Assembly (NCBI RefSeq): GCF_964204865.1
Contig: NC_135257.1
Coordinates: 16,306,001-16,370,000 of the forward strand
Reading direction: 5' to 3'
Source of the DNA: Styela clava
Lineage: Eukaryota
DNA length: 64,000 bases
Shown here: positions 1 to 64,000 of the stretch, in pieces
Layout: each line of letters opens with the position of its first letter
How positions within the stretch are numbered: position 1 is the first letter of the stretch
The notes under the pieces: model-generated
What the model was told of the DNA's origin: nothing
Database searches by the model: none
What the model saw: the letters and a program-made list of their open reading frames with translations, nothing else
Program-made: the position numbers and the translations under genes

Positions 1-375
1 TTGTTAATAAAATTGGTATTTCTTTGGCTATTTGAGCTGTGCCGAAGCGAAATTAAAAAGAATAATTAAAAGCTTGCAAATACATAAACGGAGGCGATTT
101 AAGAACGAAACAATATCAAACACAGTACTATAACTATCGGGAAAAACGACATTGGAAAAAATAAAGGACAATTATCATCTTAAAAAGGACAAGGACAAAA
201 ATCTCAGATAAAGGATTGTCCTTTGAAATAAAGGACGGTTGGCAATATTTGTGGGAATCAGACATGCACAAGCATTCCTGGATCAAACCCACCGCTTATT
301 TTGAACTTGGGATATAGAAGTCATAGTTCGGAATTCAAGTAACGTGGTGAAATTTAGCTATGTACGTATTCGTAT

Positions 376-1112
376 CAGGGCTGGATCAACCATTACGTAA
401 TATACACACGTGCCCTGGGCACCAAGAGGGCACCGAAGAAAATTTCTATGGAAAAATCTTCAATGGTGTCTCGGTGGGTTCCATTACATTTGAACCCACG
501 ACAATTGCACTTGTATACTATTACACCTATGGAAATATTTTTTTACGGTTATTTGAACCCGTACTAACCCTAACCCATGGATGTTAGCACCCTCATATAG
601 ATTGAACCCGCGAATATACGGGTGCAAATGTATGGGTTCAAATGTACGGTCACAGTCTCAGTGTTACTGTTAAATACGGTAATTGACCTTAGTCATTAAA
701 AACCCATCCTACGCGAATAAAATAAAAGTAGCGTACACAAAATAATTTTGACATTAGCTTTTATGGACCTTTCCCCCGAGCATCGACTTCCTTGTTTACT
801 TCGTGACATTGGCCAATCAGCAAGATGCAATAAGTGACGTAACAATGCTCACTTTTCGCATCCGCTCAGACACTTTTCTCACTCAGACAGATTTTTAAGC
901 GTGGTCGTAAACATTATCTCGTTTTCGCGTTTTTGAACCCTATTCGTTAGTTTTCAGTTGTGTTTCGGAAACTTAAATATAAATCAGATAATTCAATGAT
1001 CACTCTGTCTTCCTAGAAGTTTTAATTTAATTGCAGTAATAAAGGTCCATAGTAAATGTGGTCACCAAAGTCTCAGGTGCTTAGGGCCCTTGAAAGGCAT
1101 GATTTGGCTCTG
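376..1112. mobile_element. Degenerate hAT-type non-autonomous element with smaller repeats nested inside
   Basis: Ends CAGGGCTGGAT.../...ATTTGGCTCTG are imperfect inverted repeats. Flanks ATTCGTAT (368-375) and ATTAGTAT (1113-1120) match at 7/8. An internal inverted pair TACATTTGAACCCA/TGGGTTCAAATGTA lies at ~485-646. Confidence 0.5.
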
Positions 1113-2555
1113 ATTAGTATAAATATCATAAATCCTTCACATTTGTCAATTATTAACTTGTAGAAAGCGCCTATTTGTACCACATTATCGACCACTCTAT
1201 CAGCTATGGTCTATCTAATTTATGGTCTAAATATCGTACACCATTGTATTCATACCCATTATCATCTGGTTGATAGGTTTATTTACACGAAAATTAAGTG
1301 AGACCGGTGACACATACCACACTATAGAGTTTTTCTATAGAGCGGCTTCTCCGCATATTCTTGTCGAATACCCTGTAGTGTAGACTGTAGAGAGTTCTGT
1401 TTATAGTTATACGTTACTCCACCAGCACTGCATGATAGCGTCGTGTTGATATCTTCTATAATCTATATTGATATATTCATCACGCGACTCGAATCTTGGA
1501 TAACGTCATATTTGTAGATGCTGACTAATTTAACCAGTGTATATGATGCGTGATATGTTTTTGGTACGTAAAGAGAATTTCAAACACGCTTATCGCAGTA
1601 AGGATAATTTATTGTGCCAGCTATTTGCTCATGTACTCATAAAAAAACAAAGAGTACACATAAACCAGAGGCTGCATCAATACATTATACAAATCCAGTA
1701 ATTTTACCACAAATACAATGGCAATTGTCTTCTGTAGTATTGTAAATTTTAACTAAAACGGTAATTTTGACAAACCTGGAATGTTGAAGTTTGTGGTACG
1801 GAATGGAATCAAATAATTTTCATATGGAACACATGCTAATAGGATTTTTATCATCTTGTCGCCAGCAAATACCAACGTTTTCAGTTAATAACACTTGTTT
1901 TTTAAAGCTGAAAGGCACTGATGACGGTACTGTTCACGAGTTTTCATAAAATTCACATGACAAACGCAAGTGCATTTTATTCTATTTCAGGTGACAATTG
2001 TTGAGGCTTGATTATGAGAAGTGTGTTCAGGGACAGACAAGATAAACAGTTTGAAGTTTTATTGGATGTGTTACTAAAGTGGATTTCAAAGGGCGGAATT
2101 TGGTTTTTTAAAGGACTTGACTGCCTTAGCAATGGCATGTTGTCAGAGGAACTTTGTGGTGCTCATGGAGGAAGTCGCGTTAGCATTCCGAAAAGATAAC
2201 CTATAAATCTAGCGCGTGCGCTTGATGCCGAAATTTCATTTCCCCACGGCTTCATAAAAAAAAATTTCCATCTTATTACATCAATGATAAAATTCAAATT
2301 ATGAGAATTAAAGTTAATATTGTGATATCCAATGCCTATTGACCAAGAAGCAAGAAACATTCTCATTGACATTGTGCATTAAATATGAACTGATAATCAA
2401 TTGTTTGACAGTAACTTCTTTTATGATCTATAACTTAAAGACAAGTTTACTGAAGTTAGGATTTTAAGTTGAAAGATTCGGAGATCTTGCGCACGTTTTT
2501 TTTTTGTATAAAAATGCCCTTTTTATAGATAGATTCAGTTAAAATTGATAAAAAT

Positions 2556-4355
2556 ATGGAATATGAAAACCAGGCCGCAGAAGAACAAGTGAAAACAGAA
2601 CAACCGACTCAATATGGTAATCCTGTGCAGCAAATTCCTGGTGCTACGGTACAAGGTCTATGGATGGAAAGACCTCGAGTATTAGAAGGAGTTCCACCAG
2701 GGCTGGAGTATCTGGCTCAGCTAGATCAAATATTAATTCATCAGCAAGTAGAGATGTTTGAAGCAGTTACCGGTATTGAAACCAGGAACAAATTTGCAAT
2801 TAAAAACAGTCTCGGTCAGCAGTGTTATTTTGCTTACGAAGAATCTGATTTATGCATGAGAATATGTTGTGGAAGCATGAGAGGATTCCAAATGCACATC
2901 GTCGACAATATGGGAAAGGAAGTTATTCATGCTTATCGCCAATTTAGGTGAGAAACCAATTTTGGCTGAATTTTCGTAGCCAACAGGAATTAAATAGACC
3001 TTTCGTTTGTAAAAAAAATAGTAAGAATTAGATGGGGAAACATATCGATAATTAGCTCAGCAACAACAGTCAAGTATCAGAACGATCCGTATATACATTT
3101 CGTTACAGCGAGATGGCTATGCCCAAGTAGGTGTACGGTACGCCGAGGTGTCCGATTGTCTCCCCTAGCATCGATTTCCTCGTTAATTCCCTAACAATTA
3201 CAAATCAGCAATGAGTTAATTAACAATGACGTAACAATAAGAATTTATACCGCCGCTCAGACACCCCTTTCGCTCAGACAGAAAACCAAGCGTGGTTGTA
3301 TACATTGCCTCTTTTTGGTAGTTTCGCGCGTTATTCTTCAGTTTTTAGTTATATTTCTATTCGTTCTATTTTCAAAAAATAGTTGCAAATCCAATAACTT
3401 GATTGCCATTGGGTCTTCCGAAGACCTTTAGTTACTATGATCAAAATGTGATACCAACACTGCGATAGACTAACTTAAAATTAGCTATCAGTACCAATAA
3501 ACGGCACGTGGTTTAGTGTTTCGAATAAAAATGATAGTTTTGAACATGTTTGAGCCAATTCGTAAGAACCAACTTTCCAAAACACCCTCAAAATCAGCAT
3601 TGAAAATTTTGCAATGATAAAGTATTTGGAGAATCTTTCAAGGGTCGGGGGAACATTCATAACCACCTTGGTTACAAAGTATTGTCGTCACAATTATGAC
3701 ATAAGCGTCTTGTATTACGTGATTCTCATTACCAATCATGCGAAAAGTCCGTGGAGTGACGTCATTTATTAAAATTAACAAAATTTCGGTAAAACAATGT
3801 GCCCAGAGAGTAAACTAAAATTTGTCAGTGATTGGTCCTCTAATTGAAAAGAGCGATTCTTCATCTAAACAACAGTAAATTTTTTTCACACAACGATCAA
3901 CAAATCCACTTCGTTTCCAATAAATTATCTGTAAATTTAGATGCTGCATTGGTTGTTGTTGGTGCATTAAAGATGAAACTTGCGCATTCATCGTTCCTGT
4001 AGAATCACCAACAGGAGTTCCGATTGGAAGAATCATTCAACTGTGGTCTTCATGGAAACCAAGATTTGCAATCCAGAACGAACGAAACGAAACTGTGCTG
4101 GTCATTCAGGGTCCCTGCTGCGTCTGTTCTGGACCTTGTTGCCCACAAGATGTTCCATTTGAAGTGATGACAGCTGATGAATCTCAGTCTATTGGGCAAC
4201 TAGCAAGACAATATTCTGGCATTGCAAAGGAGCTGTTTACCGATGCCACAAATTTCGGCATCAGCTTTCCAATGGACCTCGATATCAAAACAAAAGCACT
4301 TCTTCTTTCTGCTACATTTTTAATTGACATGATGTTTTTCGAGAGAAATAATTAA
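2556..4355 (+). CDS. Phospholipid scramblase family protein, paralog A (268 aa); exons 2556-2947, 3941-4355
   Basis: Motifs PPGLEYLAQLDQILIHQQVE, NKFAIKNSLGQQCYFAYEES, Cys-rich CCIGCCWC, DATNFGISFPMDLD and C-terminal KALLLSATFLIDMMFFE. A phase-2 GT-AG intron joins the two ORF-track pieces in frame. Confidence 0.95.
3155..3660. mobile_element. MITE family with CCCCGA-containing termini; related copies at ~763-1000 (partial) and ~46914-47295
   Basis: Shared internal sequence (AGCATCGATTTCC...CCGCTCA...AACATTGCCTC...GGAGAAT) between copies. The 46.9-kb copy has inverted ends ATGGATATTTCCCCGA / TCGGGGAACATCTAT. Confidence 0.6.
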
Positions 4356-6629
4356 CTTATGAGCCCGAGTTCAACTTAAATTTTATTATTCAAGAATGTA
4401 ATGTCAAATATACAATATACTGTATATATTTCAATCTTAAAAACTGTTGATATTCCTCGTTATTCAATATTTTAATTGCAAAATTTAACAGGGCGTCGCC
4501 CTGGTTCTCATGGTATATTTTCAATCGGAACAAAGGTCAATTGAATAACATGATGGTCACAGGGTAAAACAGTGATTGTCGGGGTTCCGCCACTACGGTC
4601 CTGCGCTTCCGCAACATATAATATGTATATATATTGTTTGCATATAATCAAATACATATTAGACACGACAACACTTTCATCAACACCACGATCATTTTGC
4701 TTTACCAGTGGTAGTTTTTTTTTTCATACTTATTTATGGTATATATAATTCAAACAATAAAAGGTCAACTACTGCGCAGTGGTTCCTCCAGCCTTTGGAA
4801 TGTTTCGTTAGAATTCCGCTCCAACACAAAGTTAAGAACCAATGGGTTAAATGTTAAAGTAATGCCGTTTGGGGACCACGCACGTATAAAATATGTAATA
4901 GGAAACGCCGAAGCTTGGAGAAGCATCGTGTGCAACTTAGTACGCTTCTTGTCTCAAAATTTTTAGGTTTACACAATGCACCCAAACTTGCAGATCAACA
5001 AAATAAACCCGAGAGTTGTATTAATTTTATCAATTATTTACAAAATATATCATGGCACCACATAATGACAATATGCTTGTTAAAGTCTGATTGTCACTTT
5101 TCTAATTATCATCTTGTAGAAGGCGTTGTTATGCTATTGTATCATAGGGATTTTAGCTTAGCTTCGGAAGGACGAATTCGATAAACTGAAATATCACGTC
5201 ATTAATTGCTGTACAAAATTCTTTATATATATTCAAAATACAGACGCGAATCAAACAAGGTTCATTAAAAACAAAAAGAACTTTTCACCACGAACAATTT
5301 GTGGAGTAAAGATTAGCATTGTGGTTTAAATCTTTCTCAGTCACATCGATTCAGGACCAAACCAACATACGAAAAAGTTATAAGACATTATTTCCCGTGA
5401 ATGTAGATGTAGAAAAAATCTGGCGACTGAAACGTATTTCTCTGAAACGTATATGAAATAAAGGTTTTCCACAAATAAATAGTAATGTGATGTCAATTTA
5501 GCACCAAATAAGAGAAGATAAAATATTCGACCCATACCGTATATTAGCTTGTGACAATTTTAACAAAACAGAAATTATTCGAATAGCGATCGTTAAGCCC
5601 AGACGAGCAACGAGATATATATACGTTGTTGTTTCAGGCCATCCGCAAACATTGATGATATCGTCCGATTCTAATAAAAAACCTTTAATTGTCGTATAGA
5701 AATTTGTTAGCTTCAGCCAAACAAGCCTGTTACTTTTCCTAATATTTACTCTTTTCACTCCACAAAGAATGGTTCATATATGATGACTTATCGAATTTTA
5801 CCTAACGTTACCATAGACTCCATGCAGCCACATCATCACGTGAGTAGAGAATCGCCAACTTTATGATTTTAGAAAGAGATATATAGAGGGACAGTACTAG
5901 ATATTTGAAACAAGTGTAGATATTTATATTCTTGTGGAAAGAATCGGCAAAGGTTTCAAATTAATTTTTGCTTCGATGGTTCCCTTTATAGCTGGTGCAA
6001 AATCGACTGTGTACACTGTCAAGAATACAGAAATATATGCAGCTTACATTGTTAATATTTAAGCAACGCCCTGTTATCAAGAAAATTGGCAGGCCCGCGG
6101 TTGATTAGAATACAAAAGAATCAGCAATTACCATAATTTTTAATATATTTGTCATTGGAAACATGACCTTAAACTTTCAGTAGTTTGAAATTATATTTGC
6201 CACCTTGGTTACAAATGTACAGCAAATTTTTCATTTGTGTTGGGACGCTTGGAGTATATTAGATAGCAGAAAAAAAACATGTTTTATTGATGATGATCAA
6301 ATAGAAAATAGTTATAACATCTTCTCGAAAATGTAGAGCAAAACGATATAGACAATGAAATTTTTTAGCTATCTATTAAAGTTCCCACATATTTTGTAGG
6401 CTATAACTTAAGGTAGGCTAGGTGTTTTATTTAAAAAAAAAATTTGGAATAGCTCTCATTATTACAGTTTACAGGTATTCGATCCAAAAAAAACTCGATT
6501 TTAGGTCAGGTAAATTCGATACAGTAATTTTAATATTGTAATGAATTACTGTTGAATAATTTTAGTTTCTTCTGGGAATATTTGCATAATTTTTAGTCTT
6601 TTTCCAATTAGCATCTGAAAATTCATAAA

Positions 6630-7867
6630 ATGGAATATAAATACCAAACACAAGGCGATGCGATGATGGGCCCACAGCCTACACAGTATGGATCCGGCTC
6701 CCAACCAGCAGTTATTCCTCCAGGTGCCTCTCAATGGATGGTAAGGCCGGCGGCACTCGAAGGAGTACCACCCGGACTGGAATATTTGACACAATTGGAT
6801 CAGATCTTGATACATCAACAAGTCGAGCTATTTGAAGCGTTTACTGGTATTGAAACTAAAAATCGATACGCAATCAAAAACAGTCTTGGTCAGCAATGTT
6901 ATTTTGCTTACGAAGAATCTGATTTATGCATGAGATTATGTTGTGGGAACATGAGGGGATTCCAAATGCATATTGTTGATAATACTGGCAAAGAAGTTAT
7001 TCGCGCTTATCGTGATTTCAGGTAAGCTTTCCAAAAATGCATATCCAAAAATGTGTGCTATTAATGCTGCTGTTATTATCATACTTGTATTTGAAGTTTC
7101 ACCCTGAACTGAAAAAAAAAGTTTTTATCATAATAATAGCATTACTCTTACAAGTGAACTAAATGTACAAACCTGTTTTTTTCCATACATAGTATTTTTT
7201 TACTCATGCGAAAAGTGCAAATAGTTCCAACAACGGAACGAGATAAAATTGAGAATTATTCACCGCTTAAATGTTAACTCCAATCTGCCACGAAATTTTA
7301 GTATAGGTTGAATCTTATTTTTTCAATAACTTATAAATTGACAACCAGATGAAATAAAATATTTACCAAATAAACTTCTTTCATTTGTATTATATACATG
7401 TGTTCATGGCGTTGCTTAAAAAATATGTTATCAATTTCAGATGTTGCGTTGGTTGTTGTTGGTGCATCAGTGGCGAAACATGTGCGTTTATAGTTCCTGT
7501 GGAATCTCCAACAGGGGTTCCAATTGGGAGAATAATTCAGCTCTGTTCTGCCTGGAAACCGAAATATGCAATTCAAAACGAGAGAAACGAAACGATCCTC
7601 ATTATTCAAGGTCCGTGCTGTGTCTGGTCAGGACCCTGTTGTCCTCAAGATGTTCCGTTCGAAATCAAGACCGCGGACGAATCTCAGACTATTGGTCGAT
7701 TGGCTAGGCAGTATGCAGGATTAGCAAAAGAGTGGTTCACTGACGCCACAAACTTTGGTATCAATTTCCCGATGAATTTGGATGTCAAAGCAAAAGCTCT
7801 TCTATTATCAGCTACTTTTCTGATTGACATGATGTTCTTCGAAAAAAAGAATAATGACAATAATTGA
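6630..7867 (+). CDS. Phospholipid scramblase family protein, paralog B (272 aa); exons 6630-7021, 7441-7867
   Basis: Same motifs and identical phase-2 intron position as paralog A; tandem duplicate. Confidence 0.95.
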
Positions 7868-8218
7868 ATTATCGTCTGCGGGTTTTTACCCTTGATTATT
7901 ATTCTCACGAATGATCACATAAAATAATGTATGAATATACTTGCTGTATATAGATGATTCAACGTATCAAACACGGAAAAATGTCTCATCGGAAATTAGA
8001 ATGTTTTGAGTCAGACGAACCGCACAGGGCTTTGAGTTTGAAAATAAATAAAATCACATTAAAATCGAGCAAAATATTTTCTCATATTATCTATCACTTG
8101 TGATTCATTGATTCAAAGACAGGCATACTGACAAACCTAATGTCGTTGTCGTTGACGACATGTTGAAGTTTGTTGATTTATTGGGTATTAAGTTCTAAAT
8201 TTTTGTATATTTTTTAAG

Positions 8219-9679
8219 ATCGTAAGACCTTTTCTGATAAAGAAATCATTCAATTTGATGCGAAGATGGTATTATCTCAACACACTATTGATGGAGTTAG
8301 AACTGTTTACCGAACCAGGCGTGGTTATTTAATGGACAATGATTTTATTATCAGAAATGTTTATTGGAGACATTACGGACTCTTTATTACTTTATGATTT
8401 GGCCAATTAAATGTTCAAGAGAAATTACATCAGAAAGTTTTTCTTTGAATGAATTGTTAAAATTTTAAAACTGAAATTCGTTACTAACGTTTCAACACTT
8501 ACTTGTAAAATATTGTCGACGATTAATTACTTTAATTCGTAATAAACTGTGTAAAATAAGGCATTGCTGTAATTGATTACCATTGATTTACTTAGGAAGG
8601 GCATTTGAATTTTATCGTTGATAATTCTCCAGTTACACAGTTCGACCTCTGAGCGGTTAAACATGGATTTGGGTTTTGTGTTGTTCAATAACAAGAAAAG
8701 GTTTGGATAGCGTGATAAATCATTTTGTATATTTAAAAATTCGGTCCTTCATCTATAGTACTATAATTCTTTGTTGCACTAGGGATATTTGTTATTTACC
8801 TGAATCACAGGACATTCGATTTTATAAATTCTCGGTGACATTTTTTTGAATATAGAATTTCAAGTAAATGTTAAGTAAAATATTGTATCAGTTTTCGAAC
8901 ATATTTTCAAGTTGAACTGTACTTCTCAAACGGACACAACGAATCTAATCTTACCACCTGATTCACAGGAAATGTTATTAAAACTTAACGTGACAGTTCT
9001 TTACACAGTGACGAAATTCTTGATGCCAAGCGAAAGTCTAGACAAAAAATACATAATCAGGATGACATTGACCTCTAGCAGATTATTTAGGTGTTCTACA
9101 TAATAATAATAATGAAAAACGAAATAGTAATAGAATAGTAAATGTTTTACGGAAAATATAGTCACCAAAATATAGTGATTAGTTACCACTACACATAGAT
9201 TGTTTGTTGATTGGTCTGATTTGTGGATTATGACCCCAGCATTGACTGACAATGATTTTGTCTTGCGTTCGTTAACTCGAACTGTCTTCACAACAGTCGC
9301 GCAAACACAAAACCACATAAACGAAGATGAATAAATTTCTCACCTTGGTTTTACATTGTCCATCACGCCGCAGAATTGATTACTTCATCACGGTTCCGTG
9401 ACACATTTTCACTGTGCTGGGTTAATCAGTTCAATGCATGTTGCATAGTTCAATGTATATTGCGCCAATGTTCGTCGCGACGCGCAAAAATAGGACACAC
9501 AACATACGGGCTCAACACACGGATTTTCAATCAACCAAACAGTTCACAAAACTTGCACAAACATCAATAACTCACCCAAATTTTGTTTACATTTCACTTG
9601 CATTATGGTCAATAGTCTGAATCCGGAATGCAAGCAAATGTAAAACAAACCCTGTGGCTATTGCTTAACAGTGCAATTC
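8219..9679. pseudogene. Exon-like remnants in both orientations, possibly decayed and rearranged integrin alpha leg (thigh/genu/calf) exons
   Basis: On + there is a phase-consistent AG/GT chain 8633-8700, 8759-8834, 8912-9103. On - there are pieces 9679-9576 (in-frame stop) and one ending at ~9344 with TGCGGCGTGATGGACAATGT, a frameshifted CG.DGQC resembling the genu motif. Homology is by eye only. Confidence 0.3.
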
Positions 9680-9727
9680 CTACAATTATTTAAAAGGGAA
9701 ATGAATAAACAATTTAAAATATTTCAC

Positions 9728-12700
9728 CGAAGTTCGACCACTTGATGAGAAACCATCTTCTGCCATTTCCATTTCATATGTAACCGATGCTTTTTCATTT
9801 GTACCTGGAACAATAAATGAACATAAAATTAAGATAAATTATAATAATAGATATATTAAAAAGATATTCCTAGCTCACGACAATATAACTTTCCAAATAG
9901 GGCAGTATATTCACATTAAATTGGGTGAAAATTGCCTGCAATCTGGATTTAAATATATCCGCGCAGAACGACTTCTTTTAGTCACAAACGGGGGCCTTGC
10001 TTCAGCAAAGGCAAAATTAAGTTTGAATCAAAGTTAAACGTAATTATTCATTCTTTAAGTCAGTTTAACTTGACCAAGTATCATATTATCCTACAAAACA
10101 TCTTTGCAGGTTAAGCTGATATTTTGTTTGTTTTGTCCGTTTATTTACTTTATTGATGTGGTTTACGAACGCATTTTATTTACCCGTCATGAGGCGTTTG
10201 TGCGTTTGTGTAATCTGTATAATATGAATCATGAATGAGATCTTTATTTAACAATTTATTTTTCAATTGGAGTTAATGATTAGACAGACAATAAAAGCAG
10301 ATTGCGGATTCTGGGGATGTTGGTGCCATGTACGGTAACGGTGTAATAATTTTTTTTTGATATTTCTTTATAGTTATTCACCTTCACATTTTCGGTAAAA
10401 TTTTTGTCACAGCCTGATTCCATCACTAATAATGAATCTTATCATCTTTGTGTTTACCTACCTTCAAGAACGTTTTTCAAAATTTCCGTTTGCAATTCTG
10501 AAACGATTCGGTCCAATCCATTAAAATTATCAGCCCAGTAAACATAATCAGAACTTGAGGTGTTCCCCGTTGCTATTATCTGAAATATTTGAGTAATGCA
10601 ATGTTATATCTGATATGCAGTAATGTTTGGAATTTACTAAATATCTGTAAATGGGTGCAACTATAGTTTAAAACTGGTCAAATTGACTGAATGAATAGCA
10701 AAGTCAATCGTCCTGCTATACTTCGGTCTTCAAGAATTGTTAAAGAAATCCATTTGTATTGATGTGTATCAAGACGTTAGAAATACTAAGATTTATCATT
10801 CATATTCTTAATATAGCATAGTTGTATTACATTGTTACTGATACAGTCCAATTATTCCAGCAACGAGCCGATTGGTTATATGTTCATTTTACTAAATAGC
10901 ATAAGACACCTCCCTAAATTTGCATAGTTTTATAGCCTGGCTTGGCTATAAGATTGTCATTACCTTTGGAAACGTTCCATTTGTAATTACAAGGCTATTT
11001 AAAATCTCGCGCAATTTATTTCATTGCCGAAATTCACTTTGAATTTCTAGTTTTTATTAATTTGTGGAGCAGGGAAGCAGTCACATGAAGTGTCGTGGTA
11101 TAACTGAGTATAGACTGCGTATGCCTAGAACTCGGCCAATAAAAAGTTCCATGAATTATATGAATGAATTATAAAAAAGATTTGAAAGTGAACTAAATCG
11201 TAAATATAAGTTCCTGTATCTTACAAACACTGTGGTTGCTAAGATGTTTGGTGATGAAAATTGAATATTACGGAATAAAACTAACCAAAATCTTCCATAG
11301 TCGATGTTGAAGCAGGAAATAGATACATATGAAGTTTCATAAATTTATTAATCTTAGTTATGTTCTGATTTGTGTTCCATATTAATATTATAAAAGGAAC
11401 TCCGTGACAATGGATGGATCAGGCATACATAGGCATATGGGTATTGAACGGAAAGTATGTCCTATGTACAAGCCTCGTTCGGGCAGATTGCTATAACTTA
11501 TCTCACAGATTATACTGCTTGCGTGAGTGCTCACATTTTCGTACAATATACTCACCCGAAGTTCATCAATAATTGCTTTTCCGACTCCTACAGCATACGT
11601 TACTATTCCCAGAGATCGAACGTAGTCGGCTGTGGCAGGTAGTTTATCGAAATCATGCGATCTGAAACACAGAATAAGATGTTTATGAACAGTGTGAGAG
11701 ATCGGAACAATTCACTATTTCCCGAATGCAGTACCAACTAAGAAAAGGAGCTGGGAACGTTTATCAAAAACTTTCTATTGACGGAACAAATTTTATATTA
11801 CAAAGTTTAGTTCTGGGAAAAAAGTTTTCTCCTTGATGTTGCAAGCCTATTCGTCAAATTCGTGTATAATCTAGTTACACGTACTACTTCATTAATTGTT
11901 TACCACATTACTTGCTACCACATGACGTCATACTCAGAAAATTTCGACACTCTTTTCTGAGGTAAGTTACAGACGGCCAAGAACTACTGAAACAAACGAA
12001 TTTTGGGTTGTACGTGCCAGCGAATTTAGAATCAATCGAGACCTGCGGAAGTTCAAGTCTATTCAAGTCTCTAAAACGTTTCATCAAGAAGACTTACGCT
12101 CCATCAGTAAGCAATATGACAACTTTTTTCGTGTTTATGTCCTCAAATCGATCGCTTTCCTGGAAATGTTCCGCTGTTACGTTCAATGCATGAGCAGTAT
12201 ATGTAGTGAAGGATTGGAGCTTGATTCCTCTTACAGCTCTCTGTAATTTGATAATGAACATAGTAAAGTAAAGTTTAGAACGACAATGTATGTTGCAATC
12301 TAGAAACGATATTGATTGTAGCAAGATGCAACTGCTCACTTTATACATAATATTAACAGAATATTTGCATGATTCATTGTAGTAATAATGGTAATATTAT
12401 TAACATTAAACGAAATATATTTCAAATTGGGTGTCTCCAAAATGTCGTGTCCCACTTGTACCACGTGTCTCACCTGACCCACCTGTGCCACGTGTCCCGC
12501 TTGTACCACGTGTCTCACTTGTCCCACGTTTCCCACTTGTGCCACGTGTCCCACTTGTACCACGTGTCTCACTTGTACCACGTGATTAGATTAAATAATT
12601 TATCATCACAATCCGCGTCGCGTTTACAACTTTGTATTATGTTTCAGTAATTCGATTTCATTTCAGTGATGGTATGGTTTCCAACGCTAACCAACCATAA

Positions 12701-15700
12701 TGTATACCTAAGGCAAAACGATCGACGATTTTAGCAAAATGCACGCAGTATTAGCGACGAGTGGGAAACGTGGTACAAGAGTGATACAAGGGAAACACGT
12801 GGGGCAAGTCTGGGATATGTGGGTCACGGGGTGCAAGTGAGACACGTAAGACAAGACACCGTTTCAAATTGAGGAACATTTATATAAGCCAGTATTATTT
12901 CGATGATTTGTCGACCAATTTTGGTCATACCGCTTGTTCATAATAGACTGACAAAATGTTGTTTGATGAGGTAAAACACACTTGCTTGACAGACTGGCAA
13001 TTGTAGGTAACAATAAACTCATGAAACTTACTGAAAAAGATGTTGAAGTGCTGTATTGCCCAAGAAGTATTTCTTTCTTCATTAGAGGTTGATCATCCGG
13101 GTCTCTGTAACAAATAATCAACGTATTAATCGCCAGCAAAGCTATCCAACCATCATAGTGTCGATGGACCGAAGAAATATTTCAAATGCATTTTATCGTA
13201 AAATATTCTCTACTATTACAATAAGATCCAATTCATTAAGGGATTGAGATAGGCAGCTTTGACAGCTAAACTTGGCATTCAGACATTGACCTATACTAGT
13301 ACAGAAAGTGGTCATCAATGTCAAAGTGTTATCAAAAAGTTTAAACGTGCAATATTTTATCGTATCGTAAGATGTGGAAATGCGAATGGATAAGAAATTA
13401 CATTGAACAAAAATATTTAAGATCGATAGAGTGTAATAAAAACTCCCCAACTCTCTGGCAAAAAGCTTTACGAACGACTGCCACCGTTATTCGGCAGACT
13501 TTTTAGCTCAATCAGTTAGGTTTTTTGTTCATCAATTAGATTTAAAACAAATGTAAATTGATACAACTTTCTTTCAAATAGAGAGCCACTTAGGAAGCAG
13601 GTTTCAAGTTCAGTACTATAAGTTTTACAATATATTCGGTGACCATAATGATAGAAAATTGTAAAATCTTTTGCCAACAAACTACTCGTTTTGACCTTTT
13701 CTTAATCAAACTTCTAAATAACCTTTGCTAATGTAGACCGGTGCTTTCCATGATTTTGTTTTATAAATCAGTCTCGGAATTTAATGTCAAAATGTCGCAA
13801 GACTTAGAAAAATCAATATTTGGTAAAACATTCTAAGACCCATAAAAAATTGCCTTTCCGCTGAAGAATTGTTATATTAAACGTAGGGCGCTTCAGAAAT
13901 GTGTGTACCAATATGGAGGTAACTAATTTTGTTCGCCTACTTTACATCAAGTTGTGTAAAGAGACTAAAACCTATGGACAGTGGGTATATTCACTTGGCT
14001 AACACAGACAGTCTCCGAATTCGTATCAGAACTAAAGTAAGGAAAATCGGAATAATATTATGGCCTAACATTGTTATACTAAACATTAATCTATTATATT
14101 AAACATTGCTACAAATAATTATTTACATTAATTAGATTAATTACAAACACAAGATGTGAAATGGGTACCGCCTTAGTGTGTGTACCAGATTTTCCTTATT
14201 TTAGTTCTATAACGAGTTCGGGGACTGTCTCTGTTAGCTAAGTGAATATACCCCCCTGCCCGTAGATTTCAGTTCTTTTACACAGTTTGATGCAAAATAG
14301 GCGAACAAAATTAGTTACCTCCATATTGGTACACACACTTCTGGAGCGCTGTAAAATGTACCAATACTAGTTATGGTTTACATTTTCGGTGATGGTGGCA
14401 TGAGCACATCTATTTAAAAATGTGGAAACAATTTTAATCAAATTCTTTATGCACTGCAAGATACAACTTACAGTCCAGTCAGAACTTCCATGCTTGAAAA
14501 ATATTTTAGATTTTCACTTACCTTGTTTTATACCAATGCGAGAATTGAACAACTCCAACTCGGACTGACCCTCCATCAATATCGAATTTTTCAGTTATTT
14601 TGATCACCCAATCTTTAACCATCTCAAAATTAGCATATCCTATGGATCCAGAACCATCCAGTACAAACATAACTTCAACATTGAATATAGGACAATCTGT
14701 AAAATGGTTACAACTTCAGTGTCACATGGGGATTTGATAATGACAATGCGTTGATAGTAAGATTAGAGAATAATGAGATTTATGCACAAGGCCGACATGG
14801 GCAAACTACGGCCCGCGGGCCAAATCCAGCCTGTTGGGTAATTCAATCTGGCCCGCCTGATGCTTTCACAACCAAACTAAAACCAAAATTTAATGTTTCA
14901 GCTAAATAGCTCAGGGAATTTGTTGAGATTGTGATTAAATTGAGTATTGGCTCGAGTTTATTGTTTTTCACTTATGCTTTCGTAACACTGTAAATATTGT
15001 TAAAAAAATGTAACTTTTTACGTCACATTTCAATGGCCCGCCAGTCTAGGTGGACGAAATTATTTGGCCCCTGGTCCCAAAACCTTACCCACCCCTGGAA
15101 GGTCATATTGAAATAAAATCCATTCAAACATAACGAGATTATGCCTCAAGCTTCTATCGACATGAATTATAAAAAACGATTTGAACTAAATCATAAATAA
15201 ATGCTTCTCTTACATTCGTATCACGCGCTACGTATTCTTCCACCTATCACGTTATGGTGTTCATGAATGAATTAGTCAAATGAATATATCCCCCTACCCA
15301 TAGGTTGTGGTCCCTTGATGTGGTGAACTTGATGTAAAGTATGCGAACAAAATTTGTTACCTCCATATTGGTACACACACTTCTGGAGCGTCCATTGCCG
15401 AATATCATTACTTACTTTTAGTCTCTGAATTTTTAGTTAGTTTCCATGTTTGCCCTCTGTCGGTAGTTTGATAACAAAATCCTGGCTTATAAATGACCAC
15501 TTCACAGTTCATTTCTTGCATCGGAGAACATGTCTTGAAATAAGAGTTGAGAAATTTCAATTATATGAATATTCAATGTAGTGTTTATTCAAGGAAATGC
15601 ATGAAAGAGAGAAAAATAATTCAGGCTAATGAATCAGCCTCTGTATGCAGCAATCAATAAACATTACACTTCCTTAAATGTGTCATCGTGGTTTCTGCGA

Positions 15701-18700
15701 AAGCTTCGTTTAGAAAGCGATACCAGTCAAATCGAAACACATCTCACCGCCAGAACTGCACTTCATGTCCATGAACTTTGCCTCAAAAATCGTTTTAAAA
15801 CTTTCAACTTTTAAGACAAACGATTTTACGCTGCAAAGATTCATGGATAAAAGCATCACAGAAACAGTTATGGTGGGTATTTCAGATATCAATTTCAAAC
15901 CCAACACCAGTTTGCAAATCGTGAGAGTCTTTAGAGTTTAGAACATGAAAATAACAGAGAATACATTGCTATACGAATCTTCCCAAATCTATTGAACAAG
16001 TTATTTTTATGCAGGGTTTTTAAAATAAATTCCCCCAAAGCTTCTCAAATTTGGTAAAGTTTTTTTACGAAGGAGTCTGGACGATAAAACTACATATGCT
16101 ATCTCGGGTATAATTTACCGGTTTATTGAGTTGGTATAATTTGTATAAATTTGTATGCGCGAGACTGGAAGTGGTTGAAATTGAGTTACTGTAAAAACAC
16201 TTATTTAAAGGTCAAATTTTTGACGTAGACACGTGCTCAAATAACGTGACTAGTTTTGTAACACGTGACACCAGATAAGTCGAATGTGTGATAAGTTATT
16301 GGCAAATTTCCATGTAAGCTTTGACGTCTATTCCAGGTGAAAGTCATTCTAGAAATTTGAATGTTGGCGCGATTGCCAAACATTTATTTGGTGTGAATGT
16401 AGGCAACGTTAAAAGTCAGGCAAACACCAAAAAAATTGTATACTTAAAATGTGTTGATTGGAATTTTAATCACTAAAGGATTTCTTCACAGAAAGGTTGC
16501 CCAAAACGAAACCACAAGGCTTCGAATCAATATGCACATAGCCAAGTAGGCTACTAACGTTGTTGGAAAGCATTTTATATTAGATGTTTTGTTTTCTCAA
16601 CTGATGTCTTGACATATCATTATGTACCAATTTTGCATCGTTTAAAAGGATATATTAACATGACAACTTTGAATTTGTTGAAGTATTTCGATTTATATTA
16701 TTACGGTGTAAAATGAACCAGACACGAAACAAAATATTATATGTAGCCTATTCATATACCGTATTTTACGGACCATAAAGCGCACTTTAAATCCCCTTTT
16801 TCTCGAAATTCGATCATGCGCCTTATAAGACAGTGCGTCCAATGTGTAGGTCAGGTTGTGCTTTATACTTTATTGCCTGCACTCAAAACCAGTACCGGTT
16901 ACGTTTAACTCTAATCCAAGCAATTTATTTACGGTGCACCTTATGGACCTTGGAATGCGGTATATCAAATATTTAGGCTTTACCGTAATAACATCTTCCT
17001 CTACTACAGTGTTGCCTCCGAACAATCGATGTGAACGAGTGGGGTCGGATAAGGTGTCACATGATTTGTTGTTGAAAAAATTTGCGGTTTCGATAGAACA
17101 TGAGAACAGTTGACCTGGTAATAATATTGGTTAGTCCATGAAATACAGGATTAGACAAAATCAACACCAGAAAATGAGATTAACGAGTAAAAACGATATA
17201 TTTTCATTCAATTTGGCTACGTCATCATGCTTGATCAGTTCTGATCAGTCCATAACTGAACAAATTGAATATAGCTGTATACACGAGTCATGAGTCATGA
17301 TCAGAGTTGACAAAATTTATTCAAAACTTTAGCTTTGTATAGATATTTGTATTTGATTATTTGATCTCATTTTTGAAAGGTGTTATAAATATAAATAAAA
17401 TAGTTATATCCTCCATTTTTACCTCATATAGGCTAGTATACTTTAGTTCCTTATTTGACAGACAAAATTTAGAAGGTATAGTTTTCGGTTTTTTAATTTG
17501 ATGCAATTTCTATCTCATTACTTTGTGGCCTAAACACAGGAAAGGAAATTGTAATTGCTCTTCTTGCTCAAATCTGTGTCAAATTTGTAAATTGATGAAA
17601 AAAAAATCATTTATAATGGGCTTTATGACTCATGGTGATAATTAGCTAATCGGGATTCAAAGTAATTAACAAACAACTCCCTTAGTGTGTGTACAAGATT
17701 AGGGTTAAGCCATAATTTTATTCCGATTTTTCTTATTTTAGTTCTATTACGAGTTCGGGGTCTGTCTGTGTTAGCCAAGTGAACATATCCCCTGCCCATA
17801 AGCTTCAGTCCTTTTACACACCTTGATGTAAAGTAGGCAAACAAAATTAGTTACCTCTATATTGGTACACACCATTCTGGAGCGCAAACAAACGAATATA
17901 TATATATACGACAGGTTCTTCACTGTTATAACATGTTAAAGTCATAAGCTTTAAAAAGCTACATAGAATATAACGCTAACAGTGAAATCTCTTTCGCAAG
18001 CACATACCTGAATTTTGTTGATTTTGACCAGGGTTTTCTTTTACAGCGGATTTGTGAAGCTTAGAAACAGGAACGTCTGAGGATCCAACTATTAACCTGA
18101 AAAACGAAAATGTGGGTTAAAATAAAAAAAATTTATACAAAATTTGCGGCCTTCGAACTCAAGCCCGATCCCCTATTGCTAGTTTCAGACCATATTGTAA
18201 ATTTGGTTGGATTTCCAGTTATTTTTCCAATTTTTCTCATTTTTCTTTGTTTGCTTTTGTCGAAGATAATGAAATAAACAATGGATATGTAAATAGATAT
18301 GTATGTACAAGTTCAGAGAAATATAGAGCATAGAACTCATTGTTGATGTCTTGGAAGTTACGCTGTAAAAACACATCTACAGAGTATTATTATGTTTTGT
18401 ATTCACGAATTATTCACCTCAATAAAATATCGATGTGAATTTTTAATTTGTGATTTGTTTGTTCATATCATAATAGCATTTTTCTTCTAGAAGTTTTATT
18501 ATTTTTCTTTTACGCTTTTATCAGGCCCGTTTACCATTTTGAAAGTGGACTGAAAATGATTCTGTGGCTATTTCTAGTTTAATTAACCAGTATAGAGAGT
18601 TTCAAAATGTCATTAAATATACATTTCATTGCAATATTTATGAAATATATATTCGAAAGTGCACAACTTTCATTGAACAATAATTGACTTTATTGTTCGG

Positions 18701-21700
18701 CGTTGTCTATGTCTATTGACCTTTTTATACGTTCAGCTTTCCAGTCACGTTGACCAAATCTATTGTACACATAAAATTAGACTGTATAAAACTATGCCAA
18801 AATAATCACCTTTATCTATCCATAATAACATTATATGCACTTTCCTGTCTATTGTTAAATTTTGCAGCAGATCACGGTTCGAAAATGTGTTCACTAGCAT
18901 TTTTTTATTTTACTGATAAAGTGGCGCTCCAGAAGTATGTGTACCAATATTAAGGTAACTAATTCGCCTACTTTACATCAAGTTGTGTGAAGGGACTGAA
19001 ACCTATGGGCTGGGGGTATATTCACTTGGCTAACACAGACAGTCCCCGAACTCGTAATAAAACTAAAATAAGAAAAATCGGAATAAAATTTAAACACGCT
19101 ATGGGAGTACTTTTTTATTATACTGACAAAGTTTTACTTCAATTAACGATGTGTGTGCGTTTTCCATAGCTTAACAGTAAGTAAGTAGTAGGTCAATTAT
19201 TGAGCTAAATATAGAATATTTTAAAATTGAATTGTATCGCGGTTATATACGAAATACGTTGTTTCTGACGTCATGGTTTGCTCTGAATAATTGCATTTTT
19301 CAAAAACCTAATTTTAGATGATAAATAACGGTTTTTAGAGTCAAATATGTATCATTTAGTCTATTGTATTCTATTTATCTTGTGTTGCTTTGACAAGTGT
19401 TGGTTGAAAATTCAACCATTGTCATCAGCGTAGTTAACGTTTTTATGTTATATAAGAACAAATATATTGAAATCAAGAGAGCGGTGCTAAATATATGGAC
19501 ACGAAATCCCAAAAAAAGTAGCACTATCACAGCACCGGTACCGCAATCTTCACGACTTCGCCTGACCACCAGATATCAACTTGGTGCGCAATTTATAATT
19601 TTGATGACGACATCGCACACAAAAAAAAATAATACATATAGTGTGCACAGAAATTTTTGTAATAAATGAAAGTAATAGTCTTCTAGCGAAAAATACAATC
19701 TTAATCACTGAAAATTTTAAAGCTATTGGTTCAGTAGTTGGAGAAAAAAGAAATTTAAAATACCGACAAGAACAATAACATAATAATAACAAAACAATCC
19801 ATAGCTCACCTCGTGTTCGATAATGTTTAATTTTTAGATCATCTGCACAAGATGTATAAATAACGTATGGGAAAGGGACGAAGCGAATTCGATAAAAAAA
19901 ATATGATGCCTTTGTAATATATTAATCAAGCGCACAAACAAATGCCAATTATCCACATTGTACGTTAAAAACCACAATTATTTTTAAGCACTATTCATAC
20001 ATTAAAAGAAATGTTCAACAACAACAACAACACTTTGGACAAAAGTCGATTTAGGACTCATTAAAAATTATTGACTACGAAGTTGACCTATTGATCGTTA
20101 TGTTATCATGTTGTTGTTCGTATTCTTGTTTATGAGAAAATTGCTTTTCTCTTTATCTACTATACTTGGCACGAATTGCTTTAAAATTTCCGGTGTAGGT
20201 AAATATTGTTGGTGTCGATATAAGAATATTACATTTATTTAGTTTAAAAAATTTTTGTCGGCTGTATGGGACTCGTTTCTTGCTCAAAATTAAAAATTGT
20301 GCACCGAGTGGCGATTTCTCGATCGCATTTGAGCGATCCGGTGGTCAGACTACCGGTCATTGAAAGATTTGATACGGCGTCGTTTTGTCCGTCATGTAAA
20401 TGTTTATATTTGAGCATGTTCTAGTACAGAATGACCAAAAAAATGTTGTCAATGATACGCTACATATATCCGTCATTTCATTGAATCAATTTTTTTTAAT
20501 TTGTGTATATAAAAAGTTTGTACTCTCTAGTGCAGGGGTCGGGAACCTTTTTGGTCAAGAGAGCCATAAAATATACATATTTTCAATTGCATTTCCGTGC
20601 GAGCCATAAAACATTTTTTCACTTAATCCGGCCTGAAATGTTCACTCAAAAGTCAACACATACAATGTCAATATACATTTAATGTGATTTCTGATGCTGC
20701 ATCTAGTCGCTGCGGGCCTTGAACGGTTGCTCACATGCAGCCCAAGTTGAAATCTACGATACTCATCACCCTTTTTCGTTTAGGCATCTCCGTAGTGTTT
20801 TTAAAACTCTATCGCTCTGTGATGTCACAATATATGTTCCAGATTCCCCTTGTTTGTCACAATGCATGTCTGGTAATTATCTTACATATCATAGACATGT
20901 GCTGGACGCGCGTTCTCAAACGTATTGGGAATTTCCTGCCAAATTTGGCTATAAAAGAGTTTGAAATCTCGTAACAATAGTAAGCTTAGTCTTGGGATAT
21001 TAGATTTTTCTGAGAGCCATATGCCGTCACCAAAAGAGCCATATATGGCTCGCGAGCCATGGGTTCCCGACCCCTGCTCTAGTGTGTGTACCAGTGTCAA
21101 GGTTATGTATAATTTTATTCTGATTTTCTTAATTTCAGTTCTATTGCGTGGGGACTGTCTGTGCTAGCCAAGTGACCATAGGCTTTCCCCCCTTTTCACA
21201 ACTTGATGTAAAGTAGGCAAACAAAATTAGTTACCTCTATATTGGTACACACACTTCTGGAGCGCCGAAAGTTTCAAGGATGGCACTTTATTTTAGCCCA
21301 CCAATCAAATCTACGAACTATGTGTGTGATAACGTTAACATACCAGTTACCAGATTGACCAAACAAGGCAATTATATATATATCATTAAATATCATTAAT
21401 GCAAAGGTATGCAAAGTGTGAATGTCAATCGTGTTTGAAATATAAGGAAGTTGGCAACATGCTCTTCCGCTTCAGGTCGTCGACAAATTTCATAGAATTT
21501 GAATCACTGAGCGACGTGTCCTCAAAGCAACCGACAAATTGGCTCAAGTACAAGTTCAAATATTGTAATTTGCATAAAAAGTCTGTAGCATTTACACGGT
21601 TGCTCTTCTTATTTCCGTTATTTAAAACACATAAATTAACGTATAAGACTACCACAATACCGTAGGCTACTTGACAAAATTTCCTCGATTGGCTACGCTA

Positions 21701-24190
21701 GTTTAATTAAAAATTGCTTTGAGTATCCGTAACTCTGACGTTTTTAAGGCAAAACTTGAAGGGCAAGATATACAACGCAAGCGCAAGAAAAACATATTTA
21801 TAAATTAACAATTTTTCTTAAAATTATTGTTTAGAATGTAAGAGCTTTGAGGAGGGATCTTAAGAAAACCTTTTTAACACAAAACTTCATCCCACAGATA
21901 TGTACACAAGAGAATTTTTAGGAACGAATCATTACACAAAATGAAAATTCTATATTTCAATGGAATTTCCTGATATTTTTAATCGATAATTCTATAAATT
22001 AATTGGACAAAATACAGACGAATTTTCATACTCACGTCGAAAATTTCTATAATAACTATGATAGAGGTCTTATTGATACGATGTGTTAATTAATATATTT
22101 ATGGTTATTTTTGCACATCAAAATTTTTTACCTCAATATTTTTAACCTTAAATTGAACCTAAAACTAATGTTTTTGCAGAGCTACTGTTAGTCACTCGTG
22201 GAATCGTAATTTAACTTGGCAATCATATGATAATAAATTAATATTTATCTAAGTTGCGACCCTATAGTAACGCTCCCCTATCATTAGCTAAAATTTTACT
22301 TCATGCTTTTTTGAAAATTTCCAATTCATTTACTATAAAATTTTAGTAAATTTATTTCAGTATTACCGCCAAATATAATGGTATGTATATAGCGTAATGT
22401 GAGGATTCGAAACACGTTTTCGAGTTGCTACGAAAACCAATTAATCATCCACACATATATAGCTATCTATATACACAATACAAGGCGTCATGGAGGTTCG
22501 ATTGCCTTTGCCAATTTTTTTAAAGTTGGACAGTTCTGGAATTATTTTAAGAACTAAACCTTGTAATCGATATATAGATTTAACGTGATATTGGTATTAA
22601 GTAAACTTAGAGGTTGTCTTAACGCTATCAATGCAATATCGTGGAGTCGTGAAGTCACTCACTTTTCCATAAGCGAACTCAAAATTTAAACTCTGATCCC
22701 GACCGGAACCGGAAGTCCAAAAATGGTTTGAGATTTGCAATAGCTCAATAAATTAAATGTTGTTATATATTGTTGATGACTGACTCGTGCCTAGCTGTTT
22801 AAAACAAATGTTGTTTCAAAATGGTTCTGAACCATTAAAGTTTTATATAACATAAATTTTGGGGGTTATTAAAGCGGTTTAATTAGCCATACTTTGGCAT
22901 TGATTGCTACTTATAATGTAAAGTATTTTGGCAGTGCGACGCACATAATATTCTGAAAGTCCTAGTAGTTATAATTACATTATGACAATCAACAAACGGT
23001 GTTTTAACTGAAAGAATATCTAGTTTGAAGCTACATACTCAGAAACAATAACCGTCACCGATAGCAAATCAAGTAATCAAATATTTTAATCCTTGTTTTC
23101 ATACGAAACTTTATATATTCGTTGTTATTTATGTTGGCATTGATCTCTAATCCGGTTATAATCAAACAAATCGACTGTCTGCCACGAATCCGCAAGATCA
23201 TTAGTAATTTGGCACAGTTATATTTTTAGCTATCCACTCCTAAGAGTATCGATTCATTTTAAATTGCTTTTACTAACGATAGAAATCATGGTGGCAAGTT
23301 CATTGAGGTCAATAATAAATTTCGCATCAGCGCTGGGTGGCATACCAAGTATTTACTGGTCGTCAATAAAAAGTAAGCAAGCCTACAGTTTTTATTCAGC
23401 ACTTATGTGGGAAGCCTGCTGCTATTTCTTGGGTTAATCCCACGGACCAATTCATGTTTAAAAAACCTTCAAGGTCTAGTTTTATTTTTATAGCCGCAAA
23501 TATAACATGAATGGTTTCTTTACTAGCAAGCAAGAGTCTGAAGCCACACGAACTAACTCATACAAATTTAATTTTTAAAATGTTAATCAATACAACAGGC
23601 CCTGGGAATTTAATGCATCGTGTGTCTTGGTTCCAACTTTTTAGCTGATTTGTGGAAAGTTTTTTGTTGTGACAAGACATTAGCAGCGGGTCGAGATGAA
23701 CGAATTATAAGAAAAAAAATAAGCGCCCAACTTACTATAGTTACAACCAACATTCATCAAATGAGCTGCACTGCTGTGATAAAATAATCCAATGCACAAC
23801 CTATCTTGATAGACTTTAAATGAGAAATCGTATGTATATTATGATCGGCCATGACCAAATTTGAAGCTAGTATATTTATCTAGAGATTCTATGGTACCTA
23901 GAAATGGAATCACACATCCGTTTACAAAGTATAAGAATCACATCTTACCTTGTCTCATTATCAGATGCGTGAACATCAAAAGCAAAGTCATATCCAAAAT
24001 GAAATGCGTCTTCCCGTGATAGCAGCATCTTATTGTATCCTAACATTGAACCTTTGGGCCTCGTTATTCGTTTCACCGTTACGTTGTCGACATTGTAGCA
24101 TTCAACTACAAGGGTCGCCATGATGCAGCGAATAATCGCCGAAATCCATGTTAGCTTCGCTCGTTGGCCCATATTAGAATTTACTTTCAT
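9728..24190 (-). CDS. Integrin alpha subunit with inserted I (VWA) domain, N-terminal 424 codons only; exons 24190-23949, 18096-18008, 17114-16984, 15533-15416, 14696-14522, 13104-13032, 12240-12098, 11661-11556, 10579-10462, 9804-9728
   Basis: Signal peptide then YNVD mature start; FG-GAP motifs FGYDF...LIVGS...GQLFSC and FGG...TCSP...GFCY. I-domain with MIDAS DGSGS, TYT and LLTDG, ending VLEG, then YEMEMAEDGFS. All nine introns are GT-AG and phase-compatible. An alternative ATG lies at 24172. Confidence 0.9.
12446..12860. repeat. 9/18-bp tandem minisatellite (12446-12584) with a degenerate inverted copy (~12760-12860); foldback-like element
   Basis: Units CCACGTGT(C) / CCACTTGT(A). Reverse-complement units GTGGTACAAG and GTGAGACACG occur downstream. 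Confidence 0.75.
13887..14350. mobile_element. Two oppositely oriented copies of an abundant ~210-bp MITE; other copies at ~15270-15392, 17675-17885, 18923-19110, 20520-21266 (interrupted), 33070-33238 (variant), 34450-34671, 46144-46290, 48592-48794, 63098-63155, 63667-64000 (interrupted)
   Basis: Shared core GTACCAATATGGAGGTAACTAATTTTGTTCGCCTACTTTACATCAAGTTGTGTAAA. Imperfect ~24-bp terminal inverted repeats GGCGCTCCAGAAGTGTGTGTACCA / TGGTACACACACTACGGGAGTACC. GG termini with 8-9 bp flanking duplications fit a Merlin/IS1016-type MITE (inference). Confidence 0.85.
14788..15098 (+). mobile_element. hAT-type MITE, same family as 52079-52400
   Basis: GGCAAACTACGGCCCGCGGGCCAAATC...GGCCCGCCAGTCTAGGTGGA...CCCCTG is shared with the 52-kb copy. 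Confidence 0.75.
16759..16960. mobile_element. Tc1/mariner-type MITE remnant
   Basis: TA|CCGTATTTTACGGACCATAA ... TTATGGACCTTGGAATGCGG|TA: degenerate inverted ends with TA flanks. Confidence 0.5.
20533..21076. mobile_element. hAT-type MITE (544 bp) inserted into the terminal repeat of a 210-bp MITE
   Basis: Perfect TIR CAGGGGTCGGGAACC / GGTTCCCGACCCCTG and perfect 8-bp TSD CTCTAGTG (20525-20532, 21077-21084). Confidence 0.92.
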
Positions 24191-25718
24191 ATTTGACAAA
24201 ATGGAAGTCTAGGCACAACTGTTTAAAAATAGAAGATTTGTTTGCATACGACGAGATGAAATAAAAATTTTTTTTTTTTTAGCAATGTTGATGTGTAGTA
24301 TCGAAGCAAACAACGCAATCCCAACTAAACTCATTAAACGCCAATATATGAAGCAGGAAATTACAAGTCTTCACATAATACAAATATTTCCCAATCGACA
24401 TAGCCTTGTTAAACCATGTACTAAGAAGCAAGGTTTTGCCTAATGCGCTATCGAGGTCTCCAAAATCAGAACTTTATCTCAAAGGTAAATATAACACTCG
24501 TACTAACTAACAACCAGTATGCCTTCGTTATTCTTACTTCACTTTACCATGATTATATTCACTTTACCTAACATCTAACAGTATGAAAAATCAAACTATA
24601 TTTTTCAAAATCGAAGTATCGCAACGATATTCTATCTCGGTTCAACTACCATAATTAGGCTGGTATTCAGCAATAATACAACTTTAAACAAAAGTTTCTA
24701 CCAACAAAGAGTAGCTATTACGCACATTGACAGTTTTCGAAACGACCAATTTTTCACGTTGCGACCTTCTGCAAACTAGATTTTTTCTACTAAAATACAT
24801 ATGTGCATTCGAAAAATATTTATCGCTACACTGTAAAATAACTATGTAAGTTATTGTTGCTTTCACGGTAATTCTCATCAGTAGTAATCGGTTTTTGGAG
24901 CTTATTGATTGATTACTATATCACCAAGCTTAATTAGTAAAAAAATTCAAACATCACGGCAGACTCCGAAAAATCATTAATAAACAATTGTTGGAAAAAA
25001 GTTATAAAATTGTCAAATTACAGAAGAAATTTTATAATTGTGCGTCCGCGTGCGTCAAATTTTAGTTTGATGGATTGCAACTGAGCTAACTACGGTCAGC
25101 AAAAGGACAACATTTTAAAACTTTTAAAACTTATCCAGAAAATCGTGCCGGCATGGTAACGATCAATAAGCGCTCACCTCCACAAACCGGAAAAGTTTTC
25201 ACGAAAATATGAGTCCTGTGTTTTTACATATTCTATGTGGCGCATGACGATCATGTAATACCTATAATTTATAGGTCACAAACGCTGATAAGATATGTGT
25301 AAAATTACCAAAATCTTGATGTTAATCAAGTAATTACCATTTGTGAACCACATCGAAACTATGTTTTTAACATTCTAATAAAATTAAATACCTAAAGGCG
25401 ATCAACTATAAGGAAATGAGGGAATCCAAATTATAAACGTAATCACACACTTGTATACACTAGTATACATAATGCGGGAATGTGAACATTATCTGAATAG
25501 GTTTGTATGATATTATACAGTTGGGTGTTATTATGGTTATATGGTCAAAATCGTCATTTGAATGACCTTCTCCGCAGGTTGCCACATGACAGTAGTTATG
25601 ATTTTAAACGAAGCTACATAAGATATGTTTTAAACAAATACAATGTTACAGTAAAAATTTGTTCTATTATTAATGTGTTTGAATGTACAATTGCTCAAAA
25701 CTATTTATCGAGTGTGAA

Positions 25719-26038
25719 TCAGCGCTGCGGCGCATCGTGCTAAGCGTATGGAATGGGCTCGCCAATGCACCTCTGGGTTCGCAGGATCGAATCCCATGCA
25801 GGGATAATTATGTGCGATGGGATTGCTGGACTCCTCGTCGCCGTATGGTGATTCACGTAAGCGCTGGTCGGTTACGGGTTCCTCTGTCATCAAGTCCATG
25901 CATCCGAAAGAAGTAACTGTGTAAACTAATCCCATACCCGACATGGACTGGTAATCGGGCGAGAGGCTGTTGTACGCTATACGATTGAGCCGTCCTCTTC
26001 CTCGATTTATATAAGTATGTAAATTCTATCCTATCCTA
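25719..26038 (+). mobile_element. tRNA-derived SINE
   Basis: A-box-like GCGGCGCATCGTGCTAAGCG, B-box-like GGATCGAATCCC, GC-rich body and short (ATCCT)n tail. Confidence 0.65.
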
Positions 26039-27845
26039 ATTACGTTTAAAAAAATTCATCACACTAGCTTAACGCCAATTTCACAGTCAATATCTAAATG
26101 TGTTTGCCAATGCGAATGAATACTACGTATGAACTAATCCTAGCGGTGTATTATTTTTGTGAATTATTTCTCAGAGGATAAAAATTCTTGATCGTACCTG
26201 ACATGAAATGTTTGTTGTGACGCACCTACTATACTCAATCGTGTTAAAAAGTCAAATTTGTGATGCGGTGGTGGTTTGTTTAAAATTGGTTGCAGCCGAC
26301 TTTGCATCATCTACTTTTGCATTGACTAGACTTGCGTGTCCATGTCCTTTTGAAAATGTTTTCCTTGGATTTCAAAGTAAATTCTATTCAACGTGGGGAA
26401 TTTGTCGTAAAATCCATGGTTATCGCGGTTTCTCTTTTGTGGAAAACTTATGTTTTCTACATAAGTTCTTTCTAATCTTCTAATACAATCTCTGCAAAGA
26501 TCATCAAGCAATGCTAAATAAAATAAGTGTAGTAGTGTGCTTCAAAGTTTCAAATGTTAACATTGTGAATTGTTTATATGATCACAAGTCAATGATATGT
26601 CAATGTTATATGATCCCATATCTTATCGGTATGATATTTTTTACGCGAAAAGAAATGATTTTGATGGAAAGAATAAAAACTTAAATATATAAATAAAAAC
26701 AAAAACATTTTGCAAATTTTATTATTGACATACAAAAAAATCATGTCGACGGAAACAAAAATATGCTTTCCCACGATAAAAAATGGTTGAAAAACAAACA
26801 AAGAGAGATTCTGTATACTCGTAAGACCAGATTTTTTCAAGTTTAATTCTATTTTTCATATAAAATGCGTGTTCATATGATTTTTATTCTGCTCACTCAG
26901 AAGTAGATATACAATAATATATTTCTTTAATTAATGCCTTTTATTATAAGTCCACAAATTGTGTGCTTTGTCATAGATGTTTACGTAGTCTCTATATTTT
27001 AAAGTGGGTTTTGTCACTAAATGCAGGGTTTTCACTTACTCAATGCGATCATGAATCGGATTATCAGATTAAAGTAGCTATATCTCCTCAGTCTAGGGTG
27101 CTTTTTTCGCTTCTAAAAATATACAGTATAATGAATAGTATTCCGCGTAATTTAATCCATTCCAACGATTACACTTTAATTTACCATGCACGTTCTGTTA
27201 GCAAATCTTTATTTCCGTAGAGGTGAAGACAAAAACAGTATAATACCTTTGAAATACTGATTTTTCCTAAGTTAATAGTCGAAGATTATGATACATAATA
27301 TAGCTGAAGCCTCTTGTGAAAAGTATGGGAATAAGCTGGGCTTCAATGAGGCTGTCGGTATAAATATTTGGTAGAATTAGAACAAGACATCAAAACTGGC
27401 TGTTAGTCCTAGGAATGTTAGGTCGTATCGTTCTGGGCCCTTATTGCAAATATCAGCAGAGCCGAAGTAAGAAATACAGGGGTTTCTCGGTGTATAGATA
27501 TATATATTAGACTTTTGCTATAGAGAATGCTTTGTAGTGAATTTCTCATGTGCGTAGCCCGCAATAGATTTGTTACAACTCCTATTAGAAGTTATTCGCT
27601 GTCGAGGATAAGATATAGTTGTATGTTAGTTCTAAGTCAAGATATCTTTAGACTCAAATAAAAATGGATATTTATTTTCCCAGTGAGTGATTGCGAACCT
27701 ATCAATGGCCACTTTCCAAAACTGCTGATAACAACTTCACAATTATAGAATTTGATGAAACAACTTCTAATTTATATTCTTTTACTTTTATGTTAGATTT
27801 ACAACAAAGTGCTAGAAAGCAAATTTGTTGCGTAGCGTTAAAAAT

Positions 27846-30800
27846 ATGCTAAACAAAGGAAAAATAATTATATTAGCTGTTATCGTAGCATCACTGCTCT
27901 TTAAAGGTAAAGAAATCATATGTGGAATCATTTTTCTTAATTATTTATAATTTATTCTTTTAAATAAATAATGCATGCAACAAAACACTAGATGTTTTGT
28001 TTCGCGTCCGATATTAGTGATTCTTCTCGCTCTTCATTATTTTGTTTGTTTGTTTTATAACAATTATAAGCAGAATACTTTTCTGGGACTCCCTTATAAT
28101 TCAATATATTTTCAGAAGGAAAAAGTACCCGGATAAAAGAAAGAAAAACGTTCTGCTATGTGTGCGACAATGCTGCGAATAACAAAGAATGTAATAAAAA
28201 TGGACCGATTGAATGTCAGCCTAGTCAGGTAAGTGCTGTGGCCTGTAGGTATAATGATATTACTCATAGATTTATAGTAATAGGTAACACCGGTAATGAA
28301 AAGCCTGTCTTGAACTCACAAAAAGTTAATAACAGATGTACTGTTTTGACCAAAATGTGCCTTTACAGCGGAAATTCAACCTGCAAACTTTGCAGTAAAC
28401 GACTTTAGCCTTCCACATCATTCTGGGAAGTACTTGAAAGCGGATAGCGTACAACTTTCGTTTCAAACCCCTGTCTTCTGGCATCACTGTCACAAGAAAA
28501 AAACGGACCTCCTGAGGTATGCGCACCAAGATGGCGCACAACCTGAACTCAGGTTGTGTACTAGGGTAGGGTTCGGATTGTGCGACAGTTTGGTGCGCAT
28601 ACTTTGGGAGTACCAAAAAAACAATTCGATGCTTAAGCGTTTAAAGGTATCGATTCAGCTATTCTAACAGCAATCATTTCTCTTAAATTTGAGGGCTCGG
28701 AACTTACCCTGAACAATTTCGTACAAAAATAAAAAAAAATAAAAACGTTCATTTACCTAATTTTTAGAGTTCCTGTTTGACTGAAATAAGAACTATCAAA
28801 CCAACGGCATACTCAACCGGCTCTGTTCGAATCACGAAGAGATGTAAGCAAGACATTGCATGCAACTCAAATGAACGACAGAACATATACAGATCGTTTC
28901 ACAATCAATGTAACAGTGATCCAAGTTCTAGATTCTCAGTTTGTCGGTGAGTTCTTTTTTATATCGATTGAATTTAAAAACATGCCAATTCTGTCAAGTT
29001 TGACTTAAGAAATAACTCATACTTGTTTAGGGGTTATTCAGAACGTTTTCAAATAACGAATACAGAATTTTGTGAAATATATATATAAGTATGTTATTTA
29101 CAAAAGGTACTGTTTTATGAAAACATTTGAGAATTCGTGGTGAGAGTAAAAAAAGGAGATAATTCAATTTGGGCTCGTTTGATATGCAACGTAAAAAGAC
29201 CAAAATCTAAAACTACCAATAGTTCAGTTGAAGTTGGGAGGCGACAACTTTTTTAGGTTATATTTCAAGCTTACAACATCGAATGGAGGAAATATTGTAT
29301 TTTATTTCAAAATTAAATTTAAAAACGAGATGCGATCCGAGTAAACAATATCTGTGTTTTTAGGCATTGCTGCAAGGACGATAAGATTCATGGCTGCAAC
29401 AAAAATTTGGAAGGTAGAGATATATAATACTTTAAATTACAATCTTAAATAAATAGTAATCGTTGAATGAAATTCAAATATAAATATTAAATCTTTAGGG
29501 CGTGGTTGTCCAAAGATGAAAGCACCGAAACATGGCAAATTAAACTGCAGAAGTGATAAAAAAGGAATCAAATGTAAAATAAGCTGCAAATCTGGTTTTA
29601 TTCTATCCAATGCCAGTTTGTCAACCATAACGTGTCGAAAAGATGGAACGTGGTCAAGTATCGTGCCGAGGTACGTTTGTAAAAATAATGACGTTTATTT
29701 TGCTAATTACCACGTTAAAAATGGTACTCTATTGTCTTAAAGAATAGGCAATGGATATATTTGGTGCGACTTCCTTAAACTAAGCTTTTAAAATTATCTG
29801 TCAGTATCTTTAAAATACTATTTAGGACAAAATAGTGATTTTCAAGATAGATATAAACTAGTTTAAGCGAACCGATTCTCGAAGATACCGCCAAAGCAAA
29901 CATTAGAAATTTCGAGAATTGTTAAGCATAGGAAGAATTCTTTTGGGGTTTAAATCGAGGAAACAACCACCCACACAAGTTTATTTTCATCATTATTAAA
30001 CTACATATTTTACAGTATTTTGCTATTTTGTATTTGCCGCAATTTCATTGTTTTTTAATCTATTTGAATCAGCAAACATCTTATGATGCCTTGTATATCG
30101 CATTTTGAATACTTTCCTTCATTTTCCCCTTTACTTTTCAATCCACAGTCCTTTGTACCAACGTGAAAATACAAACCAATTCATTTCATTACTATTTTAA
30201 TTTAGATGCAACCCAATGATATCTTTCGGAAGAAGTTCAGTCACAGAATCTGTTTGTCCTACGATCAAACCGACAGCCAACGCCAAATTATCGTGTTCAG
30301 AAGACGTAAGAATATTTTATATCACGCGTGTTCCCCTCATTTTGTTCCGAAGGCTCTGTATAAGTATCCACAGATATCTAACGATACGTGTGAAGCTACT
30401 AGTTTTGGAAGATCAGGAATGTCTTTCGTTTTCGGAATTGCCTACTCAATTTATTACAGCCTAGGCGAGGTGGTGGAAATAGGATTATTTACATATATCC
30501 ATTTCAATATGATAATTCTCAAAATATTCATATTGAATATGTATGTAGTTGATTATTCTAACAACATTTGTAAAATAAAAGGTATAAGAATAAGTTTATT
30601 TTACTTTTCATGACAAAATTTTGAACAATCTCGTATCACAAACAGTAAAATTCGTATGTTGCCGGCATTGGTGTGAAATGAAATTATACAGATTGAAAAA
30701 TTGTAATTGGTCATAAATACAAAACAAAATATGCAGAAAAAAAGTTATAGATTTCCATATTTTCTAACTTAGTGTGACGGGAAGGATTGTTTTGTGGGAA

Positions 30801-33800
30801 CTACATGTAATTTGCAATGCGAAGATGGATACATTAGTAAAGGTCCAACTATTACTTCGTGTGATTCCGACAAGAAACGAAAATCTGGAAAATGGAATCC
30901 AACATTGGATAAAACTCTGTGTGAAGGTAAGGAGACGGCGTTGAAAAACTTTACAAATTTTAAACACAAAGTGTAGGCCTACTTATTTTTGATAAATTCT
31001 TGTCGTTCTCTTGGAAATGTTTCGTTGTTGTGTGAAAAAATCGTGTTCAGAAGAAGTTGCTGAAAGCTATTGTATTTTGATTTTTTCAAATTCTATAAAA
31101 ATTTATATATATTTATCATCTATTTAATTTCTCAAATTCTATATTTCTATATTAATAAAAGGCACGCAATTTGGCTAAACTTTACTGACAATGTTCTGTA
31201 TGAGTTGAATATATTTCTATTCAATAGCGAATATTTATATATGCTACATTCTAATGATTGCGTGACCCTATTTAAAAAAAAGGATGTTCAACTCTAAAGC
31301 CACCCAAAAACGGCATAATAAATTGTGAAGGATCCGGATATAAAGGAAAATGTCGGATTGTATGCGATTCTGGATATATTATCTCCGATGCAATGTTGTC
31401 CAGCATAAGATGTCATAAAAATGGATCATGGTCAAATAATATTCCAAGGTATAGTCTGTTTATCTTGTTTATTTGGTCAAATAAATTATTATAATGTGAC
31501 CGTACTTTTCAATGTATACTAATTTTTGTTATATTCAGATGTACGGCTGTAAAAAGTTTTGAAAGAAGTATTGACTTCAACATTATGTTTTGTCCAGAAC
31601 TTAGCCCGATACTCAACGCCAACATGATTTGTTCTGACGAGGTGAGAATTTTTCCCATTATATAATTTTTGAAACACCGATGGTATCGGAATTTTTGCCC
31701 TGTATCTCGTGTATTGTAATTTTTTTATACCACGCGGAGTTTAAAATAAATTATCTTTTCTAAAAATATTTTTATACCTTTTTAAATATCAATTTGATTG
31801 AACTAATTAATTTGTAAATCGATTAGTATTGATGGAATCTACTAATTAACACTTAAAAAAAAGATACCATTTTTACCAACTGTACGCCAGCTTTGGGGTA
31901 GCTACCCTTCCATTTGTTATTCCATGAACTGTGGTTGTCATGGTTATCCCGCTTGTCGTGCCAAGAGTCATTTTTTCCACTTGGAACGAACTATACTGGG
32001 AATATCGGGTCGCTTAGATGTATCTTGAAGTCCGGCTTTTGTTAGTATTCTATGTTTGTCTTTTTTCCTCAGTATGATTTAATGTTAGAACTCCCTCATA
32101 GATGACGCTACTTGACAGCCTTTCACTCGCCCCCTTTACACTGAAATGCATTTTTGTTTTTATTTTTCTGCATTCTGTATGTACAATTGAGTACTTGAGG
32201 CATTTGAAAAAAAAATCAACTACTGACTGACTGATTTACTGAGTCAAGATAGAATACCTCGTGTATTTTATTGCGTTATTTTAAAATCGGTTCGCCCCGT
32301 GGTATTGCTCTCAGTTTCCTCTCTGTAAAATAAGTTTTTCACCCCTGTTATAGTTTTACGAGACTGTACATTTTTCCATTGCTTTACAGTGTGATGGAAG
32401 AGATTGTTTGGTTGGAACTACATGCAAGTTGCAATGTATTGAGGGATACATAAGCAACGGAACGACATTAACTTCATGCGATCTTGACAATGACGAAAAA
32501 TCGGCAAAATGGAATCCAACGTTTGATAATACCAAGTGTGAAGGTGCAGTAAAGAATTTAGAAACAATTTTCGGGTTTAGACTGTTGACGGGCCATGATT
32601 TTTTCCACATTCTCGGCTATTCTGATAGATTTCGCGGGGATAGATATTAAATATATACATGAAATAAGAGTGCAAAGCACAAATATATGGACCCGAGGTA
32701 CCGTAGTAAAACAGAGCCGTTCGATATAAATTAGAGAAAATTCGCTTGGTTACGCAGTTTATTTCTTTTAATCTATCAGAAAACAGTAATCAAAGAGAAC
32801 CAACTAAATTTGAGAATAAGATAAAAAAAATAGCTTTTTACCCAGTTTTGAAATGTTCATTCACGTTTCTAATTCACGAGACAATTAGTAAATAAAAATC
32901 AACAACTACAGTATTTTCACAGTAATGGATCGTGGCAATTTTACACCGGGTATAATGGCTTGAATAATAATATATATATTATTCATTTGAAGTATAAAAC
33001 CAAATGCTTGTTCAATAATGAAGTTTAGCAAGTACGATTATCAATTAGTTGGAATCATTAGTTGAATAATTGGTGGCACTCCCGTAGTATATGAATCAAA
33101 ATGGCGGACACCGGAACGTAGTATGTGTACCAAGTTAGGGGTACGCCATAATTTTAATCCAATTTTCTTTATTTTAGTTCTATTACGAGTTTGGGGACTA
33201 GCCAAGTGACTCTCTTGGTGCACATACTCCGGGAGCACCGTAATATTCACTAATCAAACTGAAGCCAAATAATTAATTCCACCTTTGTTTCCAGCGACAA
33301 GATGTCCAAGTTTAGAAGATCCAACAAACGGATATCTTGAATGTACAGGATCTGGGCATACTGAATGGTGTGAGGTTGTTTGCAGTGATGGGTACTTGAT
33401 TTCTGATTTCACGATGTCAAATATAACATGTGATAAAGCGGGAAAATGGTCAAGTGATGTTCCGAGGTAAGAATTATTATTTTTGGTAATTTTTATCAAT
33501 ATAACACTGATTAGGAAATAATATTTTTTTTTACAAATATTCAGATGTGAAGCTATGTCGAATTTCGGACGAAGCATCAACTTTGATTTTGTGTTCTGTG
33601 AGGAAATCTTCGCAACATCACATGCAAACATCACATGTTCAGACGATGTAAGATTTTTATTCGTTTTTCCTTTATTTCCAACGTTGCAGCGCTGAAAATA
33701 TTTGATAAACTTGCTTTGATTCTTTGCAACACTCTTACTATATAACATATTCAGAAGTGTGCTGGATATACTCGTTCTATAATTGTCGCAACCAGACATG

Positions 33801-36800
33801 AATGTGGGAGCAAGTAGATGTTTTTGGTCTCATTTAATGCCTCACTAAGTGGTTTAGACCTATTCGTCGATCGAAATTAGCTACACCTAAGCAACCCGTT
33901 TTACTTCCATAGATTACAAATTTTCAAAGTAGATATTTATGTTAACAAACAGCAAATAATTTTTTTTTTAATTTTAGTGTGATGGAACAGACTGTCTGGT
34001 TGGATCTACGTGTAATTTACAATGTGAAGATGGGTATATTAGTACTGGTCCTACAGTTACTTCATGCAAACTCGACACTGAAGCAACATTAGGAATATGG
34101 AATCCAACTTTTGAAAACACAATCTGTAAAGGTATATTTTAATTTTACGTATTGAGAGAAAAATTGTCAAACAAAAATAGAATCGAAACACTTTGGGCTT
34201 TTTTTGGTTAAAATATTTAAATATTTGAACGTTTAATCAAAATTAAACTTCATACCTTCGTTTGAAAATAGGCTGTCCCTCTTTGCAAGAACCGATCAAC
34301 GGCTATCTGAAATGTTCTGGAACCGGGTACAATAAAAAGTGTGAAGTTGTTTGTGATGTTGGTCACGTGATTTCCGATGCCTCGTTATCAAATGTAATAT
34401 GTCTTGGAAACGGATCGTGGTCAATAGATTTACCGAGGTAAGAATTCCCGATGCTTCCGAAGTATGTCTTATGTGTACCAATATGGAGGTAACTAATTTC
34501 GTTCGCCTTTTTCACATCCAGTTGTGTAAAGGGAATGCACCCTACGGGTAAGGGGATATATTCACTTGGCTACCACAGACAGTCCTCGAACTCGTAATAG
34601 AACAAAAATAATGAAAATCGGAATAAAATTATCGTCTAAACCCAACCTGGTACACATGCTACGGGAGTACCGTATTTTCAATCTTACAAATTTAAAAGAC
34701 ATTATGATATTATGTGATTTGACTTAACAGTGAGTTTCAATCATTTCAGATGTGAAGCGATATCAAATTTTGGACGGAGTAAAGACTTTAATCTTGTTTT
34801 CTGCGATGAAATCGCTACAATACCACATGCCGACATCACATGCTCAGAAAATGTAAGAAATATCATTCGTTATCCTTATCAATGAATAATTGTTTGAATA
34901 AAATAATATCCTTCACCAAATTCACCATCCTGTAACCTATTTATTGTTTTGAAGTGCAATGGAGTAGATTGCTTGATTGGAACTACCTGTAGTATACAAT
35001 GTGAAGCTGGTTATATTAGCAATGGGCCAACATTTACTTCATGTGATCCAATCAAGGGAGGAAAATCAGCCACATGGAATCCCGTAATAGACGATACATT
35101 TTGTAAAGGTGAGAACTGCAAACATGTGTACCTTTATGCAGAGATTCACTTTTTTAATCAGTTGCCTTCCTTTCGCCTATTTTTGAACTTTTTATTCATT
35201 CCACCAAGTTCTTCAAACTGTAATATTTTTTTGAATATTTTTGTATTAAACCATCGAACATGGTGAAAGTCACTCACATATTTATAGTTCCATAATACCT
35301 ATATATACATGGCGTTTTGATAACTTTCGATACAATAGTATTTCACACTTACCATTGATAAATGTCTTGGTTGCGTTAATAGATATTAAAATTAGACAGA
35401 TGTTACTACTAAACAATTTCTCATTTCATCATACTAACATAAATCTTCATTTTCACCCAAATTCTTAATGCTTCTTACAATTGTTATTCAACTTTTTCCA
35501 GAATCATGCAAACCACTTGAAGCCCCAGCAAATGGATCCATAGCATGTGTGAATGTAAATGAAACCGATGATGTCATATCAGCATGTAGAGTTACTTGTA
35601 ATGCAGGCTATGAATTAGTTGGGACTGAAGTTAGATTCTGCAATAAATCAGGATTGTGGTCTGGAGAAAATGCTAAATGTATAGGTGAGTTAGCGTCCTG
35701 GAAAGTATGAAACTGTATTGAATACGGGTGTTTCATTTCGCATTTTCGTATTACTTGATCCTTATTTGGTACGATCATAAAACATGATTGAATCAACAAT
35801 TTATAGCAACAGAAAATAAAATCTTGTTTCACAAAATACACAAGTTTTATCCAATTTTTTTTAGAAAATAGTCGAGCACCGTATGACTGACTAACTCTAT
35901 ATCAGGAAACCTGCAAAAGGGAAAAAAAATGTTTTTTTTTCCGCCTCTACTTCATTGATAAAATTAGGCATTTTTCCTTTATTGCAAAGTCGACTAACTC
36001 TATAAAAATGTAATTGAGTATAACTATCATTTAGTGTCGACAGTTTGTCCAAAACTGCAGCCACCAGTTAACGGAAACATGGAGTGTATTGGTGACCAAA
36101 CTATCCCTGGTGGATTTTCTTGCAAGATGAGTTGTATACCGGGATATATATTATTTGGTGATGACATAAGAGCTTGCATGTCAGATGGAACTTGGTCAGG
36201 GAAAGATACAAAATGCAACGGTATGTTACAGAAAAAAAAGAATATCATAAAATAATGACGAATTCTGTTTCCTAGATGTCATTTTATTGAGTTTATCACG
36301 AAATCAATTTAGAAAAACGATGCCTTACTTTGAGAAGACCAATGAACGGTGTTCTGAAATGTGTGAAGAACAAAAACATTGAGACGTGTGAAATCAGATG
36401 TACTGCTGGGTACTTGATTTCTGACAGTACAGTATCAAGTATATCTTGTTACAACGGAGTATGGCCGGATCATCCTCCAAGGTAAGTCTGTAGATGTACT
36501 AAGAGAATACATGCAAGTCATGATTTAGATGTGATAATAGTTCGCCGATAGGACAGTCATAAACTATTGTATTGATAACTTCAAATTTGTAATTTCCCCA
36601 TTCATGCAGTTTCTGAGTAGTACCGTATATATTTATACACAACCCTAAAGCAACAGCTTCATCTCCCCACTCTGATTTGATAAAGATTTAATAATTTGAA
36701 CGCGACGTCACTATGACAACATCGTAATGCTTTTAAGCCTACACTCGTTTTCAGATGCGTCAGATTAGCAGCATTTGGAAGAAGTAGTGGAGTTATAGGC

Positions 36801-39800
36801 TGTCCTCAAATCAACGACATTGTGAACGGGAAAATAACTTGTTCTGAAGAGGTAAGATCCACTAACGGCATATTACTTAATAATGCAAAAAAAGCAATGC
36901 ACAAATACATGGACATGAAGGTTCCATAACCTAGCCGCAGAATCTGCAGACTACGCCATTCACACGGAATGTGAGCGAACATAGAATTCGCAAAATCAAA
37001 ACGCGGGGCAGTCGTGACTCGTGAGGGTCACACATACCGGAGTAAAAACAGTGCTTGGATGAATGAACTAAAATAAAACAAGTTATGAAATTTGGGGTGA
37101 AATATTGGATCTACTAAGACTCGGACAAGTTTTTGAAAAAGTGATAGCCGTTTGACGAATATTTCCTTCCAGTACCAAAAATTTTACATCCATCGGTCCA
37201 TAACAACGACAACGCTAAGCAAAACGATCCAGACACCACCTCGTGTTCAATAACTTAATATTATAAAATATATTTGTATTGTTTGCAGTGTAATGAGGGC
37301 AACTGTGCTTTGGGAACTGAATGTAATTTACAATGTGAAGATGGATATTCAAGCAAAGGTCCAACATCCACTTCATGCGATCCCGGGGAGAAAACATTGG
37401 CAAGATGGATTCCGCTGTTAGAACATACACGTTGCGAAGGTTTGCGATTAAAATAGAATTAATGTGATGAAGTATAGCTAAACCTATCACATTATGTCTA
37501 AAATGTATTCCAAGGCTCTTTGTTTTTCATATTGAATACTAATCGAGTATGTGTTATTAAGAGCCTGGTTTAGGAGGGGAGAAGGAATTAACGTGAACAA
37601 AAAATATTGCTTTAATCTGATTTTAAATCGAGTTGCATAAAATGTAATGATTATCTTTTTTTGCAGAAAATGTTGTTTGTACGCCTTTCAAAGTAAAGAA
37701 TGCTGTTGTCGAATGTTTTGGGCCAGTTGGTGAGGCAGGCATCGGCTCTAAGTGTTACATTACTTGTATGTATGGATTGTTGCTATCAGGCTCTGCTTTG
37801 AGAGTTTGTGGTGACGATGGACAGTGGACGAATGATATGCCAACATGCACAGGTATGCATCAGGTCCTTGTATGTTTAAAGTCTTTGTATATGAGGTATG
37901 TTCAATCATTAAATTGACTCATGTTCATGGGTATATTATAACCATATTGTAATTTTTTATACTTTCATTTATATCTCCTTATTATAGCGTCATGCAAACC
38001 GCTAAAATCTCCACCAAACGGCTCGATAACTTGCGTGGATACGGACGAAGCCGGTGAATATAAATCGGCATGTCGATTTACGTGTGACGACGGATATCAA
38101 CTCATTGGACAATATGTCAGATACTGTGACACATTAGGAATATGGTCTGGAAAAGATTCTAAATGCTTACGTGAGTTTATATTCTTGATGGAGTCCTTGA
38201 AAGTTTGGTGTTCACTGTGAAAATAGACTTTTTTAGAAGAATATCACTATTGATCCAGAAGTTCACAGAATGAAATTTAAAATAAACTCAACTGTAATAT
38301 TCTGCAATATAGCAAAATTCAACATATTCTAAATAGGAACAAATCACTGAACGTAAATCTAGAATATATATAACTTTATTTGCACATGTAAATGCTCGAT
38401 TGAAAATGTTTCACACTTTATCATAGTATACAACATTTTGTTATAATATGTTAAGTTACAATTATTTCAATCAATAAAAAAGTTAACCATACGGACCCAC
38501 CCGAAATATTTCTAAGTGAAATAGTTTCTAAAATTTTAGCTTCAACCGTATGTCCAACTCTTCGATCGCCAATAAACGGCAGAATAGAATGCATTGGAGA
38601 CAATTCAGTATCAGGAGAAATGTCATGCAAAATTAGCTGTTCTCCTGGATATAAATTATCAGGTGATAAACTCAAAGCTTGTCTGGCTAATGGGACTTGG
38701 ACAGGAAGAGAAGTGACATGTACGGGTAAGACAACAATAGTATAGCGTTTATTCTATATGGTGAAAATTTTCATTCAATTTTTATACCTTCCAATCGAAT
38801 ACAATTTGAAAAAAAAACTTCGGTTGCAAATGAAATCACATCGCTGTTCTCGACAAGTTTGTTGAGTCAAGCATGCAAACTCTGCTAGCTATTCGTAGTA
38901 TAGACACTGGATCAGGTTTTATGACATATTGTACTTTGTAAAATGTGGAAATCGACTTTATTTTTCATTTTTTTCAGAAATCGAATGTCCTCCGATGAAT
39001 CTTCCAAACAACGGATATCTTAAATGTACAGGAAACGGCCAGAATGAAATATGTCAAGTTGTTTGTGACTCGGGATATTTGATTTCTGACTTGAGTCTCT
39101 CCAATATAACATGCGATAAAGATGGATCGTGGTCAAATGTTGTACCAAGGTAAAATAGGGATCACAAGTTGATAAAATTGCGTAGATATGTACCGACCAC
39201 GTTGTGAAATTTAACAAACAATGCACGAAGCATAACTTTCGTTTTAAACTGTGAATTATGTCTGAACTTCGGTGGACAATCTCACATTTTTTTTTCGATT
39301 GCAATAAATTTTTATTTGAATACAAAGTTATGCAAGGTAAAGTTGTTCTAATCGAAAGTCAAAATAATTATTCATGGTGCAATTGAATCAATCGATTGGA
39401 CTTATTAAAAATATTACAACCATTCAAATTTATCCAAATTAATAGTCTTGACTGTAATGAGTGGTTATTTTTCTGTTTTTAAATACTGTATGCATTGTGA
39501 AGATTTATATATATATTCACTTTCACCGTCACTTTTTTTGCATCCCCTTATATCCGCCAATGATCTGTTCACAATTATTTGTAGATGCATAGCAGTGGAC
39601 GTTTCTAATTTCGGAAGAAGTTTAGACATTTTATTTTGTCCTGAACTTGGAGAAGTTCCGAACGGAAAAATTTCATGTTTGGAAGAGGTAAGTGCTTACC
39701 TATTTGCAAATTTATCACGTAATAGTGATTCGTGAAGATAGCTTCACAAATTCCGCGTCAAATTAAATAATTATTTTTCATATTTCTTGTTCAGTGTGAT

Positions 39801-42800
39801 GAAATGGGCTGCTTTCTGGGAACTGTTTGTAATTTGCAATGTGAGGTTGGGTATATAAGCAATGGTCCAACGTTCACATCGTGCGATCTTGAGAGAAATG
39901 AAAAATCAACATCGTGGTATCCAGCATTGGATAATATCTGTGAAAAAAGTAATCAAATAGTGCATTTCCCTAACTTTTTTTTGTTAAATTTCTCATTTTG
40001 TTTCTTCCTGAACTCTTTATCTCCCCTCCCAGTGCATAAAACCTCCTTATTTGTTCGAACTTTAATAGATCCGCTTCTAATGTTATGCGCGAGTCGCAGA
40101 TTTTTGTACGATTAATGGTTTGATTATTTGTTCATCAAAAGTATTTAGTAGTAAAAATGAAAAAAAAACTAAATATATTAGTAATAGTAGAGCGAATGCA
40201 TAGCAAAATTCTCCCTGGGAAAGAATTTCTCCACGGTTGGAAACATTGAAATAATGAGTTAGTCAATGTGTATTTTTGTAACAAATGTCTATGTTTTATG
40301 ACAGAAATTGGTTGCCATCCATTCCAAGTTAACAATGGAGTTGTTGAATGCTTTGGACCCGAAGGAGAAAGTGGACTTGGTTCGCAATGTCACACAACCT
40401 GTATGTACGGTTTAAGTTTGAACGGTCCTAAAGTGAGATATTGTCTTAACAACGGTCAATGGTCGGGTTATGCTCCCATTTGTACAGGCAAGTTTTGCTA
40501 TTCATTTCTTGAATAACCGTTATTACCGGAACCGTTATTCTCAAGAAATATTTTGGTGTAATAACCATAGTTTTCAGCTGTTATATCGTCGAATATCCTA
40601 TATCCAAATATGTTTGTATTGGTATTTCAGTACAGTTTTAGTAACTGAATTGTTTTAATTTTTTTTACATATATGTTTTCCACTACAGCAAGCTTTTGCG
40701 AAGATATAATACCACCTTTGAATGGAAGATATATATGTACTCCAAACTTCAAAACAAAATGGATTGGTACACACTGCGATGTTGAATGCTTTCCTGGTTT
40801 CGAAATGGTCATGGGTTCTTCAAGAAGAAATTGCCTTGACAGCGGATTATGGGACGGCACACTAGCTCTATGCGCAGGTCGGCAATACTTCCACCATTTA
40901 ATAAAAAACCTTACGAGTATTCTTCGTATAAAAGTCGAGTACAAATCTGCTGTGAATGAGTGCTGCTGGTTCGTTTTTTGGCGCTGTTCAAGTACATCAT
41001 TAGTTTTTCGAATCTCAGATAAAGAGCTTGTACGTGAACTGTCCAATAGTTTCTACACTACAGTTACACAGATGTACTAGTTTGAACATACTTCCAAAAA
41101 GATCTTTTTTTTTTAATTTATCCCCATCTATGGGACGCCACGCCAGCTCTATGTGCAGGTTGTCAACCATTTATTAGAACAACAATCTTCCGAGTATTCT
41201 TTGTATAAATGTCATGTACGAATCTGCTTTGATTGAGTTTTCTGGCGCTGTTTGAGTACATCTGTGATTCTTGTTAAACTTTGGTTTCGATTTGTGGATT
41301 TATTGTTTAACACAGTTTAAATATTTGACAAATTTATTGGTCGTTACGTCAAATGGCCCACTTCGGGGTGTGCAATCTACGGCCCGCGGGCAAGTGCGGC
41401 CCACAAGAAAAAATTGTGCAGCCCGCGGAGAAGTGAATGATGTGCGGCCCGCGAAACGATTTTTGTTTTATTTAGTTCAATTTAGTATGTGCGAGTTATT
41501 CTCTTTGCGTCGCAAAGCCTATACCTGAATTCAATTTATCATGTCTATAACGTTGCGCTACCTTGTGCGAAGCCAACAACGCATGTCCTAAGATCATTAA
41601 CCAAACTTTTTGTGTCTGCAACTACTAGGAAGCCTATGTTATTAAATAAAATATGCGATCCGCGGTTTCGTTCAGTTATTTATATCTGCTCTCCTGTATT
41701 AAAGGTTGCACACCCCTGGCTCATTTAATAAGCATACTTAACATACAAATTGCGCAAGAAAGAAATTTTTGGTAATTGTAGAAAGTTATATATTAAATTA
41801 GCTAATGGAAATCTCCATTGCCTATAATAATATTAGATAAAGAGCTATCATTTGTACGTGAACTCTGCAGAATTTAAACACAAGTTCAAAAAACTATTTT
41901 CAATTTATCCCTTCTACAGCTACTTGCGAACCACCGCAACCTCCACCACGCGGATCAATAAGTTGTGTTGATATAGCTGAGATTGATGGTTACACATCTG
42001 CATGTAAAATTACATGTGATCCTGGTTATCAATTAATTGGACAAGATGTTAGGCTATGCAATACCTCGGGAATATGGTCTGGAGAAAGTTCCAAATGTGT
42101 CGGTAAGTTTCAATTTATACGTTTTTCCAGACAGCGTGATTGAAAATGTAATAAATTATTTGTAGAAAGTGAAATGTTTTCTTTTTTATTTAACATGTAG
42201 GATAGATGTGAACGCCTCACAATACATGATATGCCATGCTGGTGTAACTACAGACGAGATTTTGATTTTATGCAAATTAATTTTGAAGGCTGTCCTATGC
42301 TACATCACCACGTTTGAATAACCATTCATACGGCTCATTTATTTGAAATCTGACTGTAACTCCAATATAAGTGAAAATATAATTTGCCTATAAATATGTG
42401 ATATATATAATAAGACACAAGTATTTTAATAATTATGTGCCTCGCTTATGTAGTGTCGACAACATGTCCAGTTCTCCAAACACCATTGAACGGGAAAATA
42501 GAATGTGTTGGTGACAATTCAGCTGCAGGAAAAACGTCTTGCAAAACAAGTTGTTTCCCGGGGTTTTCATTATATGGAGATGAAATTAGATCCTGTGAAA
42601 CAGACGGGACTTGGTCAGGAGAAGAAACGACCTGTGTTGGTAAGTTGAATAATGTACTAAAATTTCCTATGTGTGTTTTTGTGTGTGTGCGTTGACATTT
42701 TGAAGGAACGCTAACCCAACTAAAAAACTGATACTTTTTTGATGATTGGCTGAATATTGCTATGCGTACAGTTGTAACAATAGCAAAATGAAAGATAAAA

Positions 42801-45800
42801 TCTAATTGGAGTTAAGCTTTAGTCTTATCTAGATTGTCATTGCTAATTACACACTTTCGGTTTAAACTCCATGCCTAACCCCCGGAGGGCCACAAAATGG
42901 AAGGATATGCCTATTCGGTCATTCAAAAAAAAATAGCTCTTTACATATATATTATTAGATATCGGTGGTGGACCTCCTGAAGTATGCGCACCAAGATGGC
43001 GCACAGCCTGAACTCGGGTTGTGTACCAGTTTAGGGTTCAGGTTGTGCGACATCTTGGTGCGCATACTTCAGGAGTACCATCGGTGGATACTTGATGCTT
43101 ATAGCGAATGGCGGTAATAATAGTCGTATACAAATAGTATATATATGGTTATGTATTTCTTTTCAGAAACATGCTCGGTGCCTCCCACGGTTAAAAATGG
43201 AGAGTTTCAATGCCAACAGATTAAAACAAATTCATTGTATCAAACATTCTGTCGACTCGAATGTATGACAGGCTATAGACTTGAAGGAAAAATATTTGAA
43301 ACGAATTGTGATTCAACTGGAAGATGGACAGATATGGATGGAATGTGTCGACGTAAGAACGCTCGTAGGATTTAGTTTCTTCTCCTATTCGATTTATCGT
43401 TAGATAAAAATACACATACATCCACCCAACTGTGCTATAGAATAAGACAAAGATCCTTCCGACTCGATCAATAAATACATCGACGACCCTAGCACTCGTT
43501 TCTTTCCTTACTCCATAACATATCGGCTATATATGCGACAAGCCGGTGCATGCAATGCCTTTTTGAGCTGGAAATAAAAATTTGACGCCGTTTACATGAA
43601 ACAGGAATGAGCCAAAAATTTAATGCTGTGATTAAACCTTATTAAATTTATCAGGGATTACTTGCCCGAAATTACCCAATCACGATGGCAACACTTTGGT
43701 CTGTTCCCCGGGAGAACTCGAGGACGGCGATTTCCCGGTTGGTTCTGAATGCAGAACAATCTGTAATAATTATAAAGCGTCCGCTCATGCATGGCAGCAC
43801 AAAAAGATATGTACGGATAAAGGAACTTGGATCGGACCAGATGCTGCTTGTCCTGGTAAATTTTGTTGATATATATATTTGATGTTACACATCGTTACGA
43901 ATCTGGCATAAATATATAACAAAAAGTAACTATTTTATTTTATCATTTTTACCCAATGACATTCAAGTAATATGTCTCATTTTATCGAATATAAATTTAG
44001 GTAGAATCAACTATTGGCCCTCTGCATTTGTTACCTTCCAATTTAATTTTAACACTTTCAACCGTTGCCGTAGAAGTACAGCTATCTAAGACTGGAATTC
44101 TCGGATACAACTTTTTTAACTTGACATAACTATCATAATTTCAATGACATTTTTACCTTTGTAGAAACATGTATATATAATTAGAATTGATATCAAATGC
44201 AGTATTAAGAGGCATTAAATGAGGCGCAATAATTGAAATATCTGTAACCAAATCTTCTTTTCATAGTGGATTGTGAGTGGTCATGGAGCGCTTGGAGTAC
44301 ATGCGGATATAATGGGAAGAGAACTCAAAAAGTCATTGTAGGAATTCCGTCCAAAAACGGAGGAAGGCAGTGTCCACAAAAAATTATCAACGAGAAGGGT
44401 AACTTATTTAAATATTAGACAAAGATTCCACGTACATGTATTGTTCGTAATAGTTAGCAATGCAATGCCCAATTTCAATGTGACCGAGGTTTTGCTAGGT
44501 TATGTAAAGTGAATGTGCTACATGCTCTTAAATAACTGACAAGGGTGGTCTATGCACTAGTGGAAGCTTGGTAAAACTTCTTTCATTCTTTTAAGTGGAA
44601 CGATATTCTTCAACATGAAAAACTGCTATATTAAATTTTATTAATTTCGTTCAAGCGGGGAAACAATTTTAGTTTTCGGGTCTTCGAAACAAATTATAGT
44701 TTTGAAATTTAAGTTTTTTAACAAATGCCTTGTTAAACGATTACGGTCAATTATTTGCATCGGTTTAATGATTTTGATTATTTTGCAGAATGTTGTAAAG
44801 TTGAATATGCGTCACTGGATGGAATCTGTTATACATTCCACTGTGAAAATCAGACATGGTCAGCGGCAGAAGAAAACTGTAAATTGGCAGGTGGTCAGCT
44901 GGTCAAAGTTGATACAATCAGAAAACACCAGTTTTTACAGGTAATATATATATCATTTAGTATCACAATGGATCACCTCGAAAACTCAATTTTAAGGTAG
45001 TTTTAAAACAATTATTTGGTCGATTAGCTTTAAACAATAATATTATTATATTAAAATAATACTATGATTGCGTCCAGTGTGCTGTTGTTACGTCCAAGTT
45101 ACTTTTGCCTTAATCGTCAATTTATGTTAATTTCATTTTCAGCAAATAATGGAATTAAAAAATCTTCCGGACGCTTGGATAGGATTGTCTGCTAAAGATG
45201 GAAACTTTGTGTGGGCTGATGGAGATTCATTGGGAGAATTTCACAGATGGTTTGAACGTGACGGACTTCACAAGCAACCAGATAACTACAGGTAAGAAAT
45301 ATATATATACATAAACTATGGGTGGTCGCTTGAAAACAGAGAAAATTTGTCAAACAGCTAATTATTTTTACAAAGAATAGACTCCGGAAGAGTTTGGCAA
45401 GAACGACTCCAACTCCACATTCCTGACTGAAACCAAAATAATTTTTGGTCAGTATGCCAGATTGCTCGAACTTTTTTTTATATATATAGTATATACCTTA
45501 CATTTATAAATATCCAGGCTTGTCCATGGGACATATTTTTCTGTCTCATACCATGGGGATTTCATTCCCATTGACAACCCTGTCGTTGTCCAACCACGAA
45601 ATAAACAATAGATACAAGAGAGAGTAAAAAACATTCAAAAGGTAAAAAAAAGTATGAAGATTAAGATTCACTCTGACGTATTCAAGTTGCAGGGACATGG
45701 CTACTGTTTCGCGTGGAATATAAATGTGTGCCGTACCATCCCGTGGGATTCCCATAGACAAGCATACATAGTGAATTTCAAAATTGATGAATTTCATTGC

Positions 45801-46029
45801 CGTTACTTATTATATATTAAAGGTACAAATTCCAAATAATTTACAAGCGTTCGTGAGCAATGTGAAATTAATCTATTTGTTTTTCAGAAAATCGGAAGGA
45901 TGCGTGAAGATGACGTCAGCATGGCCAAAAAGTGTTCGTTACTCTAGCAACTTCGATTGGAACGACGTGGACTGCTACACTTATGCTAATTACATTTGTG
46001 AGAAAAAATCTGATGATTGCAAAAATTGA
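27846..46029 (+). CDS. Secreted mosaic protein, ~1858 aa, 37 coding exons: signal peptide - Ly6/uPAR-like domain - 23 sushi/CCP - TSP1 - C-type lectin
   Basis: Exons: 27846-27906, 28116-28228, 28768-28946, 29364-29413, 29499-29670, 30206-30305, 30773-30926, 31283-31448, 31539-31641, 32390-32543, 33295-33466, 33545-33647, 33978-34131, 34272-34437, 34750-34852, 34955-35108, 35502-35684, 36035-36220, 36313-36481, 36755-36851, 37289-37439, 37667-37852, 37988-38170, 38540-38725, 38978-39149, 39585-39687, 39795-39948, 40305-40487, 40689-40877, 41920-42102, 42454-42639, 43167-43352, 43655-43855, 44267-44398, 44789-44940, 45143-45291, 45888-46029. These sum to 5577 nt in one open frame with all phases compatible. 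No TM segment seen. Confidence 0.88.
28151..29400 (+). other. Ly6/uPAR-like (three-finger) domain exons of the mosaic protein
   Basis: FCYVCDN...ECN...ECQPSQSSCLTEIR...ITKRCKQ..AC...QC...VCRHCCKDDKIHGCN; terminal CC-x-CN signature. Confidence 0.7.
28505..28614. mobile_element. 110-bp palindromic MITE; second copy at 42970-43079
   Basis: GGACCTCCTGA(G/A)GTATGCGCACCAAGATG ... TTGGTGCGCATACTT..GGAGTACC, flanked by 8-bp AAAAAAAC on both sides. Termini are related to the 210-bp family. Confidence 0.85.
41364..41718. mobile_element. hAT-type MITE; oppositely oriented copy at 48157-48469
   Basis: CGGGGTGTGCAA ... TTGCACACCCCTG ends. Degenerate 8-bp flanks GCCCACTT/GCTCATTT here and TATTACAT/TAGTACAT at the 48-kb copy. 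Confidence 0.75.
44267..44398 (+). other. Thrombospondin type-1 (spondin-like) domain exon
   Basis: VDCEWSWSAWSTC...KRTQK...PSKNGGRQCP. Confidence 0.8.
44789..46029 (+). other. C-type lectin domain (3 exons), galactose-type motif
   Basis: CYTF...TWSAAEENC...GGQLV, AWIGL, FVWADG, QPDN, EGCV, WNDVDC...YICE. Confidence 0.9.
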
Positions 46030-46032
46030 AAT

Positions 46033-46038
46033 AATAAA
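46033..46038 (+). promoter_or_regulatory. Candidate polyadenylation signal AATAAA
   Basis: Lies immediately after the TGA of the mosaic gene. The AT-rich background makes chance occurrence possible. Confidence 0.35.
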
Positions 46039-49000
46039 CTATGCACTTTCATTACTTGCTTCAATGTCTGTCACTTGTTAGTCGTACCACATCATTCAAT
46101 ATTTAAATATTACAATTGTATTTTTATTTCATATAGAGGGAATGGAACTCCCGTAGTTTACCAGGTCAGGGTTAGGCCATAATTTTATTCCGATTTTTAT
46201 CATTACGAGTTCGGGGACTGTTTGCGTTAGCCAAGTGAATATACCCTCTGCTCATAGGTTTCAGTCCCTTTACATAACTTGATGTAACATAGGCTGATTG
46301 CATGAACCGACATATGGGCGACGAGTGCGATCATCTTTCGCATATAATTATGTCGTGAAAAGTTTCAACCTGATTTATTGATTGGACACGAAATGGGCCT
46401 ATGGATTGTTTTGTTATTATGTTGATATTCTTGTTGTGATAAAATCGCTTTCCTATGTAACTACTGGGCCAATTTCCAATGATTAAATACTGTTGTTGTC
46501 GCTAGAAGACTATTTCGCTCATTTATTTCTCTGGGATTCTGGGATTCGTTTTGTGGCGGTTCCGGCTTTGCGATTCAGTCGAATTCGGGAAGACGACGAT
46601 ACCTTTACGTATTCGATACCGGTGCTATTTCGTTTTAGTTCCCGTGTCCAAATATTTGAGCATTGCTCTCGTGTTTTTCTATTAATACGTATCTGTTAAG
46701 TTGAATGGTAATTAATGAATTTTTCCGATGTTGAAAGTCGGAATATTTTTGAATGAAGAATGAAGAAGAAACTGCTGAAGAAGCAACTTCATTGAAACTG
46801 ATTGAACTCGCACTGCGTCACAACGCCTAGTGGTAGTTTATTTAAAAACATTTCATCCTAATTTGTTTATCATTGATTTTTGCAGTTCGACGATGCTTCT
46901 AATTTCAATCCCAATGGATATTTCCCCGAGCATCGATTTCCGTAACAATGACCATTCAGCAAAAGTCTACGGTGACATAACAGTTGTTATTTTTTTTTCA
47001 GCCGCTCATACTTCGTTCAGATAGATATTCACGCATGGATGTAAACATTGCCTCGTTTTTCGTCAGTTTTCAGTAATCAAAAATTAGTCTCGGAAAAGCT
47101 GCGATAGATTAGGCCAAAATTAGCTATTACCTATTAGTACGTGTAAGCGGCACGAGGTTGAACATGATGGTTTGGAGCATGTAAATCAGTTTGTAAGTAT
47201 CAACTCTCTAAAACACCCGCAAAGTGAGCATTCAAAATTTTTCAATAGTAAAGTATGGGGAGAATTTTTCTGAGGTCTTGGTCGGGGAACATCTATCAAG
47301 GAAATCTCTCTAAAGTCTTAACAGAACAAAAACTTTTGCTCCGACATCACCTTTTTCACAGCAGCCTCTATCAATAGCATTATATTTTCGTAGGAAGGCC
47401 ACAAAAAAAAACAAAAGTTCTTCACAAGCACCACATTTCAAATACCAAAATTGTGAATATAACTAATGCAATAGCTCAGTACAGATCATATCTTAATACT
47501 ATGGGTAATTAATGACACAGGGTAATGGTTGTCATGCTACGCCATGACCAAGCAAATATTATTATTTGAAAATTTTCGTTGAACCAATAAACACTGCAAA
47601 TGAAAAAACTAAGGAACCACATGGTAGAAAACCATAAAACTTGAACCTGCACAAAATTAAACGAGAGGTAATGCAAGTACGTCAACTGCGACGAATTTAA
47701 TAATTCTTTAAAAACACAATACATAAACTTGAGTGCAGTAACATATGGGTGACCACGACTAGATTACGAGCTTGCATGTAGACCAAATTGCAGCAGAACT
47801 GCATTCTACCTGCCATGTTAACTATAATAGAAATATTTACTGAATTCAGTCAAATTAAAAAGCTTTGAGAAGCATTTGAAAAAGGACCTTGAGAAATTTG
47901 GACAGGGTTCCATGATCCAGAAGAGTATAATTGGGCTGAGAATAGTCCTAATCAAAACTCAAATAGATATATAGAAAAAAAGTAGAACATATTTCTTTGA
48001 GTAAATAAGAATAGTTAAAATTCTCCAAAACATATTTCAACTTTGCCCGACTGTGTGCCACCACAAAGCACATATAATGCAATAGCAAGAATAATTACAA
48101 AATAAATGATAATTTCCATATATTTCTGGCAAGACTGCTTAATCAATATATTACATCAGGAATGTGCAACTTTTAATACAGCGGGGCCAAATACAAATAA
48201 GTGGTTGAAACCGTGGGCCGCACCTTTATCCAAGATATTAGGCTTTCTATTAGCTGCAGGCACAAAAAGGAAACTGTAACGTCATAGATAATAAATGAAC
48301 TCGGTGTTATAAGCTTTGCAAGGCAAAGGGATTGGGATACTCGCACGTACCAGATTAAACTAAATTAAAAACTCATTTCGTGAGCTGCACATGATTCCAA
48401 ATTGGCACTTCCCCGTGGGCCGCACAATTTTCCCTTGTGGGCCACATTTGGCAGGTTTTCACACCCCTGTAGTACATTATTATTACTTTGTGTCCAACTT
48501 TTAACGATCTATTCAAAACTCACGACCCTTCACAGATGAAGAATCAAATCTACTTAATATAAATCTTTGTGTTCAGATAGATCAAAAAATAGGCGCTCCA
48601 GAAGTTTGTGTACCAATATAGAGGTAACTAATTTTGTTCGCCTATTCCACATCAGGTTGTGTAAAGGAATGGAAAGCTATGGGCAAGGGGTAAATTCACT
48701 TGGCTAACATGGAACTCTAACAGAACTAAAATAAAGAAAATTATAATAAAATAATGGTCTAACCCCAACTTGGTACACACACTACGGGAGTTCCAAAAAA
48801 ATAATTACTATAGGTGCCTGTTCTTCCAAGACTGCAGGCATTGTTTCAAACATTTATGTTTTTCAAGAGACTGCCCACTCATTTGTCATCAAAAAGGCAC
48901 ATGTGGTGTGGGGTAATGTCTTGAAAAGCACGTATGTCAAGGTTGTTGAAATGACAGTATTGGGCTTTGGTGAAGAATATTTTCAAGCAAAATTAAATAA

Positions 49001-49120
49001 ATATACATTGCATAATATCAGTGAACAAAATCTAACTCTTCTACTACAGCGACAATATCTATTGGCTGAGAAGACGATAGTACTGCACAAATGCCGGACG
49101 GATACACAACTATTATCTCA

Positions 49121-52100
49121 TCAACTAATCAACATGTCCTAAAAAACAGAAAAAAAAATAATGTTAATCAAGGATCAAACTCAAACATATGAACACCAAT
49201 CTCTTACAACCTAAAAGTCTATGCCACTGTTTCCCAACCTGTGGGTCGTGACCCAAAGCTGGATCGCATAATAATTTTTTTTCGCCTGTTTTTTCAACAA
49301 AAACCTGAAAGTTAATTGATTTTACCTTCTAGTAAATTTCATTGCTTATCTTGTATTTGGCATTGAAGTATTGCTCAATAGTAATGGGAAGTATCACAGC
49401 ATTAAATTTGTGAGTATCTATATTCTAAGTGATGCCACCTTACAATTTCAATACTCGTTGATGGTAAATAAGAGCATGTTCTCACTTTGAGGTAATTTCT
49501 GGAGAAATTGAATGTAATGTAACAACAAGGCCACGCAACAAAAATGATATTTGTCAATCATACCTCATCTGAATCATCATGATATGAAATGCTACTATTT
49601 CCATTTGGACGAGGCGTTGTACCATTCACAGCACCATCTTCCATAAGTGAGTTCGATTCTGCTCCAGTACCATAACTTGCTGCATGTTCAGATGTTGGTA
49701 ACGGAACATACTTTACTCGTTTTCCACTAAAACAATAATTAAAATTTTTTATGTTAAAGATTATGAGAGAGGAAATATTTGTAGTTTGTCCCGCAGAAAC
49801 CTAATCGATAACTGAATATACTCAGTTATCTGGGAAATCACTAGGCAGAAACACAATAAAAAACAATGCATAACAACTGAGTGAAATTCAGCACATATTC
49901 ATGTAAGTGCCTTTATGATGTTTTCTATACTATCTATGATTATAGACCACCCGATAAAAACAAACAAAACTTGTATATAATATAAGTTATAACATATTTG
50001 GCAGACTGATACAAATTGAAATATATATTCTATATTCTCAATAACTTCTTCAAAGGGTATATCTGGTTAAAGTTTCATGTGCATATAGAATTCATTTTTC
50101 TAGTTAGTGTATCAATAAAACATATTTAAAATCAAGTTACCTCATTTGACGTTTTCTGACAATATATACAAGTGCAAGGATGAGAACAACGACAACAAAT
50201 ACCAAGAAAACTATTACTCCTGGAGATGTCGATTTCTTTGTTTCTCCAGATGGATGATATTGTGAAAAATTATCCTTATCGACACCAAAATCATCTTTCT
50301 TCTCTTCACTCTGAAAGATTTTTTTAATAAAAAAAATTTTATGATATAATAAGTAAAAACAATTAACATTGAAGCGAAGCCTCAATTTTATAAAAAATTT
50401 CCAATAGATGTCATCATGGATTTCACAGATTTGCTCTTAGCAAGGCTTTACACAAGTAAATACCGAGACATGGGAACACAGAGTGTTTCAAATGCAGCAT
50501 AGGACATTTCATTCATGCAACATCGGGTAGTGAGTCTAGATCACTGTTGAGCCATGGCCCACTGCTGGGCCAAAGAATCATTTTTAGGTGGGGCCATAAG
50601 CTATTAAAAATTGCTACATAAATTTAGTTGAATTTGATTGTCATAGCAATGAATGATGATGTGGTTTTTTGCACTGAGTGATAATTTTCATTTCATTTAT
50701 TAGTGTTTTTGGATGAAAGGGAATTAATGTAAAAATTTTTCTCGTAGTTTTCCCCTTGCATAAGAAGGTTAATGGGCCACAGGATTTTTCGTGCAACAAA
50801 AGTGGGCCACAGAAAAAAGGGTTGAGAACCACTGGTCTGAAATGAACAATTTCAATAAATTTCTATAATGAGAGATTTTGAATATTCAGTGGCTGCTAAA
50901 CTAGAATCTTGTCTGGAGCATCATGTTGATCTTCGCTCTATGATCAGTAAATTATCAAATAACTTTAATACTCACAGGTTTGCACTTTTTATGCAAAGGA
51001 ATGACTTGTGAATTTGGAGTGAAACCGCCCTGACATTTATCTCCTGGTATTTTCCGATAACCTTTTGTTTTTATAATTTCATCTTGATCTTTCTTACAAA
51101 TATCTATATGTGTTGCCTGAAAATCTCCATCCCTGACACAATCAAAGCCTTCTCGAACATAACCATAATCACTGTAAATACGGAAGAGATTTTTAAATCT
51201 TCCCAGCAAACATACAATATAAGACAATATACACAAGCATGATAGTGCTAACTTATCACATGAACATAATAGTTTAGACATCCAATATTAGAGATCTTAG
51301 TTTCAAGTTTTATTTAGTGATCAGATACATAAGCAAAAACACAATGGAAAGAGATCAAACTTGGGTTTTTCTGATAAATCTCCTCAATTAGAAAGAAATA
51401 GTCACAAAGTTGCTACGAAGTTGCCATATTTACCACAAATAATCTGTCTTCTGGCATTGACATGGCTTCAATGTTACTGCATTCTGATATTGTTTGCCAT
51501 TGATACAAACAGTACCTTTCTTCCTTCTATTGAAAATCACATCAGCACCTAGAAGACAACTATCTTCTCCATATTCTTTGTTCGATTCATGAGCTTTCCA
51601 GTCTTGATAATCACTCTTTTGACCTAGAAAATGATGAAACACAAAACTTCAAAATGATAAAACTCAGGAGAGATGAGAATTTTTTTTAATAGTTAAAAGT
51701 CTTACTGTCTATATTAAAAAAAATCATTTAGATTTTTTATTCCAATCAGAGTGAATCCAAATCTGCTCAACAATTGTTTAAAATTACTATAATAATGTTT
51801 TGGTATTGAATCATTGTTCTGAATATTCATTTAAAAAATAATTTGAAGGTTGAATTTGCAATTTCATAACCATTCATTTGACACAATTCATGCTCTTTCA
51901 CTATTGCATAGTCAAGCTTCGAAAATACAAAATAATATTATCGTTGTCATCAGGGACATCCAAAATAAGCCGATCACCCAAATACATTCAGAATTAATAA
52001 TAAAAATATAATCATTTGCGCAAAATCCTTCATTGAACGTGAATTCAAAAACCATAGCTTCCATTCAACGCTATAAACCTGATGGTGGCAAACTACGGCC

Positions 52101-55100
52101 CGCGGGCCAAATCTAGCCTGTCGGGTAATTCAACCTGGCCCACCTGATGCTGGCTGCTACAACCAAACTGAAACCAAATTTTGATGTTTAAGCTAAAAAA
52201 TAGCTCAAGGAATTTGTTGAGATTGCGATCACATTTAGTTTTGGCACGCTCTGGGCTTATTGTTTTCCACTTTTGCTTTTGTCACACTGTGAATATACCG
52301 TAGTTCATAACATGTTACTTTTTACGTCACACTTACATGGCCCGCCAGTCTAGGTGGAGAAAATTTTTGGCCCCTGGTTTAAACATCTTGCCTACCTCTG
52401 CTATAAACCTTCAATATAAACGTAAATCAAGTTGATACAGTGATAAAAAAAAATCATACAAGGTTTCTTCATAATAGCTGAGAAATCCATAGTAATAGAT
52501 CTCCATGCTCCATCACCACTCTTATCCCATCCCCATAAACCTAAGCTTGTACTTCTTGAACCTGGTTCAACAGAAAGGCCTGTTACTAGGATAGGCGAAT
52601 CAACGAATTTGTATTCTTCCCATGATTGGCCTTCATCCATAGAATATCTGAATAAAAAGTGAACATTTGATTGAGTGGGAGTGTAAAGTGTTGTTGAGCA
52701 ATAGAAAAACAAGAGCCTATTCATTAAGATTTTGAATGATAAGATACTCTTGTATGAGTTGGATTGTGGTAAGTAAAAGAGAATGCATTTTGTATTCTAT
52801 GAAAATTTCATTAAGAAAACCCACAAAATATTTCACTTGGACAAACTTCAAACCTACATCTAAACAGTGCCGAAAGGCTTTTTCAGAGTAAATTTCATGT
52901 AAAATTTTTTGTGAGTGAATTCCACCATTTATCGAGAATGTGGCTAAATGGAATGACTTGAACTTGTCATCAATTAACTGCTAGTTAATTCAGTGATTCA
53001 ATCAACTCGAGACTCTTATGATACTCGTTATTGACTTGACTCACAACACAAGGTTTAGGGACTTTCACCCAACATTGGGTAAAACATATACAAAGTTTCA
53101 AATACGGGTACACATGTAAGATAAACTTCATATTTTGAATTCCTGACCTTGACTAGTAAAGTGTCTAAGAAATTAAGGTAAAATTGCTGTGTGGTTAGTT
53201 CCAAAAATTTTAGTCTACGGCGATAGTGAACAGTTAACGAAAACTCCACACTTCCCAAACGGGCACAAGGCCTGTCCACTTGTTTAGATAGCAAGGCCTG
53301 TATGCCTGTTTGTCGCCGAAGTATGACCGAGATCGTCATGACGACCAATTTAGTCACAATTTTTTGCTCCGAAGAGGAGTGTTCCTAGGAGTTTTGCTCC
53401 TGTAACATTTTTGAGGCAAATAAACATACATATATACAAGAGGTTTGTGGAACAACAGTGTTTCGCAGAACACAGTTTGAGAAACGCTGGACTAGTCAAA
53501 GTAGCTAAGTATGAATTGAATATAGTAATTTGAAAAATGTAGCATTTTCTTAATTTATGAATAAACAGAATTCTGTCATTTGGGGCAATTCTTATTCACA
53601 GTCACAGAATTATTAAAATCGATACCTACATGAAAGAGTGAATAATCAAACCACCCCAATTTTTCTTTCGAGTTATTTTACTTCCTGTTTGGGCAATAAC
53701 AAACAAAACCTGAATATCAGTATATTCAATACATCTAACCAATCATACTTTATAACGTTAGTAGGAACCGATTTTGAATAGTTGACGGCAAATAACAATC
53801 CACCAGAATCTCCAATAGCATAGAATTGAGGACCTTTCAAATGTGGAGGTTGAAGCCATGAATATCCACCGTCATTTGAAATATATACATCGGGAGTATT
53901 AAAATTCAATGCGTCACCTGTTGTAAAAACATGAATGTATAATAAAAGGTAAGAATGAAAATTATAAAGTTTAATCTAGAATCAAATTTTCATAATTTCA
54001 TAAGTACTCTCTCAAAGTTTTATAACATTCAATTCAATTCCAAATAGTAATTGTTCCATTTATCTCCTGCAGATATAATAATTGTCGGCATCACGGTTAA
54101 AGACGTCTGGATTAAATGCAATGCCTCCATCCTAAACCAAAAAGTAGTCAAATTGGGTAGGCAACGGGAACTTGAAACCCCCCTCAAGTACATTCCTCTT
54201 TATTCACTTCTAGCGAAAGTGTGGCAATACCAATATAAAAACACTAAAGTATACAGTACAAGACAAAATTGGATGACACATAGGAAGTTTGTCATGCTAC
54301 CTTGCAGCACAATTCAGATATGGCCATATGTTGGTTTTAATATTTAGACATTGTCTTATAAAGATTTAAGAAGATTACTATTCTACCTATATTTCCATGA
54401 GCAATGATGATTCCAGTAGCACTGGCAGAAGATTTAGGAAACTCAGGTATTGCTACACCTTTTGATCGACTGAACAAACTGTGAATTTGAAGAAAGCACT
54501 GAAAAACAAAACAAAAATAAACAATTTGAACACTTCGGGAAGGTTAGTGTGCCTTTGGCATGAAGTAATCCAAGTTGACGATTATTAACCCAAAGTCTAC
54601 AAAAAATTCTGGTCTGTGATTAAAACTGTCCGAGATTAGAACTAAAGAAATATTCTGAAAAAAAAAGGTTTCAAAAATAGAACCAAAAAAAATCTTGAAC
54701 AAGAAAAATTTTCTCAGAAAGAGATTATGTTTTTCTGATTTATTTTGATAATACTATCTTGTTCAAGCATCCTTGTGGCAACTGACAGATATAGATCCGA
54801 AGTAGAAAGTAAACAAGGAGAAAGGACTTGCAGTTTAGTACACAATACCTGTATTAGCTGTAAACAATGAAATTTTCATCTTACCACTTTCTCAGTAGGA
54901 GGACAAACGCTGTTTTTTGGCGAATCAATATTTTGCCATGTTCCTCCTTTATTGTAAGTAATCATTGAATGAATAGTTGAGCCTTGATGTTCGAGTTGTG
55001 ATGTTATGTAAACACCTTCGAGACTAGAAACCTATAATATATAAAAGTGAATAGGAGATTACAACAACATGTCATACACAATTGCCAGCCTTCTTCTCAA

Positions 55101-58100
55101 TTATTTGCCATTGTTACTGTGATCACAAACATACAGCGTCTTGTCATTTTGCTAATTACTGTTTAATGATTTCAGTGGCTTTTGGCACTTTAGTAGTTGC
55201 CCATAACTTTGCTCAGAGATCGATCTTCTATATTTGTGAGTGAGTGTGACCTAGCTCTCAGCAAATTTTCTCATAAAAATATTATTTATGGGAATCTGAA
55301 TCTCACAATTATAATTATAAAAGATGTTAAGATTTGCCACATTGAAGAATGGTCAAACGACCAGAGTAATCTAGTATTCTGAAAAAATATGGATACACTC
55401 ATAACTGCATCTGTAACTAATATATCAGCCAGAGATCCAGGCTGCATAATAGCATTTAACACATTGCCCACGTTCCAATGAATTAAATGATAAAAAACAT
55501 GAAATTTTAGTAAGAAACAAATTTTCATAACAGAAAGAAATGGAAATGAAAAATCATTCATTTATCAAAGATAACAAACAAACCCTATATAAAAGCTCAT
55601 ACGAATCATTCAATATTATGAATTCTAAGAAATTCAACAAATTGAGTTATGGACAATAAAATAATTCAATATCATACCTTATAGAAATCAGTCACGCTTC
55701 CTAAACTTGGATACAAATGATGGTCGAGTGATTTTGAATAAATAATACCTCGTTCATCTGAAGTATAAATACTTCCATCACCTGAACCTAAAGAATAATA
55801 GTAGTTCAGAAAATATTATTCAACTAAATTGCGGTAATTGAATCCTGAATCAACTAAGGCTCGATTTATCAATGACCCATGTAAAGCAAAACAATCCTGA
55901 CATTCTGCAGCTGTGAAAATTGCTGAGCCCAAACTTTTTCAATATATTCCTCTCATTGCCTATTTCCTTCCTTACTATGCATTAAAGGTGTTTTCGTAAT
56001 TTATTCAATCTAAAGCAGTAGTTCACAAACAGCAGGGCGCACGCGCATCCCACAATTTTTTGAAGGCACATAAAGCTAGTTATTCTTAGAGGTGGGGCAA
56101 GAGACTTGATTCTAAATTCTAAAAAGAGGGTACTGCTTTAAAATTTTGAGATTCCCTGATCCGAAGGGGTCCTTGAATAATGATACACAAGCACTCTGGC
56201 TTTTTACAGAGTGAAAAATGTGTTCATAAATATGTATTACAATAATACTGAATAAATAAACAATATTACTAAAATTACACCAAATACGACAGGGGCGCAG
56301 CCAGGGGGGAGGTTACATGGGTCGTAACCCCCCCTTTGGAATCTTTTTTTTTTTTAATAGTGTTACGTTCACTTGCAATAATTTTATTCTTCGCGTTATC
56401 ACTTTCGCCCAGCGTCCTTATTTATTATTTATGTTTACGATTCGTTATCGCTGTTACGCGGCAGTGGATCTAGTTGCCAGCGGGGGGTCACGGAAGTGAC
56501 AATCTACACTAAACATTTTTAAATACAATTGTACTACCTTTCACTTGACACAAATAGCAACGGACGTATCACACTATTGCCGTCAAAACTATTCCACAAG
56601 CGCGCTCTCGCCTCGCCACATTCAACGCATCCATACTTTTAATCACATACGTTATCGTTGGTTATCGGCTTATCGCTAATTACGAATTTTAGTTATGTAG
56701 TGCATCTTTAACAAGCGATGGCACCAGGTTCATAGGCAAATAACAGACAAAATGAATTATTGGAAATGTATGGTTCATTAACAAAGGATTGCCAAATGTG
56801 GCAGCATCGAAAAAAGGTGTCATAAAATAATATTCAATCTTCGAAAACAAAGCATTGCAAAATAATGTTCAGTCTTCGAGTAAAAAGTATCGTAATATAA
56901 TGTTCAATCTTAGGGAAATTTTTTTTTAAAGAATAATGTTCAATCTTCGAGATTTTTGGGTAGCAAACTCGTCCAAGACTCGTTTGGAATCGTCTGTCTG
57001 CGAAAAGCAGTTACATGCGTTGTCTTCCAGATCTTTTCAATAAACTGGTAACAATATGTTATTAAATTATAATTAAATTATTATAGTTAAATTATCGCTG
57101 AAAGTGAAGAAGCGCTATGCGCAGAATGCAGCTATCACGGGCGCGGGATTTCAAATTCGCGACGATTTCACTTTCAGTAATATAGGTCTCGATGCATTGC
57201 AATAAAAATTAGAATTTATTAACAGTTAATTGCAACAAGCAAGAGTTTTACATTGACAGACGTTCCCAATCAGTACGATACATGAGCTTGTTTTTAAATG
57301 ATTGTAATCGTTTTATGAAGTTATAAATACGGGAACATCAAATATATTTATTTTGGAAATGGATTGATATTTCGTGACGGACTCAAAAATAGTTTATGAA
57401 CCATTGGCATTCGGCAAATATCATTAATTTATGCTATTTCTTAATGTTTCATGATTGCTAATATTTCATTCTATTCTTATTTTACATTTTTTGCGGTATT
57501 TCAATTAAAATCATGACGATGGCATCAGTGTTCACTATTAGCGCACTTTTTTGCGAAAATTGCGAAGCACTTTCGCAACTTTTTTTAGGGACTGCGAAAT
57601 AGCACTTTTTTCCGATTTTGAAGAAAAATAGCACTTTTTTCCGATTTTGAATGGAATAAAAATTTTAAAGTTAACAAATATTTTCGAGTATTAAGTTGAC
57701 AAATAAATAACATACTAGTACTTTTGTAACTCAAATCTGCATATCATAACGATATTTACGGGAATTCTAACCTATGAGATGCAGACATAGGAGATAAAGC
57801 TTTTGCATTAACGGCAAAATTCTTGTTTATAATATGATTATTATACAAGCACACCGATTCCGCTTCTCCCGCAAAAAACGCTCGAAACCAGATGTTGGAA
57901 TAATAGGCAGTGCAGTGCGTTTCTTTGAATGGAATGGTCATGTGACTATCAATGATATCGATGAATTCAAAATGACTATAAAAGTGTTATGTGTTATAGT
58001 CACTTCGGATGAATTGTGACCAAACTGCACGATTTTCAAATCAGACGAAACTTTTAGCAGCATGTCACAGATTTGCAAAATCACCAAATTCACAAAATAC

Positions 58101-61100
58101 CATTAAGTGCCATTTTATTGTAATCACAATGTTGAAAGGAGTGGCATTTTCCGTAATTTTGCAATATTTACACAACTATTTCTCATTGATATGCGAGGAC
58201 GGTGGGCAAAATTCAATATTTTTTTGAATCGAATATTTTTAAGGAGTACCGAATAAACGTGGTGAAAACATTAAAAAATCGACAACAAAGCCTTTTTACT
58301 GGTTAATTCCGTTGTAATCGCTAATTGTTCTTGTCACCGATCGTTTTGGCGGCGATATCCAGGTTTTGGGTAATCTATATTCCCGCCCTCTCTTTTTTAC
58401 AAATATGAATTCTTGTGGGTCGGCGGACATCGAAGTTTTATATTTCGGGTTTACCCGTTCGTTCACATCGGCAACAGCTGTTGAAGACATTGAGGACTCA
58501 AATTAACATTTGGGTTGGCTTTAATATTACCTATCAAGATTTGTAAATTTACCGTCCCAATTTTATGGGAATGGTAATATTATTGTCCATACCGTGATGC
58601 AGATATTTATTAAGACGATAATTAACTTTCTCATGTATTTCTATGGTGATAAACTTCGCAAATCTGAAATTGTGACAATCCTGAATGTTGATTTAAAATA
58701 GTGATTGAATAATTCGGCAATAAAGGCATTTCTGCGTGGTCATAAGACGAGATGACGTTAATGAACAGCACTTCTTTTACAGGATATTTTACTTATGCGA
58801 CTTAATGCTAAAAAGATTGGGTTCGAGTGCTTTTTTTTCGAGTGCTCGAATGCCTAATAGAGGTCAGGCGCTAATTGTAACTAATTCCCTCAAGTTCCAA
58901 CGTGTTTTCAACAAAACAATACCCCGGCGATAATTATAGCTAAAATGTTACCGAGCAATTCACAATTTTATTTATGGAATTTGCAAATTCACCAGTTTCT
59001 TGACGATTTTGATATTGTCACGCCCTAATTATTAGTGCAAAAAATACTCCCCTCCTTCGGCGGCGGTTTGAGGGGTTCTTTGTTCCATTCTTCAGAAAGT
59101 TCTGACAGGGGGGATATAGAATACTGAATCCGGAGGGTTGAATCCCTGTCCACTTACTGGTGATTTTCCGTTTTGAAATGCGTGAAACATTCTCTATTTT
59201 AAATTAAATGACGTTTCGCGGGATAGAGTTCTCCCCGAAAATGATGTGTTCCAGACGTTAGTTAGACGATAGATAAAACATTAGATTAATAATTTTCGTG
59301 ACGCCCCGTTTTCGAAAATACAAAGTTATATCGCAAAAAATGCGTCATGATACATTTGGAATGAAACATTATTTACGGTTAATTCAGATCATATTTTACT
59401 CTTCATGACACCCGGTATCCGAAAATACAGTTGTATCTCGAAAAATGTGTTTTGTTACATTTAAAATAAAACCTTTTTGCGATTAATTTAGATCAAATTT
59501 TACCTTTCACGGCAACCCGTTTCCGAAAATACAAAGTTATATCACAAAAAAATGCGTTTTGTTACTTTTATTTTGCATTCCCAATAAAATACATATTTTC
59601 CCTAATTAAGGTCGTCGATGAATCTGTTCCTGTCGTTCAAGCTCGACACACGTTTGGACGAGTGTGGGGCGGTTTTTCGGTCGACGATAAATTAAAAAGT
59701 TGCCACACGGTATTTATATAACGATAATAACTGAAAATTAAGATTTTATAATAGAAGTGAATTTGTCTCAAGGTGGTATTTTACGATTCCTGCCCACAGA
59801 AAATAAACACGCTGACAGGCTTGGTTATAATTGATATTCGTTTAATTTATTTTACACTATTAATAAATGCGCCACACCAATTGCGACCATATAAATTGCA
59901 GTCGCATCGGTATGGACTGTATGTTTTTGGCGCTCTCACATTAATAATAATTTTCAACAAAACAATACCCCGACGGTCCTTAAAGCTGAATTCGTTACCG
60001 AATAATTCACAATCCTATTTACGGAATTTGCAATTTCAAGATCTCACTTGACGATTTTGATGATGTCATGCCCTAATTATTACTGCTTAAATGCCTCAAA
60101 ATACAACAAATGTAATCATTTTCGACGATAACAGGCGCAACAATTCGTAAACGAGCCGTTATAACGAAACTCGCGATTGATTTTACCTCTCTCTTGTTTA
60201 CAATTTTAACATCCCGCCGGCCATGTATGGTCGAATAAAATGTTCACATATTCGAAACATGACTTGGCCAAGGATGGAAGGGATCACTAAAGAGCTAATA
60301 GAAAGTACATACGCGAGGGTATGATATTAATATCGAGAATATTTGTGAGCATATCACAGGACGGAAATATTTTGCACCCGGCTGTTTGTTGGCAGAACAA
60401 CGATACGCTGAAGTTAATTGATCAAATACAGGGAAGTATTTATTTATCATACCACTTGCGAACATCGAGGTTTTGGCGGAATTGTACGATCATGTTGTCT
60501 TTCTTAAATAATAACTTTTTCAATAAATGTTCATTTTTCTTTTGCGTCTTTATTATATGTCGGGTTTTCATTTATTTTAAATTCGAAATTGTCCGAAATA
60601 CTCCAACAGGTGTATAAGTACAATAATAATAGTACTTACCAGGGAAGTTTAATACACACGATGTGTTAAGGGCGTCGTAACTCCCGTTTATTAATTATAA
60701 ATTTTTTTACATTCTGCTTAAAAAACAACGCACGTAACTCTCGCGACCAAATCTTTTTGTTTTGTATGACATCGTCTTGGCGACGAATTTATTGCCGACT
60801 GAATTTTAATTGTGTTTTAGGATAAGTTATTTTCTGTTTGTTGGTTTCTAAACTTCACAAACTTGGGTAGCAATTACTATTAAAGTGAGATTTGTGCATA
60901 TAAACGATTGAATATCGCGACTGGATGTCCGATATCTGAGAATGCGTAATTCTCTTTCAACATTAATTTTCAGGATACCAGCGGTCATGTGGTCGAATAA
61001 AAATTATTTATCAAATGGATTGGTATTTCGAGACACTCTCAAAATTATTTGGGATCCACTATCATATCATTCGTTTATTTTTTATATTCATGTTTTTCTC

Positions 61101-63065
61101 AAGAATCACCCTCGTTATATTTAGTGTACCTTAGCAAAAAAAAACTCTTTGGTGTCATCGTTCCTATTAGTGTAATTGAAATATATGGGAACCTCGCAAG
61201 TGGCGTTGTGATGCGAATATTTGATACTAGGTCAGCAGCATTACAAAGAGTGCTATTTATGAATGCTGAAAGTACATGACATTACTGAACATTTTGCCAA
61301 TATATGATGTTTTCTGCCCGATTTAAACTAACTCGCACGCAAACCAAGGCATGTCGACATTTAAAAATTACTTGTCTTTGGGTAAGCTCTGAAATAGTAT
61401 AATATAAATGTAAATGAGAAATTAGGTCACGCTAGTTCACGAACCGGAGGATTTTCAAAGTGATCTTGTGTAATATTTCGGAGGAAAAAGTTTGAAAGGA
61501 AAGTAGGTCAACCTATCTCCTAAAACAGGGGAGTATCCTGCGTAATATTTCGGAGAGAACGTAGGTTAACCTATCTTTTACAACAGCGGGTGGCGACTTT
61601 CAAAGTGGATCAAAATCACAAATTAATAATTATCAGATTAGGTTTAGGGATAAATTGAAAAGTTGAATTTCCAGCGCATCCAACCCTAATTAGTTGATTA
61701 TTTTGCACGGGATTTGTACAAACGATCCACCCTGTAACTAATATGGTTTCCAGCCTGCCTCGTGTCTGTTAGATGGAAGGAGTAACAAATGTGAAAGTCT
61801 TTGCTGTTTACGCGAGTAAGCAACTGACACCGTGATACATTGCATGGAAGTTTTGTCCGCGGCAGGTGTTAGCAGATGTCATTTCGTTGCCGATGAATTC
61901 GCTTGTTTTAATTAAACATGAATTCGCTTAAAGGGAACTCGTTAACGAAAAGGCTTCTCTGTAACTCATAATATTAACCGGAGGAGCGCTTTTTCGAGTA
62001 TCTATGCCGTTTTAAATGGGTTATATGAAAGGCTAGGGCACCTAACTTGTTAAAATCGGCAAAAGCACTTTCGCACTTTTTTTTTCGACTGCGAAGCACT
62101 TTCGCACTCATAATTTGCTTAGAGTTAACACTGGATGGCATTTTATTTAACTGTTGACAATGGGGTAATAATCGGCGATTACTAAAAGGTTGAAATGGGA
62201 CATGCCAAAACAAAATAAACGAATTGACGCCTGTCAAAGGGGGCAGGGTCTGGCGACAAATAGCCACATGTGTCGGTGTTTCTCTATCATCGGCATTTTC
62301 GGCATCACTTTGAAACTCTAAAACGCAAGGACACCCCGCGGAGTGAAGACTTTCTTTCGCGTAGGGAAATATTTGAATTACGATTGCTGAATAAGCGAAA
62401 AAAACAAATGCTTATTTCTTGCTTGAAACAACGATAAACCAATTTAACCCTGTTGCCAAAAGTAATAGCATGCATTATTAACAAACTGGTAATAATATGT
62501 TGATAAATCGCCGCTAAAAGTAGAGAAGCGTTATGTGCAAATATCACAGGAATTTGAATTTGCGACGAATTCACTTTCAGTAATATAGTTAACGGCGCAT
62601 TGAAATGAAAAGTTGATTGATTTGTTTTGACCAAAGAGAATGGTCGGCGATTGCTGAAAGTAGGACATGCAAAGAAAGGCTAATGAGACACAGCGACGCA
62701 CATGTTGTTTTGCCATCGTCGGAACATCTTTTTAAAGACCTATAAACGCGTTTTTATTTCACCGTAACCCCCCCCCCCCCCCCCTTGAAAAAATCCTGGC
62801 TGCGCCCCTGAAATACGAGGCAATATTTACCCACAAAAACAGTAAAATATCCCCATCTCCCTTCTAACTTGCTAACCACCAACGATTTTAAATGACTTTG
62901 GAAAATTCGCTATTTACCTCCATCTGCATCCACATGCACAAATACCATATCTTCAGACATGTCAAGTAAAGAATAAAACTGTTGTTTGTTTATTAAAGGG
63001 ATCTGAGCCGCATCCCACGTAACACCTTTATCTTTTGACACATGCATCACTCTACTTCCATTGTG
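49121..63065 (-). CDS. SORT1: Sortilin (Vps10p-domain receptor), 5'-partial; exons 63065-62918, 55787-55678, 55031-54885, 54498-54387, 53917-53749, 52647-52460, 51623-51434, 51171-50976, 50310-50141, 49726-49564, 49138-49121
   Basis: Asp-box repeats ([38 protein letters not shown]); 10CC region (CLLG..., [18 protein letters not shown]); a TM segment; cytosolic YVPL; C-terminal YHDDSDEDMLIS matching the sortilin acidic-dileucine tail. Confidence 0.93.
50541..50834. mobile_element. Degenerate hAT-type MITE in a sortilin intron
   Basis: Right end AAAAAGGTTGAGAACCACTG with GGGCCAC subterminal motifs; left end decayed. Confidence 0.45.
52079..52400 (+). mobile_element. hAT-type MITE in a sortilin intron
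   Basis: Perfect 8-bp TSD CTATAAAC (52071-52078, 52401-52408); homologous to 14788-15098. Confidence 0.8.
56826..56951 (+). repeat. Four ~35-bp tandem units (ATAATGTTCAATCTTCGA core)
   Basis: The core recurs four times inside the outer hAT element. Confidence 0.7.
57526..62133. mobile_element. 4608-bp hAT-type element nested within the 6.5-kb element
   Basis: Ends CAGTGTTCACT / AGTTAACACTG match at 10/11. Perfect 8-bp TSD GATGGCAT (57518-57525, 62134-62141). Subterminal GCGAAGCACTTTCGCA motifs at both ends. Confidence 0.9.
59295..59565 (+). repeat. ~2.5 tandem copies of a ~106-bp unit, between two ~130-bp direct repeats (58905-59034 and 59951-60082)
   Basis: CCG...CGAAAATACA..GTT recurs at ~59300, 59407 and 59512. 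TTTTCAACAAAACAATACCCCG...GCCCTAATTATTA occurs twice. Confidence 0.8.
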
Positions 63066-64000
63066 CTGTGGAGAATGATATGATAAGTTGTTTTTACGGT
63101 ACTCTCGTAGTGTGTGTACTAGGTTAAGGTCAGGTCATAATGTTATTCCGATTTTCAGTATTGCTTATTGCTTCCAGTTACAGTAAGAGTACGAATTACC
63201 GTAATCAAGTTGATTTAATGAAAAAATTAGCTTGGAATGAATTCAAGAATTTTAAATCGCTTTGCTGCATATTTATCTGCTACGTTTCATATATGTATCA
63301 TAGCTATAAACCAGACATTGGTACTCAAATATACGAACATTAATATTAAACGACTATGCAATGTCACAAAATATTCAATCTAATGATATTGAGGTGATTG
63401 CACCAAATACTGTATCAAGTGTGTGCATACCATGATGACAAATGACATATGATTTCATGAAATAAAAAAAGCAAAACTTGGGGTGAAATATTGGGCTTCA
63501 AAATTATAAAAAAAAATTGAAAAAATTCATAGTGGCAAAAAATGAAATAGATGGTCCAATATATACAGAGAAAATTCTACAATAGCACGACAACAAAAAA
63601 AACGTAGTGAAACATTCAATAAACCCCTTAGTATACAAAAGAAAAATTTTTAATTGAGGAATAATTCTTCAGAAGCGCGTGTACCAATATGAAGATAAAT
63701 AATTTTGTTCGCCTACTTTACATCAAGTTGTGTAAAAGGACTGAAACCTATGGGCAGGGGGGATGTTCACTTGGCTAACACAAACAGTCCCCAAACTCCC
63801 CCCTGAACCCCCACGGGTCATAATAACTGCACAGGGTGTCCGCAAGGATATGAATTAATGATATGAATAAATAAAGTACATTTGTTTAATTTTCTTTTGA
63901 ATAAATTAAAAGAACGGTGTATCTTAGAGCAAGATTCACAAAACTGGGGTTCGAGAACCCCCGCGGGTCTGTTATAACCATAATAGAACTAAAATAAGGA

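Follow-up and report, generated by a model that had tools for sequence, protein, structure and literature searches.

The usual view of CCP (sushi, SCR) arrays is that they are uncut strings of beads, the modules being joined by short, unconserved linkers. In the regulators of complement activation, e.g. factor H, CR1, and C4BP, contiguous CCPs with linkers of 3-8 residues have C3b/C4b binding or cofactor activity; SVEP1/polydom has VWA, EGF, HYR, and pentraxin domains besides its CCPs. Cleavage after a single Arg near CCPs is well established within complement, i.e. at R-K in factor B/C2, at R-I in MASP/C1r/C1s, and at R-S in C3. Repeated folded units split by a conserved short motif occur in the precursors of pacifastin-type inhibitors and in nematode polyprotein allergens. 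The linker-processed repeat polyproteins known to us are cut at dibasic or furin-type sites, and sushi modules are not the building unit of any of them; similarly, we know of no sushi protein that is organized as a cleavable polyprotein or multi-bait array. The function of one secreted multi-CCP protein, LEV-9 of Caenorhabditis elegans, does require proteolytic processing (PMC9083331). Only one cleavage, a C-terminal one, is known in LEV-9, which by contrast with the Styela protein described here has no repeated conserved linker motif.

Complement proteins are cut by a trypsin-fold enzyme at a single Arg, in a longer linker after the CCPs, and the Styela protein resembles them by its putative site. 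In them a VWA or protease domain follows the one activation site, whereas the Styela protein has six candidate sites, all between CCPs, and lacks a catalytic domain. The selectins (P- and E-selectin) combine six-Cys CCPs with a C-type lectin domain, as does the Styela protein, and a P-selectin-like protein (P0005) is among the best profile matches. However, in selectins the lectin domain is N-terminal and is followed by EGF, the CCP linkers are short, and the protein is anchored by a transmembrane segment; in the Styela gene model the lectin is C-terminal, no transmembrane or EGF region is seen, and there are six long linkers.

The tunicate LU-CCP array of Clavelina lepadiformis (XP_076799377.1, also named 'SVEP1-like') shares with the Styela protein a signal peptide, an N-terminal Ly6/uPAR-type three-finger domain, its Cys pattern included, and a long CCP array, the two being collinear (25% identity, E 1e-69). 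The Clavelina protein differs in having uniform 5-residue linkers of the R-P-N-P-K type, with no F-x-R-S, and in ending with VWA rather than with TSP1 and lectin as in the Styela gene model. The long F-(G/E)-R-S linkers of the Styela protein have no counterpart among the homologues found in protein databases, the Clavelina protein included.

Architecture of the Styela sushi protein

The gene as modelled extends from 27846 to 46026 on the + strand of the window (the whole 64,000-nucleotide stretch of Styela clava DNA that was analysed, to which all positions refer), on the evidence of an exon model, Pfam and, in part, RefSeq. The order in the model is signal peptide, LU/three-finger domain, 23 CCP modules, TSP1, and C-type lectin. 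The corresponding RefSeq protein (XP_077971760.1, here P0001; 1361 residues, 27846 to about 40513) contains all six long linkers. The precursor length of ~1858 residues given in the initial annotation rests on a putative GC-AG intron at 40487/40488, where P0001 ends; the tail of the model past 40487, joined across 40487/40689, is conditional on this intron, and the TSP1 and Lectin_C matches in the tail exons are weak, all being under the Pfam cut-off.

Assignment to the Sushi/CCP/SCR family (PF00084) was based on a module length of ~60 residues, the presence of the four consensus Cys and of a conserved Trp, and a Pfam profile match above cut-off. On this basis the B, C, D, and E exons are family members (E 2e-9 to 6e-6), the values for B-type exons being 2e-9 and 6e-6. 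All B, C, D, and E modules also have the selectin-type six-Cys pattern, defined by an additional Cys pair, of which one member follows the N-G turn and the other precedes Cys2 by four residues. The A-type CCP has this six-Cys pattern and a further C-x4-C pair, giving 8 Cys, and is encoded in two halves by exons A1 and A2. When each is scored alone, the A2 half-modules align with Pfam Sushi positions 19-53 at 19.3-20.6 bits (cut-off 20.7). The RefSeq name of P0001, 'SVEP1-like', is not borne out by its domains, since Pfam gives Sushi alone (15 stretches, 283 bits) and neither VWA, EGF, nor pentraxin was seen in the open frames of the gene. Other loci combining LU and CCP are present in the Styela genome (L009 and L015).

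Six long linkers with a conserved F-(G/E)-R-S motif

The six F-(G/E)-R-S motifs noted earlier lie at 30225, 31558, 33564, 34769, 36774, and 39610, all on the + strand. Each is in a long linker that follows the last Cys of a B-type CCP and precedes the first Cys of the next module, an 8-Cys A-type CCP, the Cys4-to-Cys1 distances being 15, 16, 16, 16, 14, and 16 residues, respectively. The first A1 exon (30206-30305) encodes Cys4 of B0, a 15-residue linker (30210-30254) with FGRS at 30225-30236, and the start of A-type CCP 1. The second (31539-31641) has a 16-residue linker (31543-31590) with FERS at 31558-31569; the third (33545-33647), a 16-residue linker (33549-33596) with FGRS at 33564-33575; and the fourth (34750-34852), a 16-residue linker (34754-34801) with FGRS at 34769-34780. 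The fifth (36755-36851; 14-residue linker 36759-36800, FGRS 36774-36785) and sixth (39585-39687; 16-residue linker 39589-39636, FGRS 39610-39621) are present in P0001.

All six exons enter in phase 2 and leave in phase 0, with an AG acceptor and a GTAAGA-type donor. The earlier description of each linker as having an exon of its own is correct as to these phases, but not as to content, in that the exon also encodes Cys4 of the module before and 16-17 residues at the start of the one after. The preceding B-type exons are B0 (29499-29670, phase 1-2, ending in VPR before Cys4) and, in the exon model, B1 (31283-31448), B2 (33295-33466), B3 (34272-34437), B4 (36313-36481), and B5 (38978-39149). The second half of the A-type CCP is encoded by A2 exon 1 (30773-30926, phase 0-1; Pfam Sushi 20.6 bits) and, again in the exon model, by its siblings at 32390-32543, 33978-34131, 34955-35108, 37289-37439, and 39795-39948, all of these exons being on the + strand.

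Transcription across the repeats is evident from RNA-like contigs of the same species, which contain GT..AG joints B to A1 to A2 to B in units 1-4. These joints are 30305 to 30773 in unit 1; 31446/8 to 31537/9 and 31639/41 to 32388/90 in unit 2; 33464/6 to 33543/5 and 33647 to 33978 in unit 3; and 34435/7 to 34748/50 and 34852 to 34955 in unit 4. A further joint, 30924 to 33293, may reflect skipping of a cassette. For A1 exons 5 and 6 the support comes from their presence in P0001. What the contigs show is the uncut message alone. They also carry linker variants, T13A and E14K in unit 1 and L15F in unit 4, all of which leave the motif residues untouched.

The other CCP-CCP junctions are short, as had been stated, although the eleven measured in P0001 span 2-5 residues rather than 3-5. 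The A-to-B junctions are of only 2-4 residues; thus, the long linkers delimit rigid CCP blocks, each starting with an A-type and ending with a B-type module.

When the six A1 exons are aligned, F, R, and S of the motif are the sole invariant non-Cys columns. The second residue is Gly in five units and Glu in unit 2, and the residue before the motif (P4) is small and polar (S, N, or A). The motif codons vary, being TTC/TTT, GGA or GAA, AGA/CGA/CGG, and AGT/AGC; the synonymous changes at the F, R, and S codons point to selection on the peptide, not on the DNA. Across the six units, which are paralogous repeats of one gene, pN is 0.03 and pS 0.74 for the motif codons (pN/pS ~0.05), compared with a pN/pS of 0.82 for the remaining linker codons, pS being ~0.7 in motif and rest alike. 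The repeat units are of old origin, their synonymous sites being almost saturated (dS 0.8 to saturated; exon DNA identity 60-79%). The earlier proposal of peptide-level selection is therefore strongly supported by the difference between 0.05 and 0.82, and F-(G/E)-R-S stands out in the alignment as a sharply selected peptide island within an otherwise freely drifting linker.

The codon data also bear on a constraint acting on RNA, i.e. that the purine-rich GGAAGAAG within the motif is an exonic splicing enhancer for the small exons of 97-103 nucleotides. GGAAGAAGT does recur in 4 of the 6 copies, with GAAAGAAGT in unit 2, but the purine run is broken in units 3 and 4 (GGACGAAGC and GGACGGAGT) while the peptide is kept, and 4 of the 5 variable motif positions are synonymous, making this explanation very improbable.

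Candidate roles of the motif

Because the six motifs lie at homologous positions in old repeats, and because the motif alone is constrained within the linker, we infer that F-(G/E)-R-S most likely serves as the site recognized by a trypsin-fold serine protease with specificity for Arg, with a probability of roughly 0.4. Cleavage would be between R and S, so that F-G-R occupies P3-P1 and the Ser is P1'; as read from the alignment, the conserved island would correspond exactly to P3-P1', the footprint of a serine-protease subsite cleft. A linker of 14-16 residues is long enough for limited proteolysis. With respect to sequence preference, SGRSA is a uPA-optimized substrate, and a tPA phage-display study reportedly gave PFGRSA. 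FGR-AMC is a working MASP-1 substrate (PMC7793589), and SGRSA is found in papers on urokinase. Several features argue against cleavage: the linkers are hydrophobic, in particular after R-S, which would be more in keeping with a strand or hairpin that packs than with a loop that is exposed; Glu replaces Gly at P2 in unit 2; and there is no dibasic or furin-type site as in classical polyproteins.

The main rival to a protease site is a structural hinge or turn, i.e. a packed hinge or small amphipathic β-hairpin that holds the B and A modules at a set angle and always stays uncut. The hydrophobic character of the linkers favours such an element: Kyte-Doolittle values are 0 to +0.96, compared with -0.27 for the whole protein, and the stretches after R-S include IDFNIMF, INFDFVF, KDFNLVF, and LDILF. 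From the alignment, hydrophobic residues at linker positions 4, 13, 15, and 17 could lie on one face of a hairpin around G-R, although the pattern is absent from units 1 and 5. Moreover, the linker is always paired with an 8-Cys A module and with a B module whose Cys4 shares its exon, and its share of invariant residues (3/14) is like that of the folded A2 half-module (11/45). The near-neutral evolution (pN/pS 0.82) and variable length of the non-motif linker would, by contrast, be unusual for a packed element, and it is Gly, usually the most constrained residue in turns, that has changed (Glu in unit 2), the Arg and Ser being kept in every unit. On balance an uncut structural element is possible but on the unlikely side. 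In such an element F-G-R-S would form the turn, with Phe packed and Gly-Arg as a two-residue turn, and a salt bridge would link the Arg with the acidic S-E-D / C-D-G-x-D-C cluster in the A module.

Structure prediction was of limited help in this regard. AF2 on the 34-residue A1 exon with its five paralogues gave no secondary structure (pLDDT 52.7) and is uninformative. An ESMFold2 complex of B2 (419-476) with linker plus A3 (477-561) gave no answer (score 0.00) and weighs neither way.

The signature of an island of constraint also fits a linear motif that has a non-protease reader, e.g. in receptor or lectin docking or modification of the invariant Ser, with six copies providing avidity. The even spacing of the six copies between rigid blocks, and the occurrence of R-S-x-D in 4 of them, are consistent with this. 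However, F-x-R-S is not an N-glycosylation sequon, an S-x-E, or a xylosylation S-G, and no modification or docking motif of extracellular proteins known to us corresponds to it. Linear motifs outside the cell are in most cases protease sites, and a non-protease reader appears improbable.

Returning to a protease site, the secreted LU-CCP23-TSP1-lectin protein could be severed at up to six joints. A haemolymph protease with specificity for Arg, either MASP-like or of the clotting type, would be the candidate enzyme, or else a protease from a pathogen. Constitutive cutting would make the protein a polyprotein that releases A-B CCP pairs, while regulated cutting would make it a bait or sensor. 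Repeated blocks split by six conserved candidate cleavage motifs (pN/pS 0.05) are the arrangement expected of a polyprotein sequence. The pieces predicted in the initial annotation, i.e. LU+CCP, three CCP pairs, a 4-CCP and a 5-CCP block, and 7 CCP-TSP1-lectin, agree with the exon model. The products would be A-B CCP pairs and larger blocks, with largely hydrophobic Ser N termini (S-I-D-F..., S-I-N-F..., S-L-D-I...), and it may be that the new Ser ends act as tethered ligands or switch the binding of the fragments. We tentatively propose, with slightly less assurance than for the recognition site itself, a sushi polyprotein or multi-bait sensor in which an Arg-specific protease cuts the six F-G-R-S joints after Arg, freeing blocks with Ser N termini.

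Occurrence and implications

The A1-exon type occurs in six copies in the 377-Mb Styela genome, all in this gene, as judged by an A1-exon profile search; weaker matches in the genome cover the CCP part only. A HMMER search of 1.84 billion representatives with an A2-exon profile returned the gene's own product followed by generic CCP proteins only, and a word-index search with P0001 residues 130-900 gave no match above 28% identity. The F-[GE]-R-S inter-CCP linker is in none of the 67 proteins retrieved from protein databases. Short transcript-derived fragments, searched for with a stop-free reference taken from around A2 exon 2, gave no candidate, the A1-exon profile had no match in the PDB at E≤10, and an ESM Atlas look-alike search gave generic sushi clusters only. 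A literature search found no paper on this Styela protein or on the F-(G/E)-R-S motif, and it turned up no proteomic data. Matches to CR1- or C4BP-like proteins are at only 22-23% identity, and the six long linkers (14-16 residues) are beyond the 3-8-residue range of the regulators of complement activation.

If the motif is structural, it would represent a new kind of rigid inter-CCP joint, of relevance to modelling the architecture of complement regulators. Ascidians are the sister group of vertebrates, and they already possess a lectin-complement system that includes MASPs, C3, and integrins of the CR3 type. If the proposal of cleavage at the six joints is correct, the Styela protein would be the first sign of a CCP array built for dismantling or for reporting protease activity.

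Gene model, linker lengths and module layout

Six-frame translation of the window, which is AT-rich animal DNA with 31-37% GC, gives six F-[GE]-R-S tetrapeptides, all on the + strand (at 30225, 31558, 33564, 34769, 36774 and 39610), recovering every linker motif described in the initial annotation. The local context is common to all six, i.e. a pyrimidine tract, AG, a Cys codon, the linker with its motif, a second Cys with a CCP-like start, and a GTAAGA-type donor. Listing splice sites by phase yielded a consistent exon chain, in which B-type sushi (CCP) exons (phase 1-2) end with W-x-x-x-x-P and two bases of an Arg codon, A1 exons (phase 2-0, 97-103 nt) encode Cys4 of B, the linker of 14-16 residues and the start (16-17 residues) of the module that follows, and A2 exons (phase 0-1) hold the remainder of that module. 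The predicted exons were searched individually. Pfam identifies the B, C, D and E exons as Sushi (E 2e-9 to 6e-6) and aligns A2 to Sushi positions 19-53, so that A1 and A2 together form a split CCP, with eight Cys. In the A-type module, acidic residues (S-E-D / C-D-G-x-D-C) also cluster about an additional C-x4-C loop of the hypervariable region (at A1/A2 exon junctions, e.g. 30297-30790), with the best conservation in units 1-3; they may form a Ca2+ site or pair with the invariant linker Arg.

A search of 1.84 billion representative proteins with an A2 profile built from all six exons found a Styela RefSeq model of 1361 aa (XP_077971760.1; E 8e-151) that is identical to the exon translations and contains all six linkers. 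Its name, 'sushi, von Willebrand factor type A, EGF and pentraxin domain-containing protein 1-like', is a misnomer, since Pfam finds only Sushi in it. The model supplies the 5' exons, i.e. a signal peptide (27846-27905) and a three-exon Ly6/uPAR three-finger (LU) domain, and its end at 40513 results from read-through into an intron with a GC donor (ACAG|GCAAGT, at the E2 exon end, 40487/40488). The seven CCPs, TSP1 and C-type lectin (CTLD) downstream (40689-46026) are absent from it; the 1858-aa protein initially proposed (with F-C-D-G-H CCPs, TSP1 and C-type lectin) requires the predicted GC-AG intron. Downstream of the gene, in opposite orientation (50955-52724, minus strand), are open frames that by eye resemble a sortilin/Vps10-domain receptor (a Cys-rich part of 10CC type and one blade of a beta-propeller).

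Measured on the RefSeq model, the Cys4-to-Cys1 spacing at the six B-to-A junctions is 15, 16, 16, 16, 14 and 16 residues, within the 14-16 first reported, and the eleven other CCP-CCP junctions span 2-5 residues, not the 3-5 given before. The A-to-B junctions are the tightest (2-4 residues), and the long linkers therefore bound blocks opening with A and closing with B. The modelled layout is [LU-B] (A-B)x3 (A-C-D-B) (A-E-C-D-B) (A-E-F-C-D-G-H-TSP1-CTLD), for which the earlier list of seven pieces is right.

Transcripts, repeat age and selection on the motif

Contigs of four runs labelled as the same organism, probably RNA (a guess from the record), were aligned to 30150-36149, where their coverage is exon-only. 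They contain GT..AG joints at each of the junctions predicted for units 1-4 (30305->30773, 30926->31283, 31448->31539, 31641->32390, 32543->33295, 33466->33545, 33647->33978, 34131->34272, 34437->34750, 34852->34955, 35108->35502 and 35684->36035); the linker exons are thus present in the message. Two runs (X5 and X7) also have a joint 30924->33293 that takes A2 exon 1 directly to B2, omitting B1-A1(2)-A2(2), which make up one complete B-A unit in the form of a phase 1-1 cassette; just 24 letters extend past the joint, and possible causes are skipping of the cassette, an allele of different copy number or an artefact of assembly.

The contigs differ from the genome at 32 exonic positions (30200-36100), 18 of them amino-acid-changing and 6 of these in the B2 module, and the gene looks highly polymorphic; a cluster of differences at 30803-30835 may be the product of a mis-placed paralogous exon. 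Variants alter linker residues in units 1 (T13A, E14K) and 4 (L15F), and none falls in the motif. Two intronic stretches (32950-33350 and 34350-34750) have depths in the thousands in all four runs and share an open frame (…PRTRNRTKI.KIG.KL…PNLVH.LR…) with more copies at about 46150, 48560 and 63665; they resemble an interspersed repeat that is abundant and transcribed. No tRNA was found by ARAGORN in 27000-47000.

Pairwise dS over the B+A1+A2 units ranges from 0.8 to saturation (omega 0.12-0.37), exon DNA identity between units is 60-79% and introns are unalignable, all of which points to old repeat units. The only invariant columns of the A1 exon are three Cys and the F, R and S of the motif. 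At the four motif codons pS is 0.74 and pN 0.03 (ratio 0.05), versus 0.66 and 0.54 (ratio 0.82) at the other 14 linker columns and a ratio of 0.53 in the CCP part of the exon; of the five nucleotide positions that vary within the motif, four do so synonymously (TTC/TTT, AGA/CGA, CGA/CGG, AGT/AGC). These values bear out the selection on the peptide proposed from synonymous codon changes, and the pattern is the signature of a putative short linear motif within a drifting linker. Synonymous divergence in the motif rules out recent duplication and gene conversion as causes of its conservation, and RNA-level constraint (e.g. a GAAGAAG splicing enhancer) is largely ruled out, the purine run being broken in units 3 and 4 with the peptide kept. 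The motif is genuine and expressed; within the gene it is ancient, and selection on the peptide is strong.

The motif as a candidate protease site

X-Gly-Arg is a standard substrate of trypsin-fold proteases, and MASPs exist in ascidians. Cleavage at R|S is known in C3, the factor I sites of C3b, PAR1/PAR2 and the uPAR D1-D2 linker; SGRSA is a uPA-optimised sequence, and phage display with tPA reportedly gave PFGRSA as the best substrate. As a candidate site, the motif would place S/N/A at P4, Phe at P3, Gly (once Glu) at P2, Arg at P1 and Ser at P1', the exact stretch that a trypsin-fold protease would contact. FGR-AMC is an assay substrate of MASP-1 (PMC7793589), and SGRSA occurs in urokinase papers. 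Dependence on proteolytic processing is known for one multi-CCP protein, LEV-9 (review PMC9083331).

The linkers are, however, not polar, with a mean Kyte-Doolittle hydropathy of 0.0 to +0.96 versus -0.27 for the protein, and the stretch following R-S is F/I/L-rich in four units. This hydrophobicity counts against a protease site and favours a structural hinge, in which F-G-R-S would be a turn and the linker, as drawn from the alignment, a hairpin around G-R with hydrophobic residues on one face. The hinge, somewhat less probable than cleavage, is itself weakened, in that the remainder of the linker evolves nearly neutrally, its length varies, units 1 and 5 are without the hydrophobic pattern, and the residue that changes is Gly, rather than Arg or Ser. 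That the motif serves some other, non-protease role appears improbable. Cleavage of any kind at the motif is given a probability of roughly 0.4, and interpretation of the motif as a candidate polyprotein processing site or protease bait is a reasonable leading hypothesis.

Relation to tunicate LU-CCP proteins

Across the 377-Mb assembly the A1 profile matches exactly six places (E 7e-17 to 5e-14), each of them within this gene; matches of lower rank (E at least 0.47) comprise the CCP start alone and belong to ordinary CCP genes. In protein databases, as searched without stolidobranch proteomes, no relative exceeds 28% identity, and no retrieved protein has a long linker of the F-[GE]-R-S type. 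On the available data, the motif-bearing linker thus occurs in this gene alone.

The best collinear relative, a Clavelina lepadiformis protein, likewise has a signal peptide, an LU domain and a CCP array, but its linkers are a uniform five residues, with gaps opposite the Styela linkers in the alignment. Two further Styela loci (L009, G000:C17:7470069-7473131; L015, G000:C16:8200052-8203108) have a similar LU/three-finger exon (…KRCKQ..AC.NN…VCRCCC…) adjoining ordinary CCP exons, so that Styela, like Clavelina, has a small family of genes for LU-CCP arrays. The long motif linker is thus a specialisation of this gene within a tunicate LU-CCP family. The motif is of moderate interest, because it allows a sharp and cheap experimental test; the protein itself is of a known kind, the tunicate LU-CCP array, here with modules of the selectin type.
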